From a virus (lineage: Duplodnaviria; Caudoviricetes): a stretch of 64,000 nt of DNA. Where the stretch lies: the IMG/VR virus record IMGVR_UViG_3300025679_000005; one strand, 5' to 3'. Numbering within the stretch: the stretch's first letter is position 1; every line of letters starts with the position of its first letter. This document shows positions 1 through 64,000 of the stretch, one piece after another. The notes under the pieces are model-generated. The model was not told the origin of the DNA. It did no database searches and worked only from the letters and a program-made list of their open reading frames with translations. Position numbers and translations under genes: made by a program.

Positions 1-2
1 CC

Positions 3-605
3 CAAGTCCCGGAGAATTTGATCTCGTTCCATATCGTAGTGGCGAGTGGCCCTGTTGTGCCATCCGGGACGATCCAACTCGATGATCAGCTTTCTGTCGG
101 GGAAGAAAAAATCGGTTACAAAGGACCTGTCGTCAAGCTCGATGACATGTTGGTGAATGAAACTCACTCCGAGAAGCCCCAAAGCTTCAACCACGGCCAG
201 TTCAGTCTTGGGAAAAGCCAGTGCTTTTCCGGATGCATAGAGACGTGCCGCTGCTTTACTCAATCGAGTCCGACCACCTTCAGTGTACTGGTATGGCTTG
301 ATCACGATCCTCTTACTGAAACCGAATCGTCTACCAAGATAATGACAGGTGGGGGAGCAAAAATTCCCGCCATGCTTACTCTTGATGTGGGAAACATGAC
401 GGGTGAAATCCGTCCTGCAAACATCACAGGAGAGGCTGACTTTGGTCTGTTTCTCTTGCCCCCTAAGAATGTAGGAGCACTTCCTGGAGCAGGTAGTTTG
501 TTTTCCCTTGTCCAAGTACTTTTGGGCAGCGAGGTAGGCGATCAAACAGACCGGACAGACTCGTTCGACATTTCTATCCCAGCCGTTGTTTTGGGTCGGT
601 TCCAT
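3..605 (-). CDS. Zn-ribbon + DUF559/Vsr-like endonuclease, 3' end runs off the window; antisense inside the methyltransferase ORF
   Basis: Manual translation from ATG at 605 (minus): MEPTQNNGWDRNVERVCPVC...CSRKC...CDVC...FCSPTC...FIHQHVIELDDRSFVTDFFFPDRKLIIELDRPGWHNRATRHYDMERDQILRDLG. Absent from the ORF track because its stop lies outside the window. Confidence 0.8.
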   Translation of the reverse strand, partial: MEPTQNNGWDRNVERVCPVCLIAYLAAQKYLDKGKQTTCSRKCSYILRGQEKQTKVSLSCDVCRTDFTRHVSHIKSKHGGNFCSPTCHYLGRRFGFSKRIVIKPYQYTEGGRTRLSKAAARLYASGKALAFPKTELAVVEALGLLGVSFIHQHVIELDDRSFVTDFFFPDRKLIIELDRPGWHNRATRHYDMERDQILRDL

Positions 606-2480
606 TCTCCCAGAGTTGCTCAAAAGGACTTTATGAATAAGGGATGGGAGATTCCTAGTGTCTCCGTCTGGAAAGAGGTCTACCGCATACTCAAGCCAGG
701 GGCTTATGTCCTCTGCTTCGGGGGGACCCGAACCTTCGACCTCATTTCAATGGGGCTCCGAGCCGCAGGGTTCGAGAACCGCGACACGATCGCTCATGAG
801 TTCGGCGTTCCTGTTCTTCAGTGGGTCCAAGGGATGGGGATGCCCAAGAGCAGTAACCCAGGTAAGGTTGTCAAGAAAAAGATAGGTTCGTGGGTTGGTT
901 CGCGAGAACCTACTGATGAACACACAGTAGTAAATGCATACTGTACGTGTCTCAAAGAAACTAGAATGGACTCCGGAATTGGAGGTTCTGTTGGGGACAA
1001 TCTCCGATATGCAGCTAGCAGTTCAGATGGGGCTGCCCAGAACGTCGAGTTCAGAGAATCGCGTACGCCATCATCGACGCACGCTAGGTATAACAGCTCA
1101 CAGAACGAAGCTACATGTAGTGATAGTGTGCCTGACTTGCGGGAAAAAGGCCCGCAAGAGGATGAAAGAGATCCGCAAGAACAAGAAAAACTACTGTTCA
1201 CACCCGTGTGCATCGATGGGGCAGAAGACTCGGGATTCAGAGAGTCTGCGCTACGGGCGAGGGTGGAAAGCTCTGAAGGCTCTGGTGTTACAGCGGGACA
1301 AAGCTTGTCGATGCTGCAAACAGATCCCAAAAAGGACTCTTCACGTGCATCACTTGAAACCGTTCCGATTCGGGGGGACCAACAATTTGGAGAACTTGGT
1401 AGCTCTGTGCGATTCGTGTCATCACAAGATAGAGGCGGCAACGACCAGAATTTTGAGTTCGATACAGGTCGTTGTCACTCTAGAAGAATCTTGCTTGACG
1501 ATACAGGTAGATGGGGTCATGCGAGGGCAAGAGTCTGTTCCTGGTGTGGCTCCTTAGACAAGTCCTTTTACGATAGCCTAGAGAATCTTGGCAGTGCACT
1601 GAAGCCTGCTTGGGAGCCGATTCTGGTCTTTCGCAAGCCGGTAGAAAAGACCCTCGTGGAGAATGTGCTCAAGTACGGGACCGGGGGGATCAACATTGAT
1701 GCTACCCGAGTCAAGCACGCCAGCAAAGACGACTTCGAGAAGCACAAGGCACAGGTTGAGGCCGTCAAAGCCAAAGGCGGTGTCCGAGGAGATTCCTGGA
1801 AGAACTCCTCAGACCTCTCAGGAGCTAACGATGTGCAGGAAGGGGGTAGGTGGCCTGCCAACATCTTGCTCACGCATTCTGAGGGCTGCCAGCACAGCGG
1901 AACCACCAAGGTTAAGGCTCACCCCGCTTGGAACGACAACCGCCCACCATCTGCTTTTACCGGCCCAGAGACCTCTCCGGTGCACCATGCTGAAGAGGAT
2001 GGAACCGAAACCGTGGAAGTTTGGAACTGTGTAGAAGGTTGTCCTGTCCTGGCCTTGGAAACCCAAACCGGGCTCCTCAAGAGCGGGCCCCTGAATCAAG
2101 GAGGAGCCTCCAGGTTTTTCCAGCAGTTCGAAGGCCAAGAACTACCCGAGGCCCCGTTCTTTTACACAGCCAAGCCGTCTAAGAACGAGACGACGTTAGG
2201 CGGGCGCATAGAGAACGAACATCCGACGAAGAAGCCTATTGCTCTCATGAAGTGGCTCATTCGATTGGTCACACGAAAGGGGGGACTCACCATTGATCCC
2301 TACTGCGGGTCCGGGTCCACTCTCCACGCAGCCATCGAAGAAGGCGTCAACTTCACGGGAATTGAGAGGGACGAGCCCTCCTACAAGACCTCGGTGGAGC
2401 GTGTCACACTTGTAGCGAAATTGTACGAGGAAGCCCATGTCCAACGAGACCTCTTTGACCTTGCGATGTCGAATGACTGA
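18..2480 (+). CDS. N4/N6 DNA methyltransferase (beta-type), 5' part outside window, with two large in-frame inserts
   Basis: WKEVYRILKPGAYVLCFGGTRTF, GMPKS, ALKPAWEPILVFRKP, HPTKKPIALMKWLIRLVT, DPYCGSGST (SAM-binding motif I). Catalytic DPPY motif not seen, presumably upstream. Confidence 0.85.
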   Translation: MISFHIVVASGPVVPSGTIQLDDQLSVGEEKIGYKGPVVKLDDMLVNETHSEKPQSFNHGQFSLGKSQCFSGCIETCRCFTQSSPTTFSVLVWLDHDPLTETESSTKIMTGGGAKIPAMLTLDVGNMTGEIRPANITGEADFGLFLLPPKNVGALPGAGSLFSLVQVLLGSEVGDQTDRTDSFDISIPAVVLGRFHSPRVAQKDFMNKGWEIPSVSVWKEVYRILKPGAYVLCFGGTRTFDLISMGLRAAGFENRDTIAHEFGVPVLQWVQGMGMPKSSNPGKVVKKKIGSWVGSREPTDEHTVVNAYCTCLKETRMDSGIGGSVGDNLRYAASSSDGAAQNVEFRESRTPSSTHARYNSSQNEATCSDSVPDLREKGPQEDERDPQEQEKLLFTPVCIDGAEDSGFRESALRARVESSEGSGVTAGQSLSMLQTDPKKDSSRASLETVPIRGDQQFGELGSSVRFVSSQDRGGNDQNFEFDTGRCHSRRILLDDTGRWGHARARVCSWCGSLDKSFYDSLENLGSALKPAWEPILVFRKPVEKTLVENVLKYGTGGINIDATRVKHASKDDFEKHKAQVEAVKAKGGVRGDSWKNSSDLSGANDVQEGGRWPANILLTHSEGCQHSGTTKVKAHPAWNDNRPPSAFTGPETSPVHHAEEDGTETVEVWNCVEGCPVLALETQTGLLKSGPLNQGGASRFFQQFEGQELPEAPFFYTAKPSKNETTLGGRIENEHPTKKPIALMKWLIRLVTRKGGLTIDPYCGSGSTLHAAIEEGVNFTGIERDEPSYKTSVERVTLVAKLYEEAHVQRDLFDLAMSND
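934..1557 (+). CDS. HNH endonuclease nested in an alternative frame of the methyltransferase
   Basis: CRCC..LHVHHLKPFRFGGTNNLENLVALCDSCHHKIE; N-terminal CxxC Zn ribbon. Confidence 0.85.
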   Translation: MHTVRVSKKLEWTPELEVLLGTISDMQLAVQMGLPRTSSSENRVRHHRRTLGITAHRTKLHVVIVCLTCGKKARKRMKEIRKNKKNYCSHPCASMGQKTRDSESLRYGRGWKALKALVLQRDKACRCCKQIPKRTLHVHHLKPFRFGGTNNLENLVALCDSCHHKIEAATTRILSSIQVVVTLEESCLTIQVDGVMRGQESVPGVAP

Positions 2481-2973
2481 CCCTCTTGTGAGGTTTGTAG
2501 GTTTGGAGGACAGAGTGTTCAGCCAACCATTCACGGTCATCGATCCCCAGGGCTCGGCGTGGGGAATTGCGTCGGACAAGATCTGGTTCGTAGCCTCCAG
2601 AGGTAAGCACTTTGCTCGCTTTAAGGGTACTATGGATTCTCTGTCCTCAGTTCTTAAGTTGTTGAAGGCAGAACCTTCGGAGTTCATCGAGGCCCTATCC
2701 TCGGGAAAGTCCGTTGTTGAGGGATCCCCTATAGTTTCGATCTTAGGGGTCCCCGTCAGCCAAGACCGCTTGAACACCCTGATCGAGGCCTTCCCTTGTA
2801 GGATCCAGGTGTGGAATTCCTCAGCCTATTTAGGGGTACCTAGCCTAGGGTTCTATTCCAAGGAATGGCGAGCCTTTTTGATGGGCTATGAGAACGTCAT
2901 CGGGGAGGTACCTGAGTCCAACATTGAGGTTCAGGACGAGCGAAGCCTGTTCCGCCTTGCAATGGGTTTATAA
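2437..2973 (+). CDS. hypothetical protein
   Basis: 178-aa ORF overlapping MTase stop; start may be later (MTDPLV). Confidence 0.65.
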   Translation: MSNETSLTLRCRMTDPLVRFVGLEDRVFSQPFTVIDPQGSAWGIASDKIWFVASRGKHFARFKGTMDSLSSVLKLLKAEPSEFIEALSSGKSVVEGSPIVSILGVPVSQDRLNTLIEAFPCRIQVWNSSAYLGVPSLGFYSKEWRAFLMGYENVIGEVPESNIEVQDERSLFRLAMGL

Positions 2974-2999
2974 TGTGCTTTTGAGCAAGGGGATTTGAC

Positions 3000-3440
3000 A
3001 TGTCCTCTACCCCTGCCGCAAGAGTGACCATACGTTATGCGGCGGCCCGGCCAATGAAGCCGGAGAAGATGCAGGCCCTTCTCCTCAAGCTCCGGAAGGG
3101 TGCTGAGGGCAGCTTGCGAATGCCAGAGCTGGTGCAGGTCCTGGACTATCTAGGGGGCTACAAGCTCGAAGAGGCCTTGGTGCTTCAGAGTCAGGAACCT
3201 TACAAGGGTGCCAAGAAGGCTTTCTCTGGATCTCTGGCTCAGGTCAAGGCTGAGTGGGAAGAGATCAAGGCCAATGAGGTCAGCACTCTGCCGACTCATC
3301 CAGTGCTGCACAAGGTGTACTATCAGGATGTCGACCCTATCGTGGAAAAGGGTGACGGCACAGCTTACTTCAGAGCACCTTTCGTCCAGCCATTGTGCTC
3401 ACGGAGTCTGCGCTCTGGTTCTGTCGTGACGCCCGTGTAG
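3000..3440 (+). CDS. hypothetical protein; C-terminus overlaps an antisense GIY-YIG fragment
   Basis: 146-aa ORF; AARVTIRY N-terminal motif resembles the ORF at 9035. Confidence 0.6.
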   Translation: MSSTPAARVTIRYAAARPMKPEKMQALLLKLRKGAEGSLRMPELVQVLDYLGGYKLEEALVLQSQEPYKGAKKAFSGSLAQVKAEWEEIKANEVSTLPTHPVLHKVYYQDVDPIVEKGDGTAYFRAPFVQPLCSRSLRSGSVVTPV

Positions 3441-3520
3441 AGCAGCGTGGCATCGTTCGTGATGATGTAGACGAACCAGGCAGCATTCGTTATCTGAGGC
3501 AATACTTCACTTGTGCTCAT
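3365..3520 (-). pseudogene. truncated GIY-YIG nuclease (YhbQ/UPF0213-like), 51 aa
   Basis: Manual translation: MSTSEVLPQITNAAWFVYIITNDATLLYTGVTTEPERRLREHNGWTKGALK*. Confidence 0.65.
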
Positions 3521-3523
3521 TTA

Positions 3524-4144
3524 ATGGGTATGAGGCTGATAGATATTTCAGGACAGGTCTTTGGACGGTTGACAGTCATTAGGAAGTCTGAAGCACCCTC
3601 CATGTGGGAGTGTCTTTGTTCTTGCGGCACAACCAAGTTATTCACAGGTCCTAATTTGCGCACTGGAAATACCACTTCGTGTGGTTGCTTGCATAGAGAA
3701 AAGTTAGCGGCCTCCAACACAAGTCTGAAGTCCCTCGTGGAGCCATGGCTTGCAGACATGAACCTCTATGTTCGCAAGGTAGGCTATCGTCGGCAGCGAG
3801 GGAAGTTAGGTTCCAATCAATTTGCCTCTGTGGAAGGTAGCCCAGTATCTACTCACCCCTCCAATCATTGGGCACTAGACTTAGAGGCCTACACTAGTTT
3901 GGTGACTGGTATTTGTCATTATTGTGGGAGACCTCCTAATCAATTGCCCAAAGGTGCAAACATGAACCCCAGCTTAAGACGTAATGGCATCGACCGTATG
4001 GACAATACCAGGGGGTATGAACCGGACAATTGTGTATCGTGCTGTGCTTCGTGCAACAGAGAAAAAAGAGCACAGACCTTTGAAGTGTTCGTTGAAAATA
4101 CTAAGCGGCGCTACGAGCACCTAAAGACCAAAGGCTTGCTATAA
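3524..4144 (+). CDS. HNH-like homing endonuclease
   Basis: GQVFGRLTVI..WECLCSCG..LRTGNTTSCGC; CHYCG..NGIDRMDNTRGYEPDNCVSCCASCNREK. Confidence 0.85.
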   Translation: MGMRLIDISGQVFGRLTVIRKSEAPSMWECLCSCGTTKLFTGPNLRTGNTTSCGCLHREKLAASNTSLKSLVEPWLADMNLYVRKVGYRRQRGKLGSNQFASVEGSPVSTHPSNHWALDLEAYTSLVTGICHYCGRPPNQLPKGANMNPSLRRNGIDRMDNTRGYEPDNCVSCCASCNREKRAQTFEVFVENTKRRYEHLKTKGLL

Positions 4145-4147
4145 TAC

Positions 4148-4780
4148 TCACCAGGTGAAGTTGCCTTCAGCCTTACGTAGCTTGAGACGAGTCACGATCC
4201 ATGGGCCATAGGCTAGGTTGAAGAAGAGTCCTCCAGCCCAGCGCTTGCGGTCATAGTCCGACAAGTCTCTCATAGCACGATCACGACGACATTCGATGTT
4301 GAAAGCAGCAGCATCAATCATGGCTTGGCGGTGTTCACCCCAGATAGGGGCATGTGCCATAACCCAAACACTGTAATCGACAGCGCCCTCCTCACAAAAG
4401 GGATCTCCCTCAGGGAACCCTGCCAATGAAGCGTGCATGAACTCGTGGGTGAGCTTCTCCAAGGTCGTTCCTGGCTTGCCCTCAACGATGGATGGTGAGA
4501 GGCGGACCTGACCGTTGTCGGGTTGGAAGCTGGCGTTGGCACCACCCGAGTGGGCCCCATCATGGATCGAGAGGATCTCAGACATGGGCTCCTGTTGGTA
4601 GGGGCCTAGGGCTTGGGCGATGAAGGCGTAGCACTTCGGGGCCCACTCCTCGATGAACTTGTTCCACTCTGGGCTACACACGCTCGTGGTGAACTGCTTG
4701 GCCGCCCTTTTTGGCAGGATCGAGGCAGTCCTCAGGGTATGCTGCACTTCTGCTGGAAATGGGTTCACCCCAAAGCTCAT
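4148..4780 (-). CDS. putative zincin-like metallopeptidase
   Basis: THEFMHASL HExxH with downstream EEG. Confidence 0.65.
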   Translation of the reverse strand: MSFGVNPFPAEVQHTLRTASILPKRAAKQFTTSVCSPEWNKFIEEWAPKCYAFIAQALGPYQQEPMSEILSIHDGAHSGGANASFQPDNGQVRLSPSIVEGKPGTTLEKLTHEFMHASLAGFPEGDPFCEEGAVDYSVWVMAHAPIWGEHRQAMIDAAAFNIECRRDRAMRDLSDYDRKRWAGGLFFNLAYGPWIVTRLKLRKAEGNFTW

Positions 4781-4820
4781 TTATCAAAACCCTATGGATT
4801 TCTGGTGTATACCACCGGAT

Positions 4821-5219
4821 ATGTCCATGTCCTCAAAGATCACCACGATGATTGCGGCCAACCCTGGCTGGCTGGCCGTTTTCACTACGGCTGAAGGGAA
4901 CCCAATTTTCGTGCCGGTAGCCGCCTGGGCTTCCTTCGAGCATGAAGATGAGGGTGAGGAAATGTGGCCATCGGTTGAAGCCATGATTGCGGACGGTTTC
5001 CGTATCGTTCCAATCTACATTCAAGAAGAGTACGACGTGGATATGTTGGTCGGGATCTTCGGCCCTGAGCAGGTGGCAGCTACCGGACCCAAAGCCTGGA
5101 CCGAAAAATGCTTAGATTACCTGGCTGAAATCAAGAGCCTGGAGGCAGAGCATGCAGCGAACTGCCCTCACCATGGCGCCGAAGCCAATGAACTGAAGCT
5201 AGTTCCCAAGCCCAACTGA
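4821..5219 (+). CDS. hypothetical protein
   Basis: Acidic ORF; ATG 12 nt after a GGTGTA motif. Confidence 0.65.
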   Translation: MSMSSKITTMIAANPGWLAVFTTAEGNPIFVPVAAWASFEHEDEGEEMWPSVEAMIADGFRIVPIYIQEEYDVDMLVGIFGPEQVAATGPKAWTEKCLDYLAEIKSLEAEHAANCPHHGAEANELKLVPKPN

Positions 5220-5336
5220 AGCCTCTCAAAGAAAAGATCACCCGACCCAAACTTTCTACTTGACGTTTCACTTATAGCACTGTACTTACTAGGGACGCTG
5301 GTTGCAGAGCCAGCACCTATCCAAAAGCAAAAGGTC

Positions 5337-5567
5337 ATGTCTACTTCAACCGCAACCACACATACCAGCAAACCGGAGCTAACAGCTTCTGTGCTGTGGT
5401 GTGGGGTCAAGTTGGGACGGACCGTCAGTGGGATCAAGTTGGGCCGAGGCTTCGGCGGTCAGTCCCCCATGACGACCTCAACGCTCGGCGGCCTCCGCCA
5501 GGATAGCCAGAAGTATTCGCAACCAGCCTCCATTTCGTTCGCTGGCAATCTGGAGGCAGAAGCGTAA
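5337..5567 (+). CDS. putative leader peptide (76 aa) of the tRNA array
   Basis: AAAGG RBS; Thr/Ser-rich N-terminus; stop abuts antiterminator/terminator structure. Confidence 0.5.
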   Translation: MSTSTATTHTSKPELTASVLWCGVKLGRTVSGIKLGRGFGGQSPMTTSTLGGLRQDSQKYSQPASISFAGNLEAEA

Positions 5568-5630
5568 GGCGGTTTAGGATCACCCCCAAAGGGATCTGAA
5601 ACCGCCTCCGAAAGGAAGAGCGGTTTTTTT
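5567..5630 (+). terminator. intrinsic terminator with competing antiterminator (attenuator-like)
   Basis: AAACCGC(5599-5605)/GCGGTTT(5620-5626), GAAA loop, T-tract; alternative helix AGGCGGTTT(5567-5575)/AAACCGCCT(5599-5607). Confidence 0.7.
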
Positions 5631-5652
5631 CGTTTTAGGGCTCAGAAATTAC

Positions 5653-5735
5653 GGGTCGTGTGCTGCGCCGGGACGCAGGTCTGACTGTAAATCAGATGTC
5701 AATTGGCTATCTAGGTTCGACTCCTAGGCGACCCA
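5653..5735 (+). tRNA. tRNA-Tyr(GTA)
   Basis: Loop CTGTAAA, long V region, T-loop TTCGACT. Confidence 0.85.
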
Positions 5736-5791
5736 CTAGGAGAAACACATATCATGGAGAGGAGAATCAAACAGAGCTGCTGACACCCTGC

Positions 5792-5863
5792 GGGCCAGTA
5801 GCTAAGTGGTAAAGCTTTCGACTTTTAATCGAATGATCGCCGGTTCGAACCCGGCCTGGCCCA
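5792..5863 (+). tRNA. tRNA-Lys(TTT)
   Basis: Cloverleaf, loop CTTTTAA. Confidence 0.9.
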
Positions 5864-5905
5864 CCTTAAATGGGTGTCTTAATCTGCTTGTAAACCGATC
5901 CTAGT

Positions 5906-6541
5906 ATGCAAAGGGATCGACAGCTACACTCAGATTACACCACTCTGAAGATGAGGATTAGGCACAAGAGGTTGAAGCAACGAGCAGTCGACTATAAGGG
6001 CGGCAAGTGTGAGACCTGCGGATATGACAAATGTCTGTCCGCTTTGGAATTCCACCACACCGATCCAAATGAGAAAGACTTCGGGATAGCTTCTTCCACC
6101 AGATCTTGGGAAAGTGTCAAAGCAGAACTGATCAAGTGTAAGATGCTGTGTTCCAATTGTCACAGGGAAGAGCATGAACGGCTGACGGACTCTAAGCATG
6201 AAGAGCTTACCGTGAAGGTAAGGGAAGTCATACCAGAGAGGCCACCGGGGTTAAAAGCAGTCAGTCACTACTGCCTTGTTTGCAAAAAGGTTTTTGAGAC
6301 AGATGAGCCTGAACGCAAATTTTGCAGCACACTATGTACTCACAAAGATCAGGAAGTTACGAGCTGGCCCAGCGATTCTGAGCTGGCCCAAATAGTGTGG
6401 CAGATGCCTGTGAGTGCTGTCGCAAAGCAACTGAATGTCTCCGACAAAGCTATTTCCAAACGATGTAAACTGAGAGGCATAGAGACTCCAGGTAGAGGTT
6501 ACTGGCAACGACAACGGGTGTATAACTCAATGGTAGAGTAG
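5906..6541 (+). CDS. HNH endonuclease, family A (C-terminal WPS..LVW..LGVS..RGYW HTH-like tail)
   Basis: CETCGYDKCLSALEFHHTDP..LCSNCHREEH; stop lies in the D-arm of tRNA-Lys. Confidence 0.85.
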   Translation: MQRDRQLHSDYTTLKMRIRHKRLKQRAVDYKGGKCETCGYDKCLSALEFHHTDPNEKDFGIASSTRSWESVKAELIKCKMLCSNCHREEHERLTDSKHEELTVKVREVIPERPPGLKAVSHYCLVCKKVFETDEPERKFCSTLCTHKDQEVTSWPSDSELAQIVWQMPVSAVAKQLNVSDKAISKRCKLRGIETPGRGYWQRQRVYNSMVE

Positions 6542-6589
6542 CCGCCTCTTAAGCGGTTAGTTGGTCGGGTTCAAGTCCCCCTACACCCA
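6516..6589 (+). tRNA. tRNA-Lys(CTT)
   Basis: Loop CTCTTAA; acceptor GGGTGTA/TACACCC. Confidence 0.88.
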
Positions 6590-6612
6590 CGAAGAGATAC
6601 AGACACGAAATA

Positions 6613-6685
6613 TTCCGGGTTCGGCTAATGGTAGGCCAACTGACTCTGACTCAGTAAATCGAGGTTCGATCCCTTGCCCCGGAAC
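6613..6685 (+). tRNA. tRNA-Gln(CTG)
   Basis: Loop CTCTGAC; acceptor TTCCGGG/CCCGGAA. Confidence 0.9.
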
Positions 6686-6710
6686 TAGTAAGGAAGGCTT
6701 ACACCTTCCC

Positions 6711-6727
6711 TGCTCCTTGAAAATTTG
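6711..6727 (+). promoter_or_regulatory. boxA-like antitermination motif
   Basis: TGCTCCTTGAAAATTTG resembles rrn boxA TGCTCTTTAACAATTT. Confidence 0.4.
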
Positions 6728-6731
6728 AACA

Positions 6732-6970
6732 GGACACTTTGAATTCGTTTCCACCGATCCCGTCAGGGCTCGGAAAAACGCATCCAACACATCCGGAATG
6801 AAGCCGGCGCTGTGATTGGCTGTCCGCAGAGTAAGCTCGACCTCACAAGGTAGAGTGCAAAAAGCGGTGGAGCACCATCTCCATTAGGAACTCGGAATTC
6901 TCTCCTGGTTTGTCCGTGGGCGACAGGGCACACAAAACTCCTTCGGGAGTGCGTGTGAACTGTCACCCAA
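6732..6970 (+). ncRNA. unknown multibranched structured RNA
   Basis: Nested helices GGACA/TGTCC, GAATTC/GAATTC, TCCACCG/CGGTGGA plus several hairpins; no ORF. Confidence 0.55.
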
Positions 6971-6974
6971 TTTT

Positions 6975-7045
6975 GCCCCCATCGTCTATTGGTAGGACAC
7001 TAGGTTCTCAACCTGGTAAGAGGAGTTCAATTCTCCTTGGGGGCA
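6975..7045 (+). tRNA. tRNA-Glu(CTC)
   Basis: Loop TTCTCAA; acceptor GCCCCCA/TGGGGGC. Confidence 0.9.
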
Positions 7046-7096
7046 CTGAGTGGCGTATTGGAGGGGCAGTAATCCACTTGTAAGCCTGCCCCTTGT

Positions 7097-7810
7097 ATGC
7101 AACCAGAAACAGCCATTTGCTCTGTGTGCCACGACCCTAAGCTACTGACCTCTTTTGAGATGGCTAAAGTTGGTCGTCGGACTCAGTGCAACCAGTGCAG
7201 GCACCTCCAAAAGAAGAAGGCCAATCCTGACAGAGTCAAAAATGAGGGCCGAAAAGCCCATGGCAAAATTGCCGCTAGACGGCGTCTATATCCAGATTGG
7301 GCTATTTACGTAGACTGTAAGGCCTCCGACAGAAAACGAGGATTGGTCAACGATTTGGACAGAGAGGTCATTCGGTGCCTAATTGCCAAGGGGTGTCAGT
7401 ACTGCGGTGAGACTCGACTTCGCATGACCCTCGATAGAAAAGACAACTCCTTAGGGCATGTGCAAGCAAATGTGATGCCCGCCTGCCTACGTTGTAATTA
7501 CATGAGAGGCTCTATGCCTTATGCTGCGTGGGAATTGATTGTTCCTGTGTTGCACAGCATAAGAGAACAAGGCCACTTCGAGGATTGGCAGTCAGTACCG
7601 CTCAATCTTCAATATGCTGAGGACCAGTCAATGGAGACACCCTCTGACCCAAAGCAGCACAACGGTACTGCGATGGTCAAAATAACGTGCTTGGAGTGTG
7701 GCCAGCAAGCGGTTAAGGTTGCAGGGTATGTGAAGGCTAATGCACAGAAGGGCCATAAAGGACCCTTCTGTGGAAGGTCCTGTGCTGCTAAATACTCTTC
7801 TAGAAAGTAA
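7097..7810 (+). CDS. HNH-like endonuclease, family B (paralog of 22384-23088)
   Basis: GCQYCGETRLRMTLDRKDNSLGHVQANVMPACLRCNYMRGSMPY. Confidence 0.8.
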   Translation: MQPETAICSVCHDPKLLTSFEMAKVGRRTQCNQCRHLQKKKANPDRVKNEGRKAHGKIAARRRLYPDWAIYVDCKASDRKRGLVNDLDREVIRCLIAKGCQYCGETRLRMTLDRKDNSLGHVQANVMPACLRCNYMRGSMPYAAWELIVPVLHSIREQGHFEDWQSVPLNLQYAEDQSMETPSDPKQHNGTAMVKITCLECGQQAVKVAGYVKANAQKGHKGPFCGRSCAAKYSSRK

Positions 7811-7811
7811 C

Positions 7812-7883
7812 GCGGGTGTTACGCCAAGGTGGATTCCGATCTTGCCAAGATCGATTCGGTCGGTTCGATTCCCGTCACCCGCT
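7812..7883 (+). tRNA. tRNA-Gly(GCC)
   Basis: Loop TTGCCAA. Confidence 0.88.
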
Positions 7884-7888
7884 CTCAT

Positions 7889-7972
7889 TGACAGGTACCC
7901 GAGTGGAAGCAGGGGTCCGGCTGTTAACCGGAAGTAGAAATACCGTCGTTGGTTCGAATCCAACCCTGTCAG
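7889..7972 (+). tRNA. tRNA-Asn(GTT) with long variable arm
   Basis: Loop CTGTTAA, G73, 15-nt V region AGTAGAAATACCGTC. Confidence 0.8.
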
Positions 7973-8002
7973 CAATATACCATCTATCAACCTCCCCATT
8001 GT

Positions 8003-8746
8003 ATGTCCCATCAACGAAAGTACACTTACGAGTACCTCGCCCCTCTAGTTAAAGAGAGCACCAATTTTACCGAGTTGTTGCGTAAAATAGGGGTCACTAG
8101 CAGTGGATCCTTGTGGTCTTTGATTAGGCGGCGAGTGGACGAGTTCGGGATAGATCGAAGCCACTTCATTGGGGTGTCTTCGAATAAGGGCCGTGTAAGA
8201 CGAACACCCGCAGAGGTGTTCTCTCAGGTGAGCACGCGCAGACTTGATCACGCTACACTACGGAACGCTCTTCTCAGAGATGGCGTATCCCATAAGTGTG
8301 CTGTCTGTGGGGCAGGACCCGAGTGGTGTGGTCGGCCACTAACTTTACAAGTTGATCACATTGACAGCGACTTCCTCAACAACGCAAAGAGTAACCTTCG
8401 ATTTCTGTGCCCTAATTGTCACACTCAGACAGAGGATTACGGACCTAAAGGCTTGAAGCAGGCTTTAATTGTGACAGCCTGTGTGGTGTGTGAGGCACCC
8501 GTATCGGTCACTCCTAGGAGATTTAAGAGGGGTAACTGTTATTGTGGAAAGAAGTGTTCTTCATCCATAGCTACTCGAAGAGAAAAAGCTGACTGGCCCT
8601 CTGACTCTCAATTGAAATCTTTGGTGTGGGAGATGCCCACCACTAAGATCGCTAAAAATTTGGGTGTTTCTGGTACAGCAGTGAAGCAAAGATGCTTAGC
8701 TAGAGGGATAGACACCCCCTCAAGAGGGTTTTGGACCAAAAAGTAA
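8003..8746 (+). CDS. HNH endonuclease, family A
   Basis: LQVDHIDSDFLNNAKSNLRFLCPNCHTQT; WPSDSQLKSLVW..RGFW. Confidence 0.88.
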   Translation: MSHQRKYTYEYLAPLVKESTNFTELLRKIGVTSSGSLWSLIRRRVDEFGIDRSHFIGVSSNKGRVRRTPAEVFSQVSTRRLDHATLRNALLRDGVSHKCAVCGAGPEWCGRPLTLQVDHIDSDFLNNAKSNLRFLCPNCHTQTEDYGPKGLKQALIVTACVVCEAPVSVTPRRFKRGNCYCGKKCSSSIATRREKADWPSDSQLKSLVWEMPTTKIAKNLGVSGTAVKQRCLARGIDTPSRGFWTKK

Positions 8747-8750
8747 CGAT

Positions 8751-8822
8751 GCGAGTGAAGCCCCATGGTGGGGCACTAGTTTTCCAAACTAGGATCAGCG
8801 GGTTCGATTCCCGCCACCCGCT
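8751..8822 (+). tRNA. tRNA-Gly(TCC) copy 1
   Basis: Loop TTTCCAA. Confidence 0.88.
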
Positions 8823-8833
8823 CTCGACGACAT

Positions 8834-8905
8834 ACTAGGGTAGCATAAAGGCAATGTGTTCCGCTGTTACCGGAGAAGATGAGGGTTCGATTCCTTCCCC
8901 TAGTG
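8834..8905 (+). tRNA. tRNA-Asn(GTT)
   Basis: Loop CTGTTAC, G73. Confidence 0.8.
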
Positions 8906-8920
8906 CTGACCGTTACGCAT

Positions 8921-8995
8921 TCCTGGGTAGCCAAGCGGTAAGGCAGCGGATTGTTAATCCGCCTAGCGAAGGTTCGATCCCTTCCTCAGGAGCCA
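8921..8995 (+). tRNA. tRNA-Asn(GTT)
   Basis: Loop TTGTTAA, encoded CCA. Confidence 0.9.
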
Positions 8996-9034
8996 ATTTT
9001 TACTTATAGGTATGGCCACTTAGGAGCCATACCT

Positions 9035-9418
9035 ATGTCAGCAGCCAGTCGCGTCGCCCTCCGATACAAGCTTGCCAAGACCTTCCCCTCGGAAAAGGCC
9101 TTGAAAACGTATCTGGACGCCCACCCGAAGGCTGACAAGTCCAAGCATCGAGTCGAGGACGCCGATGTCCAGAGGATCAAGGATGAGGTAGCCCCTCACG
9201 CTAAGATCAAGAAGGACCAGGAAAAGGCTGAAAAGAACCGCGGCAAGGCTAAGGAAAAGCGCGACGACGAAAAGACCAAGAAAGACCTGACTAAGCATCA
9301 GGAAGAGCACCCTCGTGGGACGATCAATTGGGACTACGATCCTAAGAACCGCACGAAGGACCAAAAAGAGAAGTCTGAGAAGGTGGTCGATGAGGCCGTC
9401 GATAAGAAACGCGAGTGA
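9035..9418 (+). CDS. Lys/Asp/Glu-rich hypothetical protein
   Basis: AGGAG RBS; stop overlaps start of tRNA-Gly copy 2. Confidence 0.7.
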   Translation: MSAASRVALRYKLAKTFPSEKALKTYLDAHPKADKSKHRVEDADVQRIKDEVAPHAKIKKDQEKAEKNRGKAKEKRDDEKTKKDLTKHQEEHPRGTINWDYDPKNRTKDQKEKSEKVVDEAVDKKRE

Positions 9419-9482
9419 AGCCCCATGGTGGGGCGCTAGTTTTCCAAACTAGTGCCAGCGGGTTCGATTCCCGCCACTCGCT
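9411..9482 (+). tRNA. tRNA-Gly(TCC) copy 2
   Basis: Near-identical to 8751-8822. Confidence 0.88.
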
Positions 9483-9633
9483 CCCAAGAAACCCGCCGAA
9501 AGGTTATAGCTATACCAATCGGGATTACGGGGATGGTGAAGAGTGGAATGCCGGAGTCCGGATGGACGTTGATGGCGCCCCTGGGTAGCACCCAGTATCT
9601 CTAGTGTGGGTTCGATTCCCGCACCTTGGACTA

Positions 9634-9805
9634 AGGAGTCTCCACTCCTAGAAGCATACACGCAAATAGTAGGTTCGAATCCTGCCTCCTTCACAAGATG
9701 CCTCAATCTCTGAGACCTCTTGTGAAGGAGACGCCCAATGGCCGGGCACCAGACGGTAAATCTGGCTCGCAAGAGCAATCCCTGCTTCACTACTCGGAGA
9801 CTCTT
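9634..9805 (+). ncRNA. circularly permuted tRNA(Tyr)-like RNA (Y RNA/YrlA-like mimic)
   Basis: Order T-arm, 12-bp closed acceptor, D-arm, anticodon arm (CGGTAAA), V-arm, enclosed by outer helices. Confidence 0.7.
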
Positions 9806-9809
9806 TTAT

Positions 9810-9882
9810 GCCTACGTAGCACAATTGGCGGTGCCCCTGTTTTGTACTCAGGAGGTTGGAGGTTCGATGCCTCTCGTAGGCT
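9810..9882 (+). tRNA. tRNA-Thr(TGT)
   Basis: Loop TTTGTAC. Confidence 0.85.
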
Positions 9883-9887
9883 CTCAC

Positions 9888-9961
9888 GCTGGCGTAGCAT
9901 CTCTTGGGAGTGCACTTGCATGGTAAGCAAGTTTAGGTGGGTTCGAATCCCATCGCCAGCT
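9888..9961 (+). tRNA. tRNA-Thr(GGT)
   Basis: Loop ATGGTAA. Confidence 0.85.
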
Positions 9962-10090
9962 CTCAGTCATTGCCCATCACATGGGCCGAAGGTTTCTTCG
10001 GTTGGGCAGTCACCGCCTCGCAAGAGGTTGCAGTCAAAGAGTCGACCGGGAACACCGGCAACTTCTCTGAAACGTGATGACCGTGTCTAT

Positions 10091-10161
10091 GCCTCTTTAG
10101 CTCCAAGGCGGAGCAACGGTTTCGTATACCGTCGGGCTGAGTTCGATTCTCAGGAGAGGCT
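10091..10161 (+). tRNA. tRNA-Thr(CGT)
   Basis: Loop TTCGTAT. Confidence 0.85.
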
Positions 10162-10206
10162 CTACCCCTTGTAGACGGGGCGAAAGAAGTAGTCTACAAT
10201 CTCTAT

Positions 10207-10281
10207 TGCGGGATGGCGCAACCTGGTAGCGCGTCGGCCTCATAAGCCGAAGGTTCTCTGTTCAAATCGGAGTCTCCGCAA
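10207..10281 (+). tRNA. tRNA-Met(CAT), initiator-like
   Basis: Body resembles tRNA-fMet (T-loop TTCAAAT) but anticodon stem TCGGC lacks the third G-C pair. Confidence 0.8.
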
Positions 10282-10290
10282 CTACGCTAT

Positions 10291-10362
10291 GCCCCGTTCG
10301 TCTAACGGTTAGGATACTTGGTTTTCACCCAGGTGACAGGAGTTCGATTCTCCTACGGGGTA
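10291..10362 (+). tRNA. tRNA-Glu(TTC)
   Basis: Loop TTTTCAC. Confidence 0.9.
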
Positions 10363-10477
10363 CTGATTCATTGCTAGGGGTGAGCAGACGATGCAGGCCT
10401 ACGGGTTCGATTCCCGTGTATCAGTGGTGGGAGGCTCGACTGGCTGGCGGGTTCGACACCCGTACAACGAATCAAAT

Positions 10478-10553
10478 GGCTACCAAGCTAACCTGGTGGA
10501 AGCGCTATGTTGAAGCCATAGAGGGCTCCGATCGTAACGGAGGGTAGCCACCA
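10478..10553 (+). tRNA. tRNA-Phe(GAA), atypical T-loop ATCGTAA
   Basis: Loop TTGAAGC; encoded CCA. Confidence 0.8.
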
Positions 10554-11230
10554 AATTTCTTCATCCGTTTGCGAACGGCTGCTTCAGAAACTCCCAGCTC
10601 TCTGGCTACTTGAACTTTAGAACTGTTCAAGACTCGTTTAGCCAACTCCCTTGCAGACGGCCAGTTAATCTTGGTTATGCTCTGACCATAGCATGCCTCG
10701 CATCTTTTAGAGTTTCTGAATACAGGTGCATGACAGTCAGAACATTTGGCTGCTTGTTTCTTGTATCTCCCTTTAGTTTTACTCCTTGTGAAGGTCTTAG
10801 TTTGAGAGTGGCAGTTGGGGCACAAGATCCTTAGATTATCAAGGCGGTTGTCGAATGGGTCTCCGTTGATATGATCCAATTGGAGTGTGATGGGTTCTTC
10901 TTCCCAAACAGGAAGCAACCCACATTTTAGACAAACTTCTTTCAGCAACCCTGCCTTGAATAGACGCTGTTTGAGGGCAACCGTGTTGCGGTATGTGCTG
11001 TCCTCGACCAGGATCTCTTCAAGGGATTGTTTGAGAGGTGTCACAGAAGTACCGTGGGCTCTACCCGTATGGTGGGATATGTCCAAGCCTAGGCGTGTGA
11101 TGTACCCTTTGACTGTCTTGTAGTTGCCAGGACTCGTGGAAATCCCTAGATTTCTGAGGGTATCTGCGATGGTGTAGCTGGAAGCCAGCGCTTTTCGCAG
11201 TTCTTCGTCGGACCAAGTGCGGTTTGACAT
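10505..11230 (-). CDS. HNH endonuclease, family A; tail antisense to tRNA-Phe
   Basis: LQLDHINGDPFDNRLDNLRILCPNCHSQT; WPSARELAKRV..LGVSEAAVRKR. Confidence 0.88.
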   Translation of the reverse strand: MSNRTWSDEELRKALASSYTIADTLRNLGISTSPGNYKTVKGYITRLGLDISHHTGRAHGTSVTPLKQSLEEILVEDSTYRNTVALKQRLFKAGLLKEVCLKCGLLPVWEEEPITLQLDHINGDPFDNRLDNLRILCPNCHSQTKTFTRSKTKGRYKKQAAKCSDCHAPVFRNSKRCEACYGQSITKINWPSARELAKRVLNSSKVQVARELGVSEAAVRKRMKKFGGYPPLRSEPSMAST

Positions 11231-11275
11231 TGTACTAGCGAACATATAGATAGACTAGCACATGGTTCGAGATAC

Positions 11276-11360
11276 GCCGTCGTGGTGGAATTTGGCATAC
11301 ACGCATCGCTGAGAACGATGGCCCCTTGTGGGTATGAGGGTTCAAGTCCCTCCGACGGCA
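11276..11360 (+). tRNA. tRNA-Leu(GAG)
   Basis: Loop CTGAGAA, long V-arm. Confidence 0.9.
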
Positions 11361-11472
11361 CTCCGTGTCCTGGTTCGCGTCCGGGAACAAAATAGAGGCT
11401 ATACCAGGCGCAGGCCCTGGTGCTTCTGAGGTCGGTGGTTTGATCCCACCCCACGGTGAACCTGCATACAAT

Positions 11473-11546
11473 GTCCTCGTAGCACAGCTGGATAGTGCAG
11501 GGCTTTCCTAAAGCTCAGGTCGCAAGTTCGAATCTTGCCGAGGACG
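11473..11546 (+). tRNA. tRNA-Arg(CCT)
   Basis: Loop TTCCTAA. Confidence 0.9.
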
Positions 11547-11553
11547 CTACTAT

Positions 11554-11627
11554 GGTGGCCAATGTTCAATGGATGGACACGCGACTGTGACTCGCGTTTA
11601 GACGGGTTCGATCCCCGCTGGTCACCC
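11554..11627 (+). tRNA. tRNA-His(GTG)
   Basis: Loop CTGTGAC; G-1/C73. Confidence 0.88.
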
Positions 11628-11636
11628 TGATACTTT

Positions 11637-11710
11637 GCTCCCGAAGTCCACTGGTGTAGACGGCAGCTTGTCACGCTGTGTCGAGGAGGGTTCGATTCCC
11701 TTCGGGGCTA
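11637..11710 (+). tRNA. tRNA-Asp(GTC), imperfect acceptor stem
   Basis: Loop TTGTCAC. Confidence 0.75.
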
Positions 11711-11796
11711 TCAAGAAGCATTGCTTAAAACGAGGTGTCGAAACCAAGCCTAGGGGCTACTGGGCAATTCAAGAAGCCCTGAAGAAAATCGGGTGA
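11707..11796 (+). pseudogene. orphan 3' remnant of a family A HNH gene
   Basis: Translates AIKKHCLKRGVETKPRGYWAIQEALKKIG*, matching family A tails. Confidence 0.7.
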
Positions 11797-11856
11797 GAGA
11801 CAACGGGTTCCTCGGGGTTCCCTCTCCGACTAATCCCTCTGTGAAATCGCTAGAGC

Positions 11857-12846
11857 ATGTCCAACGACGTATTGATGGCTCGAACCCTCCTTCCGGCCGA
11901 CTGCATCGACCTGGGGATAGGCGAGCCCCACTTCCTACGGGAAGTTGTAAGTCAGACTTACAACTTGGATTCCTTCAGTTTTTCTGGTCTTCCGAAGATC
12001 TGGGAGTATGCCCCGCCGAACGGCTACGGGCCTCTGGTGAAGCTTTTGGAGGAGAAGTACCAAGCACCCGTCGTTCTCACGGTGGGCGCTAAGCATGGCA
12101 TCTTCGCAGCACTACATGCGGTCCGCCAGCAGGGAGCCCGTTCGGTGGCCTACAGGAAGCCCTACTGGGCCTCGTTCCCCTTCATGATGGCTCGTGCCGG
12201 CCTGAAGTCGGTGACCAACAGCTTGAAGGCAGACGCTCACCTATTGGTGATGCCAAACAATCCCGACGGCTTCGTTCTTTCCGAGGAAAAGACCGCTGAC
12301 TTTTGCAATACCTCGGTGCCAATCATCCACGATGCGGCCTACTACACGGAGAGCTATCTCCCCGACGATTACAAGCTGACCGCTCTGGGCGATATGCAGG
12401 TGTTCAGTGTTTCAAAGATGTATGGTTTGTCAGGGCTGAGGCTAGGCTGGGTCGTGTGCCACAACCCGGTCTACTACAGCGCCTTGACGAGCTTCGTGGA
12501 AGCCACTACCGCAGGGATATCGACGGCCTCTCAGAGAGTGCTGTTGTCGATTCTTGAGGCGGATTCGGCTGACCCCGAGCTTCGGAAGAGTTTCTCCAGG
12601 GAGATGCGAGATCATCTTGCCTGGGCTCACGAGAAGCTCTTGGACCTCGACCCTAAAGTTTTGACCCCTAAGTCATCCGTTGGGATGTTTGGGTGGTGCA
12701 AGAAAGGCCCTAGGTTTGACGCGGTCAAGGCTAAGGTCAATGTGATGGATGGCGCCTCCTTTGGAGACGCCTCGATGGTGCGCCTGAGCTTGGCTGTGTC
12801 GAAGACCACACTGACAAGTGCGGTTCAAAGACTCAACAAGATGTAA
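11857..12846 (+). CDS. PLP-dependent aminotransferase class I/II
   Basis: IDLGIGEP, MPNNPDG, IIHDAAY, SVSKMYGLSGLRLGW (PLP lysine). Confidence 0.92.
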   Translation: MSNDVLMARTLLPADCIDLGIGEPHFLREVVSQTYNLDSFSFSGLPKIWEYAPPNGYGPLVKLLEEKYQAPVVLTVGAKHGIFAALHAVRQQGARSVAYRKPYWASFPFMMARAGLKSVTNSLKADAHLLVMPNNPDGFVLSEEKTADFCNTSVPIIHDAAYYTESYLPDDYKLTALGDMQVFSVSKMYGLSGLRLGWVVCHNPVYYSALTSFVEATTAGISTASQRVLLSILEADSADPELRKSFSREMRDHLAWAHEKLLDLDPKVLTPKSSVGMFGWCKKGPRFDAVKAKVNVMDGASFGDASMVRLSLAVSKTTLTSAVQRLNKM

Positions 12847-13033
12847 AAGGGGTGCCATGTCGAGCAGAAAAGAGTGGACTATCTTAGGCCCTCACAAGAC
12901 AGCTCATTGTGAGAGATGCAAGGCGACCTCAGCCTGGGTGACTGGCGTCCGCTTCGGAGGCAAGGAACTAACATACTGGAGATGGTGGAAGCGTTTCAAG
13001 CAAACGCATTCACGATGTATAGAGCGACAGCAT

Positions 13034-13119
13034 GCTGTTGTGGCGTAATTGGTAGCCGCCCTGGCTTGAGGTGTCAGTGGGATGCAAATCCCGTGTAGGT
13101 TCGAGTCCTATCAACAGCA
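13034..13119 (+). tRNA. tRNA-Leu(GAG) second copy
   Basis: Loop TTGAGGT, long V-arm. Confidence 0.82.
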
Positions 13120-13130
13120 CTAGTAGATAC

Positions 13131-13200
13131 GGGGTTGTCCGTCGGGACGGGGCCTTGCTTCGCACGCAAGCGCACGGGAGTTCAACTCTCCCCAGCTCCA
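13131..13200 (+). tRNA. tRNA-Ala(CGC)
   Basis: Loop TTCGCAC; G3:U70. Confidence 0.85.
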
Positions 13201-13243
13201 CTAGCACTTGGTTTGCGCAATTCACTTGTAATACTACTAGGGT

Positions 13244-13951
13244 ATGCCCATAAAGAACTGCGAAGTCTGTCAGAAGGAATACACAGCCTCCAAGCATGCT
13301 TTGCCCAAGCGTCGAGCCTGTTCTGTGGATTGTGGGCACAAGTTACGTAATAAACATATCACAGTAACTTGTGCCCAATGTTCAACCCCTTTCAGCATCA
13401 GAGCACGTCGGTTGAAACTTTCTAAAAGTGGCCTGGTGTTCTGCTCTAGGCTCTGCAAAGAAAGGGCCTCAAGCTACGGTGGTCACCTTGAGAGAGGTAC
13501 GGGAAAGTATTCCTATCGAGAAAGAGCCTTATCTGAATACGGATCCAGCTGTAATTCGTGCGGGTACGACACAGACGCTAGAATGCTTGATGTAGATCAC
13601 GTAGATTCGGACAGGGGGAATAACAAAATATCAAACTTACGTGTACTGTGCGTCTGGTGTCATGCCTTGAAGACCCGCCAGGTTAGGAGCCATCATCGAG
13701 GCGCTCCTGAGGAGGGAATCAAAAGGGAGAGGTCCGCCAACCCCAGACCCACAAAGATCCATTGGCCTTCAGATGAAGAGCTGGAGGGATTACTTTGGGA
13801 GCAGTCAGCTGTGCAGGTAGCCAAGGCACTTGGCGTCTCCTCTACTGCAATCAAGAAAAGGTGCTTACGGAGAGGAATCCAAACCAGACCCATAGGCTAT
13901 TGGGCTAAGGTGAATTCTCCTACAAATAAGCCCTCCAGAAGATTCAGATAA
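13244..13951 (+). CDS. HNH endonuclease, family A
   Basis: LDVDHVDSDRGNNKISNLRVLCVWCHALKT; WPSDEEL..IGYW. Confidence 0.88.
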   Translation: MPIKNCEVCQKEYTASKHALPKRRACSVDCGHKLRNKHITVTCAQCSTPFSIRARRLKLSKSGLVFCSRLCKERASSYGGHLERGTGKYSYRERALSEYGSSCNSCGYDTDARMLDVDHVDSDRGNNKISNLRVLCVWCHALKTRQVRSHHRGAPEEGIKRERSANPRPTKIHWPSDEELEGLLWEQSAVQVAKALGVSSTAIKKRCLRRGIQTRPIGYWAKVNSPTNKPSRRFR

Positions 13952-13956
13952 CTCAT

Positions 13957-13996
13957 GCTCCAATGGCGGAATGGCAGACGCACCTGGCTTAGTGAA
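13957..13996 (+). pseudogene. 5' half of a tRNA-Leu(TAG), broken at the anticodon
   Basis: GCTCCAA TGGCGGAATGGCAGACGCA CCTGG CTTAG, then unrelated sequence. Confidence 0.6.
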
Positions 13997-14051
13997 GGTT
14001 CAACTCCTTCTGCAATCAACCCGGACCTTCGACTCGAACACTCTTATCTAC

Positions 14052-14133
14052 GCTTCTGTGTCGTAATGCAGCCGAGCGACCCTTAGAAGGTCGTGTCCTT
14101 AGGGACGTGTGGGCTCGATCCCCACCAGAAGCA
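14052..14133 (+). tRNA. tRNA-Leu(TAG)
   Basis: Loop CTTAGAA; atypical T-loop CTCGATC. Confidence 0.82.
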
Positions 14134-14222
14134 CAACTAGCCCGAAAGGCTGGTTAACTTTTACGGGGAGGGCAAGCTTACTATTAGCTTGGACTCAAGA
14201 TACAAGAGTTGTAAGATGTAAT

Positions 14223-14308
14223 GCTACCGTGGCGTAATGGCAGCCGCACCTCACTCAAAACGAGGCGTTCTTTGGGACGTACTGGTTCAAGTCCAGTCGG
14301 TAGCACCA
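14223..14308 (+). tRNA. tRNA-Leu(CAA)
   Basis: Loop CTCAAAA; CCA. Confidence 0.9.
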
Positions 14309-14310
14309 AT

Positions 14311-14385
14311 GGCGAGATGGTCTGAATGGTAAGGCGCCGGTTTGCAAGTCCGGTTTTTTCGTGGGTTCGATTCCCACTCTCGCCT
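14311..14385 (+). tRNA. tRNA-Cys(GCA)
   Basis: Loop TTGCAAG; U73. Confidence 0.85.
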
Positions 14386-14390
14386 CTGAT

Positions 14391-14465
14391 GGTGGCTTCG
14401 TTCTCTGGGAGAGCACTACTTCGACAAGGTAGACCAGGAGGGTTCGATTCCCTCAGCCACTACCA
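14391..14465 (+). tRNA. tRNA-Val(GAC), C at position 33
   Basis: Loop TCGACAA; CCA. Confidence 0.8.
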
Positions 14466-14467
14466 AT

Positions 14468-14542
14468 GTCTCCATGGTGAAACGGATATCACTCGACTCT
14501 ACGAAAGTCGCGTTCTAGGTTCAAATCCTAGTGGAGACGCCA
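14468..14542 (+). tRNA. tRNA-Arg(ACG)
   Basis: Loop CTACGAA; CCA. Confidence 0.9.
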
Positions 14543-14547
14543 CGCAC

Positions 14548-14623
14548 GCTTCTCTGTTGCAACGGATAGCATCGAGGCCTTCTAAGCCTTTGGATCCGAG
14601 TTCGAATCTCGGGGGAAGCGCCA
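14548..14623 (+). tRNA. tRNA-Arg(TCT)
   Basis: Loop CTTCTAA; CCA. Confidence 0.9.
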
Positions 14624-14624
14624 T

Positions 14625-14697
14625 GTCTTCTTGGTGAAACTGGATATCACAAGGCTCTTCGAAAGCTTTATTTCGGGTTCGAATCCCGAGGAAGACG
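14625..14697 (+). tRNA. tRNA-Arg(TCG)
   Basis: Loop CTTCGAA. Confidence 0.88.
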
Positions 14698-14857
14698 CTC
14701 AGATCAACTTGTAGACGATCTCACTGGTTGTCCAAAGGACAACAGTTACAAGGGTGAGCAATAGCTGAGCAACGAATTCGACGGCCGCCATATTCTAGGT
14801 GTTTCATAAATATTAGGACAGGTGAACACACTTTTTCACTTATCGGTGTGTTTGTAC

Positions 14858-15631
14858 ATGGTCTACACGAAGAAGCAGCTAGCTGAGGCAGTTGCCTTGA
14901 GCAGTTCTATTTCAGGCGTGCTGGGATTTCTAGGTGTGTATGGAAGAAGCGGTGGTGTTTGGGCTCGTTTCAAAAAGCTGATCATTGAGCATCGGTTAGA
15001 CACATCTCACTTCAACCCTTCTAGAAGAGGCCAACCCTCATCAAGAAGACGGTCATCGGATAAGGTTTTGGTTCTTAGGGAAATCAACTATCGTGAGACG
15101 ACAGTTAGATTGAGAATGGCTATGCTTGAAGCGGGCTTCTTGCATGTTTGCGCCGTCTGCTCCCAAGCCCCCGAATGGCAAGGGGGCCGTCTGACTCTGC
15201 AAATCGACCATAAGAGTGGTGATTGGAGAGATTGTAGGCAAGAGAATTTGAGATTTCTGTGCCCTAACTGCCACAGTCAGACAAGCACCTTTGGACACAG
15301 GCCTGACCCATTGTTGATAGTCGAGACTTCTTGTGTTTCCTGTTCAAAGAAACTGCGCCTCAACCAGAACACTCTACGGAGAAAGACATCAGGGCCCTAT
15401 TGTAAACCTTGTAGGGATGTGAAATTTTTTGCTGCTAAACCTGCCAGCAAAGAGAAGATTGAGTGGCCAAATCCTATAGAATTGTCCACTTTGGTGTGGA
15501 CCACCCCTGTAACGAAGTTAGCTAACCAACTTGGTGTCTCTGGGTCTGCTATCAAGAAACGTTGTAAGCAACTCGGGATCACGACACCCGGAAGAGGTTA
15601 TTGGTCTCAACGTCAATCAGAGGTGAAGTAG
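14858..15631 (+). CDS. HNH endonuclease, family A
   Basis: LQIDHKSGDWRDCRQENLRFLCPNCHSQT; WPNPIELSTLVW..RGYW. Confidence 0.88.
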   Translation: MVYTKKQLAEAVALSSSISGVLGFLGVYGRSGGVWARFKKLIIEHRLDTSHFNPSRRGQPSSRRRSSDKVLVLREINYRETTVRLRMAMLEAGFLHVCAVCSQAPEWQGGRLTLQIDHKSGDWRDCRQENLRFLCPNCHSQTSTFGHRPDPLLIVETSCVSCSKKLRLNQNTLRRKTSGPYCKPCRDVKFFAAKPASKEKIEWPNPIELSTLVWTTPVTKLANQLGVSGSAIKKRCKQLGITTPGRGYWSQRQSEVK

Positions 15632-15646
15632 CAGCTAGTTGACTGT

Positions 15647-15718
15647 GCCGCGTTAGTCCTCTGGGAGGGCAGCTGGTCTACACCCAGCACCAGGAAGGTC
15701 CGATTCCTTCACGCGGTA
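15647..15718 (+). tRNA. tRNA-Val(TAC), C at position 33
   Basis: Loop TCTACAC; T-loop TCCGATT. Confidence 0.78.
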
Positions 15719-15822
15719 CTAAGTTCGGGAACCTGGTAGGTAAGGGCAGCCCAAGAGGTTCGAGTCCTCAACCCGAGCTAGGCCAATACTGATGGTGATC
15801 AACGTTGGCGTTGGCTGATTTA

Positions 15823-15914
15823 TGCGTCGTGAGTGGAGCTGGTGACCCCATCTGTCTGACATGCAGGTCCCCTTCGAGGTAGTAGCAGAGTTCGATTCTC
15901 TGATGACGCACCCA
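15823..15914 (+). tRNA. non-canonical tRNA, GAC anticodon, 8-bp acceptor/5-bp T stem, long V region
   Basis: TGCGTCGT/ATGACGCA, loop CTGACAT, C73 then CCA. Confidence 0.55.
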
Positions 15915-15957
15915 TGTAGGACGTTTATAGTACATATGTGTTCTATAAACGACGTGA

Positions 15958-16110
15958 TCCCCATAGGCTGGAGGCGGGGCCATTACAGGCCGTGCCCTAG
16001 GCTCTGGAGTCGGAGAGTGAGGGGTTCCCTATGGGACTGTGAGGTACAGCCCAGAAAAAGAACCACTAGCAGCCAGAGCCGCACGGTTCTAGCTTAGCAG
16101 GCCCTAGGGC
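15958..16110 (+). ncRNA. candidate pseudoknotted RNA
   Basis: Crossing helices CCCATAGG/CCTATGGG, GGCTCTGG/CCAGAGCC, GCCCTAGG/CCTAGGGC. Confidence 0.45.
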
Positions 16111-16126
16111 CGAATCAAGATTACAT

Positions 16127-16200
16127 CGGCGATCAAACTCAAGGTGGGTTACCCCGTTCGGAACGGGGGCATTAGGCTGGTTCGATTCCAGCATCGCCGA
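16127..16200 (+). tRNA. tRNA-Pro(CGG)
   Basis: Loop TTCGGAA; C1:G72, A73. Confidence 0.85.
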
Positions 16201-16204
16201 CTAC

Positions 16205-16276
16205 CGGTACGTCATCTAATGGTTAGGATTGTTGTCTGATACACAGCACACGAAAGTTCGATTCTTTCCGTACCGA
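16205..16276 (+). tRNA. tRNA-Ile(GAT)
   Basis: Loop CTGATAC. Confidence 0.85.
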
Positions 16277-16282
16277 CTACAT

Positions 16283-16370
16283 GGAGAGTTAGCCTAATGG
16301 TAAGGCACTGTCTTGGAAAGGCAGCGTTGGCCCTTAAAAGCCATTGCAGGTTCAAGTCCTGTGCTCTCCG
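16283..16370 (+). tRNA. tRNA-Ser(GGA)
   Basis: Loop TTGGAAA, long V-arm, G73. Confidence 0.9.
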
Positions 16371-16396
16371 CTGCTGGTCTGTGCTACACTTCGTGA

Positions 16397-16666
16397 ATGC
16401 CCAGGAAGTTGCTAGTCGAGTTGAGAACGCTGTCTCTTTTCGTAACAGTTGACGACGTTCGGATAGGTGCTTTGGAGAAACTCGAAGTGAGGGCCACAGG
16501 AGACATTAGGGATGTCATTGCGACATTCCCTGCGATCAAATGCTCTGATGACACAGAGGCCCGCATAGTGGAGTACACGAAACTATTGGCTGAGGCCTGG
16601 GTCAGAGTATTCCGTGGCGGTAAGCAGATTGCTGGGCCTGCCGACACACTTCGTCTGGGCGCGTGA
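16397..16666 (+). CDS. hypothetical protein
   Basis: 89-aa ORF between tRNA-Ser and the coiled-coil gene. Confidence 0.55.
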   Translation: MPRKLLVELRTLSLFVTVDDVRIGALEKLEVRATGDIRDVIATFPAIKCSDDTEARIVEYTKLLAEAWVRVFRGGKQIAGPADTLRLGA

Positions 16667-16769
16667 CTAGGCGTAGCGACCTAGGTGGGGGTACCAAGGG
16701 CACTTCGGTGTATGAACGGCTTCACACTGTTGCCCGTCGTGAGCGGGACTAAATTGAAAAGAGAAGACA

Positions 16770-17504
16770 ATGGCGAAACTGAACCAAATTCTGGCGGTCG
16801 AGAAGCAGACCAAGACGAACACCAACGAGCAGATCACGGTCTTGTACCAGACCTTGCAGAAGGCTCCGCTCTTGGCGGGCATCTCCCGTACCTACAAGCC
16901 GGCCGAAGAAGAGGGCGAGCAGTTCCCGCCGGAGAACGTTCAGGTGCAGGTTCGAGTCGAGCAGACTCTCAAGGAAGTCGCCAAGCACATGATCCCGCTC
17001 TTTGACGTGACGATAGCTCGTGACACCGCCAACTGTTCGGCCAAGTCCGACGTGGTCGTGGACGGTAAGGTCATCCTCAAGGATGTTCCGGCAACGTACT
17101 TGCTTTGGCTGGAGAAGCAGCTGACCGACATCCACACGTACATCGTGAAGGTCCCGACCTTGTCCCAAGACGAGACCTGGACTCTTGACACCAACCAGAA
17201 CTGTTACCGTACTGGCGTTGTCGGCACGGCGAAGACGAAGAAGATCCCGCGTGCCTTCGTCAAGGCTGAAGCCACCAAGGAGCACGCAGCTCAGGTGGAT
17301 GTGGTCCATGAGGACAAGGTAGCCGGCTACTGGTCGACCACCAAGTACTCGGGCGCCATTCCCCGCAACCGTGCTCAAGAACTTCGTGACCGAGTGGAGA
17401 AGCTCATGGCTGCAACGAAGGTTGCCCGTGAGCACGCCAATCTCGTGGAGGTGCCCAAGGTAGCAGCCGGCGAAGCCGTGTTCGACTACCTGTTCGCCAC
17501 CTGA
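16770..17504 (+). CDS. conserved coiled-coil protein (MAKLNQILAVEK...) followed by a large structured RNA
   Basis: 244 aa, GAGAAG RBS, highly biased codon use (C/G third positions) suggesting high expression. Confidence 0.85.
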   Translation: MAKLNQILAVEKQTKTNTNEQITVLYQTLQKAPLLAGISRTYKPAEEEGEQFPPENVQVQVRVEQTLKEVAKHMIPLFDVTIARDTANCSAKSDVVVDGKVILKDVPATYLLWLEKQLTDIHTYIVKVPTLSQDETWTLDTNQNCYRTGVVGTAKTKKIPRAFVKAEATKEHAAQVDVVHEDKVAGYWSTTKYSGAIPRNRAQELRDRVEKLMAATKVAREHANLVEVPKVAAGEAVFDYLFAT

Positions 17505-17505
17505 A

Positions 17506-17891
17506 AAGACTACCCCAAGCTGAATCTAAGACTCCTTTTGAAATGTACTACGATGTGGGCGAGAGCCCTGTGCAGGTTCGATTCCTGCCCTCCCAGCCAA
17601 TGTTCGTCAGTTCGCTAACGAGCATTACTGGGAGGTGGCCCAATATGGCAAGAGGCGCATCACCGGTATCTGTCAAGTTTAGGTTTGGGTTCAAGCTGAG
17701 TTACAGTGCTGCGTTCCACCTCTCAAATGGTCATCGGCAATCCTCCGTAAATGTTGGTTCGATTCCGACCTTCCCAGCCATGCTCGTCAGAGCACTAACG
17801 GTCATGGCTGGGAAGTTAGCTAACGGCAAGCTGTGCGGGCTTTAGAGCTGATCGATGATCTTAAACGCCGTGGTGGATTCTAAGCAGTCTT
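17506..17891 (+). ncRNA. about 390-nt RNA with two tandem permuted tRNA-like (T arm / closed acceptor / D arm) modules
   Basis: T-arms at 17572 and 17753, each followed by a long closed stem and a D-loop-like hairpin; ends pair AAGACT/AGTCTT. Confidence 0.65.
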
Positions 17892-17900
17892 AAACAATCC

Positions 17901-17929
17901 GTCCGGGGAGCCGGCTACGCTCCTCGGAC
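17901..17929 (+). other. GC-rich hairpin closing the RNA locus
   Basis: GTCCGGGGAGC..GCTCCTCGGAC. Confidence 0.5.
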
Positions 17930-17992
17930 ACCTAATGGAAGAAGTCGTCTGGGACTTTTTGAGGGTTCGAACCCCTCGTCTTCCTCTTCGTT

Positions 17993-18083
17993 GGATAGGT
18001 GGCTGAGCGGCTTAAAGCACCAGGTTGCTAACTTGACGTGGGACTTAAAAACACCACCGTGGGTTCAAATCCCACCCTATCCG
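17993..18083 (+). tRNA. tRNA-Ser(GCT)
   Basis: Loop TTGCTAA, long V-arm. Confidence 0.88.
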
Positions 18084-18128
18084 CTGTGATACTGGGCTCA
18101 TCCCCTGTTCGCCCACGACAAGACAAAT

Positions 18129-18200
18129 GCTTCTGTATCCTAGTGGAACAGGTAATTCTCTCCGAAAGAATTTACGCAGGTTCGACTCCTGCCAGAAGCG
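18129..18200 (+). tRNA. tRNA-Arg(CCG)
   Basis: Loop CTCCGAA. Confidence 0.82.
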
Positions 18201-18241
18201 CTGCGGGTGTGGCCATAGTTTTCTGTGATACACTATGTGCC

Positions 18242-18727
18242 ATGGACCATGCAGAGAAGTTACGTCGTAACGGGATTCGCCAGCGTGAGAAGAAGAACCG
18301 AAATCGATCGGAGATCTTAAGGCTGCTAGGGGATGCATGTAAAAAGTGCGGCTTCACCGATTCAAGAGCCATTCACATAGACCACGTGAATGGCGGCGGA
18401 GGTATTGATCGGAAAAGCTCAGGTAGTGGATTCCGCTACTACCAACGAGTGTTGAAGTTGATTCTGACTGGCAGTACCGATTATCAGCTGCTGTGTGCTA
18501 ATTGTAACGCCATAAAACTGGCGGACCATGAACGGAGGAAACCTAAGCATGTGGGAGAAATACCCGAAATACCAAAGCTTAGACCATGCGGAACCCATTC
18601 AGCATATCATCGAGGATGTCGATGTGAATTATGCTGCGAAGCCCATCGTGTGTACTGTAGAGAGAAGATGCGAAAACAGAGATTGAGGCGAGGACAAAAA
18701 CCGCGCACCCTCAGGACTCTTAGCTAA
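18242..18727 (+). CDS. HNH endonuclease
   Basis: CKKCGFTDSRAIHIDHVNGGG..YQLLCANCNAIK; the track ORF start at 18038 runs through tRNAs and is too long. Confidence 0.82.
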   Translation: MDHAEKLRRNGIRQREKKNRNRSEILRLLGDACKKCGFTDSRAIHIDHVNGGGGIDRKSSGSGFRYYQRVLKLILTGSTDYQLLCANCNAIKLADHERRKPKHVGEIPEIPKLRPCGTHSAYHRGCRCELCCEAHRVYCREKMRKQRLRRGQKPRTLRTLS

Positions 18728-18734
18728 CAAAAAC

Positions 18735-18803
18735 GGTAACATTCCTAGGAGGAGAGCTGGTTTCATACGCCAAGCTACTATGGTTCGAGTCCATTTGTTA
18801 CCA
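18735..18803 (+). tRNA. tRNA-Met/Ile2(CAT)
   Basis: Loop TTCATAC; short D-arm. Confidence 0.7.
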
Positions 18804-18804
18804 C

Positions 18805-18881
18805 TCCGGAATCGTCTACTGGCCAGGATAACCACGCTTTGAACGTGGGAGAGTAGCGTTCGAGTCGCTAGTCCGGAACCA
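18805..18881 (+). tRNA. tRNA-Gln(TTG)
   Basis: Loop CTTTGAA; CCA. Confidence 0.85.
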
Positions 18882-18902
18882 ATCGGTGTAGACCATAGGG
18901 TC

Positions 18903-19073
18903 ATGAAAGACGCCCAAGGCCACGACTGGCAGGTGGACCAGACTGATCACCCCTTCCTAACAGGATGGAAGTGCCAGAACTGTGCCCGTAAGACTTTCAC
19001 CCACGATGGCTGGATTCCGGCCGATGAACCTAAATCACCAGAGCCCTGTGTCCCTGGTGTCTTAAACCCTTAA
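18903..19073 (+). CDS. small CxxC protein (56 aa)
   Basis: MKDAQGHDW..WKCQNCARK; GGTGTA motif 13 nt upstream; below the track length cutoff. Confidence 0.5.
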   Translation: MKDAQGHDWQVDQTDHPFLTGWKCQNCARKTFTHDGWIPADEPKSPEPCVPGVLNP

Positions 19074-19302
19074 GTGGTCGCAACTCGTGCCGTATAGGAC
19101 GGTGCAATCAAGCGAGCACAGAAGTCCTTTTGGCTAAGAGCGCCGTAATGAAGGAACTACACTCCAGACCAGGGGCTAAGGAAAAACGGGGCGCTGCCAT
19201 CTCCCGTGTCCACAATACCCTAGACGGTAGGCGCAAACTGGCCAATCGCAGACGTAAGGGTGAGAGTGTAGAAACGTGGAAGAAGCGTATAGGACAAGTA
19301 CC

Positions 19303-20262
19303 ATGACCTGGAGAGACCTACTTCAAACGGCTGAGGAAACCATCGTGTTGCCTTGGACGGGTGGTCGGACTCTCCGGGGGTACGACCGGGTTTGGACCAT
19401 TGAGGGCCGAACTCCGAACGAGATGGGTTGGTACCGTTTCCGACTGAACGGCCGTAAGGCCAAGGTCGACGGTACCTCCCTGTCTGATACTGACCGTGTG
19501 GGCTGGATAGTCCGAGGGTACCTTGTGGGCGATCGAATCGTCCCTGATGGTGTCCGGATGGACCCAGACCCTCTCAAGATCATTCCGTCCTCGGAGAGGG
19601 TGTACCTCATTGAGGACGGGTTAGACCGATTCGTTAGGATCTCAGCGGGGCGTATTTACGAGGGCGGGCCTCTCGTGTACGTTCAGCAGGAGATGCCTTT
19701 GGGCTCTGAGGACGAAGTGTTGTCAGCGTTCCTTGACCAGAAGCCTTCCGTGGATGCCGTTTCCGGCGTCACACCGGCCCTTGACGCTGCGTTTCGCATG
19801 GAGACGTGGCAACGAGTCGAGGCCGAGCGGAGGCGTCTGGAAGAGGCAGCTAGGCGGCAGGCAGAAGAAGAGCAGCGGCAGCGCGAGGAAAACCGCCGCC
19901 GGCTCGTTGAGCAACTTGGTGATGGGGCCGGCCGAAGGGCCATGGCCCGCGTAGACTTTAGTCAGGCAGCCCGGGCGGCCCTGGCGGTAGGTGGCGCTGA
20001 GTTTCTTGACAATCGTCGAGCGGTTCAACGGGGTGAGATGGTGGTTCGGTTCCGATTGATCAACCGTCGGTTCGAGTGTACTTGCGACGAGAACACTCTG
20101 AGGATCATCGACTCTGGTATTTGCCTCACCCAGGAATATGATGACGGGGACTTTGAAAGAGGCACCAAAGGAGACACATGGCTCTCTTTGGAGTCTCTCC
20201 CCGGTGTAATCATGGAAGCGGATCGAGAAGGAAAGCTGGTGGTTTTCAGACATGTCGATTGA
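19303..20262 (+). CDS. putative E2/UBC-like conjugating protein with N-terminal domain and central coiled coil
   Basis: C-terminal RIIDSGICLT...DTWLSLESLPGVIMEA resembles the UBC active-site GxICL..W..L..(L/I) pattern; first gene of the JAB/Ubl/ThiF cluster. Confidence 0.55.
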   Translation: MTWRDLLQTAEETIVLPWTGGRTLRGYDRVWTIEGRTPNEMGWYRFRLNGRKAKVDGTSLSDTDRVGWIVRGYLVGDRIVPDGVRMDPDPLKIIPSSERVYLIEDGLDRFVRISAGRIYEGGPLVYVQQEMPLGSEDEVLSAFLDQKPSVDAVSGVTPALDAAFRMETWQRVEAERRRLEEAARRQAEEEQRQREENRRRLVEQLGDGAGRRAMARVDFSQAARAALAVGGAEFLDNRRAVQRGEMVVRFRLINRRFECTCDENTLRIIDSGICLTQEYDDGDFERGTKGDTWLSLESLPGVIMEADREGKLVVFRHVD

Positions 20263-21049
20263 CAGAAAGGCTATTGCCAGAAATAGGAAGTCAAGCCGAA
20301 TGATCACAGCTTTTGACAGAACCCAATGTCTTTCTGCTTGGGCGGAGGAGGGTGGTATTGGGTATGCCACTATCCGTATGAGGCTCTCCGCCGGCTGGGC
20401 TCCAGAAGTGGCAGTAACACTCCCACCAGGGGCCCACCGTGTTCAGCGGACTACTGAAGGGTACTCCGGTTTTTCTCAATTGAAGGAAGTTCTGACACAG
20501 TACCGTTCGACAGAGATGGTGCCGGTGATCTGCACTAGATGTGCCGCCCAGTTCTTTAGGACGAAGGAGGAACTGGCAAAAGCTCACAAGAACCGACATG
20601 GGATATTTTGCTCCTCTTTTTGTGGGGCGAAGTATCCGTCAGAAAAGAATATTTTAGAGGTAGATGGCATTAAGGGCAAGATCTGTAGAGCTTGCAATAC
20701 CTGGAAGGTTCTGCCTAAAATAGGTAACAAAAGGGTATGTGACACATGCCTAAATACAAGACCTAGATCCAGATATACCGACTACAAGAGACATTCTAAG
20801 TACGGCTTCGCCTTAACATTTGATGAGTTCAATAGCCTCATATTCCAGGCTTGCTGGTATTGTGGAACTCGCGCAGGCATTGACGGTAACGGTATTGACC
20901 GTATCGATAGCCTGAAAGGGTACTCCACAGATAATTGTCTACCTTGTTGCAAGGGATGCAATAGGTCGAAAAGTAACCATTCTCAGCAAGAGTTCTTGGA
21001 ACGGTGCCATAGAATAGCGCAGAGGCATCCAATGGAGAGTACATGTTAG
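20252..21049 (+). CDS. HNH-like endonuclease inserted in the Ubl operon
   Basis: CWYCG..NGIDRIDSLKGYSTDNCLPCCKGCNRSK. Confidence 0.82.
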   Translation: MSIDRKAIARNRKSSRMITAFDRTQCLSAWAEEGGIGYATIRMRLSAGWAPEVAVTLPPGAHRVQRTTEGYSGFSQLKEVLTQYRSTEMVPVICTRCAAQFFRTKEELAKAHKNRHGIFCSSFCGAKYPSEKNILEVDGIKGKICRACNTWKVLPKIGNKRVCDTCLNTRPRSRYTDYKRHSKYGFALTFDEFNSLIFQACWYCGTRAGIDGNGIDRIDSLKGYSTDNCLPCCKGCNRSKSNHSQQEFLERCHRIAQRHPMESTC

Positions 21050-21444
21050 AGACAGGTGTTTTAGTTGGAACTAGTGGTCAAATTTTAGCTTGGCACCTTC
21101 CTCCGGGGCGTACTAGTGGGTACCTTCCCGATAGCCGTAATCTGTGGGAAATTCTGTGGGAGCACCGAAAGGGGCTCTACGGGTTTGCTCACAGCCACCC
21201 CGGCTCCGGGCCCGTCGCCCCCTCGAATGAGGACCTGACGACGTTCTCGGCTGTTGACAGGGCTTTGGGTCAGCGGCTGGTCTGGCCGATTTCTTCAGAA
21301 GATCACGTGGCCTTCTTTACTTGGAAGGGGCCTGGGCCGTATGACTACGCACACGCTGGACAGTTCAATGCGGATGACGCACCGGACTGGATGCCAGCTG
21401 AATGGCTCCTGAAATTGCGGGAGCTTTCTAACTACAACAAATGA
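21043..21444 (+). CDS. JAB/MPN+ (JAMM) metallopeptidase
   Basis: N-terminal E; AHSHPGSGPVAPSNEDL = HxH-x7-S-x2-D. Confidence 0.85.
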   Translation: MLETGVLVGTSGQILAWHLPPGRTSGYLPDSRNLWEILWEHRKGLYGFAHSHPGSGPVAPSNEDLTTFSAVDRALGQRLVWPISSEDHVAFFTWKGPGPYDYAHAGQFNADDAPDWMPAEWLLKLRELSNYNK

Positions 21445-21454
21445 CGGAGAAAAC

Positions 21455-21715
21455 ATGGACATTGAGACATTTCAAGCACGGGTGAACATCACCTACAACG
21501 GATCCAACGGGGATCTCCCGGATCCAGTCACCTTCGACTCGACGGATGCAGCCATCCGCGGGTTCATCACGGAAGCTGTGCGTGCAGGCAGCGTTCCTGG
21601 TATAGCGGCCGATCCGAACGCAGACTTCACGGACTTCGTGATCGATCGGTTCACAGCGAATGAGGTAACGCCCTTTAATCGCCTGATGGCCCGGCCCAAG
21701 ACTCCCTTCGGCTGA
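21455..21715 (+). CDS. ubiquitin-like (beta-grasp) protein
   Basis: 86 aa, GGAG RBS, ends RPKTPFG (free C-terminal Gly), lies between JAB and ThiF. Confidence 0.7.
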   Translation: MDIETFQARVNITYNGSNGDLPDPVTFDSTDAAIRGFITEAVRAGSVPGIAADPNADFTDFVIDRFTANEVTPFNRLMARPKTPFG

Positions 21716-21753
21716 GCCCTTACCTCTTCTGAAACCCGACCGTATAGAGCAAC

Positions 21754-22326
21754 ATGAAACGAATCACTGTCGTAGGCGTCGGAGCCTTAGGTTCCCACGT
21801 CGTCATGTTGCTCCGTAATGTCGGGGCAGACCTTCGAGTCATCGACTTCGATCGGGTCGAGCAGAAGAACGTTCTGTCTCAGTTTCACGGGAAGACTCAG
21901 GTGGGCAAGAACAAGTGCCAATCCCTGGCTCAGACCATGAACTTCCTGTTCGGGACGAAGATGATCATGTTCCCTCATAGGCTCACCTCGGAGAACGACA
22001 CTCAGCTATTGGGCGGCTCCGACCTCCTCATCGACTGCTTGGACAACGGGACAGCGAGGAAGGTGGTTCAGGACTTCGCTCGCAAGACCAAGACCCCGTG
22101 CTTGCATGGAGCTTTGGCTGCGAACGGAGGCTTCGGTCGAGTCGTCTGGGATGCCAAATTCGAGATTGATGAGGCCTCGGGAGGAGCCGCCACCTGCGAA
22201 GACGGCGCTCATCTGCCGTTCATTTCGATCACGGCTAGCTACTTGGCCAAGGCCGCCCAGGACTTCCTGGTCCACGGCAAGACCACGGGCTACCAAATTC
22301 ACCCGCAGGGAGTGTTCGCCGTCTGA
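21754..22326 (+). CDS. ThiF/E1-like adenylyltransferase
   Basis: VVGVGALGS, IDFDRVEQKNVLSQ, GKNK, IDCLDN; candidate catalytic Cys in ATCED. Confidence 0.9.
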   Translation: MKRITVVGVGALGSHVVMLLRNVGADLRVIDFDRVEQKNVLSQFHGKTQVGKNKCQSLAQTMNFLFGTKMIMFPHRLTSENDTQLLGGSDLLIDCLDNGTARKVVQDFARKTKTPCLHGALAANGGFGRVVWDAKFEIDEASGGAATCEDGAHLPFISITASYLAKAAQDFLVHGKTTGYQIHPQGVFAV

Positions 22327-22383
22327 CTGGCTCGTCAAAGTAGGTACCGATAGTTTACAATCTACTTGTAAACTACTCTAGAC

Positions 22384-23088
22384 ATGGAAGAGACGCGAAT
22401 TTGCAAGAAGTGTGGCAAAGACAAGCTGATTACGAAGTTTCAGCTCGCACGAAGCGGGAAAAGTCGCGGTCGTACCTGTATGGCCTGCATCCACAAGGAT
22501 TGGTATCATAGCAAAGGTAAAGCCAGAAGCGCTGAGCGGCTGGCTAAGCAGGATGCTACAGAGCCTCTACGCACTTGCAACACCTGCGGCCTCGAAAAGA
22601 ATATCGTCAACTTCGGTGAGGTAGGCGGTGGATATCGGCGGAGAACGTGCAAGTTATGTTGCTCCAGAGCAGATGAGACGACGTTCAAATTAAATGGAGA
22701 TGTGCTCTTACGGAAAGGCACTAGGAGTGCTCAAGAAAAAGTAAGAAGAGTATGCGACATCCCTAAGACAATATATACGGATTGCCGTGGGTCAGACCGT
22801 AAGAAAGGATTCCCAGACTCAGACTTGACAGTGGAGATCATCGCCAAGTTGTTATACGGGGGTTGTCGTTATTGCGGGGAGACCGATCTCCGGATGACTT
22901 TGGATCGAATAGACACTAGCCAAGGTCATAGTGTAGCGAATGTCGTGCCAGCCTGCCTTCGATGCAACTATCATAGAGGTTCCATGCCTTACGAGGCTTG
23001 GCTGCATATTGCTCCGGCTGTCAGGTCGGCTCGCGAGCTGGGATTGTTCGGTACCTGGAGGTCCAAACCTTTTAACAAAAAGTCTTGA
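22384..23088 (+). CDS. HNH-like endonuclease, family B
   Basis: GCRYCGETDLRMTLDRIDTSQGHSVANVVPACLRCNYHRGSMPY. Confidence 0.8.
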   Translation: MEETRICKKCGKDKLITKFQLARSGKSRGRTCMACIHKDWYHSKGKARSAERLAKQDATEPLRTCNTCGLEKNIVNFGEVGGGYRRRTCKLCCSRADETTFKLNGDVLLRKGTRSAQEKVRRVCDIPKTIYTDCRGSDRKKGFPDSDLTVEIIAKLLYGGCRYCGETDLRMTLDRIDTSQGHSVANVVPACLRCNYHRGSMPYEAWLHIAPAVRSARELGLFGTWRSKPFNKKS

Positions 23089-23130
23089 CGCCACCTACCT
23101 TGCCGGTGTACATACTTCAAGTCACGTTTC

Positions 23131-23261
23131 GCCCGGTCACTGAGGGTAGGGTTCCCTCGCCAAATTTTGGTTTTGGAAAAACAACCGCTCTGTCGCCTCG
23201 TCCCAGTAATGGGACACCAGACAGTGCTTACAAGCTGAGAGTTCGATTCTCTCACCGGGCA
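23131..23261 (+). ncRNA. tRNA-like RNA: acceptor + T arm enclosing about 100 nt in place of the D and anticodon arms
   Basis: GCCCGGT/ACCGGGC; GAGAG-TTCGATT-CTCTC. Confidence 0.5.
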
Positions 23262-23265
23262 CTCT

Positions 23266-23408
23266 GTTACGGTCACCAGCTCTAACCCTACAAGCAATAT
23301 ACACGGGTTCGATTCCCGTTGTCCCCTTCGGGGGATATCGTCTAGTGGTTAGGACATTTTCTATTCAAGAAAAACAACGCAAACCTGGTTAGAGCACTCG
23401 ACCGTAAC
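23266..23408 (+). ncRNA. circularly permuted tRNA(Glu)-like RNA (Y RNA/YrlA-like mimic)
   Basis: Two 9-bp outer helices; T-arm; acceptor closed by UUCG; Glu-type D-arm; anticodon loop TATTCAA. Confidence 0.72.
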
Positions 23409-23418
23409 TGAAATCTTA

Positions 23419-23450
23419 GAAAGCCTCCTTTCGGGGGCTTTCTGCTTTTG
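23419..23450 (+). terminator. intrinsic terminator
   Basis: AGAAAGCCTCC-TTTC-GGGGGCTTTCT followed by GCTTTT. Confidence 0.7.
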
Positions 23451-23466
23451 TGGTGTAGGTGGTAAT

Positions 23467-23686
23467 ATGGCGTACACTATCCAAGATCTGTTCGACGACC
23501 CCAGCCTGTGGGAAGGGATGCGGATGCGGAACGTCCCCCAGAACTGCGCTGAGTGTTCCCAGCCCATCCAAGGCAGCTCCTTTCCGGCCCCGAACGATGG
23601 GAAGGTCTGGGAAGGTCTGTGAAGACTGTTATTATCTCCTTCTTGGCAACGAGATAGAGAAGCACCCGTTAGGCAGGACCCCATGA
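23467..23686 (+). pseudogene. CxxC..CxxC Zn-finger gene frameshifted by a 10-bp tandem duplication
   Basis: GGGAAGGTCT at 23599-23608 and 23609-23618; removing one copy joins CAEC and VCEDC into one 69-aa ORF. Confidence 0.65.
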
Positions 23687-23874
23687 CTTACGTTGAAAAA
23701 CTCCAAGAGTGGACCCGCGACCAGGTCGAGAACCACGGCCTTGTTGATGTGAAATTCTTTGCGGGCAATGGCCTTGACCCGCTCCCCGAGGGGACAACCT
23801 TGGAGCAGCTGGCTGAGCAGGCCTACACGGTCCTGACCTCTGAAGGGGTCGACGTTTCCGAAGAGAACCTCTGA
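23683..23874 (+). CDS. hypothetical protein
   Basis: 63-aa acidic ORF with AGGA RBS. Confidence 0.6.
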   Translation: MTYVEKLQEWTRDQVENHGLVDVKFFAGNGLDPLPEGTTLEQLAEQAYTVLTSEGVDVSEENL

Positions 23875-23938
23875 TGTCCCGACGATTTTACGCGCCTGAG
23901 ATCACGACCGTGCCGCTGACGGCGGCGAAGGAGATCTC

Positions 23939-24121
23939 ATGGCACATCACAAGCGTAGGCGACGCAGGCGAGCTGGTATCAAAGGGCATTGCGGCATGTG
24001 TATGCTCAGGACTACAGACGGTAGGCGCAACGGTCGCCTGCTGACGAAGCAAGAAAAAGCTAATCGGTTGAAGCTGAAGGAGGCTTCCTCCGAGTTGGTC
24101 TGTGAGCCGGATCAAGATTAA
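23939..24121 (+). CDS. small basic hypothetical protein
   Basis: AGGAG RBS; poly-Arg and HCxxC. Confidence 0.55.
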   Translation: MAHHKRRRRRRAGIKGHCGMCMLRTTDGRRNGRLLTKQEKANRLKLKEASSELVCEPDQD

Positions 24122-24560
24122 GTCCGTTGGTCGCTAGGTATGCAGCACCCTTAGTCAGTAGACTTGAACGGTCTTCGAACAAGCCCAATGCCATATTGCA
24201 GCGATTACACAGCAATCCTCGTATAACCCCTGTCGTGTGATCGTGATCTACGACCAGTCCGTAAGTTACGCCTTGTTTGGCTTGACCTGGGCGTCTGGCT
24301 CCTTCGGCGTCTACTTTACAGACTGCACAACAACCCTCTTGAATTTGAAGCAACTGGTCGTATTGTTCAGGAGTTACCCCGTACTTCCACTTAAGGAAGG
24401 CAGTTCGTTGAGCTTCAGGGTAGTCGGGCAGATCTCTGCGTCTTTTACCTCTAGCTCGTGAGCAGGCCTTGCAGTAGGCTTGTTTGCCGTCTGGTCGGGC
24501 GGCATTGTTCCCAAATTCGCTGGCATTTTTGTTTTTCTCACACGCAGGACAGTACTTCAT
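24060..24560 (-). CDS. endonuclease VII-like protein
   Basis: KYGVTPEQYDQLL..CAVC..LVVDHDHTTGVIRGLLCNRCNMALGLF. Confidence 0.9.
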   Translation of the reverse strand: MKYCPACEKNKNASEFGNNAARPDGKQAYCKACSRARGKRRRDLPDYPEAQRTAFLKWKYGVTPEQYDQLLQIQEGCCAVCKVDAEGARRPGQAKQGVTYGLVVDHDHTTGVIRGLLCNRCNMALGLFEDRSSLLTKGAAYLATNGLNLDPAHRPTRRKPPSASTD

Positions 24561-24621
24561 GTCTTCGCTGTTTCATCAATAGAAAAGGCATGAAGCAGCA
24601 GGGGCGGTGTAGAGTAGGGTA

Positions 24622-25014
24622 GTGGAACTACCTGAAGAAATAGTGCCCGAACAAATACTTGGGCAGGCTTTCGAGTACGAGAGCCTGCTTACGATGCTGG
24701 ACGACATCCAACGCCTTCGGAAGAAGACTGGGTGGATGGTGGCGTCGTCGGATACGGACCAGCATTGTGTGTTCATCCTCGGCAGGGAACACGATTTGAA
24801 CGTCACCTTCTTCAAGTTCGAGAAGAATCGGATGCGTTTGGTGGATTGGCCACGGTCGTACCTAGGGGTCGACCGCATCAAGTACGCCTTCATCAGGAGG
24901 GCAGAGCGCCTGGTATTGGTCAAGGCCTTCAATCAAATACCTCAAGAAATAGACGAGTCCTTACGTGGGGAAGCCCGATCAGTTTGGGAACGGTTATCCG
25001 ATGATGACATTTGA
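24622..25014 (+). CDS. hypothetical protein
   Basis: GTG start 11 nt after GGTGTA. Confidence 0.65.
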   Translation: MELPEEIVPEQILGQAFEYESLLTMLDDIQRLRKKTGWMVASSDTDQHCVFILGREHDLNVTFFKFEKNRMRLVDWPRSYLGVDRIKYAFIRRAERLVLVKAFNQIPQEIDESLRGEARSVWERLSDDDI

Positions 25015-25378
25015 CGAGGTCACAGTGGACTACAGCGACATCTTCGAGCTACTGGAAGCTGTTCGACAGTACGAGCTGCGACCCAAGGAATCGATCATCC
25101 TCTTGAATTCGGTCAAAGGGTCGGTCCTAGGGTATGTGACAGCTCACCCTGAGTACCCGTCGATTGAATGGGCGATCCCTACGAAGTCTGCCTTGAACTC
25201 CGCCCGAGCCAGGGGGACTAGGGAGGGTGTCCGGATTAGGGAACTCTTAGGAAATTCCCTGGGTAGGAAACAGATCCTAAAAGAGCTTCGGGATGGGTCT
25301 TTGGAGTATGGGATCATGCGGATGCCAGAGCCGGTGGGCCCGCCAAAGCCCAAACAAATGACTATCCCCGGGCTTTGA
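25001..25378 (+). CDS. hypothetical protein
   Basis: Overlaps the upstream stop. Confidence 0.65.
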   Translation: MMTFDEVTVDYSDIFELLEAVRQYELRPKESIILLNSVKGSVLGYVTAHPEYPSIEWAIPTKSALNSARARGTREGVRIRELLGNSLGRKQILKELRDGSLEYGIMRMPEPVGPPKPKQMTIPGL

Positions 25379-25432
25379 CGATCGGTGTATATCTCTAACG
25401 GGGCGGGCATTCTCCTGTCCGAAGGAAATAAC

Positions 25433-26263
25433 ATGAGATCATTCATTTTGGTACTGCTGGCGTTCGTGCTGGCTGGGTGCACTAGTTCAGGAACAGGATC
25501 CAGTCATACATCAAAGCCAACAGAAGGTATTGTTGGTAGCGTCGGGCAACCGTTGCATGGCCCGGATTTGGTCAGTGTCCCTTTCAGCGCCACCGTAGGC
25601 GAAGTGGGGACTGGAGCCGAACGGGTAGTGACTTTCTACGACGGTTTCTCGCTTGATACGACAGAGATCACTGAAGACCAGTACGGAGAGTGCTATACGG
25701 CAGGTTTTTGTTCTGCGACGGGGACTGCCGACAATTGCAATTGGGCTGTTACAGGCCATGAAGATTACCCCGTCAACTGTGTTACCTATATCCAAGCTAC
25801 CCAATATTGCGCGTGGGCAGGCAAGCGTCTTCCAACCGCTCCAGAGTGGGAGTACGCTGCGCAATACCCCGAGGATGGCCGTCTTTGGCCCTGGGGCAAC
25901 GATGACTCCAGTTACACTACAGAAACCAACTCAGCAGCGTCCGGCGATGGCTATACGTACACTGCACCAGTTGGAAGCTATCCCGCAGGTGACAGCGCTT
26001 TAGGCCTCAAGGATATGTCTGGTAATGTTTGGGAAATCACCCAAAGTCCTTCGTGCACAAGTGAGACAGGTGCCTGCACGAATTGTCCGGAGGGAGAGAC
26101 GTGCGACGATGCCTGTAATGTTTGCGGGGCCAACACTAGGTCTATGCTGGGCGGCAGCTACGGAGATGGCGTAGCTAAAGTATGGCTGACAACATCCACC
26201 AACGCATTCGACACGACATCCTCAGAGCCTCGTGTGGGTTTCCGCTGCGCTAAAAATCGTTGA
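25433..26263 (+). CDS. FGE-sulfatase (SUMF1/EgtB/PvdO, CLec-fold) domain lipoprotein
   Basis: Lipobox LAGC; PVNCVTYIQATQYCAWAGKRLPTAPEWEYAA; LKDMSGNVWE; GFRCAK. Confidence 0.9.
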   Translation: MRSFILVLLAFVLAGCTSSGTGSSHTSKPTEGIVGSVGQPLHGPDLVSVPFSATVGEVGTGAERVVTFYDGFSLDTTEITEDQYGECYTAGFCSATGTADNCNWAVTGHEDYPVNCVTYIQATQYCAWAGKRLPTAPEWEYAAQYPEDGRLWPWGNDDSSYTTETNSAASGDGYTYTAPVGSYPAGDSALGLKDMSGNVWEITQSPSCTSETGACTNCPEGETCDDACNVCGANTRSMLGGSYGDGVAKVWLTTSTNAFDTTSSEPRVGFRCAKNR

Positions 26264-26300
26264 GGTCTGATGTCAACGATTTTTGGTGTAAGAATGAGTC

Positions 26301-27332
26301 ATGTTTTGGCTCATTCTTTTGCCGTTTGTAGTGGCCCTATGGTATCGGATCTACCTCAACCGAGGGCAGACATGGGGCACTCCCGATGAGCGTGTGTACT
26401 CTACGTACGCTCAGAAATGGTCGCCTAGGCAATATCGTGAATTCGTGAGGGTCTTCCTTACGTCAAAAGACCTACAGGTACCCCCCACACGGTACGCTTT
26501 TTTTGGAGTATGCAGGCTATTCGTCGCAAAAGCTAAAGACCCCTATCGTACGGTGACGTGGGTGGCTGCTACCTCCGGAGCCTTAGCAGCCCCAGTTGCG
26601 TACGGTATAACCCACAATCTGGCTTCAGCCCTACTTGTCGGAAGCTCCCCTTTATCTCTCATACTGAGCCGTAGAGCCCTTCAGGACACGTTTGCAGCTG
26701 TCACTGTGCTGTTGAGCATCTACGCCATTTACTCGCAAAATGTGGCCCTTCTAGTAGGATCGACGTGGCTTGCTCTTGCTTCCAGGGAAGCCCTGTTGTT
26801 GTATCTTCCGGCGCTGTTTTTGGCGTGGGGCCTACGCACGGGCCATTGGGTGGTTGGTGCAGGAGCCTTGAGCACCGCCCTCGCTTTTGCGATAGGCGGG
26901 TACTACACTCTAGGAGGGCGTGAATTAGGAGCCATATTCAGAAGACTCCGGGAAAAAACAGACTATGTGCGTAGGATGCAGTCTGGCCTGCCTCATCGAG
27001 TTCTGGTGGATTTAGCCCTGGTATCTCCTGCGACCTTGATAGGAGCCTTGATCGCATGCCCCTATGCTCCTCTATGGCTGGCCGGCTTCTTGGGAGTGGG
27101 GTTGGGGGTACATGCGTGTGTGACCCCTAAAAACGTGCGTTTCTTGCTGGCATTAGACTTATGTGCCAGGATGCTTTGCGCCTGGCTGCCAGGATACGGG
27201 ATTTGGGTTGTCTTGTGTTTAGGTTCATTGGCCGACTTCTGCCTGTACAGGGCTTTCAAAGAGACCCGAGATCCCATCACGCATGATCTTGTGTTAAGAA
27301 CGGGTATGTACCAAACTGGAGAAGTACCATGA
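26301..27332 (+). CDS. polytopic membrane protein, GT-C-like glycosyltransferase candidate
   Basis: Many hydrophobic segments; DERVY acidic pair after the first TM as in PMT/ArnT-type enzymes. Confidence 0.55.
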   Translation: MFWLILLPFVVALWYRIYLNRGQTWGTPDERVYSTYAQKWSPRQYREFVRVFLTSKDLQVPPTRYAFFGVCRLFVAKAKDPYRTVTWVAATSGALAAPVAYGITHNLASALLVGSSPLSLILSRRALQDTFAAVTVLLSIYAIYSQNVALLVGSTWLALASREALLLYLPALFLAWGLRTGHWVVGAGALSTALAFAIGGYYTLGGRELGAIFRRLREKTDYVRRMQSGLPHRVLVDLALVSPATLIGALIACPYAPLWLAGFLGVGLGVHACVTPKNVRFLLALDLCARMLCAWLPGYGIWVVLCLGSLADFCLYRAFKETRDPITHDLVLRTGMYQTGEVP

Positions 27333-27562
27333 AAGACAAGCTAGGCGCCCAAGACGCAGTTGACGCAGGTCTCACAACCGAGGTGACCCTACCTGAATTT
27401 CCATGCCCCAAATGTGGTATAGGCATGGTCGATCATAGGACTCACGAGGAGTTCCGGGCTCGCATAGACATAAAAATCTGCTATTCGGACAAGTGCCGTG
27501 CAATCGCAGACTGGACTTCTGGGTCACCTGTGATGACGGATCGAGTCTATAGGCCAAATTGA
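27329..27562 (+). CDS. small Zn-finger hypothetical protein
   Basis: CPKC and CYSDKC. Confidence 0.55.
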   Translation: MKDKLGAQDAVDAGLTTEVTLPEFPCPKCGIGMVDHRTHEEFRARIDIKICYSDKCRAIADWTSGSPVMTDRVYRPN

Positions 27563-27563
27563 G

Positions 27564-27746
27564 ATGGATGCTTACGAGGCCCTTGCCGCTTACGAGGCCG
27601 GTACCCTGACTCGCTCTGAGCTGGTCTCCCAGCTGGCCCTGCTCCCTGAGGTGCCTTTGGAAGACGCAGCCCTTAGCAGGGATGTGGACTACCTTAGGGT
27701 GGTCATCGACCTGGGGCAGTCCTTCGAAATTCGCGATTGGTGCTGA
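27564..27746 (+). CDS. hypothetical protein
   Basis: 60-aa ORF in a tightly packed run. Confidence 0.5.
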   Translation: MDAYEALAAYEAGTLTRSELVSQLALLPEVPLEDAALSRDVDYLRVVIDLGQSFEIRDWC

Positions 27747-27778
27747 CCCACTAGTCTGGTTATGGCTTTTCTTAGGTA

Positions 27779-27988
27779 GTGCCAAACCGAACTTTGGGAC
27801 CCTGGGAAAAACACCAACACACCTACAACTGTGACTGCGGCACCTACCCCGAAAGCTCCGGCTTCCGAGGGGTATGGTACTTCCGTCCGAACTCAGAGGG
27901 CGACGAGATCGTCTACGCCTTCTCTGAGGAAGATAAATCGACGGCCGATGAGAAGGCTGTTGATGACGGGTGGGTGATTCCGGTGTAA
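27779..27988 (+). CDS. hypothetical protein
   Basis: 69-aa ORF. Confidence 0.5.
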   Translation: MPNRTLGPWEKHQHTYNCDCGTYPESSGFRGVWYFRPNSEGDEIVYAFSEEDKSTADEKAVDDGWVIPV

Positions 27989-27997
27989 GAGCTGGCT

Positions 27998-28249
27998 ATG
28001 GACGCCAACAAGCTCAAGGTACTGAGGGAGCTTCCCTACAGTATCCACAAGGTTTGCGGGCTCTGCATTCACGGAGATTTCAAGCTCAGTGACTGGGGCG
28101 TCTGCCACAAGGCGGAATACGTCCATGAGAAGCACACTGGTGAGCCTAGGTTTCTCAGCATCAACCAATTCGGTGTGTGTAGCAGCTTCGAGCCTGACAA
28201 GACCAGGGTCGAGCGTCTAGGAGCCTTCAAGGAGTTTTTGGAGCAGTAA
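27998..28249 (+). CDS. small Cys/His-rich protein
   Basis: CGLC..C..H..C; ATG 11 nt after GGTGTA. Confidence 0.6.
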   Translation: MDANKLKVLRELPYSIHKVCGLCIHGDFKLSDWGVCHKAEYVHEKHTGEPRFLSINQFGVCSSFEPDKTRVERLGAFKEFLEQ

Positions 28250-28312
28250 TTCAAGCCCTATCGGCCCCTTAGGGGAATTGAAAGCATACTTCACTTATAC
28301 CGTGACTTATGT

Positions 28313-29089
28313 ATGCTTTCGAGAAGTGAGGCCGGCAAACTAGGGGCTGCAAAATCCGCTGCAAAATCTAAGGAGAGGTATGAGGCATTCAGAGCCGAGT
28401 ACTTAGCTAATCCGAAGATATGTGGGCAATGCCATGTCGCCTTGCCTTATGCTAAACGGCATAACCAGTACTGCAACCACACTTGTGCAGCCCAACACAG
28501 CAACCCCATCCGCACTACTACAAGGTCTGGACGAAGTGCCTGTGATTCTTGTGCGGGCCCGGTCTTAAAGGGGCGTAAGTACTGTGCGGTGTGTTGGGGT
28601 AACGTTAGCGATCGTCGTAAGATCCTTGTGCTTGATGAGACCAAGACTGATCGGATCCGAAGAAGAATCCTCACGAAAACTCGTGGCCATCGATGTGAGG
28701 TGTGTCACTTAGCAGATTGGCAGGGCCTCCCCATAGCTCTTGACCTGGATCACATAGACGGAAATGCGGACAACAACAGTGAGGGTAACTTACGCCTCAT
28801 TTGTCCGAACTGCCATGCTCAGACTCCTACCTATAAAGGTAGAAACAAGGGCACTGAGAGTACTAGGAGCCTTCTTAGGAAGGCTCGTTACCAGAAAAAT
28901 CTTAAGCCACCGAAAGGTGTTTGGCCGTCTGAGGGGGAACTGTCGAAGATGGTATGGGAGCGCACCGCTACAGAGCTAGCGAAGGAAGTTGGAGTCTGCT
29001 ACAACTCTTTCAGAAAACATTGTAGTCGCCTAGGGATTGCAATGCCTCCAAAAGGACACTGGCAGAGATCACGGGGCGCTGAGGCTTAG
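28313..29089 (+). CDS. HNH endonuclease, family A
   Basis: LDLDHIDGNADNNSEGNLRLICPNCHAQT; WPSEGELSKMVW..KGHW. Confidence 0.88.
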   Translation: MLSRSEAGKLGAAKSAAKSKERYEAFRAEYLANPKICGQCHVALPYAKRHNQYCNHTCAAQHSNPIRTTTRSGRSACDSCAGPVLKGRKYCAVCWGNVSDRRKILVLDETKTDRIRRRILTKTRGHRCEVCHLADWQGLPIALDLDHIDGNADNNSEGNLRLICPNCHAQTPTYKGRNKGTESTRSLLRKARYQKNLKPPKGVWPSEGELSKMVWERTATELAKEVGVCYNSFRKHCSRLGIAMPPKGHWQRSRGAEA

Positions 29090-29110
29090 GGTCTTGAAAT
29101 TTGGTGTATA

Positions 29111-29230
29111 GGGCTCCGAGGTCGCAAGGCCTCTAGCGTGACTAGGTCAAGTCCGTTTCTGCGGTAGCGACCTATACGGGTTTGTGGTACAAGCCTACAC
29201 GTGAACCGGCGTCGACCCGGAAACCACAAC
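29111..29230 (+). ncRNA. candidate structured RNA downstream of a GGTGTA motif
   Basis: Hairpins GAGGTC-GCAA-GGCCTC, TAGGTC/GACCTA, TTGTGGT/ACCACAA. Confidence 0.4.
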
Positions 29231-29233
29231 AAT

Positions 29234-29302
29234 GTAGATGTCGCCTAAATGGTAGGCAGCCCGGTCACCGGGTGATAGTTGGTTCGAATCCAGCCGTCTG
29301 CA
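29234..29302 (+). tRNA. non-canonical tRNA-like gene with TCA at the anticodon position
   Basis: Normal acceptor, D and T arms; anticodon arm CCCGG-TCA-CCGGG. Confidence 0.55.
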
Positions 29303-29333
29303 CAGGGCGTGTCCCCATTAAGGCCACGTCTTA

Positions 29334-29462
29334 GGGAAGGAGTAATTACCCGCCCCGATCCTCAAGGCCCCAGGAAGTAAGATCGAGAACCTTCCCGCAC
29401 GGGGTTATGCCTTCGACGAAGCATCTCACAGGAACCGCTGAGCGGGCCTGGGTAGCCTTGAG
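29334..29462 (+). ncRNA. candidate pseudoknotted RNA
   Basis: GGGAAGG/CCTTCCC crossing CTCAAGGC/GCCTTGAG and CCCAGG/CCTGGG. Confidence 0.45.
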
Positions 29463-29466
29463 ACTT

Positions 29467-29541
29467 GCGAGTGTAGCCTAGCGGTCAGGCAACAGCTTCC
29501 CATGCTGTATCAGGCGGGTTCGACTCCCGCCACTCGCTCCA
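29467..29541 (+). tRNA. tRNA-Gly(CCC)
   Basis: Loop TTCCCAT; U73; CCA. Confidence 0.9.
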
Positions 29542-29645
29542 ACCTGGCTGGCGTCCAGGTAGTGCCGACGGCACCGGCTAGAGTAAAGCCGAACAAGGTC
29601 CCGATGCCAAGGGGGTCAACTCACTTCGGTGTAGGATCAGTTACG

Positions 29646-30029
29646 ATGACTTGTCGACACGCTCCCGGGGATTCGAGTTGTAGCTCGCACAGGGACTACG
29701 TGCCACCTTATGATCCCTATAAGGCGCCTCCGGCCACTCCTGATGCTTCGAACTACACGATTGAAGAAGTCGAGCGGATTGGGAAGCACCTAGTGATGAA
29801 GGTGAAGTACCCGAATTGTCGGAGCTGTTCTTTCGAGGGCGTGAAGGTGATGGTTTTCCTCAACGTGACGGAGATGCAGGTCATTCATTGGCGGAAAATT
29901 GACCCGCACTTCAGAGACCCGAAGTCAAGGAATTCAAAGACAGAGGCGCCTAGTCCCGCTGCCCGATTTCCGGGTTCAGCAGATGGCTGGGTCGATGCTC
30001 TGACATATGCCAGGGGCAAAGACCGTTAG
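29646..30029 (+). CDS. hypothetical protein
   Basis: ATG 13 nt after GGTGTA; CRSC motif. Confidence 0.7.
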   Translation: MTCRHAPGDSSCSSHRDYVPPYDPYKAPPATPDASNYTIEEVERIGKHLVMKVKYPNCRSCSFEGVKVMVFLNVTEMQVIHWRKIDPHFRDPKSRNSKTEAPSPAARFPGSADGWVDALTYARGKDR

Positions 30030-30508
30030 GTTATTTTGCCGGTATCTAGGTTAGGGACTCTGGCCTTGAGGAAAGCACGCCAGTGTGTGAACTCCCCAAG
30101 GTCGCCATTCCCTATGCGGCGGTACCAGCCCCAATCTTCATCGGGCTTGAGCATGAGGAATACCGTCCAGCAATCTTCGCCCCAGGAGTCGACACGGTGG
30201 ACGGTGCTGTGATCCATGGCAAATGACTGCCCTGCCCGGTGGGTTATTTTGAGGCCGCCTGGCCGTTCTTCAGTGTACTCACCGGAGAGCACTAGCGACC
30301 GCATGTAGTGCCAGCGGTGCCGGTGGAAGTAATCCCGGGATTCGGCGTTCTCGAAGTGCTGTAGGTACAGTATTTTCGGGATGACCTTGAACTGGGTCAG
30401 CATCGATATCTCTGGGAAGTCAGACCTAGGAACGGTTCGAGCACGATCGGGGAAGGTCTTGCACAGCCATCTACACGTAGAGTCAACTACGGAATTCCAC
30501 GTTTTCAT
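30026..30508 (-). CDS. cupin-like hypothetical protein
   Basis: FHRHRW..SLVLSGEYTE..HRVD cupin-type motifs. Confidence 0.6.
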   Translation of the reverse strand: MKTWNSVVDSTCRWLCKTFPDRARTVPRSDFPEISMLTQFKVIPKILYLQHFENAESRDYFHRHRWHYMRSLVLSGEYTEERPGGLKITHRAGQSFAMDHSTVHRVDSWGEDCWTVFLMLKPDEDWGWYRRIGNGDLGEFTHWRAFLKARVPNLDTGKIT

Positions 30509-30555
30509 CTCAGGTCATCGTAGCACAAAACTGTGCCTCTGACGCTAAAACTGGT

Positions 30556-31008
30556 TCAGTTGTCTGAAGACGAGAAGGGTGCTGAGCTGACTGACAGTGG
30601 CTTTGGCAAGGACGCCATCTTGAACCAGAACTGGTCTAGGCTTCGGATACAGTCCAAGAGGGTGTCGTAACCCAGCGGCTTGCGGACGTAGGCGTTGCAG
30701 TGGCTGGCGTAGGCCGACACCACGTCATCCTCGGACATCGAGTTCGTGAGGATGATGACGGGGATGGTCTTCAAGCCAGAGTCTCGCTTGATCTCACGGA
30801 GGACCTCTAGGCCTGACTTTTTGGGCAGGTTGAGGTCCAAGAGGATGAGGGTGGGCTTGTTCTCGACCGAGTACAGAAACTGGAGGGCCTCATCACCATC
30901 GGAGGCGACCTCGATGATGATACGGTCCGAGATCTCTTTGATGGCCAGTGAGATTAGCTCCACGTCCTGGTGGCTGTCCTCGACGAGTAGGATATGTACT
31001 TCGGACAT
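30556..31008 (-). CDS. single-domain response regulator (Rcp1-like)
   Basis: ILLVEDS, ILLDLNLPKKSGLEVL, ILTNS, YVRKP. Confidence 0.92.
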   Translation of the reverse strand: MSEVHILLVEDSHQDVELISLAIKEISDRIIIEVASDGDEALQFLYSVENKPTLILLDLNLPKKSGLEVLREIKRDSGLKTIPVIILTNSMSEDDVVSAYASHCNAYVRKPLGYDTLLDCIRSLDQFWFKMASLPKPLSVSSAPFSSSDN

Positions 31009-32066
31009 CAAGTTTGGCTCACATTCGGTAGGGTGAAGTAGAAAGTTGCGCCCTTATCTGGTTCCGATTGTGTCCAAATTTCGCCTCGATGGCGTTCCAC
31101 GATCCGTTTGGCAATAGCGAGACCTATGCCCGTACCCGGATACTGCTCTGTCGTGTAAAGTCGTTGGAATACCCCGAAGATGCGTTCTTTGAACTGCATG
31201 TCGAACCCTAGACCGTTGTCGGAGACGGCGATGCAGAGGAAGGCGTCGTCATGGGGGTTAACGTCAACTGAGATCACTAGGGGGCGATCGGGACTACGGT
31301 ACTTGATTGAATTCGAGAAGAGGTTCTGGAAGATCTGGGCCACCATGCTACGGTCGCCCGACACCATCGGTAAATCCTCTGGAATAGAGAATACTACTCC
31401 GGACTCTTCGATGCTCCTGGAGACGGACCGACGAGCCTCTTCGATAGCTACGCCTAGCTGGAACGACCCTTGAGGGGTTGAACGCCCGGCCCTAGAGAAG
31501 GCCAGGAGATCATCAATCTTGCGTTCCATTCGTTTGGTGCTGTCGATGACTTCTTCGAGGAAGTGTTTCCCCAGGTCGTCTAGGGCGTCAGCGTAGCGTT
31601 TTTTGAGGAGGGTGGCATAACCGGCGACCGCTGTCAGGGGTTCTCGCAGATCGTGGCTGGCGATGAAGACGAACTGCTCAAGGTCCTCGCTGTTTTTCAG
31701 GAGGTCATCTTCAGTGCGTTTTTGACCGGTAATATCTTGTAGTTGGATCAAGAGGGCTAACACCTTTTCGTCATGGCGAATCGCAGAGACGTTGATACGG
31801 GCCCAAATCACCACGTTGTCTTTGCGGGTGTAGCGGTACTCGTTTTGCCAATTCTGAAGATTGTGCGTTTCGAACTTGGCCGCCAGGCCTTCCAAGTCCG
31901 GAGCGTCGTCGATGATCAGGTCCTTGTGGTGCTGGTGGAGGATTTCCTCTCCCAGCAACTGAGTCGCTTGATAGTTGGCGGCTAGGACGGCCCCCTCTGG
32001 GGATGTCACTAGCTGAGCCGTGAACGAGTCGTCGAAGGCCGCCTTGAGGTGGCTCAAGGTATTCAC
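31008..32066 (-). CDS. PAS-domain sensor histidine kinase
   Basis: PAS/PAC; ASHDLREPL H-box; QNLFSNSIKY, DNGLG, FQRL, GTGIGL. Confidence 0.93.
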   Translation of the reverse strand: MNTLSHLKAAFDDSFTAQLVTSPEGAVLAANYQATQLLGEEILHQHHKDLIIDDAPDLEGLAAKFETHNLQNWQNEYRYTRKDNVVIWARINVSAIRHDEKVLALLIQLQDITGQKRTEDDLLKNSEDLEQFVFIASHDLREPLTAVAGYATLLKKRYADALDDLGKHFLEEVIDSTKRMERKIDDLLAFSRAGRSTPQGSFQLGVAIEEARRSVSRSIEESGVVFSIPEDLPMVSGDRSMVAQIFQNLFSNSIKYRSPDRPLVISVDVNPHDDAFLCIAVSDNGLGFDMQFKERIFGVFQRLYTTEQYPGTGIGLAIAKRIVERHRGEIWTQSEPDKGATFYFTLPNVSQT

Positions 32067-32965
32067 TGATGTACTTTCTGAGTGGCATTGCTGGTGGCAG
32101 CCTCGTAACTGGCCACGGCAGTAGCCACCATGCCGATCAGAGTGATAACCCCCACGATGAGTTTGGTTCGGTTGGACACCGTTGTCTGGTGCATGACGAC
32201 GTGGCTCATTCGTTGAGTATCATCGGAGTGCTTGAGGGTGCTGTTCACCTCGGAGATGTTCCGTTCAGCAGTTCCTAGGCGATGGTCCAACAGGTCCACC
32301 TGGGAACGCATGGACGGCCTAGTGGGGTGACCCTTGATAATCTCATGATCCAGGGTGTCGACAATCTTTTCGATACCCTTCAATCGTCCGTCTTGTTGAA
32401 CGAGCTTGTTCGAAATGGCCTGAAGCTCTGTGAACAAGGATTTAGACAGGTCGGCGATGGCGGTGGTTGTCGCCAGAGTGTTGTCTCGAATTGCGACGTG
32501 TTCCCCGCTTCTGTGGGCGGTGACGAGGTCGGCTTGAGCCCGTTCGAGCTTGTGGATGCTGACTACGTTCTCTGCCGGCATTCGGACGGTTCGGCGATGT
32601 TTTTCCACTGCGAACACAATTCGGCGGAAAAGCTCTTCTTCGTCGGTGTACGACTTCAGGATATAGTCTGCTGCCCCCAGTTGGATCATGCTGACGGCCA
32701 GCTCCCGGTCCTTGTTATGGGTCATCACGATGATGGGTACGTCGGGATATCGGGCAATGAGCTTCTCAAACGTCTCTTTTCCAGCAGAATCCGGCAGTTG
32801 AAGGTCCAAAAGGACGCAGTCAATGTTGCCTGCATCTAGGTATTTGACTGCCGTAGCCAAGTTGCTGGCTTCACGGAACTTCGCCTCATTCATGAATTTG
32901 TCTTCAAGAAGGTACCGAAGCAGTTGACGATCGGTGGCGCTGTCTTCTACAATGAGGATCCGCAT
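32063..32965 (-). CDS. response regulator receiver fused to a coiled coil and a C-terminal TM segment
   Basis: ILIVEDS, VLLDLQLPD, ADYILK; C-terminal LIVGVITLIGMVATAVA. Confidence 0.85.
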   Translation of the reverse strand: MRILIVEDSATDRQLLRYLLEDKFMNEAKFREASNLATAVKYLDAGNIDCVLLDLQLPDSAGKETFEKLIARYPDVPIIVMTHNKDRELAVSMIQLGAADYILKSYTDEEELFRRIVFAVEKHRRTVRMPAENVVSIHKLERAQADLVTAHRSGEHVAIRDNTLATTTAIADLSKSLFTELQAISNKLVQQDGRLKGIEKIVDTLDHEIIKGHPTRPSMRSQVDLLDHRLGTAERNISEVNSTLKHSDDTQRMSHVVMHQTTVSNRTKLIVGVITLIGMVATAVASYEAATSNATQKVHQ

Positions 32966-33175
32966 AGCACTTCAGATGGTCGACAAGAGGAAACAAGATG
33001 CCTGAAAAACTGAAGGAAGTTGAGGGTGGGTGCCCCAAGCCGGTCATTGTGTATACCCTGAAAAAGGTGAAACCCTTGGCCGAGCTGAGGCCGTCAGACG
33101 TTCCTAGGGGTTTGGACCCTGACGATTTAGCTACTGATTGTCCTTGATTTTCTGATAGACTACCTTTAGTGTTAC

Positions 33176-33257
33176 GCTCCAGTGTCGTAATGCAGCCGAG
33201 CTAGACTTAAAATCTGGTGCCTTAAAAGGCGTGTGGGCTCGATCCCCACCTGGAGCA
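33176..33257 (+). tRNA. tRNA-Leu(TAA)
   Basis: Loop CTTAAAA; body similar to 14052-14133. Confidence 0.82.
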
Positions 33258-33270
33258 CATAGAAAAACAC

Positions 33271-33348
33271 GGACCGTGACCTAAGCCGGAAAGTACTGGC
33301 GCCTGCCTTATATGCAGGTGGTTCGAGGGGCAGTACCTCCACGGTCTA
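33271..33348 (+). pseudogene. degenerate tRNA-Ile(TAT)-like gene overlapping the end of an antisense HNH
   Basis: GACCGTG/CACGGTC; CCTGC-CTTATAT-GCAGG; T-loop lost. Confidence 0.45.
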
Positions 33349-34213
33349 CTTTGATCTTGGTCCAATAACCTTTAGGTGGCGTGCACACGCCTAAAGCCTT
33401 GCAGTGCTTTTTGATTGCTGGAGCTGAAACACCCAATTGGTTTGCCAGAGTTGTAGCTGGCATCTCCCAAACTAATTTGGTAAGGACTTCCTTTGAAGGC
33501 CATGCACAATGGAATTTGGATTTGTTCCAGTGACCTTTTTTGGGCAGGTCCACGTTCTCTGACCTAATAATTTCGGACAGAACCCTGTTGGATACACCTA
33601 GAATCTCGGCGACTCTCTTGAGAGGCTCCGTCCAGACTAAGTGAACCAGATCAGCTCTGCGCGGTATTTCGAACCGACCATCCTCAGCACACGAAATGCA
33701 CTTTACGGTAGCTCTATTGGTCAGGGCTCCGCAGCCCGTGCAGTTTCGTTCAGACTTCTTAGGCTTGTTTCTACCAGTAAAGGTACTAGTCTGGGTGTGG
33801 CAGTTAGGACAGAGTATGCGGAGATTCTCTATTTGATTGTCGTCGGATACCCCGTTGATGTGGTCTAGTTGGAGCACTAAGGGTTCTCCTCGCCACTCTG
33901 GTAGGGTGCCACACAGAGCGCAGATATTCCTAAGGACGCCCTCTTGAATCAACCTTCTCTTCACGGTCGTTCTGTCATAAGGACAGTTAGGTGTCAGCAA
34001 TTCACTCAGAGGTACCCTATAGCTGCCTTTAGAGGCGGTCTTGCTCACCCAATGTGTCGTTGACAGGCCCATATTCGAGATCCTACTCTTGGCCGATACC
34101 GCGCTACCTCCTGTGACTTTTAGCCCCAACTCCCTTAGAGTGGCTGACATGTTAGTATTGTCTGCAACAGCCTTTGTAAATTGTTCGTCCGTGTACAATC
34201 TTCTTCTTGACAT
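33308..34213 (-). CDS. HNH endonuclease, family A (duplicated tail)
   Basis: LQLDHINGVSDDNQIENLRILCPNCHTQT; two LVW..LGVS..KG(H/Y)W repeats. Confidence 0.88.
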   Translation of the reverse strand: MSRRRLYTDEQFTKAVADNTNMSATLRELGLKVTGGSAVSAKSRISNMGLSTTHWVSKTASKGSYRVPLSELLTPNCPYDRTTVKRRLIQEGVLRNICALCGTLPEWRGEPLVLQLDHINGVSDDNQIENLRILCPNCHTQTSTFTGRNKPKKSERNCTGCGALTNRATVKCISCAEDGRFEIPRRADLVHLVWTEPLKRVAEILGVSNRVLSEIIRSENVDLPKKGHWNKSKFHCAWPSKEVLTKLVWEMPATTLANQLGVSAPAIKKHCKALGVCTPPKGYWTKIKVDRGGTAPRTTCI

Positions 34214-34354
34214 ATGGCAAACCTATGAGACGGAGTATACTTACGTTGCCAATAAGTAAGTTATGCCACGCCTTTTAGGCTCAGACATGCCAAAGTGGTC
34301 GATACTTGTCGGTTCGAACCCGACGGGCCCTACGACTCGGTGTAAGGAAGCGAA

Positions 34355-34879
34355 ATGGAAACTACAGGATACGCTCTGAGGGACGCCCTCAAGCAATGGG
34401 AGCTGAAGCGTGACGCAGCAAACAAGGGCTTCAATGGTTCCTTGCATCGCTTTGCCGATGAGGCCGACAAGGTGGCTCCACAAGCGGTGGTGGCCTCGGT
34501 GTTGCTCGCAGAGAAGGCCATTGTGGGTCTCCAGGTGGCGCAGATGCGCTACAACCTAGGAGTCCTGGTAGAGGTCCAAGGCGAGGTCATGACGCTGGCT
34601 GAGGCCATCAAGCATGTTGGCACGGCCGGCAAGATCGAGAAGACCTGGAAGACCGTGGTCACTGGCCCGAAGGCCAGTCCCTATGCGTCATACGACGACC
34701 CTACGGTTCGTACCAACGACCCGAAACAGGAGCGTGCAGTCCCCGTCCTCAAGGACGCGGAAGTCCTGGACCTGACGCGCCAGGCCAGCAAGCGAGCAGG
34801 GGCCTTCAAGACCGCCATTGCTACGGCCAACGCGACCGTCCTCGACATCGAGAACTTAGACCCGTCTCTCTTTGATTGA
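34355..34879 (+). CDS. coiled-coil protein followed by a structured RNA
   Basis: AAGGAAG RBS; helical composition; biased codon use. Confidence 0.8.
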   Translation: METTGYALRDALKQWELKRDAANKGFNGSLHRFADEADKVAPQAVVASVLLAEKAIVGLQVAQMRYNLGVLVEVQGEVMTLAEAIKHVGTAGKIEKTWKTVVTGPKASPYASYDDPTVRTNDPKQERAVPVLKDAEVLDLTRQASKRAGAFKTAIATANATVLDIENLDPSLFD

Positions 34880-35115
34880 CGGGTAAAAGCAGGCCGAGCA
34901 ATCGGCCTGGAGAGAGAGTCCATAACCTCGAACGGCTTTGCGGCCGTTGGCGATTAATCAACCCGCTCTAGCAGGCACCATTCTAAGGCTATCCCTCATA
35001 GGTCCACGTATGTGGCCAAAAGTCGGCTAACTTTGGTGAGTCTGCGGGCACCGATTTCTCCTACCTCCTGTTGACTCTTTCTCGAATTTTCCGGCTCAGC
35101 CCACATGCTGAGCCT
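34880..35115 (+). ncRNA. candidate structured RNA
   Basis: CAGGCCGA/TCGGCCTG, 11-bp long-range GAGAGAGAGTC/GACTCTTTCTC, AACGGC/GCCGTT, GGCTCAGC/GCTGAGCC. Confidence 0.5.
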
Positions 35116-35309
35116 AGCCCACGGACAAATGATACTTTTCTTGTCAGGACCCTTAAGGTATCCCCTGGGGGACCGTTAGGTGTAAGTGAAGCCCAACGGC
35201 TTCAAAGTCTTGGCCCGGCTCAAACCGGGGTAAGTGGTGGAGGACGGTAGGGAAACCTATCACCCCTAGTTACAGAACCTAGGACCTCAATGGTGAGGTC
35301 CTAGGACAT

Positions 35310-35395
35310 GCTCAGATGGCGGAAATGGCAGACGCGCTGGCCTCAAAGACCGGTATTCCTTAGTGAGTGTGGGGGTTCGAGTCCCTCTCTGAGCA
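35310..35395 (+). tRNA. tRNA-Leu(CAA) second copy
   Basis: Loop CTCAAAG, long V region. Confidence 0.8.
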
Positions 35396-35422
35396 CTGAG
35401 GTCCGAAAGGACCTCAAATTAC

Positions 35423-35816
35423 GGGCCCGACAGGTTTCGACTTGGTGACGAAGGAGACGATCGATTGTGCAATGGGAGTCTGCCCCATAAAACAGGCATC
35501 GCTAACTGCGAACGATAATTACTACGCTGCTGCTGCCTGAAAGGGTAGCCGCTCTCTAAACGGGAGCACACAGCCACTACTTCCGTAGCGCCTCGGTACC
35601 GGAAGAGTGAAACCAAAACAGAGGCTGCGCTTACCGGGATTGCCTAACCACCGGGTAGCAAAGATTGCAGAATGGCTTTGGGCAGACAAGATTCTGCTGG
35701 AATCGTCAAAGGCAGCTTGCGGTCGATGATGATGATTGAAGTCTCTAGCAAGCTACGCACATGAACAAGATCCCTCTGTAGGAATCGAGGACCCGGCTTC
35801 AATGCCGGCGGGTCCA
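35423..35816 (+). ncRNA. ssrA: tmRNA, one-piece; tag ANDNYYAAAA*
   Basis: GGGCCCG/CGGGTCC with G3:U70, 5' GACAGGTTTCGAC, TAACT then GCG AAC GAT AAT resume codons (35508-35540), T-arm near the 3' end. Confidence 0.92.
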
Positions 35817-36073
35817 CTAAGTGATTCAGCAAACTCTCTGGTTGAATCATGAGGCAGAAGGTACCTTCTGCCCTGCTATCACGCTCACGACGGAAAGCGG
35901 CTGCGTGTCTTTAGGTAGCACTGTGATTGCGGTAGGTTTGAGAGACGGGCCTACTCCGGTCACAGAACGAGACCTTTAGCGGGGATCTTTCCAAGAACGG
36001 CATCTGAATCTCAAAATGGGATCAGATGCCGTTTCACTTTCAGGTGTAGGAACGTCTGGTGATCAGACGGAGA

Positions 36074-36733
36074 ATGAAGATGGCGAAGCTCAACGAAATC
36101 AACTTGCTCGACGTAGGCGATACGATCCAATTGGTAGGCTCGGTCTGGGCTGGCAACGGTAAGATGTATCTGGCCCTGTTCCCTGAGGATAGGGGTACGC
36201 TCCGCGTAAGTTCCCACAAGGTCTTGTTTACCCAGAAGGCTTGGGACGACGTGTCCTTTGCTGGGGATGACGAGACCGAGGTGCACACTCTGGACATGGA
36301 TTCGGCTGACTGGGAGAAGTTCCTTCGTCAGACGGACCTCCTCGAAACTGAGGTCTTGGCCAAGGCTTCGGACGGGACTCTGGCCAAGGTCATTGTCCGG
36401 AAGAGCCAACGTAACATCGAGGCTGGAATCTCCTGGAAAGTATTCAAGCGGGATGGGTATGCCTGCCGGTATTGCGGCAAGGACGACCTGCCCCTGACCG
36501 TGGACCACCTGGTCCTATGGGAGGTTGGAGGCCCTAGCATCGAAGCCAACCTCGTGGCTGCTTGCCGTAAGTGCAATAAGACCCGGGGGCGACTTTCATA
36601 CAGCCAATGGCTCTCTCACGACTACTACAAGCGAGTGTCCACGGGCATTTCTCAGGCTCAAAGAGCTGCCAATGTGCTCCTTGAAGAGACCCTCAAGGAT
36701 ATCCCTGTGAACATCAATCAGCGCACGCGGTAA
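36074..36733 (+). CDS. HNH endonuclease domain protein
   Basis: VFKRDGYACRYCG..LTVDHL..NLVAACRKCNKTRG. Confidence 0.85.
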   Translation: MKMAKLNEINLLDVGDTIQLVGSVWAGNGKMYLALFPEDRGTLRVSSHKVLFTQKAWDDVSFAGDDETEVHTLDMDSADWEKFLRQTDLLETEVLAKASDGTLAKVIVRKSQRNIEAGISWKVFKRDGYACRYCGKDDLPLTVDHLVLWEVGGPSIEANLVAACRKCNKTRGRLSYSQWLSHDYYKRVSTGISQAQRAANVLLEETLKDIPVNINQRTR

Positions 36734-36736
36734 ACC

Positions 36737-36772
36737 AATTGTGGGCTTTCTATCGTAGGAAGCCCACAATTT
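36737..36772. terminator. strong inverted repeat, possible terminator
   Basis: AATTGTGGGCTTT...GAAGCCCACAATT. Confidence 0.55.
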
Positions 36773-36860
36773 AGGTGACGGCGCCCCGTAATTTTAGTAG
36801 ACTGCCAACCCAACCCAAAGAGGACAAACCGTGAAATAGACGGAGATAGAGAAGGCTCAC

Positions 36861-37448
36861 TTGTTCACTCAAACACTCATCCTGAATCAGCACTACAGGC
36901 CCCACGAAATCGTCGACTGGAAGGACGCCGTCACACGGATGTTCGCCGGCAAACTGGAAGTCATTGTCCAGTATGACGAGGTCATTGCGCACATCGATCG
37001 CCAGACCTTGGCAACCTTCAAGGAATTGAGGATTGCTCTTCGTCAGGTCATCGGTACGGATGTCGAGTCCTTCGACATGAAGGTGCCGGCAGTGGTCGTG
37101 CTGCGTCGCAAGCTGAGCAAGATGAAGAGTGGCATCAAGTTCTCGAAGATCAACGTCTGCCTCAGGGACGACTTTAGGTGCCAATACTGCGGTACGAAGC
37201 TCCCGATGTCTCAGCTCAACTACGACCACGTACTTCCGCGGTCGAAGGGCGGTAAGACGGACTGGCGTAATATTGTCGCCGCATGTTATCCGTGTAATGA
37301 CAAGAAGGGAAACATGCTACTCGAAGAGTCGGGTATGACCTTATTGTCAGTACCGGTGAAGCCCAAGGTACTGCCGATGAATGAACCCTACATCGACATC
37401 AAAAAGGCACCTCCTGAGTGGGAGTCTTACATCAAGAGAGTGGCGTGA
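36861..37448 (+). CDS. HNH endonuclease (McrA-like)
   Basis: TLILNQHYRP..FSKINVCLRDDFRCQYCG..YDHVLPRSKGGKTDWRNIVAACYPCNDKKG. Confidence 0.9.
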   Translation: MFTQTLILNQHYRPHEIVDWKDAVTRMFAGKLEVIVQYDEVIAHIDRQTLATFKELRIALRQVIGTDVESFDMKVPAVVVLRRKLSKMKSGIKFSKINVCLRDDFRCQYCGTKLPMSQLNYDHVLPRSKGGKTDWRNIVAACYPCNDKKGNMLLEESGMTLLSVPVKPKVLPMNEPYIDIKKAPPEWESYIKRVA

Positions 37449-37452
37449 TGAA

Positions 37453-38247
37453 GTGGCGTTAATCAAGATATTCTCTCGATTAACGCCACTTTGTGTGCTT
37501 ACCCAGATATATGAACTTCTCGATCCGACCTCTCTAGAACCTCGTTACGTAGGTCAGTCGTGGAACGCCAAAAAGCGATATACCCGACATTTGTATGATG
37601 CTAAACGTGGGGAGATAGGCCGAGTCTTCAATTGGATTCGCTCAGTTCAGCGTGAGGGGTTGAGCCCAGTTCTCAACATTTTAGAAGTCTGTGCCGAAGA
37701 TGATGCAGACTTCTCCGAGTGTGATTGGATATGGCAACGAAGGCAAGAGGGGTGTGACTTAACCAACTGCACTGATGGTGGAGGCGGGACGCGGGGTTAC
37801 AAGGCGTCTGATGAGGCTAGGGCAAAAATTGGAGCCGCCCACAGAGGTAAGATTGTCTCTGAAGAGACCCGACTGAAAGTTTCACAGACCAAATCTGGGG
37901 TTCCTCTCACTGAAGACACGAAGGCTGCTATGTCCGTAGCCCAAGTCAAACGGTATGAGGACTGCCCAGTAACGTCCGAGCAGCGTCAAGCCACCTCCGA
38001 ACGAATGAAGGGTAATAAGCACCCTCTTGGCGTAAAGCGTTCCGCAGAGACCAAAGCAAAGATGTCTCTGGCTCGTTCAGGCAGCAAAGCTCCTACGGCC
38101 TCTTTTACGGAACCACAGGTCATCGAAATACGCAGCTTATTCTCTGCCGGGGGTGTCCCTCAGGCTGAGCTGGCAAGACGTTACGATGTGTCAACGATAG
38201 TCATGCATTGCATGCTTCGCCGGAAGACCTACAAGCACATCCCTTAG
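37453..38247 (+). CDS. GIY-YIG homing endonuclease with NUMOD3 repeats
   Basis: QIYELLDP..RYVGQS..KRY..H; SDEARAKIG/SEETRLKVS repeats. Confidence 0.85.
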   Translation: MALIKIFSRLTPLCVLTQIYELLDPTSLEPRYVGQSWNAKKRYTRHLYDAKRGEIGRVFNWIRSVQREGLSPVLNILEVCAEDDADFSECDWIWQRRQEGCDLTNCTDGGGGTRGYKASDEARAKIGAAHRGKIVSEETRLKVSQTKSGVPLTEDTKAAMSVAQVKRYEDCPVTSEQRQATSERMKGNKHPLGVKRSAETKAKMSLARSGSKAPTASFTEPQVIEIRSLFSAGGVPQAELARRYDVSTIVMHCMLRRKTYKHIP

Positions 38248-38576
38248 GTGGCGTGCCCGTTCGTGATGTACCCGTGCCACTCGTCCTTGCTCTCTTCATC
38301 GGTGGCGAGGTTGATGCTGGGTGTGATCGAGACATCGGCCAGTGAGGTGCCTGAGACATGCCATCTAGGTAGCGGCTCGGCCTCATCCGGGACCCCACGA
38401 TTGGCAAACCAGACAAGGACGCTGTGGACCCCGATATCGGAGTTGCCGTTCTTGCGGTAGCAGCTAGGGCATATGAAGAGGATGCCCTGGGCAGTAGTGA
38501 TGTCCAATCCTCGATGGAATCCTCTTGGGGTATGGGTTAGGAATTCTGCGTCCAGCTCATGAAGTGGTGTCGTCAT
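38244..38576 (-). CDS. hypothetical protein
   Basis: CPSC; SITPSIN..WHGYITNG motif. Confidence 0.65.
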   Translation of the reverse strand: MTTPLHELDAEFLTHTPRGFHRGLDITTAQGILFICPSCYRKNGNSDIGVHSVLVWFANRGVPDEAEPLPRWHVSGTSLADVSITPSINLATDEESKDEWHGYITNGHAT

Positions 38577-38812
38577 TTGGCGAACCTCGCTATGTTGAGC
38601 CAGCGCCGGAACATGGCTGCGGTCACCTTGTCGGTGAACCCGTTGTCGCACCACTTGCAGGCGAGCTGGCGGTAGCCTCCAGTGGGGTACTCTACGAGGC
38701 GGCTTCCGTGGCCGTCACAAGCTTGGCAGGGCATAAGGGTGTCCCGATCCTCCATTGCCTTGGTGATTCGGAGCAGCCATTTGCTCTTGGATTCTGTCCT
38801 ACGGGTTCCCAC
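38573..38812 (-). CDS. small Zn-finger protein (DnaJ-like CxxCxGxG)
   Basis: CQACDGHG..CKWCDNG. Confidence 0.6.
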   Translation of the reverse strand: MGTRRTESKSKWLLRITKAMEDRDTLMPCQACDGHGSRLVEYPTGGYRQLACKWCDNGFTDKVTAAMFRRWLNIARFAK

Positions 38813-39028
38813 ATCTAGGCTTGTTCAAAAAAAGCTGTGCGATCGTCCAAAAATGGTGTATAGGTATGGCTGAGGGACCGCGCCCCAGGGCTTGGGTCCT
38901 TCGTAACAGCTGACCGCACCGTAAAAGGTTTGGGGAGGCTGCGGACTTCGAACCAGGAACGCTAGCGATTTGGGGCTTGTCCAGCCCGCATCAAAGGCAC
39001 CCCTCGACTGTTTTTACGGAGGACTCCC

Positions 39029-39604
39029 ATGGAGATCCAAGCGCGTCTAACTCACGATAAGCTCAATCACGCTCAAGACAACAACGTCCAACTCGTAGTC
39101 TCGCTCACAGCTCCTCAGTTGGACTGGGTAGCAAAACGCCCGAATCTCTGCGTAGTCCCAGTTATCGACCTCTCAGGTTCGATGTCAGGTGGGAAGCTCG
39201 AATACGCCAAAGAGAGCATGGGGAAGCTGGTTGACCAGTTGCAGCCAGGTGACATCGTTGGCCTTATTGGATTCGAAGGCCGAATCCACAAGCTGATGGA
39301 ACCCCAGTTGGCGACAGCTGAGGTCAAAACCAAGCTCAAAAACATCATCAGCAAGCTGGGTCCCTTGGGTGGGACTGACCTGAACGGCGGAGTTCTGGAG
39401 GCTTTGCGGATGGTTGAGGGCTTGGACCTTCACCCGAAGTACATCAAGCGTATCATCGTTTTCACCGATGGTGAACCCTCAGCGGGCATTGTAGACAAGC
39501 CTCAAATCCTGAGGCTCCTCAAGGAGAACTTGGGGACCTCTACGGTCAGTGCCTTTGGCTACGGCGGCGGGACTGGTATTCGATTTGCTCTAAGCATCGG
39601 GTGA
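39029..39604 (+). CDS. VWA domain protein, apparently C-terminally truncated
   Basis: DLSGSM MIDAS, GGTD, FTDG; stops shortly after SAFGYG. Confidence 0.75.
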   Translation: MEIQARLTHDKLNHAQDNNVQLVVSLTAPQLDWVAKRPNLCVVPVIDLSGSMSGGKLEYAKESMGKLVDQLQPGDIVGLIGFEGRIHKLMEPQLATAEVKTKLKNIISKLGPLGGTDLNGGVLEALRMVEGLDLHPKYIKRIIVFTDGEPSAGIVDKPQILRLLKENLGTSTVSAFGYGGGTGIRFALSIG

Positions 39605-39753
39605 CTCGGGACGACTGCGGCATGTGCAATGCCGGCCACTGGGTCAACAACTGGCGGCACATCGCAGGCAGCGTCGTGTTCAAAGTGTCCCCGAGGCTTT
39701 GGCGGTGGTGGGCAAACCTACCCCTATACAAGAGCGCTGGCGCAAGGAACTGA

Positions 39754-40029
39754 ATGGTCGGCTGGACTCGAAGAAACGCTGAAGATCGGGAACGCCGCCG
39801 CAGGTGGTTAGCCTCCTTGAGTCGCGAGGAGCTGGCCTTGGAGCGTCGTCAACGGGCGGAAGAGAACCGCTTGTTCAAGTACTTCCCTGTCGTGTTGGTT
39901 CCTACGGGCCTGGCAATCTGGCTAATACCCCAGAGTCCAATCTATGGATTGTGGGTTCTCATGGCCTTCTTTACTTCGATTTTTGCTTTTACGATGTGGG
40001 TCATCTCTAAGTACAAGAAGATCAAGTAG
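39754..40029 (+). CDS. small two-TM membrane protein
   Basis: Two hydrophobic segments, basic tail. Confidence 0.6.
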   Translation: MVGWTRRNAEDRERRRRWLASLSREELALERRQRAEENRLFKYFPVVLVPTGLAIWLIPQSPIYGLWVLMAFFTSIFAFTMWVISKYKKIK

Positions 40030-40317
40030 ATGCTCGAATCAGTCGGAAAAACCCAGGACGGAAAGACCATCGTCACCGGAGTCTACAAGTTCTATGAGAC
40101 CACAGGGGTTCCTCTGGACTCGATTCTGGGCATCCTCGAAGAACGGGGCATGACCCCCGATTGGATGGCGCTTGTCCTGGAGGCCGTAGAAGCGGGCATG
40201 AAGCCGGATCGGTTCCTCTCAATGCTGGACCCCGCTATTGCCGATTCCTACGGACCAGTCATGAGAGATGAAGTCATTCGCAGACTTCGGCTGCTGACCG
40301 CTCCGAAATCGGTGTAG
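40030..40317 (+). CDS. small protein resembling a helical segment of alanyl-tRNA synthetase
   Basis: VYKFYETTGVPLD resembles the AlaRS FKLYDTYGFPLD motif. Confidence 0.5.
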   Translation: MLESVGKTQDGKTIVTGVYKFYETTGVPLDSILGILEERGMTPDWMALVLEAVEAGMKPDRFLSMLDPAIADSYGPVMRDEVIRRLRLLTAPKSV

Positions 40318-40329
40318 TAACCCCGCCAT

Positions 40330-40899
40330 ATGCAAGAAATCTATATCAGCGTTGATGTCGAGGCGGACGGGCCTATACCAGGACCCCATTCCATGTTGAG
40401 CCTCGGAGCCGTGGCGTTGTTGCCAACGGGCAAAGAAGTAGGGTCATTCGAAGTAAACCTGGAGCTTTTGGAGGGCGCCGTCGGGCACCCAGACACCATG
40501 GCTTGGTGGTCTACCCAGGGAGCAGCTTGGGCTGCTTGCCGCACCAACTTGAAGTCTCCTGTTGTGGGGATGGTCTCCTTTGTGAATTGGGTCAACGAGG
40601 TCTCGGCAAAGAACAGTGCGACCCCCGTGTGCGTTGCCTACCCTGCCGGCTTCGACTTTACCTTCGCTCACTGGTACATCACTAAATTTGTAGGCAAAAG
40701 CCCTTTCAGTTTTGCGTGCCTAGACATGAAGACCTTCGCAATGGCCATTTTGGGGACCCCCTACAGAGGCACTACAAAGCGCACTATGCCTAAGAAGTGG
40801 TTTAAGGACCTGCCTCCGCACGAGCATGTCGCACTGAGTGATGCGCGAGAGCAAGGTCAGCTATTCATAAGGATGCTCCAGCATGCACGACCTACCTGA
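40330..40899 (+). CDS. DEDDh 3'-5' exoribonuclease (Rv2179c-like)
   Basis: ISVDVEADGP, FDF, HVALSDA. Confidence 0.85.
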   Translation: MQEIYISVDVEADGPIPGPHSMLSLGAVALLPTGKEVGSFEVNLELLEGAVGHPDTMAWWSTQGAAWAACRTNLKSPVVGMVSFVNWVNEVSAKNSATPVCVAYPAGFDFTFAHWYITKFVGKSPFSFACLDMKTFAMAILGTPYRGTTKRTMPKKWFKDLPPHEHVALSDAREQGQLFIRMLQHARPT

Positions 40900-41451
40900 G
40901 TTGGGGGGGCTGTACACGATTCACAATCATGTGAACGGGAAGCACTACATAGGTAGTACGTGTAATTTCCGCAAACGTTGGAATTTGCACCGCTGCTTAT
41001 TACGAAATGGGCGCCATCATTCGGCCTACTTGCAAAATGCATGGGACAAGCATGGAGAGGTGGTCTTCACTTTCAATGTCCTGCAAATTTGTGATAGGCC
41101 AACTAGGCTAATGTTGGAGCAGCACTTCTTCGACACCCTGCCTGCTCAATACAACATGAGTCGAAAGGCGACTTCTAGCGAAGGCTGCAAGAGGAGCCCA
41201 GAGACTTCGGAGCGTATGCGTGCCGCTATTTTAGCGAACCCTGTTAGGATGATCCACATACGAGAGTTGGGAAAACAACCGAAGAGTCCAGAGCATAGGC
41301 AGCGAATTTCGGAGGCTCATGAAGGTTTAGTGCCCACAGAACAAACTAGAGCTAAGCTGAGAGCTGCCAGCGCAATCCGTTGGTCTAAGCCTGAAGAGCA
41401 CGCGAAGGCGTCATTAGCAAAGCTAGGCAAACGCTTGCCCCGTAAATCTTA

Positions 41452-41452
<1 letters not shown>
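40883..41452 (+). CDS. GIY-YIG homing endonuclease
   Basis: GLYTIHN..YIGST..RW..H..L..GRHHS.YLQNAWDKHG. Confidence 0.88.
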
Positions 41453-43468
<2,016 letters not shown>

Positions 43469-43508
43469 CTGGTTGTAATCACTAGTATTCTTAGGCGTAG
43501 GTTTTTAC

Positions 43509-43883
43509 TTGTCAGATCTGGAAGAGGTGGATAGCCGCCTCTTCCAGATCTGGGGTCTTCGCCCTACAGACGTACAGCCTCAGGATCTGCCAGAAGTAGC
43601 TAGGGCTATCGTCGGGCTGTACCGAAAGCAGGCAAAGGTCACGCTGGGCACGTCGAAGGAGATCACATACGTCTTGATTACGGCCCCTGGAGTGAAGGTT
43701 CAGATCTTAGCTAGTGATTGGGCAAAGATTGAGCCATTCATTAAAGACGGGTCCTTGGACCCTCTTGTAGTGCCAACGCCCCAAAATACCAGGGTAGCAC
43801 AAGACCTTACGTTGTTGAGCCCTACTGATCCCTATTACTTACGGGTACTGGGGATCCTTCAGAGCCTGTTTCCAGGCACCTAA
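43509..43883 (+). CDS. hypothetical protein
   Basis: 124-aa ORF. Confidence 0.5.
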   Translation: MSDLEEVDSRLFQIWGLRPTDVQPQDLPEVARAIVGLYRKQAKVTLGTSKEITYVLITAPGVKVQILASDWAKIEPFIKDGSLDPLVVPTPQNTRVAQDLTLLSPTDPYYLRVLGILQSLFPGT

Positions 43884-43901
43884 ATAAGAAAGAGCACCCA
43901 A

Positions 43902-44120
43902 ATGAGCATTGATCATTCCGGCACAGCACCAGGCCTAGTCCCTTCGGCAAAAGTACAGGATGCTAAAGTGAACCTGCGTTGCAAGGGTGAGGGCTGCGAT
44001 TCGATGGAAGCCGTCGAGATCAAGATTGAAGGACAGGAACACACCGGGCAACGAGTGTATCGTTGCGTGAAGTGCTCCAGGCCAGCCAGCGTCCAAGTTG
44101 GCGGGCATATCAACATCTGA
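43902..44120 (+). CDS. small Zn-ribbon protein
   Basis: CKGEGC..CVKC. Confidence 0.65.
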   Translation: MSIDHSGTAPGLVPSAKVQDAKVNLRCKGEGCDSMEAVEIKIEGQEHTGQRVYRCVKCSRPASVQVGGHINI

Positions 44121-44129
44121 GGATACCCC

Positions 44130-44933
44130 ATGGATTTGGCAACCCTAAAGCGCTTCGAGAGTCATTTACAGACAGCATACCCTAACTTTAGGGTATGCTT
44201 CAAGGATCAGTCCTGGGCTCAAAAGTTGCTAGGGTTCCTCATGATCTTCAATCCGGGGTACATGACCGAATTCATCACGACCATTGGAAGTACGGTCTAT
44301 TTCCCAACGCAGGCTTTTTACGAGGCGTCCCCTGAGGACAGTGTCGTTATCCTTGCTCATGAGTCGGTGCACATATACGATTCGCAACGAACCCTCTGGT
44401 TCAAGTTGTCCTATCTGTTCCCTCAGGTGTTGGCCCTGGTCCCAGCGATACTGTTCATAGCGTTGACTGGCCTACATTCTTGGGTGTTGGCCATCCCATT
44501 AGTTGGGTACGTCATTGCTTGCGGCGCGTACAAGTTATCGAAGCTTGTTTTTGGCCTAGTGCTGGGGGTAAGCCTCATGGTTTTTTTGGCGCTAGGCTGT
44601 TACTACACAGGCTGGAGCATGCTGGTCCTTCTAGGTCTAGTTGTGCTGGCTCCTTGGCCGGCCCCTTGGCGGGTTAAGTGGGAACTTCGAGGCTACGGTA
44701 TGACCTTGGCTGTGATGCAGTGGGTGTGGCATTGTGCTGTGACTAATCGCCCTAATGTAGTGGCCCACTTCGTCGATGCCTCGTACTTTTTCATGAGCTG
44801 GAGTCGAGCAGCTGTGGACAAGAACCTCGAAGCCACTAGGCAGCAAGCCGAGGCTGGCGCCTTGCAGCGAGTAGCCCCCTACTCGACTGTCTACGCTTTT
44901 CTTGAGAGTAATCGGCTCCTTTACGGCCAGTGA
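44130..44933 (+). CDS. membrane-associated HExxH metalloprotease-like protein
   Basis: LAHESVH, several TM segments, WELRGY. Confidence 0.65.
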   Translation: MDLATLKRFESHLQTAYPNFRVCFKDQSWAQKLLGFLMIFNPGYMTEFITTIGSTVYFPTQAFYEASPEDSVVILAHESVHIYDSQRTLWFKLSYLFPQVLALVPAILFIALTGLHSWVLAIPLVGYVIACGAYKLSKLVFGLVLGVSLMVFLALGCYYTGWSMLVLLGLVVLAPWPAPWRVKWELRGYGMTLAVMQWVWHCAVTNRPNVVAHFVDASYFFMSWSRAAVDKNLEATRQQAEAGALQRVAPYSTVYAFLESNRLLYGQ

Positions 44934-44938
44934 TCTAA

Positions 44939-45139
44939 ATGTCCTCAGATCAGAGCACCATGCGTTGCCTGCGGTGTAAAAGCACTCTGGAACGAACAGG
45001 CAAAGAGGTCTACAGGTTTGAATGTACAAGCTGCAAACAGCACTATTTTGCTGTCATGCAACTAGTGCCTGTGGCCGCGCCTGTAGACGCATTGCTTTTG
45101 GAGGCTCCAGTTGTTGAGCGAGGTTCGGGAACAGGCTAG
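44939..45139 (+). CDS. small Zn-ribbon protein
   Basis: CLRC..CTSC. Confidence 0.55.
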   Translation: MSSDQSTMRCLRCKSTLERTGKEVYRFECTSCKQHYFAVMQLVPVAAPVDALLLEAPVVERGSGTG

Positions 45140-46088
45140 AGGTGTCGCGTATCTCCGAAAGGTGGTCGCGAACCAGTGCAAAATACCTCTACTATTAGTT
45201 GGGGACGAGGGCGTAGGGAAGCGATTCTCGGTTTTAGAAGCCATCAAAGAGGACTTCTCTGACGGGAACCCCTCTGACAAGCAGTGTTTGCAAGTAGCTA
45301 GAGGGGTCCACCCAGACCTAACGCTTCTTGCTTCCAGTGGCGGCAAGGAGATAGGCATCGAAGAGATGCGCGGTGCCCTGGAGGAGGCTAAAACGTACCC
45401 GACGGTTGCGCGGCGTAGGTACATCGTGATCGACGGTGCCGACCAGCTGACTGAGCCGGCTGCGAATGCAGTCCTCAAAACACTGGAGGAACCCCCTAAG
45501 GTGGTGCGATTTATTCTCCTTGCGAATTCGATCGAAAGGGTGATCCCTACAATAGTCTCTCGATGTGGGGAAGTCCGCTATAATCGGTTGAGTGAAGCAT
45601 TTATCACCAGCACTTTGAGCCAGCTTACGGATGATCCGATGAAGGTGCTCGTATACACGCGCCTGTCAGAGGGCTCTGTTGGACGTGCAGTTCAGTTTCT
45701 AGGATCAAATCGGATCAGCTTCAGAAATCGTGTGCTTGACATCCTCAAGATGGCCTTGACGGGAGACTTGTCTTCTCTGTTCGCTGCAATTGATGATATG
45801 CTCCCAGAGAAGAAGTCTACGGAGCAGAAGGACTCCGAGCTGCTCCTCGCCATTCGTTTTTTAGAACATCTAGTGCTCGACCTTCTGCTCATCCCCCACG
45901 CCCCCGACCGCATCACCAACATGGATCTACGTGAAGAATTGACAGTGCTGTGTGAAAAAATAGGCCATACGCGCTTGTCTGCTTTGCGTAGGGAGATCAG
46001 TGTGGCACAAGATCGTTCATCGCATGCCAAGGTGAGCTTGCACCATCAGGTCAAGAATTGTTTCTCCGTTGCTTTCTCGCAGCGTTGA
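45111..46088 (+). CDS. holB: DNA polymerase III clamp-loader delta-prime-like subunit
   Basis: GDEGVGK, HPD, VIDGADQLTEPAANAVLKTLEEPP, TIVSRC. Confidence 0.88.
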   Translation: MLSEVREQARGVAYLRKVVANQCKIPLLLVGDEGVGKRFSVLEAIKEDFSDGNPSDKQCLQVARGVHPDLTLLASSGGKEIGIEEMRGALEEAKTYPTVARRRYIVIDGADQLTEPAANAVLKTLEEPPKVVRFILLANSIERVIPTIVSRCGEVRYNRLSEAFITSTLSQLTDDPMKVLVYTRLSEGSVGRAVQFLGSNRISFRNRVLDILKMALTGDLSSLFAAIDDMLPEKKSTEQKDSELLLAIRFLEHLVLDLLLIPHAPDRITNMDLREELTVLCEKIGHTRLSALRREISVAQDRSSHAKVSLHHQVKNCFSVAFSQR

Positions 46089-46095
46089 GTTGAAC

Positions 46096-47061
46096 ATGGC
46101 CAGCAAGATCCCTCCATTCTTCATTTTCTATGGCGACGAAGAAGTGTTGCTTAATCGCGCAGTGTTCGCGCACAAGGCTTCTTTCGGAGACAGGGATGTG
46201 ATCACCCTAAATGGCTCTGAGAAAGAGAACTCCGTGGTGACGCTGTGCGAGACTCGTGCGATGTTTGGGGATGTTGAACGGCATGTTGTGATCCAAGATG
46301 CCAACGACATCAAACTAGAGGGCGCCCTTAAAAAGTATCTGGAAGAACTGAACCCAGAGCATAGCTCATCGATTCTGACGGCCGTCATACACGAGCCGAA
46401 GTTGCCGACGGCCTGGGCGGCTCTAGCCAAAAGTCACGGTTCTGTCTCTAGCTTCTTGAAGCTCAAGCGGTGGGATAAGGTCGGCTTTAGGAAGCGTGTG
46501 ATCGACGAAGCCCATCGTCTATTTCTGAATTTGGACGAGGGCGCTTTGGAGTTCCTGGATAGGCATTTTGGGGACAACCTAGCAGGCATCTATAACGAAT
46601 TGGGGAAACTCAAGTACTTCGTAAGCGACGGCTTCGTCACCAAAGCGCATGTCGTGTCTGTGATATCCCCCGACAGGCACGTCAAGCCGTGGGAGGTCGC
46701 AGATGCGGCTTTGGCTAGAAAGCTCAATGAGGCCCTGCACTGTCTGACTATCATGTATGCGAATGACGAAGGCTCCTCAATACCTGTCGCCAATAGCCTG
46801 TTGTCGAAGGTGGAGCAACTTTTGATCGCACGTCAGATGCTTGATCAGGGGGACGGCCCTAGCATTCTAGCGGTGCGTTTCAATATGACAGAGTGGGCTT
46901 GCCGAAATAACCTGCTTCCCTTGATGAGTCTTTACACGACAGCGAAGCTCAAGAAGCATTACAATCGTCTATGTAAATTAGACTACGAAATACGTAGTTC
47001 GGCAAGGTCCAAGAGAACCTTGGTTGAGCTTGCTGTGATCGCTATCGCAAAGGATCAGTGA
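46096..47061 (+). CDS. holA: DNA polymerase III clamp-loader delta-like subunit
   Basis: FIFYGDEEVLL, NELGKL, C-terminal LDYEIRS; adjacent to holB. Confidence 0.75.
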   Translation: MASKIPPFFIFYGDEEVLLNRAVFAHKASFGDRDVITLNGSEKENSVVTLCETRAMFGDVERHVVIQDANDIKLEGALKKYLEELNPEHSSSILTAVIHEPKLPTAWAALAKSHGSVSSFLKLKRWDKVGFRKRVIDEAHRLFLNLDEGALEFLDRHFGDNLAGIYNELGKLKYFVSDGFVTKAHVVSVISPDRHVKPWEVADAALARKLNEALHCLTIMYANDEGSSIPVANSLLSKVEQLLIARQMLDQGDGPSILAVRFNMTEWACRNNLLPLMSLYTTAKLKKHYNRLCKLDYEIRSSARSKRTLVELAVIAIAKDQ

Positions 47062-47063
47062 GA

Positions 47064-48026
47064 ATGACGCTACTTACGCCACGAGTTACTTACGCTCCTT
47101 TCGAGTACCAACAGGCTTACAAGTACTGGGAATTGCAGCAGCAGAGTCATTGGCTCCACACCGAGGTGTCTATGGCATCGGACATCAACGACTGGAAGAT
47201 GACCCTCTCTGACGGAGAAAAGCACGCAGTTGGGCATATCCTCAAGGGTTTCACTCAGTCCGAGGTGTTCATCCAGGAGTACTGGAGTCAGATGGTGGGC
47301 AAGTGGTTCAAGAAACCTGAGATACAGATGATGGCGGCGACGTTTGCCAGCTTCGAGTCGATTCATGCCGTGTCGTACGCCTATCTGAATCAGTCGCTGG
47401 GCCTGGAGGATTTTGGGGCATTCCTTCACGAGCCGACGGCCAAGGCCAAAATAGACCGTCTGATCTCGACTAAAGGCAAGTCCAAGGAAGAGATAGCCAA
47501 GTCGTTGGCCATTTTCTCAGCCTTCAATGAGGGCGTGAACCTGTTTTCCAGCTTCGCAATCCTATTGAACTTCAGCCGTTTCAACAAGATGAAGGGCTTG
47601 GGTCAGATCATCGCCTTCTCAATCAAGGACGAGAGCTTGCACTCGGACGCCGGCTGCTGGCTGTTCAGGACGCTTGTGTCGGAGTACCCGGGCATCCTCA
47701 CGGACGAACTCAAGGAAGAAATCTACGAGGCTGCCAAGGTCACTGTAGAACTAGAGGACGACTTCATTGAGAAGGCCTTCGAGGAGACCCAGCTAGAGGG
47801 ACTCGATGTGAAGGATATGAAGAACTTCATTAGGTTCCGTACAAACACCAAGCTCAATGATCTGGGTTTGGCCAAGCGTTGGAAGAACCTAGATAAGGAG
47901 GCTCTGGAGCGAATGGCCTGGTTCGATGTTATGTCTGCGGGTGTAGCGCACACGGATTTCTTTGCTCAGCGTACTACTGACTACGCCAAGGGCTCGATGG
48001 ATTTCTCCAAGATTTGGGATAAGTGA
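47064..48026 (+). CDS. nrdB: ribonucleotide reductase class Ia beta subunit
   Basis: HWLHTEV, FESIHAVSY, FNEGVNLFSSF, IKDESLHS. Confidence 0.95.
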   Translation: MTLLTPRVTYAPFEYQQAYKYWELQQQSHWLHTEVSMASDINDWKMTLSDGEKHAVGHILKGFTQSEVFIQEYWSQMVGKWFKKPEIQMMAATFASFESIHAVSYAYLNQSLGLEDFGAFLHEPTAKAKIDRLISTKGKSKEEIAKSLAIFSAFNEGVNLFSSFAILLNFSRFNKMKGLGQIIAFSIKDESLHSDAGCWLFRTLVSEYPGILTDELKEEIYEAAKVTVELEDDFIEKAFEETQLEGLDVKDMKNFIRFRTNTKLNDLGLAKRWKNLDKEALERMAWFDVMSAGVAHTDFFAQRTTDYAKGSMDFSKIWDK

Positions 48027-48028
48027 TC

Positions 48029-49729
48029 ATGAAACGTACCCTCGAAGAACTCAAGGCTGACGGCGAAGTACCCTCCTGGATGAACGATGAGGGTTTTCGT
48101 ACCCTAAAGGGCGGCTACCTACTTCTTGGGGAGACTCCCAAGGATATGTACCGCCGCGTGGCACGGGCTGCGGCGTCGTACTATCGAGACTCGAAGAAGT
48201 GGGAAGAGAAGTTCTACGAGGTCATGTGGAAGAACTGGTTATGCCCGGCATCTCCTGTGTTGTCGAATCTAGGGTCTACTAGGGGTTTGCCGATATCCTG
48301 CAACTCGATCCATGTCCACGATTCTGTAGACTCGATCTTTTGGAAGAACCACGAACTAGCCATGCTTTCGAAGAATGGTGCTGGCGTGGGTATCTATCTG
48401 GGGGACATCCGAGGTCGAGGGGCTGCCATCAACGGTAACGGCAAATCGGAAGGTGTTATCCCGTGGGCGAAGGTCTTCGACACAACGACCTTGAGTGTGA
48501 ACCAGGGTAGTACTCGACGCGGTGCCTCGGCAGTATACCTGCCCATCGAACACGGTGACATCAACGAGTTCATCAACATTCGACGCCCCGTTGGAGATAT
48601 GAACCGGCGGTGTCTGAACCTTAACCATGGGGTGTGTATTACAGATGCTTGGATGAGGTCGATGCTTGACGGGGATGTCGCCAAGCGGGAACTTTGGGTA
48701 GAAATACTCAAGGCTCGCGTGGAAACGGGCGAGCCTTACATGTTCTTCACCGACAACGTGAACCGTCAGAATCCAGAATGCTACACGGGCAACGGACTCA
48801 GCGTGAAGACATCCAACATCTGTACCGAGGTGTTCCTCCACACAGACCCGGATCACAGCTTCGTATGCTGCCTGTCCTCTTTGAATCTCGTCAAATGGGA
48901 GGAGTGGAAGGACAGCGACGTGGTCAATACTTCGGTTAGGTTCTTGGATGCAGTCCTTGAGGAGTACATCCGCAAGTCCGACGGCGTCAAAGGCCTGGAA
49001 GCTTCCCGAGCAAGCGCTGTTAAAGGCCGTGCACTGGGTATTGGTGTCCTGGGTTGGCACACCCTACTCCAGGAAATGTCCCTCCCCTTTGACGGCTTCG
49101 ACGCTATGGCCCTGAACGCTGAGATATTCCGAACCGTCCGAGCCAAGGCTGAAGAAGAGACCGCGATCTTGGCTGAGGAAATAGGGGAGCCCGAATGGTG
49201 CCTAGGTTACGGGCGTCGTAACACCCACCTCATGGCAGTAGCTCCAACGGTCTCGAACTCCACGATCTCTGGCGGCCACTCGGCCGGAGTCGAGCCTATC
49301 TCTGCCAACATCTACTCCCAGAAGTCGGCCAAAGGTACGTTCATCCGCAAGAACAGCGTTTTGGAGAAGCTCCTCGACACCAAGGGCCGGAATGATTCGG
49401 ACACCTGGAAGGCGATTAATGAAGCTTCTGGCAGTGTACAGCACCTGGACTGCCTGACGGACCAAGAGAAGACAGTCTTCTTGACGGCTCGTGAGATCAA
49501 TCAGCACAGTATTGTCAAGCAAGCGGCCCAACGCCAGAAATGGATCGACCAGGGGCAGTCCATCAACCTGTTCTTTGGCTCTAACTCCGATCCAAAATAC
49601 ATGCATGAGGTGCACATTGCGGCTTGGGAGGGGGGTATGAAGTCCCTGTACTACCTTCGTACCGATGGGGTAATCAAGGGCGATTTGGCTTCCCGTTCCA
49701 AAGAAGAGTGCGTAGCCTGTGAAGGCTGA
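48029..49729 (+). CDS. nrdA: ribonucleotide reductase class Ia alpha subunit (no ATP cone)
   Basis: ISCN, SNICTE, CCLSS, APTVSNS, KSLYY, C-terminal CVACEG. Confidence 0.95.
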   Translation: MKRTLEELKADGEVPSWMNDEGFRTLKGGYLLLGETPKDMYRRVARAAASYYRDSKKWEEKFYEVMWKNWLCPASPVLSNLGSTRGLPISCNSIHVHDSVDSIFWKNHELAMLSKNGAGVGIYLGDIRGRGAAINGNGKSEGVIPWAKVFDTTTLSVNQGSTRRGASAVYLPIEHGDINEFINIRRPVGDMNRRCLNLNHGVCITDAWMRSMLDGDVAKRELWVEILKARVETGEPYMFFTDNVNRQNPECYTGNGLSVKTSNICTEVFLHTDPDHSFVCCLSSLNLVKWEEWKDSDVVNTSVRFLDAVLEEYIRKSDGVKGLEASRASAVKGRALGIGVLGWHTLLQEMSLPFDGFDAMALNAEIFRTVRAKAEEETAILAEEIGEPEWCLGYGRRNTHLMAVAPTVSNSTISGGHSAGVEPISANIYSQKSAKGTFIRKNSVLEKLLDTKGRNDSDTWKAINEASGSVQHLDCLTDQEKTVFLTAREINQHSIVKQAAQRQKWIDQGQSINLFFGSNSDPKYMHEVHIAAWEGGMKSLYYLRTDGVIKGDLASRSKEECVACEG

Positions 49730-50030
49730 AAGGACAAGCATGCCGTTACCCACAGCTTTAGGCCATCTCATTGAAGGGGTGGTCGAGTACAACACGATGA
49801 CGGATCGTTATCAGATCGTCACCCTGGAGGCCGAGGGGTCGGCCAAGACCGTCGATGTCCAGGACCTTCTAGGGCAGTATGAGGGAAAAGAGGTTAGGTT
49901 CACCCTGGCCTCTTTCGATAACTTGTCTGAATTGGCGAAGCTGGTTGAGAGTGCGGGCGGAGGTTTGGTCTCTGGGATAACCCCCGAGCAATTGCCTACA
50001 GTTCCGTTCAATATCGTCCGTAAATCCTAA
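49719..50030 (+). CDS. hypothetical protein
   Basis: 103-aa ORF. Confidence 0.6.
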   Translation: MKAERTSMPLPTALGHLIEGVVEYNTMTDRYQIVTLEAEGSAKTVDVQDLLGQYEGKEVRFTLASFDNLSELAKLVESAGGGLVSGITPEQLPTVPFNIVRKS

Positions 50031-50051
50031 CGATTCGGTGTAAAGGGAGGG

Positions 50052-51974
50052 ATGGTATCGCTCCCTCCCTCCCTTGCTCATCTGGACACCCTGAGGAAGA
50101 AGGTCGTTCAGGCTCAAATCGACTACACTCAGGGAAATCCTACGGTTTCAGATGAGGTGTACGACGCTTGGCGGGACGAGGCAGTTGAGGCCTGTAAGGC
50201 ACTGGGCCTCACCAACGACCCGATCTATGGGATCGGCGCTCCCGTAGAAGAGTCCTCCGAGTGGCCTAAGGTGCGTCATTCCACGTTGATGGGCTCCTTG
50301 GACAAGGTCCAGATCCCAGACCAGATGAATGATTGGGTCAAGGCCCTATCCCGAAAGACCGCTGAGGCTTACTTGATAACGGAGAAGATGGATGGCATAT
50401 CCATCAATCTTCGATTCGAGAATGGCACCCTAGTTCAAGCCTCCACCCGTGGCAGCGGGGTCATCGGGGAGAGTATCACACCCAACGTCCTTCGGATGAA
50501 AGGCTTGCCCAAAGCTCTAGCCAGAGACCTGAACATCACGCTTCGTGGTGAGATCGTGCTCCTCAAGAGCGACTTCCTAGCGCATTTCCCAGACAAAGCC
50601 AATCCCAGGAACACGGCCGCAGGTGTCTCTAAGCGGTCGGATGGCAAAGGGTGCGAGCACCTCTCGATCATCGTCTACCAGATTCAAGAGGGGTATGACT
50701 CGATCACAGAGTACGAGCAGTTCCTGCATATGGCTTCGTTGGGGTTCACTCTCCCCAACTTCTCGATCGTGTATGATGCGGCTGGCATCAATTCGGAGTG
50801 GGCTCGTTACCAGGCAGGCTTCCGGGACTCCCTGGACTATGAGATCGATGGTCTGGTCATTCGTTTGAATGACCTGGCGTACCAATACTCTCTAGGCGAG
50901 ACGAACGGCTGCCCTCAGGGAGCTGTGGCCTACAAGTTCACCCCCATTGCCAAAGAGACTACGATTAGGGAGATTCTCTGGCAGGTGGGCAGCATTGGTC
51001 GGATCACCCCTGTCGCAGTGTTTGATACCGTGAACCTCATCGGGGCTGCAACATCCAGAGCCAGCCTTTACAATCTGAAATACGTTGAAGATCTGGGAAT
51101 CGACATCGGGGCCAAGGTCCTAGTAGTCCGCGCCAATGACGTGATTCCCAGAGTACACCAGGTGACGGCTTCTACGGGAACGGTCGCGAAACCTCCGGGA
51201 CAGTGCCCTGTATGTTCAGCTGTTACCGCCCAAGATGGGGAGTACATTATCTGCCCTAATGTCTCGGAATGCCCCGCTCAGGTCGTTGGGCGGATCAAGC
51301 AGTGGGTGGCGGAGCTGGGGATCCTCGAATGGGGTGAGTCAGTCATTCAGAAGCTGGTGGATGCCGGCCTGGTGACCCACGTGGCGGACCTCTACAGGCT
51401 CAAACAAGACCAGGTAGCCGCCCTTGACCGGATGGGCGACAAGTCTGCCAAGAACGTTCTGAAGACCCTCTGGGGGGCCGCGGAGATGCCTCTGGAGAAG
51501 CTCCTGGGTGGGCTCAGCATTCCGCTTTGCGCCACTTCTACCATTCGAATTCTTGTGGACGCAGGGATGGACTCTGTGGATAAGATCGCCTCGGCGTCGG
51601 TCGACACCCTCCAGAAGGTCCCGGGGATGGGGCCTAAGCGGGCGGAAGCTTTGGTTGCCTGGCTCAAGGATCACCGTCCCATTGTGGATGACATCTTGTC
51701 TGTGGGTGTGAAGATCACTGCTAGGGCTCAAGGTGGTCTCACGGGTAAGTCTGTGTGTTTTACTGGCAAGTCGACCCGAAAGCGTGCCGAGTTGGAGCAG
51801 CTGGCCGAAGCCGCTGGGGGCACTGTTAAGAACTCCGTAGGCAAAGGTTTGACCTTTCTCGTGCTGGCCGACCCGAATTCGACATCCTCTAAGGCAGAGG
51901 CCGCCCGTAAGAACGGTACGACTTGTGTCTCCGAAGAAGACTTCGTGACCATGTGTGGTACTCCAAATGTCTGA
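50052..51974 (+). CDS. ligA: NAD-dependent DNA ligase
   Basis: EKMDG, RGEI, EIDGLV, RANDVIP, CPVC Zn finger, HhH, BRCT. Confidence 0.96.
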   Translation: MVSLPPSLAHLDTLRKKVVQAQIDYTQGNPTVSDEVYDAWRDEAVEACKALGLTNDPIYGIGAPVEESSEWPKVRHSTLMGSLDKVQIPDQMNDWVKALSRKTAEAYLITEKMDGISINLRFENGTLVQASTRGSGVIGESITPNVLRMKGLPKALARDLNITLRGEIVLLKSDFLAHFPDKANPRNTAAGVSKRSDGKGCEHLSIIVYQIQEGYDSITEYEQFLHMASLGFTLPNFSIVYDAAGINSEWARYQAGFRDSLDYEIDGLVIRLNDLAYQYSLGETNGCPQGAVAYKFTPIAKETTIREILWQVGSIGRITPVAVFDTVNLIGAATSRASLYNLKYVEDLGIDIGAKVLVVRANDVIPRVHQVTASTGTVAKPPGQCPVCSAVTAQDGEYIICPNVSECPAQVVGRIKQWVAELGILEWGESVIQKLVDAGLVTHVADLYRLKQDQVAALDRMGDKSAKNVLKTLWGAAEMPLEKLLGGLSIPLCATSTIRILVDAGMDSVDKIASASVDTLQKVPGMGPKRAEALVAWLKDHRPIVDDILSVGVKITARAQGGLTGKSVCFTGKSTRKRAELEQLAEAAGGTVKNSVGKGLTFLVLADPNSTSSKAEAARKNGTTCVSEEDFVTMCGTPNV

Positions 51975-54177
51975 TACTTTACGGGGCCGTGTGTACTCGG
52001 TCGTGTTCAGCCAGGACGGGTACTACATCCTGAATTTCGATCCGGACGGCGGTGGTCGACCGGTCAAAGTCAAGGGTAACCTATATGGGCTGCTCCAAAT
52101 AAAGGCAGGCATTGCCATCGAGCTGGTGGGGAAATGGGCCACCAGTAAGAAGTACGGTCAGGAGTTCCTCATCCAGACTTGGCAACCTTGGGGAGACACG
52201 GCCGCGGAGGTCTCCGATTTCCTACAAACGTGTGTGAAGGAGTTCGCAGATTTTAGAGTGGTAGATGCTTTGGTTAAAACCCACGGTGTGTCTACCTACG
52301 AGCAGCTCACCAAACTAGCCGATGTCGTGATCGAGGCTCCGGAAGGGTTCTACCCGGATGTCTCCAAAGAGAGTATGTCTAAGGCAGTCCTGGGTTGGGA
52401 GACTGCCTTATCAACACGAGACCTCTCCGTACTGCTTCGGGAGGGGGGTCTAGGGGCCATGGAGGTCCAGGCGGCCATGGCTCGTTTTGGAGCCGACGCC
52501 CCCAGGATTGTTGCAGAGAACCCGTATCGTTTGATGGAAATATTGGGGTTTTCGTTCGCCAAAATAGACAAGCTGGCGATGAACCTGGGCTGTAAGTTTA
52601 GTGACCACAGGCGCATACAAGGGCTGGTGCTCTGGGCTCTTCAGGAAGCTGCCAAGCAAGGGCACCTCTACCTACGCAGAGGGGAATTGAGCGAGCACAT
52701 TGCGGAGTTGGCCAAGAAGGACAGTCTGGTGTTGTCGCTTGCCGAGCCGGCCAAGGTATACGACGCTGCGGTTGTCGAGCTAGTAGAACACAAGGCGGTG
52801 ATGCTCGATGTGGAGGCAGGCCTGTACCTACCTCAGCTGTTCGAGTTTGAGCGCAAAAGCGCCAAGTACATTGCCACCCTGCTTACAGAGTCCATCCCTC
52901 TTGGGGTAGACTCGTCCGCCTTCATAGAAGCCTATGAGAAGTCCCACCACATTCGCCTCTCTGACGCTCAGAGACAGGCGGTAGAACTGCTGTCCAAACA
53001 CAGGGCTCTGGTGATTACGGGGCTGCCTGGCACGGGAAAAACCACCGTCCTGAGAGCCCTCGTGAGGTTTTTGGAGGAGGCTAAGGTGAGCTTCAAGCTC
53101 ATGGCTCCTACAGGCATTGCGGCTAAGCGTCTGGCGTCGGTGACGGGCCACGAGGCGTCCACGGTGCACAGAGCCCTCAAGTACGACGGCAGCGCCTGGG
53201 GGTGCCACGAGAACAACTACTTCATGACAGACGCGGTCATCACCGACGAAGCCAGTATGATGGATCAGGAGCTGCTCTACCGGCTTCTGAGTGCTTTGCG
53301 TTCGGACACCAGGGTCGTTCTGGTGGGGGATGACGCTCAGCTACCCTCGGTAGGCCCGGGAAACGTTCTTCGAGAACTCATCGACTGCAAGTCGGTCCCC
53401 CATGTCAAGCTAACTGAGATCTTTCGCCAGGACTCTCAGGGGGAGATCGTCACCAATTCTCACAGGATAAACTCTGGGAAGATGCCTGAGCTGGCTGACC
53501 CTAAAAAGGAATCGGAATTCAAGTTCGTCAGGCTCAGTGATGAGGCTAGGATCGCAAGTTTGATCGTGGAGATGGCTGTCAAGCTCAAGTCACGGGACGC
53601 CAACTTTCAAGTGCTATCACCCAAGTACGATGGCATCGTGGGGGTAGACAACCTCAATGAGATGCTTCGTGACGCCCTGAATCCCTCTGGTCCTAAAGAG
53701 TGGTCTAACGGTAAACAGAGGTTCAGAGAGGGCGACCGTCTCATGGTCATCCAAAATGACTACAAGCTCAAGGTCTACAACGGAGACGTGGGCAAGTTGC
53801 GTTACGTGAACAAGGACACCTTAATTGTGAAGATCCATGGGTTGGGGTCGCAGTTGGAAGAGGACATCAGCTTCCCTGAAGGGGTAGCGGGCTCTAAGTT
53901 GAGACTGGCTTACGCCATCACAGTCCATAAGAGCCAGGGCTCTGAGTTCGATACCATCATCCTCCCAATCGTTCGGACTCAGGGCCGCATGCTGCAACGC
54001 AACCTTCTGTATACGGCGGTCACTAGGGCTAAGAAGCGCGTCTGGCTAATTGGCGAAGAGACGGCTATTCAGAAGGCGATTGAGAACAACAAGGTAGTAC
54101 GTAGGAACACGGTCTTGTCAAAGGCCATCGCAGGCAATCTGGTAGCTGTGGGCGTACCTGTCGGAGACAAATCATGA
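51967..54177 (+). CDS. recD2: RecD2-like SF1B helicase
   Basis: GLPGTGKTT, DEASM, VGDDAQLPSVGPG, AYAITVHKSQGSE, LYTAVTRA. Confidence 0.95.
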   Translation: MSDTLRGRVYSVVFSQDGYYILNFDPDGGGRPVKVKGNLYGLLQIKAGIAIELVGKWATSKKYGQEFLIQTWQPWGDTAAEVSDFLQTCVKEFADFRVVDALVKTHGVSTYEQLTKLADVVIEAPEGFYPDVSKESMSKAVLGWETALSTRDLSVLLREGGLGAMEVQAAMARFGADAPRIVAENPYRLMEILGFSFAKIDKLAMNLGCKFSDHRRIQGLVLWALQEAAKQGHLYLRRGELSEHIAELAKKDSLVLSLAEPAKVYDAAVVELVEHKAVMLDVEAGLYLPQLFEFERKSAKYIATLLTESIPLGVDSSAFIEAYEKSHHIRLSDAQRQAVELLSKHRALVITGLPGTGKTTVLRALVRFLEEAKVSFKLMAPTGIAAKRLASVTGHEASTVHRALKYDGSAWGCHENNYFMTDAVITDEASMMDQELLYRLLSALRSDTRVVLVGDDAQLPSVGPGNVLRELIDCKSVPHVKLTEIFRQDSQGEIVTNSHRINSGKMPELADPKKESEFKFVRLSDEARIASLIVEMAVKLKSRDANFQVLSPKYDGIVGVDNLNEMLRDALNPSGPKEWSNGKQRFREGDRLMVIQNDYKLKVYNGDVGKLRYVNKDTLIVKIHGLGSQLEEDISFPEGVAGSKLRLAYAITVHKSQGSEFDTIILPIVRTQGRMLQRNLLYTAVTRAKKRVWLIGEETAIQKAIENNKVVRRNTVLSKAIAGNLVAVGVPVGDKS

Positions 54178-54944
54178 AGCAAGAACGCATCGAAGCCATC
54201 TATGATCAATTAGGGGACCTGGTAGTCGAACTATCCAGGGATCCCGTATCGATGGGTCCTGCTTACTTGCAAGACCTGATTGCAAGGACCCGCGGCTACC
54301 TCAATATAGCCAGCAATATGGTGCATGAGGTGCACCGCCAGAAGTCGTCTATTGAGACCGAGCTGGATGCCAAAGAAGCGGCGTTCCTGATCAGCTCGGA
54401 TGGCTTATTGGCTGACGATGCAAGGGTGACTCGTCTCCCTAATATTGAGGATCGAAAGGCCATGATCAACCTGATTCTAAGGGAAGAACGGGCTGAAATA
54501 CTGAAGCTAAAGAACCAGGTAAAAGAGCTTGGATTCGTGGACAAAGCCATCCGACACCGCCATAAGGAGTTGGACAATACAATGAGCGCCATTCGCATGC
54601 AGAAGGCCCTCATTGACTCTGAACTGAGAACAGGCGCCTTTTATGGGGATGAAACGGAAACCTCCCGTAAGTCATCCTACAGAGCCCCTTCAAAGGGCCC
54701 TGTGACGGCCGATAGCTTCTCTATCGACGACTCGGAGCTTCTACAGCTTCTGGAAGGCTCTGCGGAGCCTATAGGCCTGCTAGGCGCGGGCGAAATTATT
54801 GAGGAGGATGAGGACCCACAATCAGTAGTGGTGGCCCCTGCTGAAGAGCCCAAGGCAATGACAGCTGCGGAGTCTGAGGACAGCATGGCAGTCGAAAAAT
54901 TCTTGGAAGGCGACGATTATTCAGCAGTGTTTGACAATCTTTGA
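54174..54944 (+). CDS. coiled-coil protein with acidic tail
   Basis: 256-aa helical ORF in the recombination cluster. Confidence 0.7.
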   Translation: MKQERIEAIYDQLGDLVVELSRDPVSMGPAYLQDLIARTRGYLNIASNMVHEVHRQKSSIETELDAKEAAFLISSDGLLADDARVTRLPNIEDRKAMINLILREERAEILKLKNQVKELGFVDKAIRHRHKELDNTMSAIRMQKALIDSELRTGAFYGDETETSRKSSYRAPSKGPVTADSFSIDDSELLQLLEGSAEPIGLLGAGEIIEEDEDPQSVVVAPAEEPKAMTAAESEDSMAVEKFLEGDDYSAVFDNL

Positions 54945-55050
54945 TTGCACACGGTGTAGTAGCCAATAACGAGTTCACACCCCTACCCAACAACCTAATT
55001 TGTAGGTGGTGAGGACCCTTTTCAATCAGCAGTAGGAGCAAGAAACCATC

Positions 55051-55902
55051 ATGGAAATAGATCTCGATACGAACTACGATGACGATGTAGGTCTTGGTGC
55101 AGAAGACAAGAAGCACGCCCGTTCGAACCAACTAGAGTGGTTCAAAGGGGAGAAAGGCCGCACCTACCGTGTGTCCCTCGTGTACTTCAATCCGCTCGAA
55201 GCCTCTGTCGTCAGGGCTGTCCGGAAGAAGAACCCCCAGGCCACGAAGGAAGAAATACTTGCCGCCGTAAACGGTGTCTTCGCCAAGAAGGCTGAAGCAC
55301 TGGGTAAGTCCGCCGACCAACTAACCGGCGGGGACAAGCTGGACCTCAACAACGTCCGCTTCAAGAAAATAGAGGCGCACTACAAGGAGGGCGTCGGTTA
55401 TGTCGTTTCCCGATTGGGTAAGGACGGACCCGAGGCCGACTCGGTTTGGAAGACGTTGGGCGATATGAAGACCTACTTCACAACTTGCCTCATCGTTTAC
55501 CCGACCACTCGCGAAGGCGAGCCGATCAAAGACCAGCTTCCTACCAACTGGACCGTCACCCCGTGGCGCTTCAGCAACAAGATATTTCGCCGCTTGCATG
55601 AAGTGGCGGAGTCGCTTCGTTCGAACGACTTGAACATCTGCATGCAGGATCTCAGCCTGAAGTGCACCAATACGGAGTTCCAGAACTTCGACATTGATGG
55701 TGCAGGCAAGGCTCTGTGGCGGATCAACGACAAGTTCCAAACAAGGGTGCTGGAGAAGGCTCTCCCGATCTACGAGAAGTTGGTGCCATTCCGTGAAATG
55801 AGCACCGCCGACTTGAAGATCAAGCTCGGAATTTCCGACGGTGGCGGTGTCGATACCACCATGGACGGCGGAGACTTCGGCAACTTGATGGACCAGGTCT
55901 GA
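55051..55902 (+). CDS. putative single-stranded DNA-binding protein
   Basis: AGGAG RBS, aromatic-rich core, acidic C-terminus, context. Confidence 0.55.
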   Translation: MEIDLDTNYDDDVGLGAEDKKHARSNQLEWFKGEKGRTYRVSLVYFNPLEASVVRAVRKKNPQATKEEILAAVNGVFAKKAEALGKSADQLTGGDKLDLNNVRFKKIEAHYKEGVGYVVSRLGKDGPEADSVWKTLGDMKTYFTTCLIVYPTTREGEPIKDQLPTNWTVTPWRFSNKIFRRLHEVAESLRSNDLNICMQDLSLKCTNTEFQNFDIDGAGKALWRINDKFQTRVLEKALPIYEKLVPFREMSTADLKIKLGISDGGGVDTTMDGGDFGNLMDQV

Positions 55903-55929
55903 TCTGGAGTGGGGCTCCGGCCCCACGTC

Positions 55930-56649
55930 ATGATCGTCCTAGGACTTGATCCGTCTTTGACCGGATTCGGCTGGGCAGTTCACAACTCCAATGTTGTGGG
56001 CCCCAGCCGAGTCTTGGCCAAGGGACAGTTCATCACAGATGCAAACGCCCTGTTCATTGAGCGTTATGCTGCAATTCGTGACGCGCTGATAACCCTGATA
56101 GGGCAGTACCCTATTGAGGCTGTGGGCGTAGAATCCCCTCCTTACGGAGAGAGCTTCAGTGAAGGCCTGTATGGCCTGTTCCTGTACGTGAATGAAGCCC
56201 TCCACCTTTGTCGGAAAGACGTTGTCTACTTCGATCCGACAACCCTGAAAATGCTGGCCAAGATGGACCCTAACGTCCGTCGAGGAACGATGGACAAGGG
56301 TGACATGGTGGAAGCGGCGAAGTCTGATACTCAGATCAAGAAGTGGCACCACAATGAAGCTGACGCCTACCTCATTGCCAGAAGCGCAGCCCGCTTTTGG
56401 AAGAGGGAGTCGCAGCTGATTACAGATGAAGACCTAACACCTTCGGAGCTGCGCTCTTTCGCTAGAGTGCACACCTACCAAAAGGGGGCGAAGGCAGGTC
56501 GAACGGTCAAGGCAGGGCTGATATTCCGAGAGGACGACAGGTTCTTCCGGTACTCCAAGATACCCCCCATTCCAGAAGAAGAGGAACTAGTAAAATGGCT
56601 CAGCGCAAGAAACCACCAGAAGGCTCTGAAGATCAAGGTTCTCAAGTGA
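55930..56649 (+). CDS. RuvC-like Holliday junction resolvase
   Basis: VLGLDPSLTGFGWA, VGVE, NEADAYLIA. Confidence 0.85.
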   Translation: MIVLGLDPSLTGFGWAVHNSNVVGPSRVLAKGQFITDANALFIERYAAIRDALITLIGQYPIEAVGVESPPYGESFSEGLYGLFLYVNEALHLCRKDVVYFDPTTLKMLAKMDPNVRRGTMDKGDMVEAAKSDTQIKKWHHNEADAYLIARSAARFWKRESQLITDEDLTPSELRSFARVHTYQKGAKAGRTVKAGLIFREDDRFFRYSKIPPIPEEEELVKWLSARNHQKALKIKVLK

Positions 56650-57950
56650 GTGCTCAGGCACCTGCCCCCAAAGCTCCCCCAAAGGCAGCTGCCAAGACTC
56701 CGGCCGCCAAGGCTGCTGACGAAGATGCTGCCAAGCGTGTGGCGATGGCCCGAGCAGCCATCCTCAGAAGCACCGGCAAGAAGATCGTGGGCGAGGACAA
56801 GAGTGCTCTCCCCTACGTATCCACCGGCAGCTTCCTCTTAGATCACCTCATCGGTGGCACCATGGCAGAGGACGGCAAGGCTTCGATTTGTCCAGGTTAC
56901 CCCCGTCGCTGCTACACGGAAATATATGGCGCTGAAGCGTCGGGCAAAACCACAGCTGCCCTCGAAGCTGTCGCCGATATCCAGAAGCAACCTGGCGGCA
57001 TCGCCATGTACCTCGACTTCGAGAAGGCTCTGAATCAGAAGTATGCTCGTTCGATTGGGGTAGTATTCGACCCGAACAAGTTGATGCTGTTCCAGCCGGA
57101 TACGATGGAAGAGGGCTTCAAGATGTTGTGGGCTGGCCTGAAGATGGGTGTTGATCTCATCGTCATTGACTCGGTGGCGGCCATGGTTCCGAAAGAGGAA
57201 CTAGAGAAGGGTTTTGACGACCCGCAACGCATCGGTGCTCAGGCCCGTGTCCTCAGCATAATCCTGCCCAAGCTGGCCACATGGTTCAACAATCCGACGA
57301 TCTCTACGAACCCTAAGGGGACGGCGCTGATCTTCATCAATCAGATTCGTGCGCTGATCAGTACTACATCCAGAAATCCAGACGCAGACAACACTCCTGG
57401 CGGCAAGGCTCTGAAGTACTATGCCCACCTTCGTGTCAAGTTCACCAGGCTTCGAGGGGAGAAAGTCGAGCGCAAAAACAAGTTCACTGGTAAGGTCCAA
57501 AAGTACGACTTTGGGCAACATACCCAAGCCAAGATCATCAAGTCTAGGCTTGATGGCTCGAACGGACACACCACGGACCTGTTCATCCGGTACGGCCACG
57601 GCATCGACAACTACTACAGTCTGATCGAATCGGGGGTGGCCACCCACATCATCAAGAAATCAGGGTCAACCCTCTCATACGGTGGTCATGACGAACGTAG
57701 CCGGGACAAGTTCCGCAGCTACTTAGTCAACAATCCAGCGATCTTCGAGGAACTGAAGATCAAGGTGGTTAGAGCTGTCAAGGATGACGCCCCGATTGAA
57801 GAGCTGGACGAGGACGACGAGTTGGTAGAATCGATGGATGAGGCTTTTGAAGCTTTGACTACAGAAGAATCCTCCTCAGAAGAGGTCATCGAGACCGAGG
57901 ACTTCGTGGCCGAAGACCAGGCAGCTCAGGACGATACGGCAGCAGAATGA
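56595..57950 (+). CDS. recA: RecA/UvsX recombinase
   Basis: EIYGAEASGKTT, IVIDSVAAMVP, FINQIR, TPGGKALKYYA. Confidence 0.95.
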   Translation: MAQRKKPPEGSEDQGSQVSAQAPAPKAPPKAAAKTPAAKAADEDAAKRVAMARAAILRSTGKKIVGEDKSALPYVSTGSFLLDHLIGGTMAEDGKASICPGYPRRCYTEIYGAEASGKTTAALEAVADIQKQPGGIAMYLDFEKALNQKYARSIGVVFDPNKLMLFQPDTMEEGFKMLWAGLKMGVDLIVIDSVAAMVPKEELEKGFDDPQRIGAQARVLSIILPKLATWFNNPTISTNPKGTALIFINQIRALISTTSRNPDADNTPGGKALKYYAHLRVKFTRLRGEKVERKNKFTGKVQKYDFGQHTQAKIIKSRLDGSNGHTTDLFIRYGHGIDNYYSLIESGVATHIIKKSGSTLSYGGHDERSRDKFRSYLVNNPAIFEELKIKVVRAVKDDAPIEELDEDDELVESMDEAFEALTTEESSSEEVIETEDFVAEDQAAQDDTAAE

Positions 57951-59188
57951 TCGAAATCGAAGTCAGCGACTTCCAGTCGATCAGGCATACCGATGTGACT
58001 ATCGACAAGTTCTCGGTCATCGTGGGCCGCTCGAACATTGGAAAAAGTGCGCTCGTGAGGGCTGTTCAGTTTGCCCTCACGGGGGCTGTCGGCACTGACT
58101 TCGTACGTCACGGAGCGGCCTGTGACAGGGCCGCTCGTGGCACCAAGAAATGCAAGTGTTTCTCCAGGGTCCGGGTCAAGACCTCGGCCATTGAGTTTAC
58201 TTGGGAGAAGGGCGACAACGTCAATCGCTATACGGTTATTCAAGAGGGCGTGTCTCAGGTGTATGAGGGACTGGATCGGGGCACCCCTCCGTTTCTAGCC
58301 GATACCTTCCAACCCATCAAAGTGGGGGACAGTAAGGAACTGGCTCAAATACCAGATCAATTCGAGCCCATTTTCCTCCTGAACAAGTCTGGGACGGTGG
58401 TGGCTGATGTTCTTAGTGATGTGGCTCAGCTAGATGAGATCAATGTGGCCATGGCTATGGCCGTCAAGGATCGTAAGGACTGCGGGGCCACTAGGAAGGT
58501 GAGAACGCAGGATATCGTCGATTTGAACAAGTCCCTGGAGAAGTACCTGGGCTCGGATACGGCCGTGGCAGCCGCCGCCGCCCTGCAAGTGCGTTTGGAA
58601 GGCGCCAAGCACAAGCAGACCCAAGCAGACTTGCTGGATCGCTTCGTCGCTTCAGCCAAGGCTCTGACCCTATCTTTGACGACGCTGAACAAGGCAACAG
58701 CCCCGGCCTTGCCAGACCTAGAGCCCTTGAAAGAGACCTCGGGCAGTCTCACCCAAATAGGCGCCTTCTGTTCTAAGGTGTCCGACCTAGCCCCACAGGT
58801 ACAGAGCTTGTCGGGGGTTACGTCTGTGACGTTGCCTGAGGACCCCAACCTACAGGTTGGCCCTCAGAAGCTCTCCAAGATGGGGGTGTGGCTCAACCGC
58901 CTTCAGAGCCTAAAAGCGTCCCTGGACGGTTGGGAAACCCTAGAGAAGGTACCTGAGGTTGAGGATCAGGCTCCAGTGAAAGCCAAGTATCTGAAGCTGG
59001 TCGGGCTGAACATCCTGGTGTCCAAAGTGGTAGCCATCGAGGCCAGCTACAGTACGGCCAAGAAGGACCTCGAAGCTGTCATCAAGCTTGAGGCGGAGAT
59101 CCTCAAGGAACTGAACGACCTGGGGATGTGCCCAGCATGTTCCCAGTCAATTGACGCCGAGCACGCTCTGCACCTGGAGGCCTCGTGA
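57947..59188 (+). CDS. SbcC/Rad50-like ATPase, N-terminal half (Walker A, coiled coil, Zn hook)
   Basis: FQSI, GRSNIGKS, Q-loop AQIPDQ, CPAC at the C-terminus; no Walker B. Confidence 0.85.
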   Translation: MIEIEVSDFQSIRHTDVTIDKFSVIVGRSNIGKSALVRAVQFALTGAVGTDFVRHGAACDRAARGTKKCKCFSRVRVKTSAIEFTWEKGDNVNRYTVIQEGVSQVYEGLDRGTPPFLADTFQPIKVGDSKELAQIPDQFEPIFLLNKSGTVVADVLSDVAQLDEINVAMAMAVKDRKDCGATRKVRTQDIVDLNKSLEKYLGSDTAVAAAAALQVRLEGAKHKQTQADLLDRFVASAKALTLSLTTLNKATAPALPDLEPLKETSGSLTQIGAFCSKVSDLAPQVQSLSGVTSVTLPEDPNLQVGPQKLSKMGVWLNRLQSLKASLDGWETLEKVPEVEDQAPVKAKYLKLVGLNILVSKVVAIEASYSTAKKDLEAVIKLEAEILKELNDLGMCPACSQSIDAEHALHLEAS

Positions 59189-60150
59189 AATTTATCTTCC
59201 GGACGGACGTGCATGCCGCAGACAAGGGCCCCTCCTCGTGGAAGGGCGACTACCCAGCGGAGATTCGGAGCAATCTCGTTCAAATAGGCGAGATTGCTAG
59301 GAAGCACGGGGCGACGGCTGTCTTGGATGGGGGCGACTTCTTCCACGTCAAGGATGCCGTGAAGAACTCCCATGCTTTGGTCAAGGACATCATGTCCCTG
59401 CACAACGAGTATTACCCGTGCCCTGTTTACTGTGTGGAGGGCAACCACGACATTGTGGGCAACAATCTCACGACCCTGTCCAAACAGCCCCTAGGAGTCT
59501 TGATCGAGTCCGGAGTGTTCCGAGAGCTTCGTGAGGAGGTTTTTACGGACGGGCTTGATCAAGTTAGAATCGTAGGCTTCCCGTACAGCTCGGAGCGCAC
59601 TCTCAGGGAGATTCAAGAGGCGAGGAAGCAACCAGGGGACACCTGCCTGATAGCAGTCGTTCACGCACTGGCTGGGGAGAACCCGCCGGCCAATGTGGAG
59701 GACTTCTTCGGAGAGCCTGTCTTCCGGTACGACACCATGATCGTTGAGGGTGGCCCAGATGTCCTGTTGTTTGGGCATTGGCATCGAGATCAGGGGATCG
59801 TTCAGCTGGAGGGGCGATTCTTCGTCAATCAAGGCGCCGTGTCCCGAGGGGCGCTGGTACGGGAGAACTTAGAGCGTACACCCAAGGTAGCCCTCATTGA
59901 GGTAGCCGATGGCGTGATCACCGTCAAGGCCATGCCACTTACTGTGCTCCCGGCCGAAGAGGTCTTCGATGTCGAGCGCAAAGAGCGCCTGGAGAAAGAA
60001 GCCCTGGCTATTGATCAGTTCGTTGCACAGATGGAGGCGGATTCCGAGGAGGACACTCCCAAGGACATCGACACTAGCCTGTCTGTGCTGAATTTCGCTC
60101 CTGAGGTTCGAAAGCGGGCTCAGGTTTATCTAGAGAGAGCCCGGTCATGA
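59185..60150 (+). CDS. SbcD/Mre11-like metallophosphoesterase nuclease
   Basis: TDVH, GGDFFH, EGNHD, FGHWH. Confidence 0.9.
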   Translation: MKFIFRTDVHAADKGPSSWKGDYPAEIRSNLVQIGEIARKHGATAVLDGGDFFHVKDAVKNSHALVKDIMSLHNEYYPCPVYCVEGNHDIVGNNLTTLSKQPLGVLIESGVFRELREEVFTDGLDQVRIVGFPYSSERTLREIQEARKQPGDTCLIAVVHALAGENPPANVEDFFGEPVFRYDTMIVEGGPDVLLFGHWHRDQGIVQLEGRFFVNQGAVSRGALVRENLERTPKVALIEVADGVITVKAMPLTVLPAEEVFDVERKERLEKEALAIDQFVAQMEADSEEDTPKDIDTSLSVLNFAPEVRKRAQVYLERARS

Positions 60151-61094
60151 AAAGCGACAACTTCTACATCTCCTACTCCGGCTACAAGAAGTACGAGACC
60201 TGCAATTACGCCTATTGGAACAGCTACGTTGCTGAGACGAAGGTGGTGGGCCCGGACGACCGCCTAGGTTCTATCTACGGCTCAGTGGTAGGGCAGCTGT
60301 TTGAGCAGTTCTACATGGATCAGCTCTGGCGTAAAGACAACGCACAGGCAATTCTGGTCTCTAGGATTGAAGGCCAAGTGGACACGGCCATCAAAAAAGA
60401 GACAACCCCCTCAAGGTACGGCAAGGGTGGTGTATTGCTGTGGAAGGGTGATGGTGAAGGCCAGAGCCCGTACGGCATGTACGAGAGCAAAGAAGAGCTG
60501 GTAGCGGACATTAGAGATACGATCCCTAGAGGGTTTCGTATTATCCGGCATCATCGTTTGCTGGGGCCTAGGGCAGAGGCGGAGACCAAGCTCGACTTCA
60601 GGGCTCCCAACGGGGATATCTGGGGCGGCCGATCAGACTTTATCATCCAACGTGCCAAACCCCACGAAGACCTAGTCATCATTGACGGCAAGGGCTCGAA
60701 GCATCGAGATAAGTACGTGGATCCTACCCAGCTTCAGTGGTATTCCATGCTATATAAGCTGAACTTTGGCTCGGCGCCAGATCGGTTGGCTTTCTTGTTT
60801 TGGCGCTACGAGCCGACGGAGAGCATGGATTGGGTGGACACCTCTGACAATGAAATACAGAGCCTATTCATTCAGGTCCGGGACACGATTGAGGAGATCA
60901 AGGACCGCAAGAAGCGGGCTTTGCCTGTGATGCCGTTCGCCAAAGCTAGGGAGGTTTTTCCCGTGAAAGCCAACAAGGAAAACTGCCGATTCTGCCCATA
61001 CGCCACCGAGGAAATATGTCCGAAGGGCGCTAAGATCCAGCAGGAGATCAAGTCGCAACAAGAGGCCACACGAGCCAAGAGCAAAAAACCATGA
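60147..61094 (+). CDS. PD-(D/E)XK nuclease (RecB/Cas4-like)
   Basis: SYS..KYETC, GRSD, IIDGKG, QLQWY, CRFCPY..C. Confidence 0.85.
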   Translation: MKSDNFYISYSGYKKYETCNYAYWNSYVAETKVVGPDDRLGSIYGSVVGQLFEQFYMDQLWRKDNAQAILVSRIEGQVDTAIKKETTPSRYGKGGVLLWKGDGEGQSPYGMYESKEELVADIRDTIPRGFRIIRHHRLLGPRAEAETKLDFRAPNGDIWGGRSDFIIQRAKPHEDLVIIDGKGSKHRDKYVDPTQLQWYSMLYKLNFGSAPDRLAFLFWRYEPTESMDWVDTSDNEIQSLFIQVRDTIEEIKDRKKRALPVMPFAKAREVFPVKANKENCRFCPYATEEICPKGAKIQQEIKSQQEATRAKSKKP

Positions 61095-61363
61095 ACTCAC
61101 TAGATCAAATACGAGAAAAGGTCGAAGAACTAAGCAAGCGGTACAAGGTCGCTGCCAACAAGAAGTCCACTCTGAGTGGGCTTCTTCAAGCCAAGAAGGA
61201 AGAACTCGCGACTCTGAAGAAGGAAATAGAGGACGCAGGGTACGACCCGAAGCGCCTTAAGGAAGAGCGCGACCGCCTCCAACAAGAGATGGTCGCGATG
61301 ATAGAGGATTTCGACAAGAGACTAGGCGAAGTCGAGACTGCTTTGGCAGCCTTCGGTAATTGA
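61091..61363 (+). CDS. short coiled-coil protein
   Basis: 90 aa, heptad-rich. Confidence 0.7.
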   Translation: MNSLDQIREKVEELSKRYKVAANKKSTLSGLLQAKKEELATLKKEIEDAGYDPKRLKEERDRLQQEMVAMIEDFDKRLGEVETALAAFGN

Positions 61364-61381
61364 GAAGAGAGAAGATACCAG

Positions 61382-62632
61382 ATGAAAATTCGTACCACAG
61401 TCGAGAATCTGAACCAAGCGTTCGAAATAGCGGGCATCGTCACGCCGAAGTTGAAGAACAACTCGGACGCAGCTTTTCTGATCGCCAACCATGGGGGCAA
61501 GCTGTATGTACACTCCCACGACGGGATTCGTGCAACTCGAACTGAGCTTAAGTTCGACTCCTTAGAGGGCGAAGGTGCCTTCGCGTTCCCCAACGACAAA
61601 GTCGGCTCTCTCAAGTACGTGGACGGTTGGATTGAACTGGAATCCGGTCATGACGATAAGCGCCATTGGGTCAAGTACACTACAGAAGGTGGCGCCAAGG
61701 TAGACATCGCCTCCTACGACCCAGACGCCTACGCCACCCTCGTGCGAAATCTTAGCGAGACCACTGAGGAGCGCCTGTACCTCACGGCCATTCTTCGGGA
61801 CGCCTTCAAGACGGTCTTCGGGTTCACCCCAAGGGGCACCGACAAGGATAAGGCTCCGGACTTTTACAGCACCTTACAGATCTTCGACGCCAGTAAGCCC
61901 GAGTGGTTAAGCGGCGACGGTGTGATGCTGGGGGCTGACGGTACCCGGGCAGCCTTTTTCTCATGTGAGGCTTTGAAGGGCAAAGGCCTTGGGGTGCATA
62001 CTGATCACCTCTCGTACCTTACAGATTTCTTGGCCAAATGCGGCCCAACGGTCAAGGTGAAGTTCGGGGAAGCCATGAACTTCCTGATTGAGCTTATCCC
62101 TGAAGAGGATGGTACCTTCACCGAGGGGGCCGTCATTGGTTGGGTGAGCCATGTCACGACACACGCTAAGTACAAGTACTACGCCACTAGTGAGGACCAC
62201 GCTGTTCTGATGGTGCCCAGGGACATGATGGTGAAGTCTCTGAGCCATATCAGATCCCTGCTCTCTGGGAATCAGCCTAAGATTCGTTTGATTTTGAAGG
62301 ACGGCTTCTTGAACTTCAAGTCAAATGACGGAGGCAACAGCCTGACAAGCGCTCCTGTAGGGGTGGACCTTCTCGCCTTGGATGATAAGTCTCCGTCGGT
62401 GGCAGGATTTGAGTGCAATGCCGACGCAGACCGGCTGGTGGACCTGTTCTCTTCTGCGAAAGGGCATGAAGTCGAGTTCCGCATTGCTCTAGTAGCTGAG
62501 AGCAAGCATCACAAATCAGGGGCCTTCTTTCGGACCTTCGATCGTTTCCGCTTGAATACTGAGGGTGCCGTAGTCATCTCTCCTGAGGACTCCTACGAAT
62601 GCCTAGTGACTCGATTCACGCCTTCGGTGTGA
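61382..62632 (+). CDS. divergent DNA polymerase III beta-clamp-like protein
   Basis: 416 aa, MKIRTTVENL start, ADGTR motif, genome also has holA/holB. Confidence 0.55.
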   Translation: MKIRTTVENLNQAFEIAGIVTPKLKNNSDAAFLIANHGGKLYVHSHDGIRATRTELKFDSLEGEGAFAFPNDKVGSLKYVDGWIELESGHDDKRHWVKYTTEGGAKVDIASYDPDAYATLVRNLSETTEERLYLTAILRDAFKTVFGFTPRGTDKDKAPDFYSTLQIFDASKPEWLSGDGVMLGADGTRAAFFSCEALKGKGLGVHTDHLSYLTDFLAKCGPTVKVKFGEAMNFLIELIPEEDGTFTEGAVIGWVSHVTTHAKYKYYATSEDHAVLMVPRDMMVKSLSHIRSLLSGNQPKIRLILKDGFLNFKSNDGGNSLTSAPVGVDLLALDDKSPSVAGFECNADADRLVDLFSSAKGHEVEFRIALVAESKHHKSGAFFRTFDRFRLNTEGAVVISPEDSYECLVTRFTPSV

Positions 62633-63276
62633 GGGTCAAGAACGCGGAAGCTGCGGCTACTCGGCTGGTTACCTTGAAAGGCAGGGTAACCGCCGAGCTT
62701 GCAGCTAAAGAAGCGGAGGTGACTCACCTTGACCAAGAGATCGAAATCCTGGGCAAGGTGGTAGAGCTTTTTCGCGTTCTGCTGGATCAGCTCGTCGAGA
62801 AGCAGGTGCGATCCGTCGAAAAGGTCGCAACCGAGGGCCTTCAGACGATTTTTACAGACCAGATTCTCAGCTTGGAGTCCGAGGTGGCCCCCAAGCATAA
62901 CAAGATCTCCGTGGATTTCTTCGTCCGTAGGGGTCTCAAGGGCAGCCCACGGTCACATCGGGGGAAGCCCCTGGAAGCTTTCGGCGGCGGGCCTGCCACG
63001 GTCATATCCTTGATTCTGAGGGTATTGGCGGTAAAGCGTTTGAACCTTTGGCCGGTACTAGTCTTGGACGAGTCTCTGGGCGCCGTGTCTGATGAGTATG
63101 TCGACCATACTAGTCAGTTCCTACGGGGTATTGCTGAAAAGCTGGGTTTCGACCTGCTTTTGGTCACCCACAAGCCCGCCTTCAAGGAATACGCACATAA
63201 TGTGTACCGTTGCTCCGAAGCCTTCGAGGAAGACGGTGTAACATCCTTCCTGGTAGTGAAGAAGGTACCCTCTTGA
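62629..63276 (+). CDS. SbcC/Rad50-like ATPase, C-terminal half
   Basis: Signature-like AFGGG, Walker B VLVLDESLGAVSD, H-loop LVTH. Confidence 0.85.
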   Translation: MRVKNAEAAATRLVTLKGRVTAELAAKEAEVTHLDQEIEILGKVVELFRVLLDQLVEKQVRSVEKVATEGLQTIFTDQILSLESEVAPKHNKISVDFFVRRGLKGSPRSHRGKPLEAFGGGPATVISLILRVLAVKRLNLWPVLVLDESLGAVSDEYVDHTSQFLRGIAEKLGFDLLLVTHKPAFKEYAHNVYRCSEAFEEDGVTSFLVVKKVPS

Positions 63277-63815
63277 AAGATCCCACGGAAATACTTGCCC
63301 GAGCAAAGGGCCTGTTGTGTGCGGAGCTGGACCGTCGAGTGCAGAACGCCTCCAAGCGCCTGCCGCATATGTGTGCGAACAATTACCGGCAGCCTCTGGA
63401 TGGGCGCAAGACGGTTGAGGGGGTTGCCAACTCCAACTACAACCGGGTGTCCTTGCCTCTAGCGAGCACCATCGGTTTATGTATGCTGGGGTCAGAGGAT
63501 CCAGAGCAGTGGCAGGGGACGATTTGTGAAGACCCGATTGATGCTCAGAAGTGCCCTTACTTCTCATCAACCATGACTAAAGATCAGGTCTTTAACGAAT
63601 TCCTGGAGCAGACCTCTAACCCGGAGTGGTTAGAGGAGAACATGCCTGGAGTTTCCGAACTGTTGTGGGCAGCAGGACACTCCAAGTCTGTGGCACTGCC
63701 TTTCTGGAAACGTGTTATGATGCTGTTTACTAGGATCAAGGTTGAGCCTATTGTTAGAGTGCCCGATCTGACACCCCTCCTGACGGCTCCGAAGCATGAA
63801 GATCTCCGTTCTTGA
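63273..63815 (+). CDS. Cys-containing hypothetical protein
   Basis: TTG start overlapping the upstream stop. Confidence 0.6.
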   Translation: MKDPTEILARAKGLLCAELDRRVQNASKRLPHMCANNYRQPLDGRKTVEGVANSNYNRVSLPLASTIGLCMLGSEDPEQWQGTICEDPIDAQKCPYFSSTMTKDQVFNEFLEQTSNPEWLEENMPGVSELLWAAGHSKSVALPFWKRVMMLFTRIKVEPIVRVPDLTPLLTAPKHEDLRS

Positions 63816-64000
63816 ACGCATGCTCACTGCGGAGCGTATGCGCCAGAAGGCCTCTTTCGCCCCACCGGTAGCAAATCGGCGAGCAGCGACTCATGACGAG
63901 GGGCCTTGGGTCGTAACGAACACCAAAGGTGATGTGGTCTTGACCAGACTGCAGCACGACCCTAAGTTCGAAGAGGACTTTGTCTTGCAGGGTTTTTTTG
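63796..64000 (+). CDS. hypothetical protein, truncated by window end
   Basis: ATG overlapping the upstream gene; open to the end. Confidence 0.45.
   Translation, partial: MKISVLERMLTAERMRQKASFAPPVANRRAATHDEGPWVVTNTKGDVVLTRLQHDPKFEEDFVLQGFF

Follow-up and report, generated by a model that had tools for sequence, protein, structure and literature searches.

An ORF encoding a homing endonuclease with zinc ribbons and a Vsr/DUF559 domain lies antisense within the gene of a phage DNA methyltransferase (MTase). Most probably, it represents an ORF-only antisense homing-endonuclease gene residing in a loop of the MTase, the host frame being kept open by selection and translated through the insert. 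The stretch of DNA analysed (the window) comprises 64,000 nucleotides of the IMG/VR virus record IMGVR_UViG_3300025679_000005 (Duplodnaviria; Caudoviricetes) and corresponds to the minus strand of G000:C1 46137-110136 in the genome record. The features delineated are as follows, with negative positions lying upstream of the window:

-246..2480 (1..2480 inside the window), + strand: full host N6/N4 DNA methyltransferase ORF (PF01555, 908 codons)
623 (TTG) or 605 (ATG) to the stop at -84..-82, - strand: antisense homing-endonuclease ORF of insert 1 (ORF and PF04480 match)
606..629, - strand: short leader of insert 1, 8 host codons (SPRVAQKD region) from the nuclease ATG to FMNKGW
630..884, + strand: middle extein of the methyltransferase (FMNKGW ... 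VLKPG ... GMPKS), from alignment to the insert-free MTases of 9NA, Mel-JY01 and Oogway
934..1557, + strand: insert 2, HNH endonuclease ORF of 207 aa (PF01844, E 5.5e-8), shifted by one base from the MTase frame
1560..2480, + strand: C-terminal extein of the methyltransferase (ALKPAWEP, GRWPAN, GGASRFF, HPTKKP, motif I DPYCGSGST)

The methyltransferase and the nuclease nested in it

The + frame entering the window at base 3 is stop-free to position 2480. The corresponding ORF (G000:C1:107657-110383, minus strand) begins with an ATG at -246, remains open across both inserts and matches PF01555 with an E value of 9e-25 in a Pfam profile search. The preliminary description, made from the window only, had assumed that the MTase frame extends upstream; both the N-terminus and motif IV were indeed found there in the genome record. 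Motif IV reads DVPY (residues 30-33) instead of DPPY, and the same replacement of Pro by Val occurs in L011 and L016. The N-terminal position of motif IV and the C-terminal position of motif I, along with the profile match and the fold, are those of a beta-class N6/N4 DNA methyltransferase. Alignment with insert-free homologues revealed that the family-invariant and catalytic motifs are all kept and flank both inserts. In the AF2 model, the core has a pLDDT of 85-97, and residues 1..896 of the model align with CcrM (6pbd, Z 23.8). A fold search with the 908-residue model returned methyltransferases only, including M.MboIIA (Z 22.7), although such a search is unsuitable for detecting a small domain within an insert. 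Hence, as predicted from the motifs and the modelled core, the host methyltransferase looks intact.

The stop-free + frame with a Zn-ribbon/DUF559 nuclease on the opposite strand, as initially described, is confirmed by the ORF and by a match to DUF559 (PF04480; 22.4 bits versus a curated cut-off of 20.6), a family which the homologues of the nuclease carry as well. As for the claim that the nuclease gene is complete, the whole ORF (G000:C1:109514/109532-110221; 235 aa from the TTG or 229 aa from the ATG start) does exist in the genome record, but only its part at 1..623 (-) falls inside the window, the last 28 codons and the stop being located upstream of base 1.

The nuclease is composed of an N-terminal pair of zinc-ribbon repeats (CPxC...TCSRKCSY, CxxC...FCSxxCHY) and a Vsr/DUF559 domain; in P0009-P0011, the double zinc-ribbon module is joined to HNH domains. 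Its AF2 model (pLDDT 81) matches the catalytic domain of I-Bth0305I (3r3p) with a TM score of 0.69-0.71 and an rmsd of 3.1-3.2 over 95-98 columns, further matches being 3hrl, PvuRts1I (4oq2) and Vsr (1vsr). The predicted catalytic motif xDFxFP...IELD...H (D...ExD...H) is kept in all six of the aligned close homologues, and residues D165, E176 and D178 are invariant in alignment A5. Divergence in the nuclease frame is highest at the third codon position (0.46-0.58), lower at the first (0.27-0.44) and lowest at the second (0.13-0.37), a pattern that shows amino-acid selection on the nuclease frame and not on the host frame. Together with the DUF559 match and the I-Bth0305I fold, this pattern marks the nuclease as a real gene under selection. 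Its closest homologue (P0003) shares 61% identity with it. In a set of 50,697 phage records, tblastn with the nuclease gave no match at 1e-3, while L030, a more distant Vsr-type relative, does match mycobacteriophage genes. In a promoter and terminator scan of 3.6 kb, sites were no commoner than in shuffled sequence and none was positioned for the nuclease; a GGGAGA run abuts the nuclease ATG, but the near absence of a spacer is unusual for a Shine-Dalgarno site. Among the sequencing runs listed as containing 1-2480 or 1-1700 there was no RNA run, the one match being a peat-metagenome DNA run that is probably the source.

Insert 1 corresponds to host residues 55-291 (about 711 nt, 237 codons), 230 codons of which belong to the antisense ORF, and as this length is divisible by three, the host reading goes on unshifted beyond it. 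The two frames run on opposite strands in exact codon register: the nuclease stop faces the codon of host Leu55 and the nuclease ATG that of host His284, the codons of each pair being reverse complements. Outside the nuclease ORF, the insert holds only the leader of ~21 nt. The host-frame translation of the nuclease had been noted to end just before the family motif FMNKGW, in agreement with the 8 codons found between them.

The insert occupies the surface loop that links motif IV (DPPY/DVPY) to FMGKxW. Alignment to insert-free homologues, which had been proposed together with the idea of insertion into a tolerant loop, bears this out: the spacing from DPPY to FMGK amounts to 24-29 residues in homologues with an empty loop versus 251-291 in the insert-bearing ones, insert 1 being the extra part, and a sister pair of occupied and empty alleles defines the site. 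At the junctions, HxP...K(D/G)FMG is conserved in occupied alleles and empty alleles read G(D/E/G)FMGK.

In the AF2 model of the MTase, parts of the host-frame peptide of insert 1 reached a pLDDT of 70-79, with about ten strands, compared with 25-35 for insert 2. These values would suit coding on both strands, the host-frame peptide forming a folded and useful beta-rich domain of the MTase and not a tolerated loop. Such a domain is considered unlikely.

Codon avoidance and the open host frame

Because of the exact antisense register, stops in the host frame can arise only from the nuclease codons TTA, CTA and TCA. The preliminary estimate that the frame would stay open by chance with a probability of about 1e-4, calculated as (61/64)^200, was therefore based on the wrong null for an in-register frame, the register-specific value being 0.3-2.4%. 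For this genome, the chance of an open host frame across insert 1 is 0.003 by codon usage, the in-register antisense frame was open in 29 of 1213 sliding windows (~2.4%), and it was fully open in one of 96 genes of at least 180 codons. Only 2.5% of the codons in this frame are stops, and shadow ORFs of 140-414 codons are common. Within the gene under study, codons of the forbidden type number 0 in the antisense nuclease, 10 in the HNH ORF and 7 in the exteins. The copy in the window, taken alone, is not compelling.

The nuclease served as the query in searches for further lineages, so that the state of the host frame had no influence on which copies were found. They yielded six metagenome copies and 19 IMG/VR loci, and counting copies less than 80% identical to one another resulted in 19 distinct nested lineages with a GC content of 36-70%. 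Every one of the 19 carries its nuclease in the in-register antisense orientation, inserted into this one loop between DPPY and FMGKxW, with no stop in the host frame. TTA and CTA account for none of 351 Leu codons and TCA for none of 271 Ser codons in the nested lineages (0/622 in total), versus 29/138 and 27/159, respectively, in ten relatives not nested in register (56/297 in total). Fisher's test gives p of about 7e-30 for this difference. Common descent makes the counts from the nested copies partly non-independent, but the identity between these copies stays below 80%, and about 50% of their third positions are divergent. In L029, a lineage with 36% GC, the nuclease has 0/46 forbidden codons, while in the exteins around it TTA/CTA make up 16/29 Leu codons and TCA 5/25 Ser codons, and the expectation for an open host frame by chance in that genome is about 3e-11. 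In L013, the nuclease frame contains an internal stop, and the host frame is nonetheless open. Taken together, the counts uphold the earlier proposal that the host frame has been kept open, and they support the view that selection purges TTA, CTA and TCA from the nuclease. Such purging implies that ribosomes traverse insert 1 in the MTase frame, although selection against host-frame stops could serve another end, e.g. avoiding polarity on downstream genes.

The same counts bear on the possibility that the MTase is dead or is produced in separate pieces, with a restart at the Met of FMNKGW and with the open frame being a by-product of low stop density. The scarcity of stops and the common shadow ORFs in the antisense register of this genome fit such a possibility, as do an AAGGA motif located 4 nt upstream of the FMNKGW ATG and the splitting of MTase genes by related nucleases in L022, L049 and Willsammy. 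However, chance accounts neither for 19 open lineages out of 19, the 36% GC genome among them, nor for the difference from the relatives that lack in-register nesting. Moreover, the catalytic and family motifs are intact around both inserts, a fragment starting from FMNKGW would be devoid of the catalytic DPPY, and a split gene would tolerate or even need stops. A dead or fragmented enzyme thus appears quite improbable.

Introns, inteins and the proposed mechanism

Since an intein depends on an open host frame, insert 1 might be regarded as an unusual one, in which the host-frame peptide self-splices and the homing endonuclease is encoded on the antisense strand. Antisense Vsr-like endonucleases occur in full inteins of actinobacteriophages (bioRxiv 10.1101/2025.01.02.630785), the MTase family is already an intein host, with canonical inteins at the WxYG|SGFPKS site in P0043, P0068 and L020, and the AF2 model gives the host-frame peptide partly moderate confidence and beta strands. 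Nevertheless, the antisense ORF fills 230/237 codons, so that no separate room is left for splicing blocks of ~130-150 residues. No Hint/intein family was detected in Pfam at E<=10 with the host-frame peptides of seven divergent copies, and no intein was found in a PDB profile search with 13 host-frame inserts. The junctions are not intein-like either: they have neither a conserved Cys/Ser at residue 1 nor a TxxH block, and the insert ends in RFH-S/H/T-P or LQNP, not in HN followed by Cys/Ser/Thr. Besides, codon-position divergence places amino-acid selection on the nuclease frame instead of the host frame. Both profile searches (Pfam and PDB) and the residues at the junctions led to the rejection of an intein, which we regard as very unlikely.

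Phage homing endonucleases are often carried in group I introns, and I-Bth0305I, the closest solved fold, is intron-encoded; furthermore, introns are present in related phages (PMC3706429). Even so, removal of insert 1 from the RNA as a group I/II intron or an unrecognised ribozyme with an antisense endonuclease, the open frame being incidental, is hardly credible and was rejected, since an Rfam search of 6 kb gave no family at E<=1 and no intron match, non-ORF sequence is scarce (~21 nt), and splicing prior to translation would leave no selection against host-frame stops, of which the 19 lineages have none. The initial suggestion that neither an intron nor an intein is involved is in accord with these searches.

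According to the preferred reading, an ORF-only antisense gene in a translated-through loop, MTase ribosomes would traverse insert 1 in the host frame, and the enzyme would be a single polypeptide with extra loops of ~237 residues (insert 1) and ~225 residues (insert 2), produced with no RNA or protein splicing. From the codon pattern we infer that read-through of insert 1 probably takes place at the protein level. An antisense transcript would provide the nuclease, which would cut insert-free MTase alleles in co-infecting phages, whereupon repair would copy the element in (homing); expression of the antisense nuclease, its cleavage target and the activity of the MTase are presumed here. As a further, unlikely possibility, the nuclease and the methylase could constitute a nested pair resembling a restriction-modification system, with methylation protecting against the nested nuclease.

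Distribution, related systems and implications

The mobility ascribed to the nuclease in the preliminary description is borne out by its homing-endonuclease fold and by the patchy distribution of insert 1 on the extein tree, which comprises seven gains or losses, at least three of them forced by well-supported branches; occupied P0014 and empty P0044 are sisters with a support of 100. Elsewhere, related nucleases split or abut the MTase gene (L022, L036, L039, L049 and Willsammy), indicating that read-through is not the sole outcome for this nuclease family.

Some free-standing homing endonuclease genes fracture their host gene, as mobE does with nrdA of phage Aeh1. Vsr-like genes located between the two halves of split inteins (Dassa et al. 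2009, cited in bioRxiv 10.1101/2025.01.02.630785) belong to this group as well. Such fractured-gene systems resemble insert 1 in that the endonuclease gene interrupts a conserved host gene and has no intron or intein of its own. However, the host is cut there into ORFs with stops and restarts, whereas here a single 908-codon frame is retained and stop-making codons are avoided. With I-Bth0305I, the nested nuclease has in common the C-terminal nuclease fold, a modular N-terminal DNA-binding region and the occurrence in phages, but I-Bth0305I is encoded in a group I intron, while the nuclease of insert 1 has a double zinc-ribbon N-terminus and resides in no intron.

HNH insertions of the ShiLan type in PF01555 methylases were reported in 2023 (PMC9957025) and 2025 (Arsenault, Gosselin, Gogarten; PMC11855218). 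These share with insert 1 the methylase family, an ORF-sized insertion absent from close homologues, the lack of host-frame stops and of a detectable intron or intein apparatus, a patchy, homing-like distribution and the presumed translation through the element. In contrast to them, insert 1 is antisense in exact register, encodes a zinc-ribbon and Vsr/DUF559 protein instead of a sense-strand HNH in a shifted frame, and occupies another site, the DPPY-FMGK loop. No antisense or Vsr/DUF559 case is given in PMC9957025 or PMC11855218.

Insert 2, by its strand, frame and site, is a true member of the ShiLan type, i.e. a sense-strand HNH gene in a shifted frame. Its region covers about 885-1559 and is flanked by the CxC and the CSWC cysteines of the MTase, which is the site of the annotated out-of-frame HNH in mycobacteriophages Violet (gp57) and Lamina13 (gp61/62), with which it shares 79% nucleotide identity over 96 nt. 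The MTase frame is open across insert 2 with a chance of about 2e-5 (0/1428 windows).

Gosselin et al. (bioRxiv 10.1101/2025.01.02.630785) described antisense Vsr-like endonucleases in full inteins hosted by genes for DNA polymerase, minor capsid protein, terminase and thymidylate synthase. As in insert 1, phage genes are the hosts, a Vsr-like endonuclease of the EDxHD type is antisense and the sense frame must stay open. Yet those inteins possess conserved splicing domains, whereas insert 1 has no detected Hint domain and no room for one, and its host is a methylase. The ShiLan type and the antisense-Vsr inteins are the closest published cases, and insert 1 represents an antisense form, not described before, of a kind of element first reported in 2023-2025.

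The usual view is that homing endonuclease genes persist in essential or useful genes because self-splicing introns or inteins conceal them. A third strategy, translation straight through the element, was suggested by the ShiLan reports (2023-2025), and insert 1 would extend this strategy to the opposite strand, to the Vsr/DUF559 family and to at least 19 lineages with 36-70% GC. Codon restrictions are fewest when the insert is antisense and in register, and this would explain why that orientation is favoured. Total avoidance of three sense codons provides a quantitative signature of selection that may be used to find such elements elsewhere. Annotation is a problem too, in that gene callers miss the nuclease or chop the methylase, and the host-strand shadow is labelled as a hypothetical protein; gp53 of Willsammy looks like such a mislabelled shadow. 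The phage methylase family hosts at least four kinds of mobile inserts (an intein, an in-frame LAGLIDADG, an out-of-frame HNH and the antisense Vsr-like nuclease) and is therefore a good system for the study of competition among selfish elements.

Organization of the methyltransferase gene and its inserts

The virus record holding the window comprises 155,231 bp (54% GC), and the window represents its minus strand. The + frame starting at window base 3 is free of stops up to position 2480, and farther upstream in the genome record (negative positions) it extends to an ATG at -246. The preliminary description had staked its reading on a methyltransferase (MTase) N-terminus lying upstream in this frame. 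Such an N-terminus is indeed found there: it is a normal PF01555 start, with DVPY as motif IV at residues 30-33. The features of the gene are as follows:

-246 to 2480, + strand: MTase (host) ORF, 908 codons without a stop
Start 623 (TTG) or 605 (ATG), stop -84..-82, - strand: antisense nuclease ORF
MTase residues 55-291: insert 1, antisense nuclease plus a short leader, delimited by alignment
934-1557 (region ~885-1559), + strand: insert 2, HNH ORF shifted by one base relative to the MTase frame

Alignment with occupied relatives and with methylases without an insert (Salmonella phage 9NA gp61, Microcystis phage Mel-JY01 and mycobacteriophage Oogway gp58) shows the additional sequence to lie between the helix that follows DPPYGLSxxEP..YLQG and the FMGKxW motif, in agreement with the earlier proposal of an insertion into the loop after DPPY. 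This loop measures 24-29 residues in empty alleles and 251-291 in occupied ones, and the site is marked by a sister pair of proteins, empty P0044 (GADL-VTG-DFMGK) and occupied P0014 (GAEL-[insert]-KDFMGK). The nuclease and MTase frames have common codon boundaries; read on the opposite strand, host Leu55 is the nuclease stop and host His284 the nuclease ATG, after which seven further codons form the leader. Insert 1 is essentially a single ORF, with a length that is a multiple of three.

All family-invariant MTase residues are kept in the alignment on both sides of both inserts. In the AF2 model the three extein pieces form one beta-class methyltransferase core (pLDDT 85-97), which matches CcrM (Z 23.8), M.MboIIA (Z 22.7) and M.RsrI (Z 20.6) when model residues 1..896 are compared. 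Insert 2 is unstructured in the host-frame model (pLDDT 25-35). The host-frame reading of insert 1 (protein P0001, residues 55-291) has a pLDDT of 27-79, with about ten predicted beta strands and 70-79 in its best parts; these strands may perhaps reflect only covariation imposed by the nuclease frame.

Maintenance of the open host frame

The chance probability of 1e-4 put forward in the preliminary description is not applicable, since in this register only three sense codons (TTA, CTA and TCA) produce stops in the antisense frame. Together they make up 2.46% of the codons in the window's genome, which gives a probability of 0.003 for an open frame over 235 codons. The in-register antisense frame is open in 29 of 1213 sliding windows and fully open in one of 96 long genes, and shadow ORFs are common in this genome. 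Because the register-specific chance is not small and shadow ORFs abound, the open frame of the window's single copy, taken alone, is only suggestive.

Searches seeded with the nuclease, and hence blind to the host frame, turned up the element on six metagenome contigs, of which two are near-identical, and at 33 IMG/VR loci. The nested set, consisting of 19 IMG/VR loci together with the copy in the window and those from metagenomes, represents 19 lineages less than 80% identical, and in 19/19 the nuclease is antisense, in register and in the same loop, with the host frame open. Their hosts are PF01555 methylases of several subfamilies, and the lineages span 36-70% GC. Within these nucleases TTA/CTA accounts for 0 of 351 leucines and TCA for 0 of 271 serines, whereas ten distinct relatives that are not nested in register use them at 29 of 138 and 27 of 159 positions (56/297 in all; Fisher 7e-30, with independence limited by the shared ancestry of these related sequences). 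The same is seen within single genes. At locus L029 (36% GC) the nuclease has none of the three codons among 22 Leu and 24 Ser, whereas in the exteins 16 of 29 Leu codons are TTA/CTA and 5 of 25 Ser codons are TCA, from which the expectation for the nuclease is ~3e-11; in the window's gene such codons number ten in the HNH ORF, seven in the exteins and zero in the antisense nuclease. Judged by these sequence comparisons, the evidence for a more than chance opening is decisive, and the earlier claim that the host frame was kept open holds.

One metagenome copy (L013:4716-5414, GC 54%) carries an internal stop in the nested nuclease frame, at a zinc-ribbon cysteine codon, while its host frame is open for 785 codons through the broken nuclease; this nuclease appears to be decaying with the host frame still maintained. 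In addition, searching 1.8 billion representatives without a profile revealed at least 16 further cluster representatives in which the occupied allele is called as one protein spanning the insert; the sample is biased towards open frames but indicates that such alleles are widespread.

The nuclease and other selfish elements

The antisense ORF matches DUF559 above the Pfam cut-off and has six close homologues in metagenomes (49-63% identity). Among six copies (the window's and five of these homologues), divergence in the nuclease frame is highest at third codon positions (0.46-0.58), lower at first (0.27-0.44) and lowest at second (0.13-0.37), an order which points to amino-acid selection on this frame. 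The protein (AF2 model, pLDDT 81) has two zinc-ribbon repeats, and its C-terminal domain shows the conserved pattern D...ExD...H. The model of the latter domain resembles the I-Bth0305I catalytic domain (3r3p; TM 0.69-0.71, rmsd ~3.1 over 95-98 columns), other fold matches being a DUF559 protein (3hrl), PvuRts1I/AbaSI and Vsr. In proteins P0009-P0011 the same zinc-ribbon module is joined to HNH domains; such exchange of modules is a typical trait of homing endonucleases. A promoter scan of 3.6 kb found no promoter-like site serving the nuclease. Read on the nuclease strand, the conserved host codons for DFMG give CCCATAAAGTC, located ~25-30 nt before the nuclease ATG (window 600-640, with an equivalent position in L011, L013, L014 and L016). 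This sequence bears a weak likeness to a -10 box; a nuclease promoter provided by the target-site flank is only an idea.

Gosselin et al. (2023, PMC9957025) reported three inserts from this family of methylases, namely an intein, a LAGLIDADG domain lying in frame, and the ShiLan domain. The last was shown by Arsenault et al. (2025, PMC11855218) to be an out-of-frame HNH that puts no stop into the host frame and has the features of neither an intron nor an intein. Insert 2, located between the CxC and CSWC cysteines, occupies the site at which an out-of-frame HNH is annotated in mycobacteriophages Violet and Lamina13, with which it shares 79% nucleotide identity over 96 nt, and the MTase frame is open through it (chance ~2e-5; 0/1428 windows open). 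By sequence, insert 2 is identified as the published ShiLan element. Elsewhere in the window, a 51-codon GIY-YIG-like fragment (3365-3520, -) extends into the beginning of a 249-codon HNH-like ORF (3395-4144, +). With at least seven HNH matches, the window's genome is rich in homing endonuclease genes.

Relatives also occur in other arrangements. In Mycobacterium phage Willsammy (NC_051727.1, gp52-gp55; L057:2381-3169), gp53, annotated as a 'hypothetical protein', seems to be no more than the shadow, on the host strand, of an antisense zinc-ribbon/DUF559 nuclease that lacks annotation. This nuclease splits the MTase into gp52 and gp54-55 at a site unlike that of insert 1, between the AKAPxxERP and HPTVKP motifs, and the gene is fractured, not read through. 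At L022:843-2300 and L023 (GC 37%), an antisense relative of the HNH type, which also has this zinc-ribbon module, is flanked by a duplicated MTase N-terminal fragment on one side and, on the other, by an MTase with a stop at the DPPY tyrosine codon (DPP*); an open host frame is not maintained there. Vsr-type relatives at the IMG/VR loci L036, L039 and L049 adjoin or overlap MTase N-termini, with a frame change between DPPY and FMGK in L036 and L039 and a duplicated 20-codon N-terminal MTase fragment in L039. The uncultured 484-kb phage LR756508.1 (L020:7-5334) has four paralogues of the MTase family in tandem, and in the first of them WVYG|SGFPK is the site of a canonical intein. Since the representative proteins P0043 and P0068 each carry both an antisense-nuclease insert and a canonical intein, a single member of this family can carry multiple selfish inserts.

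Read-through and relation to known systems

Selection against host-frame stops within the insert implies that translation in the methylase frame would continue across it. Removal of the insert by protein splicing likewise needs an open host frame. However, no Hint/intein family was detected in the host-frame peptides of seven divergent copies (Pfam, E<=10), a PDB search with a profile of 13 host-frame inserts found no intein, and the junction residues of insert 1 are not intein-like. RNA splicing is disfavoured by the selection itself; moreover, no intron model was matched in 6 kb around the gene (Rfam, E<=1), and only ~21 nt of the insert lie outside the ORF. These searches agree with the preliminary view that neither intron nor intein is involved. 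A dead or fragmented MTase gene is disfavoured by the same selection.

The extein tree, built from hand-picked rows, calls for seven gains or losses of the insert, at least three of them forced by well-supported branches. This patchy distribution fits a mobile element and, together with the I-Bth0305I-like fold, favours the mobile nuclease suggested at the outset.

Antisense Vsr-like endonucleases have been described inside full inteins of other genes (2025 preprint, 10.1101/2025.01.02.630785); insert 1 is also antisense and Vsr-like, but resides in a methylase without an intein. With ShiLan it shares the methylase host and the lack of an intein, yet it differs in being an antisense Vsr-like nuclease instead of an out-of-frame HNH. 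It thus combines both designs. Neither PMC9957025 nor PMC11855218 mentions an antisense or Vsr/DUF559 case, and no published description of an antisense Vsr-like nuclease without an intein in a methylase was found in the literature searched. In what we consider the best reading, in which we infer read-through, nuclease activity, cleavage target and methylase activity alike, insert 1 would be an ORF-only homing endonuclease gene, maintained because it is translated along with the methylase, which tolerates it as a loop.

Follow-up and report, generated by a model that had tools for sequence, protein, structure and literature searches.

In phages, group I introns are often located in conserved genes and contain HNH genes. 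The homing endonuclease gene mobE of Aeh1 is free-standing and splits its host gene nrdA, which stays functional. The system closest to the locus described here was found in actinobacteriophage DNA methylases, in which Gosselin et al. (2023) named an insert the ShiLan domain (PMC9957025), and Arsenault, Gosselin & Gogarten (2025) reported that this domain hides an out-of-frame HNH (PMC11855218). According to the latter paper, the ShiLan element is without intron or intein features, is proposed to stay in the methylase as a loop, and has a host-frame product without a zinc-finger-like region (PMC11855218). The published landmarks comprise a start codon, GTG, located 18 bp inside the insert, the sequence TAAC at the end and the use of the 'third frame'. 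We analyzed a 64,000-nucleotide stretch of DNA from a virus of the Caudoviricetes (IMG/VR record IMGVR_UViG_3300025679_000005; hereafter the window), in which a methylase gene carries an insert of this type. The window represents the minus strand of an IMG/VR virus record that is 155 kb long, and its methylase protein has a second record, on a contig of 465,854 bp.

A methylase gene with two nuclease inserts

We joined the window frame to the upstream 246 nt of the genome and obtained a single 908-aa open frame on the plus strand, which starts 246 nt before the window, is open when it enters it and stays open up to position 2480 (window positions 1-2480). The 825-aa host-frame translation matched PF01555 in Pfam (E 9.4e-25), indicating an N6/N4 DNA methylase. 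The protein keeps 86 of the 89 highly conserved columns of the family, and the gene does not look decayed; its motif IV is the variant DVPY, which also occurs in six other relatives. A tblastn search with the methylase matched 492 phage records, including the methylases of Taj, Violet and Optimus, while a comparison of the C part with related loci in IMG/VR matched one distant locus.

Alignment with relatives revealed two large extra segments in the methylase of the window, residues 54-290 and residues 367-614. The former overlies an antisense ORF for a DUF559/Vsr-like nuclease of 235 aa (positions 1-623, minus strand, running 84 nt past the window start), through which the methylase frame reads. 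The latter corresponds to positions 852-1595 on the plus strand, a cassette-bearing linker between the motifs GMPKS (ending at 851) and ALKPAWEP (starting at 1596). An earlier note on this DNA had described about 230 stop-free codons between these motifs, overlapping an intact HNH ORF at 934-1557; the frame is indeed open and the HNH ORF intact, but the number of host-frame codons without a stop is 248. Its statement that two nuclease invasions both keep the host frame open also held, since the antisense DUF559 insert and the HNH insert are both read through.

The hidden HNH endonuclease ORF (934-1557, plus strand) lies in frame +1 with respect to the methylase, encodes 207 aa and matched PF01844 with an E value of 5.5e-8. 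Its catalytic core with the CxxC...CxxC zinc site lies at HNH residues 125-166 (1306-1431, plus strand), as given by the range of the Pfam match and the conserved His, Asn and Cys residues, and full-length alignment to homologues indicated conservation of both CxxC pairs and of the His/Asn/His core. The ORF takes up 624 of the ~660 extra bases, so that fewer than 40 are non-ORF. The GC content of the cassette is ~50% in the window versus 58-68% in other copies. The ORF ends with a TAG stop (TAG-A) and begins with an ATG that immediately follows two stops in the HNH frame. We found no Shine-Dalgarno-like sequence upstream of the HNH ATG of the window, while GAGG, AGGA or AAGG was present 9-11 nt upstream of the HNH ATG in 4 of 9 copies, including that of StellaBean. 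A promoter scan gave chance-level matches and no internal promoter for the HNH gene. Given the two preceding stops and the lack of a Shine-Dalgarno-like sequence in the window, internal initiation would be required for the HNH protein.

A search for sequencing runs that contain the stretch gave one DNA run, a peat metagenome that is probably the source sample, and no RNA run. A second assembly (Logan), probably of the run of that sample, contained the identical 2600 bases in one piece, with a whole-contig mean depth of 84. When reads and contigs of the peat run were compared, no joined (empty) form and no variants were seen, and the source-like contig stood alone.

The cassette has homologues in mycobacteriophages. 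By blastn, bases 1342-1437 were 79% identical to 16 mycobacteriophage records in which an HNH gene is annotated inside a DNA methylase gene; annotated examples are StellaBean gp97/gp98 and Violet gp57, the latter with the note 'HNH endonuclease domain out of frame'. A tblastn search with the HNH protein (E<=1e-8) matched 18 phage records, all of them mycobacteriophages and all with the match within the methylase locus, at 48.0-48.5% identity over 95% of the query; the copies in the methylases of Violet, SG4, StellaBean and Optimus were 48.5% identical over 95% (E 6e-57). The same protein was 42-55% identical to 28 metagenome proteins, with one further partial match, and nothing matched among the related loci in IMG/VR. 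The insertion site aligned column by column with that of StellaBean gp97 and of six metagenome copies, between GFPKS and GTALKP. Judged by its methylase family, its homologues, its insertion site and its frame offset, the cassette of the window is a member of the published ShiLan hidden-HNH kind and not a new kind. The published GTG start and TAAC end could not be placed on either the StellaBean or the Violet cassette, which read ATG, TAGC and +1.

Tests of the open host frame against chance

We compared the window with 20,000 synonymous-codon shuffles in which the HNH protein and its codon usage were held fixed. No host-frame stop was observed over the HNH ORF while a mean of 8.66 was expected, and none of the 20,000 shuffles had zero stops (P<5e-5). 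As a guard against ascertainment bias, relatives were sampled through the HNH protein and not through the methylase. The eight methylase-embedded metagenome copies and the copy in StellaBean all had zero host-frame stops, where 2.8-7.5 were expected, and in all of them the methylase lay at the identical offset (HNH frame +2). The earlier note had raised the prospect of homologues that routinely carry stops in the insert; such stops occurred in 0 of 9 DNA copies, with 2.8-8.7 expected per copy. These copies are 44-52% identical to the HNH of the window and their third-position identity is ~0.4, a divergence which argues that the purging of stops is maintained and not merely inherited.

The methylase host frame is thus kept open by selection across the cassette, and such selection suggests that the methylase is synthesized as a single long chain. 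The stealth homing strategy with a single long methylase that had been proposed for this locus gains support from the selected open frame, and the strategy itself is already published. Read-through is not universal, since the methylase frame of one metagenome copy (L016) has a stop 19 codons before the cassette begins. Selection for a hydrophilic loop beyond HNH coding was weakly supported, with z values of +0.5 to +4.8, all in one direction, among copies that are related to each other.

A third open frame of 207 aa is present on the minus strand at 818-1441, as the earlier note had said, and it is the presence of the ORF that stood and not a conserved gene. This frame has 2 stops versus 6.8 expected (P 0.008, codon shuffles). 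Stops of the host frame (TAA/TAG) and antisense stops (TTA/CTA) share the dinucleotide of a T at position 3 and an A at position 1, and once the open host frame was taken as given, the antisense expectation dropped to 5.1 stops, the stop count then having a P value of 0.05 and the longest run one of 0.01. The embedded relatives have few antisense stops, located at differing codons (28, 40, 133, 139, 148, 160 and 197), indicating that they have no common antisense ORF. The unconserved stop positions, the weak conditional P values and the absence of a Pfam match led us to reject the third frame as a gene, and we judged it to be a by-product.

Constraint and cysteines at the cassette ends

In the body of the cassette, conservation followed the pattern of the HNH frame, with positions 1 and 2 conserved and position 3 free. 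HNH amino-acid identity exceeded host-frame identity there and, apart from the ends, host-frame amino-acid selection was weak. In the last nine HNH codons, identity was 0.44 at HNH position 2 and 0.73 at HNH position 3, and amino-acid identity was 0.73 in the host frame versus 0.40 in the HNH frame. The host frame at this 3' end reads V-C-S-W-C-G and contains a CxxCG knuckle (methylase Cys595, Cys598 and Gly599; 1536-1550, plus strand) that overlaps the last HNH codons. The Cys codons vary between TGC and TGT only, while each of the four TCN codons is found for Ser and each of the four GGN codons for Gly; the HNH residue at this overlap is P, L, R or H. At the 5' end, a host-frame CxC (methylase Cys397 and Cys399; 942-950, plus strand) overlaps HNH codons 3-6, and the HNH residues vary (T, D, H, R or N, and R, I, Y or V) but always use the T-ending codon needed for the host-frame Cys.

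All four Cys were kept in 9 of 9 DNA copies, the chance of which was 0.0003-0.04 per copy given the HNH protein and codon usage. A loop profile built from 14 loops was used to search protein clusters, and the four Cys were kept in 49 of 50 clusters, including Violet, SG4, Optimus and Tasp14; the loop peptide of the window used as the query matched itself alone, being too diverged for the word index. The pair of CxC and CxxCG was found in 0 of about 110 uninvaded linkers. An ectopic copy of the cassette that lies outside any methylase (L007) carries both motifs, which suggests that the pairs belong to the cassette. At both ends of the cassette, constraint moves to the host frame, and we regard this as direct sequence evidence that ribosomes translate the methylase frame across the cassette. 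This switch of selection at both ends of the HNH ORF and the conserved CxC and CxxCG are, at the level of sequence, what is new here.

The earlier note had also suggested modelling the full-length methylase. In AlphaFold2 (AF2) models, the methylase core was confident and most of the loop had pLDDT values of 30-40 (residues 390-565), with almost no secondary structure. The CxxCG had a pLDDT of about 85-87, while that of the CxC was 36 in the full-length model and 70 in a sub-model made with 45 loop-bearing sequences. This sub-model had isolated bridges at model residues 56 and 261, each adjoining a Cys motif. A complex prediction with the N-end peptide, the C-end peptide and Zn gave a score of 0.15 (mark 0.32), which weighs neither way. 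The form C-P-x-C-G is the classic rubredoxin knuckle. We see roughly even odds that the CxC and C[S/P]xCG bind one zinc, tying the loop ends together so that the methylase fold would be undisturbed; the models lend this modest support.

We found a different cassette in the same methylase linker of two protein representatives (P0066 and P0161) and two metagenome loci (L024 and L026). Its hidden ORF is of the HNH_3 type (PF13392, E 6.3e-5, just under the Pfam cut-off) and lies in the +1 frame, and its host frame has 0 stops versus 3.6 and 10.6 expected. A host-frame CxC occurs at the start of this ORF and a CxxCG (CGGCG, CPRCG) shortly before its stop. The HNH_3 cassette, an independent replicate, is unrelated to the HNH of the window and alike in layout. 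We tentatively suggest, while leaning slightly against it ourselves, that the cassette carries a host-protection zinc knuckle that substitutes for splicing and is a convergent, general adaptation of homing genes without intron or intein.

Mobility, rival explanations and known systems

An exhaustive search with the 908-aa protein yielded the 149 nearest cluster representatives. The HNH insert was present in frame in 15 of them and the DUF559 insert in 18, while none had both. The distribution of the HNH cassette is thus patchy, and alleles without it exist in close relatives, which allowed the comparison with empty alleles that had been proposed earlier. The syntenic relative L022 (protein P0031) has the first insert and an empty 25-aa linker at the site of the second, and its DNA homology to the window stops at ~851-854 and resumes at ~1590-1596. 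Among mycobacteriophages of cluster E, the flanks of StellaBean and Dusk share 99% identity, and the linkers are 240 and 59 aa long, respectively. Since the whole linker differs between these two phages, invasion appears to replace the linker, as co-conversion would predict. In uninvaded relatives the linker ranges from 8 to 368 aa, a range that points to a permissive surface loop.

From these observations, we consider it quite probable that positions ~852-1595 are a homing cassette of the ShiLan type, a free-standing HNH gene, with neither intron nor intein, that sits in a hypervariable surface loop of the methylase, has its own ATG and is read through in the host frame. Translation of the HNH protein would start at this ATG and use the +1 frame. 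With every host-frame stop removed by selection, ribosomes that translate the methylase would continue across the entire cassette, adding a loop of ~220 residues, mostly disordered and hydrophilic, to an otherwise intact methylase. The HNH endonuclease would cut empty alleles, which would acquire the cassette during repair while the entire linker is co-converted. One zinc ion may be bound by the CxC and CxxCG of the host frame, clamping the loop ends together.

The open host frame would be incidental if the insert were a group I (or II) intron that carries the HNH ORF and is spliced from the mRNA. Phage group I introns with HNH genes in conserved genes, and the introns described in Cluster J mycobacteriophages (PMC3706429), offer precedents for this explanation. 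However, the HNH ORF fills almost all of the extra DNA and hence there is no room for a ribozyme core, and a search of bases 1-6000 against Rfam gave no intron match at E<=1; the group I intron that the earlier note had considered fatal to its proposal was thus not encountered in these bases. Every copy is also purged of host-frame stops and has host-frame amino-acid selection at the ends. Splicing of either RNA or protein would make this purging unnecessary, which renders both unlikely; we hold the intron to be very improbable and place even less belief in an unusual intein, in which the host-frame peptide would be removed by protein splicing. In favour of an intein, the insert is in frame, the gene is conserved, and genuine inteins have entered other members of the methylase family, as in locus L005 at the HPTxKP motif (PMC9957025), but PF01555 was the sole Pfam family in the host-frame translation and no Hint/intein family matched. 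Moreover, the loop is predicted to be disordered, the nuclease lies in another frame, and the body of the insert has the codon-position pattern of the HNH and not of the host frame.

Two further explanations were weighed. The methylase could be made as two polypeptides, with internal initiation of its C part, in which case read-through would serve no more than translational coupling or the stability of the mRNA. Many copies are annotated by gene callers as an HNH gene together with a C-terminal methylase ORF, L016 has a stop before the cassette, and split phage genes such as nrdA with mobE in Aeh1 can stay functional. Yet a split enzyme would not need a host frame that is stop-free through more than 200 codons in every copy, and the host-frame residues conserved at the two ends speak for a loop that belongs to one chain; this arrangement seems very unlikely. 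Somewhat less remote, though still improbable, is a domesticated unit in which the four-cysteine loop is a DNA-binding or regulatory module and the HNH serves the phage, for example against co-infecting phages, and would not be selfish alone. Purifying selection on the CxC and CxxCG in the host frame and the retention of the cassette in many diverged lineages agree with domestication, as do the Cys-rich ribbons that some uninvaded relatives (P0058 and P0107) have of their own in the linker loop. The patchy distribution with empty alleles in close relatives, the pLDDT of 30-40 and little host-frame conservation in the loop body, and the ectopic copy outside any methylase speak against it.

If the homing cassette with host-frame read-through is correct, our analysis adds to the two published papers a quantitative test of the selected open frame and codon-level evidence of host-frame translation. 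It also provides a new host setting, a ~465-kb uncultivated peat phage that differs in base composition from the mycobacteriophage cases. The four-cysteine pair is a concrete handle on how a 200-residue parasite-encoded loop may be tolerated inside an enzyme. Annotators would do well to look for nested nuclease genes wherever a methylase gene of 600-900 aa has a 'low-complexity' insert.

Compared with the published ShiLan domain, the locus shares the PF01555 host family (Taj gp79 of the 2023 paper was among the matches), the GFPKS-GTALKP loop, a homologous HNH and a stop-free host frame. Both are also alike in having no intron or intein signal, a patchy distribution and a disordered read-through loop. 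The known cases are in temperate mycobacteriophages, whereas the host of the window is an uncultivated giant peat phage whose gene was invaded twice, a combination that none of its 149 nearest relatives has. The window has ATG, TAG and a +1 offset in place of the GTG, TAAC and third frame of the paper, and we found conserved host-frame CxC and CxxCG pairs where the paper reports no zinc-finger-like region. With the homing endonucleases encoded in introns and inteins (I-HmuI; the inteins of mycobacteriophages, PMC5050341), the cassette shares a selfish nuclease that occupies a conserved position in a conserved gene of a phage, a patchy distribution and probable homing by double-strand-break repair. 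It differs from them in having no element for RNA or protein splicing, harm to the host gene being avoided by translation through the element. In Aeh1, too, a nuclease gene lies without intron or intein inside a coding region that is still functional. The host gene there consists of two ORFs, whereas that of the window remains a single ORF, with the nuclease gene overlapping it in a different frame. The locus would extend a recently reported third way for homing endonuclease genes to reside in host genes, by translation through the element and with neither RNA nor protein splicing.

Inserts in the methylase gene family

Insert 1 of the methylase is a 235-aa DUF559/Vsr-like ORF on the minus strand (PF04480, E 1.1e-4), which occupies window positions 1-623 and extends 84 nt beyond the window start (1578-2285 in L001, the window's own locus). 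We found that the methylase frame remained open through this insert. Among the 149 nearest relatives of the methylase, insert 1 was present in frame in 18, and insert 2, the ShiLan-type hidden HNH cassette, was absent from all 18.

A second kind of hidden ORF, of HNH_3 type, was detected in the +1 frame in two related loci (L024:1279-1850 and L026:980-1600; proteins P0066 and P0161). This ORF was unrelated to the HNH of insert 2 and lay in the same methylase loop, and its ends carried the host-frame CxC ... CxxCG pair, as in the insert 2 cassette. The host frame over the HNH_3-type ORFs of L024 and L026 contained 0 stops, as compared to 3.6 and 10.6 expected. The closest methylase bearing insert 2 (L005:2517-5294, methylase frame) had an apparent mini-intein at the HPTxKP motif, with Cys as its first residue after 'DHP' and '...SHN' as its end, followed by 'TKKP'. 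Since this mini-intein-like segment adds to the other inserts, mobile elements of at least four kinds have, judged from sequence, entered the methylase gene family, which makes it an insertion hotspot.

Atypical cassette copies and ORFs downstream of the methylase

A cassette-bearing methylase (L016:2466-2945) had an in-frame stop inside the YGSG-FPKS motif, 19 codons 5' of the HNH start. This stop could mean that the gene is split or has become a pseudogene, or it could reflect an error in the sequencing. An ectopic cassette (L007:2961-3737) adjoined an H-NS-like gene without a methylase; its +2 frame was still free of stops and both Cys pairs were kept. At L013:3001-3786, ~40 N-terminal methylase residues, with the DPPY motif, were joined in frame to HNH, and this fusion looks like a decayed host gene.

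Shortly 3' of the window's methylase gene we noted a short minus-strand ORF with a GIY-YIG-like N-terminus (3365-3520) and a plus-strand ORF of 249 aa (3395-4144). The C-terminus of the latter showed an HNH-like pattern (C..C ... D N.. N.... C.. C N), and a Pfam search with this ORF gave no match at E<=0.01. A relative, L022, had a called GIY-YIG gene at the syntenic position.

Putative expression signals at the antisense and hidden HNH ORFs

A promoter-like sequence, GTGACA-17-CAAAAT, was located on the minus strand at 1450-1478, a short distance 5' of the start (1441) of the antisense ORF 818-1441; the region contained 2 such promoter-like sites against 1.3 expected, a number that chance can account for. 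For the ShiLan domain as published, a ribosome-binding site was not detectable for the hidden HNH (PMC11855218). Of the 9 copies compared here, 4, mycobacteriophage StellaBean among them, had a Shine-Dalgarno-like GAGG, AGGA or AAGG 9-11 nt 5' of the point where the hidden HNH begins (L002:2080-2104, and 2976-3000 in each of L006, L009 and L011).

Follow-up and report, generated by a model that had tools for sequence, protein, structure and literature searches.

A candidate transcription attenuator with an all-amino-acid leader peptide at the entrance of a jumbo-phage tRNA array

Known attenuators and the entrance of the tRNA array

The enterobacterial leaders trpL, hisL, leuL, thrL, pheL and ilvGMEDA/ilvBN follow a textbook plan in which a promoter-proximal short ORF of 14–32 codons is succeeded by a terminator lying before the regulated genes, and by an antiterminator that shares one of its strands with that terminator. 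The leader stop codon is placed just before the 5′ strand of the antiterminator (in trpL, just before segment 2), such that a terminating ribosome favours the terminator. These leaders contain a run of one or a few regulatory codons, and the attenuators serve biosynthetic enzymes. Attenuation of a component of the translation apparatus by the supply of charged tRNA is represented by pheST of E. coli, a host-borne system in which the Phe-rich leader pheM responds to a single amino acid and the controlled product is an aminoacyl-tRNA synthetase. T-box riboswitches also read the state of the tRNA pool through a terminator/antiterminator switch, but they bind uncharged tRNA directly and do so without a leader ORF.

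What phages gain from their tRNA genes has been a matter of debate for 50 years, and very little is known of how these genes are regulated. Phage tRNAs have been proposed to compensate for codon usage, to replace host tRNAs that have been degraded, and to evade tRNA-cleaving defences (PMC10264068, PMC11555353). Full-text literature searches turned up no publication that describes leader-peptide attenuation of tRNA genes, or a leader containing all 20 amino acids.

The DNA analysed here (the window; 64,000 nucleotides in full) is the minus strand of positions 46137–110136 of a 155-kb IMG/VR virus record. The record is estimated to represent about one third of a genome, and its source is therefore a jumbo phage. 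ARAGORN identifies 41 tRNA genes and a tmRNA gene in the window, all on the plus strand, with 38 of the tRNA genes in an array extending to coordinate 18881, and three more together with the tmRNA gene further on. The first gene of the array, tRNA-Tyr(GTA), starts where a preliminary description of this DNA had placed it (Table 1). No tRNA-Trp gene is present in the record (about one third of the genome), though the leader described below does contain a Trp codon.

Ahead of the tRNA-Tyr gene there is a 76-codon ORF, a segment immediately following it (seg1) that can pair with a second segment (seg2) to form an antiterminator, and a predicted intrinsic terminator in which seg2 pairs with a third segment (seg3) instead (Table 1). 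We think it fairly probable that together they act as a transcription attenuator of the ribosome-mediated (trp) type that guards the entry to the tRNA array, its leader sampling all 20 amino acids; slow decoding by ribosomes would probably switch the tRNA genes on. The preliminary description had invoked classical attenuation logic at this site, and comparison among related loci supports that proposal through the open frame, the position of the stop codon, both alternative helices, and the upstream promoter.

The locus has in common with the enterobacterial systems the promoter-proximal short ORF, the terminator before the genes that would be regulated, the strand shared between terminator and antiterminator, and the stop codon just before the antiterminator 5′ strand; a helix within the leader (H1) lies where the 1:2 pause hairpin lies in trp. 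It differs from them in that the leaders are 47–78 codons long, the targets are phage tRNA genes rather than biosynthetic enzymes (or, as in pheST, a synthetase), and every amino acid is encoded at least once with no regulatory run. Unlike the enterobacterial leaders, the locus lacks an upstream competitor of seg1, and absence of translation should therefore lead to read-through and not to super-attenuation. The leader ORF also sets the locus apart from the T-boxes. What is new here would be the use of an all-20 leader in place of a run of regulatory codons, and the phage tRNA genes as targets.

The gene located to the left of the leader and divergent from it (coordinates 4148–4780, minus strand) codes for a 210-residue protein with an HExxH motif (T-H-E-F-M-H) that belongs to no Pfam family. 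Relatives were gathered with this neighbour protein, which yielded 36 loci in viral contigs of 230–450 kb; it is conserved at 52–68% identity and adjoins the leader divergently in related jumbo-phage contigs, and in most of the 36 loci a tRNA array beginning Tyr-Lys-Lys-Gln lies across from it. The leader peptide and the upstream ORF (4653–5219) used as queries against viral contigs returned no relatives, and the leader region and neighbour gene have no match among cultured-phage records.

The preliminary description recommended looking for the same leader before other phage tRNA arrays, and it is found at 23 further distinct loci. These and the window form a set of 24 distinct loci within one clade that have the same cassette ahead of the first tRNA gene, and as they are related, counts among them are not fully independent. 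The small ORF ends 86–470 nt ahead of the first tRNA gene, and the cassette runs in the order of a sigma70-like promoter, a 47–78 codon ORF, a stop codon abutting seg1, and a seg2 with alternative partners. The 3′ segments consist of seg1 GGCGG(C), a variable hairpin, seg2 (G)CCGCC, a GNRA-type loop, seg3 G(C/T)GGC, and a tail CGTTTYAGGG. Because the arrangement recurs in 23 other loci with both helices covarying, it reflects more than chance. Locus L002 has a 53-codon ORF at the same place (5750–5911, minus strand), containing 19 of the 20 amino acids and separated by 36 nt from the first tRNA gene, and neither a terminator nor an antiterminator follows this ORF; it may be a decayed or an alternative form.

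Table 1. Features at the entrance of the tRNA array, in coordinates of the window
Feature	Coordinates	Strand	Basis or remark
Sigma70-like promoter, TTGACG, 17-nt spacer, TACTTA	5260–5288	+	~48 nt before leader ATG
Leader ORF, 76 codons, ATG start, stop TAA 5565–5567	5337–5567	+	All 20 amino acids
Hairpin H0 in leader, GAGCT-AAC-AGCTT, before W-C codons	5376–5388	+	Centroid fold
In-frame 27-nt tandem duplication in leader	5401–5446	+	19-nt copies at 5401 and 5428
Helix H1, GCCTCCA 5526–5532 / TGGAGGC 5551–5557	5526–5557	+	Duplex energy test
Predicted antiterminator, seg1 (5567–5575) : seg2 (5599–5607), enclosing hairpin 5577–5581/5593–5597	5567–5607	+	MFE −22.5 kcal/mol
Predicted intrinsic terminator, stem 5598–5609/5614–5627, GAAA loop	5598–5636	+	−14.6 kcal/mol
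tRNA-Tyr(GTA), first array gene	5653–5736	+	ARAGORN; Rfam

Predicted terminator and antiterminator helices

In the preliminary description the stop of the 76-codon ORF was said to abut the 5′ strand of an antiterminator helix that is mutually exclusive with an intrinsic terminator. The stop codon and seg1 do adjoin in this manner, and both helices are present at the coordinates given in Table 1 and are conserved and covary in the 24 loci. The antiterminator falls within an inverted repeat with arms of 15 nt each (5567–5581 and 5593–5607) that are 87% complementary, and this repeat is the minimum-free-energy (MFE) fold of 5555–5640, with z = −2.6 relative to shuffles. By predicted energy the antiterminator of the window clearly beats the terminator unless seg1 is masked. 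The tail of the predicted terminator consists of T7 (5624–5630) followed by CGTTTT.

Among the 24 loci the terminator helix (seg2:seg3) is 94.4% paired and includes 18 doubly changed cells, and its covariation was reached by none of 500 shuffles. The antiterminator core of seven pairs is 89.9% paired and its covariation was reached by one of 500 shuffles (16 of 500 with 17 loci), a result resting on few events (A-U in L006; U-A in the window, L021, and others), as the first five pairs are almost invariant. This value was obtained with an alignment redone from the seg1 core; on an unanchored MAFFT alignment the antiterminator covariation is not significant, as seg1 occurs in two registers with respect to the stop codon. 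Duplex energies were also compared between segments of the same locus and segments combined across loci. For seg1:seg2 these are −17.2 and −15.1, respectively, and for seg2:seg3 −18.7 and −16.3, with the same-locus advantage reached by none of 5000 permutations in either case; seg1:seg3, included as a control, has no same-locus advantage.

In the predicted nascent RNA, prior to synthesis of seg3, seg2 pairs with seg1 in 24 of 24 loci, and when seg1 is masked the terminator is predicted in 24 of 24, both counts including one locus (L037) that is to be disregarded as its seg1 was set 12 nt too far upstream. For the full-length RNA, where L037 is likewise to be disregarded, the MFE fold contains the antiterminator in 14 loci and the terminator in ten, and in these ten the switch must therefore be kinetic.

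In 21 of the 24 loci the stop codon either overlaps the seg1 core by 1 nt or precedes it by up to 2 nt, with the core beginning at offset 0 to +3 when counted from the final base of the stop. In the other three (L019, L023, and L026) the ORF ends 8–15 nt further on, inside the antiterminator stem. A ribosome reaches ~12 nt 3′ of the A-site codon, and with the stop beside or inside seg1 a terminating ribosome would thus cover seg1 in every locus. From the helices and their position relative to the stop codon, we infer both that the hairpin functions as a terminator and the direction in which the switch operates.

The hairpin with its CGTTTYAGGG tail occurs only once in the 155-kb record, and the suggestion that it is the standard terminator type of this phage was rejected on this count. 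A three-way junction closed by pairing of seg1 with the tail had appeared in RNAfold folds of several relatives and was also rejected, as its pairing is weak (−8 kcal/mol) and lacks covariation (546 of 5000); in L012 and L020 the tail has a G-to-A change with no compensating change. Rfam searches, at the gathering score on the window and with E-values up to 10 on 5150–5760, gave only tRNA, tmRNA, and chance-level matches, with no match to the T-box (RF00230) or to the phage non-coding RNAs GOLLD and ROOL.

It is conceivable that the leader is translated and the switch exists, but with a different output or logic. For example, translation could shield the leader from Rho, such that an untranslated leader and a smoothly translated one both end transcription; or the switch could set the stability or processing of the tRNA precursor in place of termination, or gauge overall ribosome availability in place of individual charged tRNAs. 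The CGTTTYAGGG tail of most relatives is a poorer U-tract than those of textbook terminators, the terminator is already the MFE fold in the ten loci noted above, and most relatives have a second conserved mini-ORF and more hairpins before tRNA-Tyr, which point to more layers of control. However, in the window a clean T7 lies directly after the stem, the geometry copies that of the trp attenuator, where the trpL stop falls just before segment 2, and the completeness of the leader in amino acids is most simply seen as a means of sensing each of them. Taken together, we consider these variants unlikely.

The leader reading frame, its amino-acid content, and the promoter

Over the 50 codons before the stop in 17 loci (850 codons) the leader frame contains no stop codons, whereas the other two frames contain 19 and 24. 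An ATG or GTG is conserved at the start position and is preceded in most cases by GGAG/AGGA; in the window the Shine-Dalgarno-like sequence (AAGG) is weak and only 2 nt from the ATG. Leaders of the relatives vary from 47 to 78 codons, with the typical start at 47–59 codons and greater lengths where there are insertions. The window leader is ~20 codons longer than most because of a 27-nt tandem duplication, and its insertion relative to other leaders is visible in alignments. The repeat noted in the preliminary description is indeed there as two 19-nt copies in frame (Table 1), which are 89% identical and spaced by 27 nt.

Pairwise differences among the leaders are 0.55, 0.54, and 0.57 at the three codon positions with no codon periodicity, and by this comparison the leader is free of protein-type constraint. 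A frame that is kept open without protein-type constraint is what would be expected if translation matters more than the product, and we infer from the alignments that the leader ORF is translated.

All 20 amino acids are present in 21 of the 24 leaders, and each of the other three lacks only one (I, D, or C). The Thr/Ser-rich codons remarked upon in the preliminary description are not the telling feature of the leader, which is instead this completeness. When compared with phage protein windows of the same length, 1–5% of which have all 20 amino acids at 47–59 residues, the summed count has a z of 8. The last 47 codons, a measure that is independent of the choice of start codon, include a mean of 19.4 distinct residues, versus 16.6 ± 1.6 in windows of the phages’ own proteins and 15.5 and 16.1 when the same stretch is read in the other two frames. 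Nucleotide shuffling under the constraint of an open frame predicts 1.6 complete leaders among the 24, with a maximum of ten in 100,000 simulations.

The completeness is not accounted for by conserved positions. When residues are shuffled within alignment columns, such that every positionally conserved residue is retained, the leaders average 17.95 ± 0.18 distinct residues and 2.3 of them are complete; the observed values of 19.88 and 21 were reached by none of 5000 shuffles. Met, His, Asp, Ile, Lys, and Gln are spread over 16–38 alignment columns (16 for internal Met, 20 for His, 16 for Asp, and 18 for Ile), and each leader keeps at least one. The rare residues thus shift column yet are always kept, which argues for selection on their presence and not their position. 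A profile search of a large protein database identified 16 small ‘hypothetical proteins’; all 11 of the homologues that are new and full-length have all 20 amino acids, one of them within 48 residues, and three homologues without His are gene calls truncated at the N-terminus.

The leaders also exceed length-matched gene windows in their number of distinct codons (mean z of +2.2), and their codon usage is average. Codons read by the phage’s own tRNAs are not enriched, constituting 75% in the leaders versus 81% in phage genes, and a matching of the leader to the phage’s own tRNAs was rejected for this reason. There is no run of any codon in the leader that could be regulatory. Every one of the 24 leaders has exactly one Tyr codon among its last 47 codons; a special role for this codon ahead of tRNA-Tyr was considered and rejected, as it is covered by the all-20 rule, under which rare residues are present about once each.

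Within the leader, helix H1 is formed by CCCACCUCC with GGAGGUGGG in most loci and by GCCUCCA with UGGAGGC in the window, and has a duplex energy of −17.6 in the same locus versus −15.5 across loci, reached by none of 5000 permutations. Two peptide-like motifs, P-T-S and P-E-V-G, correspond to the two arms of this helix. The 3′ arm of H1 resembles a Shine-Dalgarno sequence (GGAGG) and stops 5 nt short of the last sense codon, and GGAGG or GAGG is at exactly this distance in at least 20 of the 24 leaders. Such spacing could let a ribosome with the stop codon in its A site pair with GGAGG, suggesting that GGAGG may hold the ribosome on seg1 and that H1 may act as a pause hairpin. At the position of H0 the relatives have hairpins of different sequence, as judged by eye. 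The leader stop codons are UAG in 19 loci, UAA in five, and UGA in none of the 24, and all are therefore RF1-readable; UGA ends 93 of 150 long ORFs of the phage, yet never the leader.

Promoters were searched for as the pattern TTGnnn, 16–19 nt, TAnnn[T/A], which often follows an A/T-rich tract. Of the 24 loci, 22 have it in the 160 nt that precede the leader, as opposed to 7.8% of random 160-nt windows, and only one has it between the terminator and the first tRNA gene. The gap from terminator to tRNA is 20–36 nt in the window, L010, L020, and L030, leaving no room for a sigma70-like promoter. With gaps this short, and without the pattern downstream, the first tRNAs are most simply transcribed through the terminator. 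A promoter belonging to the array itself downstream of 5630, which the preliminary description had named as a finding that would speak against attenuation, is unsupported as regards sigma70-like patterns: only 22 nt separate the T-tract from tRNA-Tyr in the window, and among the 24 loci the pattern falls between terminator and tRNA gene in the single one just mentioned.

These observations bear on whether the ORF is an ordinary small phage gene, coding for a protein of 50–76 residues and followed by a constitutive and perhaps leaky terminator, with the array transcribed from a phage-specific promoter elsewhere. Gene callers have annotated the homologues as hypothetical proteins, it is commonplace for a terminator to follow a gene, the motifs W-C, Y-P-T-S, and N-P-E-V-G-T look peptide-like, and L002 keeps the ORF without the terminator. 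But all three codon positions diverge equally, the P-T-S and P-E-V-G motifs coincide with RNA helix arms, and a small gene would account neither for all-20 completeness with rare residues at shifting positions nor for the complementarity of seg1 to the terminator 5′ arm. There is moreover no sigma70-like promoter between the terminator and the tRNA gene in 23 of 24 loci, and in the window, L010, L020, and L030 none would fit after the terminator. We regard a small gene of this type as quite improbable.

A structured non-coding RNA (an sRNA or processing element) heading the tRNA precursor, with functional helices and an incidental open frame, would have precedent in the large non-coding RNAs GOLLD and ROOL that occur next to phage tRNA genes, and would suit the several helices that covary inside and after the ORF and the absence of codon periodicity, but it is highly improbable in view of the lack of an Rfam match even at E-values up to 10, the stop codons found solely in the other two frames, the start conserved as ATG or GTG, the in-frame duplication of the window, the weak three-way junction (−8 kcal/mol, no covariation, 546 of 5000), and the selection for all 20 amino acids, which makes sense only if the frame is read.

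Proposed operation and neighbouring elements

In the trp-type attenuator that we favour, host RNA polymerase would start at the promoter at 5260–5288 and transcribe the leader. A ribosome that is not delayed would reach the stop codon (5565–5567) and cover the part of seg1 immediately after it (5568–5575), perhaps with the help of the GGAGG located 5 nt before the last sense codon in holding it there. With seg2 (5599–5607) then free to pair with seg3, the terminator and U-tract would form and transcription would stop 22 nt before tRNA-Tyr. If instead the ribosome stalls earlier, or never loads, seg1 would pair with seg2 once both have been made, blocking the terminator such that polymerase continues into the tRNA genes. 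As the leader has at least one codon for each amino acid, the switch should open whenever any one charged tRNA runs short, and the device would provide demand-driven control of the supply of a nearly complete tRNA set.

Whether the leader acts as an omnivalent sensor of all tRNAs, such that the phage transcribes its complete set of back-up tRNAs only if some class of codons fails to be decoded, is a question on which we stand evenly divided. We place equal weight for and against the view of the leader as a ‘pangram’ sensor, i.e. a translated test sentence using every amino acid.

The physiological trigger of read-through would presumably be one of the possible causes of such a shortage, which include amino-acid starvation, host shut-off, and tRNA-cleaving defence nucleases. 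Host defences that cleave particular tRNAs include PrrC, PARIS AriB, and retron effectors (PMC10264068, PMC11555353, PMC12409363), and work on phage tRNAs in counter-defence (PMC10264068, PMC11555353, PMC12409363) offers a plausible trigger for the switch. Alternatively, the phage’s own shut-off of the host could drain the tRNA pool and open it.

If this operation is correct, tRNA production is demand-driven in at least one clade of giant phages, and attenuation, classically tied to one amino acid and one pathway, can also monitor decoding capacity as a whole. Attenuation would then have a general, omnivalent form, with a stress sensor for counter-defence built in. The completeness rule offers a simple criterion for finding leaders of this kind in other genomes, and as the element is self-contained and small, at ~380 nt from promoter to terminator, it could, if it works as proposed, serve as a compact genetic sensor of translation stress.

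Several other elements are associated with the tRNA genes of this phage. ORFs with Cys-rich and His-rich motifs that are homing-endonuclease-like lie between the tRNA genes (5906–6541, 7097–7810, and others), the first of which has no Pfam match above threshold. A tRNA with the anticodon CUA (amber-suppressor type) and a long variable arm is located outside the window at 131463–131556 on the plus strand of the genome. Recoding of TAG by this tRNA(CUA) was considered and rejected, as TAG ends 23 of 150 long ORFs and the stop codon of the window leader is TAA. The phage-encoded tmRNA (35423–35817) adjoins tRNA-Leu(CAA) and specifies the tag ANDNYYAAAA, and is another sign of investment in translation rescue.

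The second mini-ORF of most relatives (L005, L016, L017, L019, L021, L022, L023, L025, L032, L036, L037, and L038) is absent from the window. It has 16–25 codons of the form M..(D/E)(R/S)-Y-R-(S/R).. with one invariant Tyr codon, and occupies the last ~70 nt before tRNA-Tyr, running into the 5′ end of the tRNA and often following a hairpin with a T-run; it may represent a second, Tyr-specific layer of control. In L015, L016, L017, and L038 it is preceded by two or three tandem copies of the motif CAC(A/G)GGAGACGTGTA(T/C)C, which lie no more than 130 nt upstream of the first tRNA gene and could be either a protein-binding site or a phage promoter.

What the first reader, a model, noticed from the sequence alone, without database searches (positions are those of the whole stretch)
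19303..22326. Phage-encoded ubiquitin-like conjugation operon: E2-like, JAB, Ubl, E1
Seen: four co-oriented genes (an HNH is wedged after the first): a 319-aa protein with a UBC-like SGICL active-site segment after a coiled coil, a JAMM peptidase, an 86-aa protein ending in Gly, and a ThiF/E1 with a candidate catalytic Cys. Known: bacterial E1-E2-Ubl-JAB operons (Bil, Bub, CBASS Cap2/Cap3) conjugate proteins, often in anti-phage defence; ThiS/MoaD sulfur relays need no E2. Inference: the phage carries its own ligation and deconjugation machinery, perhaps to tag host defence proteins, strip host Ubl marks or exclude rival phages. The Ubl needs no maturation, so JAB is probably a deconjugase. 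The E2 call rests on a short motif only.
Basis: partly seen in the sequence, partly recalled or inferred. Interest (0 to 1): 0.9.

Follow-up and report, generated by a model that had tools for sequence, protein, structure and literature searches.

The report
Huge-phage ubiquitin-like cassette, E2 unproven
A very large soil phage carries a real, widely conserved gene set for a small ubiquitin-like protein, the enzyme that activates it and the protease that trims it. The supposed E2 enzyme is instead a new cysteine protein of another shape, and the set lies next to a tRNA-mimicking small RNA, an undescribed link between protein tagging and RNA biology.

Summary
They are not chance ORFs: the order p319 > JAB > Ubl > E1 on one strand recurs in 68-73 of 73 related loci from phage contigs up to 618 kb.

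The Ubl folds as a beta-grasp and has an invariant C-terminal ..RPKTPFG. The E1 is a minimal 190-aa ThiF enzyme with an invariant loop Cys. The JAB has an intact JAMM motif.

The E2 call is not supported. p319 models confidently as double OB + coiled coil + small alpha/beta domain with invariant Cys274. Five fold searches and three HMM searches (Pfam, NCBIfam, PDB) found no UBC or E2 match.

Most relatives carry variable tails after the Gly, so JAB is a maturase as well as a possible deconjugase.

- The cassette is part of a larger module. In 71 of 72 relatives a ~630-aa MIDAS vWA protein precedes p319; it is missing from this window.
- A covarying YrlA-like tRNA-mimic RNA follows E1, here at 23265-23413.
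- The module lies in tRNA arrays in phages and also forms a compact operon in Myxococcota chromosomes.

Other agents of this scan found the same module on other DNA.

The parts
19303..20262 (+). p319: tandem OB-fold N-domain (about 10-145), long helix 158-205, C-terminal alpha/beta domain 208-319 with invariant Cys274 (G-I-C-L) and near-invariant Cys259.
   Evidence: ORF. Family of 370 representatives. Invariant G72, R212, G272, C274, E297, L312. AF2 pLDDT 91.9. Fold searches.
20252..21049 (+). HNH/endonuclease VII-type homing endonuclease inserted between p319 and JAB. Not part of the system.
   Evidence: PHROG hits. In relatives such as L008, JAB follows p319 directly.
21043..21444 (+). Minimal JAB/JAMM metallopeptidase (133 aa), with E3 and H50-x-H52...S61-x-x-D64.
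   Evidence: Pfam Prok-JAB 3.4e-5. Motif at least 98% conserved in 64 relatives.
21455..21715 (+). Ubiquitin-like beta-grasp protein (86 aa) ending in the invariant motif RPKTPFG, here with no tail.
21754..22326 (+). Minimal E1-like adenylating enzyme (190 aa, ThiF family). It has the GxGxxG loop, D31/D33, K54, DCLDN (D94) and an invariant Cys148 in the loop after the Rossmann core. It has no Zn CxxC pairs, no rhodanese domain and no UFD.
   Evidence: Pfam ThiF 1.5e-23. Best PDB sequence matches are MoeB, Uba4, ThiF, Cap2 and Uba5. NCBIfam ThiF, MoeB and UbaA. Conservation. About 1988 homologue clusters.
22384..23088 (+). Second HNH/endonuclease VII-type insert, lying between E1 and the RNA gene.
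   Evidence: PHROG hits.
23265..23413 (+). YrlA-like tRNA-mimic RNA. Long outer stem (23270-23287 with 23386-23403), T-arm (23303-23319), acceptor-like stem closed by UUCG (23320-23337), D-arm (23340-23355), anticodon-like hairpin (23357-23373).
   Evidence: Fold z -3.2. Homologues just downstream of E1 in 10 loci. 22 of 29 pairs have compensatory changes. 96.5% of cells paired against 74.5% shuffled, 0/500, and 33-50% when slid. Covariance model 123.8 bits. Best Rfam family is YrlA, 19.8 bits, E 0.042, below gathering.
23417..23452 (+). Terminator-like G+C hairpin with a U-rich tail, right after the RNA gene.
   Evidence: Minimum-free-energy fold of 23270-23470.
9637..9809 (+). Second, more divergent copy of the tRNA-mimic RNA inside the tRNA array, with a 29-nt insert in the acceptor-like loop.
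   Evidence: Covariance model R1, 55.6 bits, E 2e-13, full length.
5653..18881 (+). tRNA gene array (38 tRNAs) that ends 420 bases before p319. This is the genomic setting of the module in most related phages.
   Evidence: ARAGORN and Rfam. 63 of 72 related loci have tRNAs within 10 kb, with 1020 tRNAs in 1.41 Mb.

Best explanation
This is a Ubl activation, processing and transfer cassette. It belongs to a larger, conserved, undescribed module. Shown: JAB has an intact active site; the Ubl is a beta-grasp whose only invariant end is Gly86, followed in most relatives by disposable tails; the E1 keeps all adenylation residues and an invariant loop Cys148; p319 always accompanies them and has one invariant Cys274. 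Inferred mechanism: JAB trims the precursor to expose Gly86 (not needed for this copy). E1 adenylates Gly86 and takes it on Cys148. The Ubl is then passed to Cys274 of p319, which acts as a functional carrier or ligase without being a UBC-fold E2. From there it goes to a target. The target or setting is probably an RNA-protein particle. In 71 of 72 relatives a MIDAS vWA protein (possibly Ro60-like) precedes p319, and a YrlA-like tRNA-mimic RNA flanks the operon in phages and in Myxococcota chromosomes. The N-terminal half of p319 is a tandem OB fold of the kind that binds RNA or, in Mpa, feeds Pup-tagged proteins. This window's phage keeps the RNA and the four proteins. It has no vWA gene in the 155 kb held.
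For: Fixed synteny in 68-73 of 73 loci despite inserts. Variable tails after the invariant Gly and a Ubl followed by about 60 extra residues in Rctr197k. Beta-grasp model at pLDDT 93. E1 residues and Cys148. JAMM motif. p319 invariant Cys274 and confident model. vWA with invariant DxSxS..T..D upstream of p319 in 71 of 72 loci. RNA covariation and its position next to the operon in at least 50 of 93 sources, including chromosomal L125, L126, L096 and L081. YrlA is the best Rfam family, and its T, acceptor-like and D order matches the published YrlA layout (PMC4201824). The compact five-gene operon in Myxococcota has ordinary, non-conserved flanks and no sulfur-transfer partner.
Against: No biochemical data. 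p319 shows no E2 fold, so its carrier role rests on one invariant Cys and on gene linkage. The E1's nearest sequence relatives are the sulfur-carrier activators MoeB, ThiF and Uba4. The Ro60 likeness of the vWA partner is unproven: Pfam TROVE is not hit, and hhalign of the helical part alone gives E 0.08, like the controls. The vWA partner is absent here.
Confidence: 0.45

Rival explanations
1. Sulfur-carrier system. The Ubl is adenylated and converted to a C-terminal thiocarboxylate that donates sulfur, for example for thiolation of the phage tRNAs or of the tRNA-mimic RNA. p319 (OB folds plus a Cys pair, C259/C274) would be the RNA-binding sulfur relay or transferase.
For: The E1's best matches are MoeB, Uba4 and ThiF. 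The module sits inside tRNA arrays in 63 of 72 phage loci and next to a tRNA-like RNA. From general knowledge, JAB peptidases also serve sulfur carriers (CysO/Mec+, QbsE/QbsD, TtuB, SAMPs). The p319 N-domain resembles RNA-binding OB folds of RNase II/R, IF1 and S17.
Against: The C-terminus is an invariant Phe-Gly, not the Gly-Gly that I recall as typical of ThiS, MoaD, Urm1, TtuB and SAMPs. No PP-loop thiolase (PF01171) is found in the 155 kb record. No thiolase, rhodanese or desulfurase recurs within 10 kb in 72 loci or in the Myxococcota operons. p319 is not a PP-loop or rhodanese fold.
Confidence: 0.2
2. E2-independent tagging, as in archaeal sampylation or urmylation. The E1 alone transfers the Ubl to targets. 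p319 is not a carrier but a scaffold, an RNA-binding adaptor, or itself the modified target.
For: No E2 fold in p319. The minimal E1 has its own invariant Cys148. NCBIfam hits SAMP-activating UbaA at 4.6e-16. p319 has coiled-coil and dimerisation-like (DsbC-N-like) parts typical of scaffolds.
Against: An invariant Cys in an otherwise variable loop (G272, C274) is what a catalytic or acceptor residue looks like. No Lys in p319 is conserved as an acceptor.
Confidence: 0.2
3. This is a canonical E1-E2-Ubl-JAB cascade in which p319 carries a true but very diverged UBC-fold E2 domain, used by the phage against host defences.
Against: No E2 appears in any of five fold searches or three HMM searches. 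There is no HPN motif, and the Cys lies 4 residues after strand 4. The PADLOC hits cover only the E1 part of Cap2. The module also lives in bacterial chromosomes with ordinary flanking genes.
Confidence: 0.1

Closest known systems
E2-less prokaryotic Ubl systems: archaeal SAMP1-3/UbaA/HvJAMM1 and Thermus TtuB/TtuC with a JAMM peptidase
   Same: A small beta-grasp protein with a C-terminal Gly, a single-domain ThiF-type E1 with a loop Cys, a JAMM peptidase, and no recognisable E2. These systems are linked to tRNA biology (PMC2948915, PMC4443979, listed). NCBIfam UbaA is hit at 4.6e-16.
   Different: The terminus is Phe-Gly, not Gly-Gly. The E1 is shorter (190 aa) and lacks Zn CxxC motifs. There are obligate extra partners (p319, MIDAS vWA, tRNA-mimic RNA). 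No thiolase partner is present. The system is carried by huge phages.
Bacterial conjugation operons: CBASS Cap2/Cap3, Bil (BilABCD), Bub
   Same: An operon of E1, Ubl and a deconjugating or maturing peptidase. In Bub the peptidase also matures a Ubl precursor (PMC11601596). Distribution in cellular genomes is patchy. Cap2 models hit the E1.
   Different: Those systems have structurally recognisable E2 domains and sit in defence contexts. Here no E2 fold is detected, no PADLOC model hits p319, the Ubl or JAB convincingly, and the flanks in Myxococcota are ordinary chromosomal genes.
Ro60 (Rsr) with YrlA Y RNA, often beside RtcB/RtcA RNA repair genes
   Same: The RNA is a long terminal stem plus a T-arm, an acceptor-like stem-loop and a D-arm in that order. 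It is encoded next to a vWA-containing protein, in bacteria and phages (PMC4201824). YrlA is the best Rfam hit. An RtcB gene lies near the module in L005.
   Different: The Rfam YrlA score is far below gathering (19.8 against 69 bits). This RNA has an extra anticodon-like hairpin. The vWA partner is not detectably TROVE by HMM or hhalign. No Ubl system has been reported with Ro60/Y RNA in the papers I could search.
Mycobacterial Mpa/ARC double-OB interdomain (Pup-proteasome system)

Membership tests
UBC/E2 superfamily (p319) | UBC fold: helix, four-stranded meander, active-site loop, crossover helices | tested here: inconclusive
   [not shown]
UBC/E2 superfamily (p319) | Sequence signature: HPN motif upstream of the catalytic Cys, and a match to Pfam UQ_con or Prok-E2_A-E | tested here: not met
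   No Pfam hit at E up to 0.1. No PDB profile hit to any E2. The sequence before Cys274 is ..TLRIIDSGICL, with no HPN.
UBC/E2 superfamily (p319) | Invariant catalytic cysteine | tested here: met
   C274 is invariant in 44 diverse relatives, flanked by invariant G272 and near-invariant L275.
ThiF/MoeB/E1 adenylating enzymes (21754-22326) | Rossmann-type ATP site (GxGxxG, acidic residues, Lys, DxxDN Asp) and a Pfam ThiF match above the cut-off | tested here: met
   Pfam 83.6 bits against a cut-off of 28.1. G8, G10, G13, D31, D33, K54, D94 and R102 are invariant. Alignment to MoeB 1jw9.
ThiF/MoeB/E1 adenylating enzymes (21754-22326) | Cysteine in the loop after the core (thioester or acyl-disulfide site) | tested here: met
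   C148 (A-T-C-E-D-G) is invariant. Its equivalence to ThiF C184 or MoeB C187 is inferred from spacing and was not superposed.
ThiF/MoeB/E1 adenylating enzymes (21754-22326) | Zn-binding CxxC pairs of MoeB/ThiF, or a rhodanese domain of sulfurtransferase E1s | tested here: not met
   The protein ends at 190 aa with no CxxC and no second domain.
JAMM/MPN+ metallopeptidases (21043-21444) | E ... HxH ... S..D metal and catalytic motif | tested here: met
   E3, H50, H52, S61 and D64 are at least 98% conserved in 64 relatives. Pfam Prok-JAB gives 24.1 bits, just under the cut-off of 25.
Ubiquitin-like beta-grasp modifiers (21455-21715) | Beta-grasp fold with an exposed C-terminal Gly | tested here: met
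   [not shown]
Sulfur-carrier Ubls (ThiS/MoaD/Urm1/TtuB) | Gly-Gly terminus and a linked thiolase or sulfurtransferase | tested here: not met
   The terminus is an invariant Phe-Gly. PF01171 is absent from the 155 kb record. No such gene recurs near 72 loci. Thiocarboxylate chemistry itself cannot be tested here.
Rfam YrlA (RF02553) Y RNA-like (23265-23413) | Score at or above the gathering threshold | tested here: not met
   19.8 bits against 69, E 0.042 in a 166-base search. Nothing at E up to 1 in an 8-kb search.
Rfam YrlA (RF02553) Y RNA-like (23265-23413) | Architecture: terminal stem plus T-arm, acceptor-like stem-loop and D-arm, supported by covariation | tested here: met
   (22 of 29 pairs compensatory; 0 of 500 shuffles reach the observed values). 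Layout compared with PMC4201824.
Ro60/TROVE (the ~630-aa vWA partner in relatives, absent from this window) | TROVE helical ring N-terminal to a MIDAS vWA domain | tested here: inconclusive
   vWA/MIDAS is met. Pfam TROVE is not hit in 24 members. hhalign against 17 genuine Myxococcota TROVE proteins gives 81% over 283 columns with the vWA domain, but E 0.08 without it. Protein-language-model neighbours are TROVE/DUF2828 at 0.82, a lead only.

The most novel reading that the evidence does not exclude
A new kind of ubiquitin-like system whose carrier enzyme is not a UBC-fold E2 but an OB-fold/coiled-coil cysteine protein. It would work on or through a Ro60/Y-RNA-like particle, so that protein tagging is coupled to tRNA or RNA surveillance during infection by huge phages, and in some Myxococcota.
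Probability: 0.3. Interest if true: 0.9.

Novelty: new variant of a known kind. Interest (0 to 1): 0.72.

Why it matters
Prokaryotic ubiquitin-like systems are currently known as sulfur relays or as anti-phage defence (CBASS, Bil, Bub). This Ubl/E1/JAB set is a hallmark of a large clade of environmental huge phages. Each protein has hundreds to thousands of homologue clusters.

The set travels with an unclassified cysteine protein, a MIDAS vWA protein and a tRNA-mimicking RNA. It is also exchanged with Myxococcota chromosomes. If the Ubl is conjugated, this would be a phage-side tagging system with a non-UBC carrier and a tie to RNA-protein particles. I found no report of either in the papers I could search.

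It is testable: the module is present in a cultured isolate, Paraliomyxa miuraensis SMH-27-4. This window is a natural variant that lacks the vWA gene and needs no Ubl trimming.

Tried and rejected
- **Complex prediction.** Complex prediction (p319 + two E1 + Ubl) was closed, so no interface test was run.
- **Prok-E2 sequences for profile comparison.** The Prok-E2_B search in 301 Myxococcota genomes gave no usable E2, so no hhalign against E2 was done.
- **Apparent vWA-p319 fusions.** The 867-997-aa open frames in Myxococcota are overlapping frames in high-GC DNA, not fusions.
- **DUF7873 (16770-17504) as a module member.** It lies near p319 in only 6 of 73 loci.
- **Short vWA at 39029-39604.** It is unrelated to the ~630-aa partner.
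- **TROVE identity of the partner.** Not shown by HMM or by hhalign without the vWA domain.
- **Promoter and terminator scan of 18700-23400.** Counts were near shuffled expectation.
- **Expression evidence.** The only holder is one DNA run from peat; no RNA run was found.
- **Phage collection by DNA or protein.** Only Virus Rctr197k carries the set.
- **Direction of transfer.** The p319 tree (a quick tree, unrooted in effect) interleaves phage and chromosomal rows. It gives no direction of transfer.
Full report
**What is in the window.** The window reads as part of a huge phage. It has about 53% GC, one dominant coding strand, 41 tRNA genes and a tmRNA. It is the minus strand of bases 46137-110136 of a 155,231-base IMG/VR record that CheckV rates as 32% complete. 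The exact Ubl and E1 proteins also lie on a contig of 465,854 bp. The DNA is held by one peat metagenome run.

On the + strand, 420 bases after the last tRNA of the array (Gln, 18805-18881), lie these genes:
- p319, 19303-20262
- an HNH endonuclease, 20252-21049
- JAB, 21043-21444
- the Ubl, 21455-21715
- the E1, 21754-22326
- a second HNH, 22384-23088

**The three recognisable proteins.**
- *E1.* It scores 83.6 bits on Pfam ThiF. Its nearest solved relatives are MoeB, Uba4, ThiF, Cap2 and Uba5. In 25 relatives the glycine loop, D31/D33, K54, the DCLDN aspartate and three cysteines, including C148 in the loop after the core, are invariant. At 190 aa it lacks the Zn CxxC pairs, any rhodanese domain and any UFD.
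- *JAB.* It is just under the Pfam cut-off (24.1 against 25 bits). E3, H50, H52, S61 and D64 are at least 98% conserved in 64 relatives.
- *Ubl.* It has no Pfam, NCBIfam or PDB sequence match. It folds with pLDDT 93 into strand-strand-helix-strand-strand. Its structural neighbours are almost all ubiquitin-like, PB1, ISG15 or MoaD domains, at modest Z (up to 4.8).

The Ubl family has 451 clusters at 60-77% identity, with invariant R80, K82 and G86 in ..RPKTPFG. Of 109 relatives with the strict motif, only 16 stop at the Gly. The others carry 1-55 unconserved residues, some of them Cys-rich. In Virus Rctr197k about 60 residues follow the Gly. That is the signature of a precursor trimmed to expose the Gly. 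So in the family JAB is a maturase, whatever else it does.

**The supposed E2.** p319 belongs to a family of 370 representatives, nearly all 300-330 aa. Its invariant residues are G72, R212, G272, C274, E297 and L312, and C259 is nearly invariant. The AF2 model is confident (pLDDT 91.9). It has a beta-rich domain to about residue 145, one long helix at 158-205, two short helices, four strands at 233-270, Cys274 four residues later, and a helix at 299-308.

- No E2 appears in any list, and no Pfam, NCBIfam or PDB profile hit exists.
- There is no HPN motif. The motif is G-I-C-L, not the G-x-I-C-L that I recall from canonical E2s.

I therefore do not file p319 under E2. Its role as a thioester carrier remains possible. 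It rests on the invariant Cys and on strict linkage, not on fold. The C-domain was thinly sampled, and a domain-only fold would settle this.

**Conservation and the larger module.** A scan of IMG/VR gave 72 loci on contigs up to 618 kb. The order p319, JAB, Ubl, E1 on one strand holds in 68-73 of 73 loci, with homing endonucleases and small genes inserted at varying places.

A protein of about 630 aa sits directly upstream of p319 in 71 of 72 loci. It has a helical N-part and a vWA domain with an invariant MIDAS motif (DxSxS, T, D).

This window is an exception:
- No homologue or remnant is found in the window or the 155 kb record.
- None of the 120 best database relatives lies on the 465,854-bp contig.

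Whether the N-part is a TROVE (Ro60) ring is unproven. Protein-language-model neighbours are TROVE/DUF2828 at a score that is only a lead. Pfam TROVE is not hit. hhalign against 17 genuine Myxococcota TROVE proteins is significant only when the vWA domain is included.

**The RNA.** Notes from earlier agents of this scan mention tRNA-like RNAs, so I examined the gene-poor stretch after the second HNH. Bases 23265-23413 fold (z -3.2) into:
- a long stem joining the two ends;
- a T-arm with the GGUUCGAUUCC loop;
- a 7-bp acceptor-like stem closed by UUCG;
- a D-arm with AGUGGUUA;
- a further 5-6-bp hairpin;
- then a terminator-like hairpin.

Sequence homologues lie a few hundred bases downstream of E1 in ten other loci. 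In their alignment 22 of 29 pairs show compensatory changes. Of the cells, 96.5% pair, against 74.5% in shuffles (0 of 500 as high) and 33-50% when partners are slid.

A covariance model finds full-length copies at 40 bits or more in 50 of 93 sources. These include Rctr197k and chromosomal Myxococcota operons, either just upstream of the vWA gene (L125, L126, L089) or just downstream of E1 (L096, L081). The window has a second copy at 9637-9809. Weaker partial hits are junctions of adjacent tRNAs.

The best Rfam family is YrlA, far below its gathering score but aligned over the T, acceptor-like and D elements in the same order. This matches the published layout of bacterial Y RNAs, which are encoded next to Ro60 genes in bacteria and phages (PMC4201824).

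**Distribution.**
- In the phages, 63 of 72 loci have tRNAs within 10 kb and 52 have three or more. Usually the array stops at the vWA gene and resumes after E1.
- In the species-genome collection, close E1 relatives occur mostly in Myxococcota, including the isolate Paraliomyxa miuraensis SMH-27-4.
- There the five genes form a tight operon at 65-73% GC with few or no tRNAs. The flanks are ordinary and not conserved: gyrA, sulfatase, dehydrogenase, peptidases and kinases. The contigs are up to 3.2 Mb.
- 10 of 401 sampled Myxococcota genomes have p319.
- MAG contigs with lower GC and many tRNAs nest inside phage clades and are probably misbinned phage.
- The p319 quick tree interleaves phage and chromosomal rows. 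It gives no direction of transfer.

**How it most likely works.**
- *Shown:* the parts, their active-site residues, the trimmed-tail signature, the fixed linkage, and the RNA.
- *Inferred:* JAB exposes Gly86; E1 adenylates it and holds it on C148; it passes to p319 C274 and then to a target, in the setting of an RNA-protein particle built on the vWA protein and the tRNA-mimic RNA. I put this at about 0.45.
- *E2-independent transfer, with p319 as scaffold or target:* about 0.2.
- *Sulfur carrier for tRNA or Y-like RNA thiolation:* about 0.2. The Phe-Gly end and the lack of any thiolase or sulfurtransferase partner argue against it.
- *A true UBC-fold E2:* about 0.1.

**Comparison and novelty.** The nearest known systems are the E2-less SAMP/UbaA/JAMM and TtuB/TtuC sets, the Cap2/Cap3, Bil and Bub conjugation operons, and the Ro60/YrlA particle. 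This module shares parts with each and is a member of none.

Neither the prokaryotic ubiquitin survey (PMC1779556), nor the jumbo-phage comparative study (PMC7824862), nor the vWA conflict-system survey (PMC7159879) describes it. Further searches of the held papers did not either.

Other agents of this scan reported the same module on other genomes, with similar conclusions. I re-derived the synteny, the Myxococcota operons and the RNA independently. I add that this window lacks the vWA partner while keeping an intact RNA and cassette.

Noticed in passing
window 35423-35817 and 5653-18881: The phage carries a tmRNA (tag ANDNYYAAAA) and 41 tRNA genes, 38 of them in one 13-kb array studded with HNH endonucleases that carry an RWP-RK-like HTH.
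   Followed up: partly
window 16770-17504: A DUF7873 protein (Pfam 3.9e-95) sits inside the tRNA array. Its homologue gp152 of Gordonia phage GodonK also sits inside that phage's tRNA array (L002). It lies near the Ubl module in only 6 of 73 loci.
   Followed up: partly
[not shown]
   Followed up: no
proteins P0046, P0060, P0068, P0071, P0082, P0089, P0114 (relatives of the Ubl): In some relatives the Gly is followed by a 26-28-residue Cys-rich (CxxC...CCxC) tail. It could be a detachable Zn-ribbon partner, and the 190-aa E1 lacks the Zn site of MoeB/ThiF.
   Followed up: no
L001 2032-2970 (Virus Rctr197k KX853510, record 183293-184231, minus strand): The p319 homologue (53% identity over 316 residues) is not annotated in the GenBank record. 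An opposite-strand 'hypothetical protein' (Rctr197k_234) is annotated over it.
   Followed up: partly
L082, L083, L084, L086, L087 (MAG contigs labelled Gemmatimonadota, Kofleriaceae, Polyangiaceae, Lentisphaeria): These contigs carry the module inside tRNA arrays, mostly at lower GC than the chromosomal operons. Their p319 nests within phage clades (L082 is 0.08 changes per site from viral L029). They are probably huge-phage contigs binned into bacterial MAGs.
   Followed up: partly
window 11857-12846: A class I/II aminotransferase or alliinase-like (C-S lyase type) PLP enzyme is encoded inside the tRNA array.
   Followed up: no
window 31008-32965 (minus strand): A PAS histidine kinase and a response regulator are encoded by the phage. 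The same pair lies near the module in L003.
   Followed up: no
window 39029-39604: A 191-aa vWA protein matches only the first 174 residues of a 470-aa vWA protein of a related phage (L003). It may be truncated or split.
   Followed up: partly
window 25385-26263 and 18-2480: An FGE-sulfatase-domain protein and an 820-aa protein with an N6/N4 DNA methylase domain.
   Followed up: no
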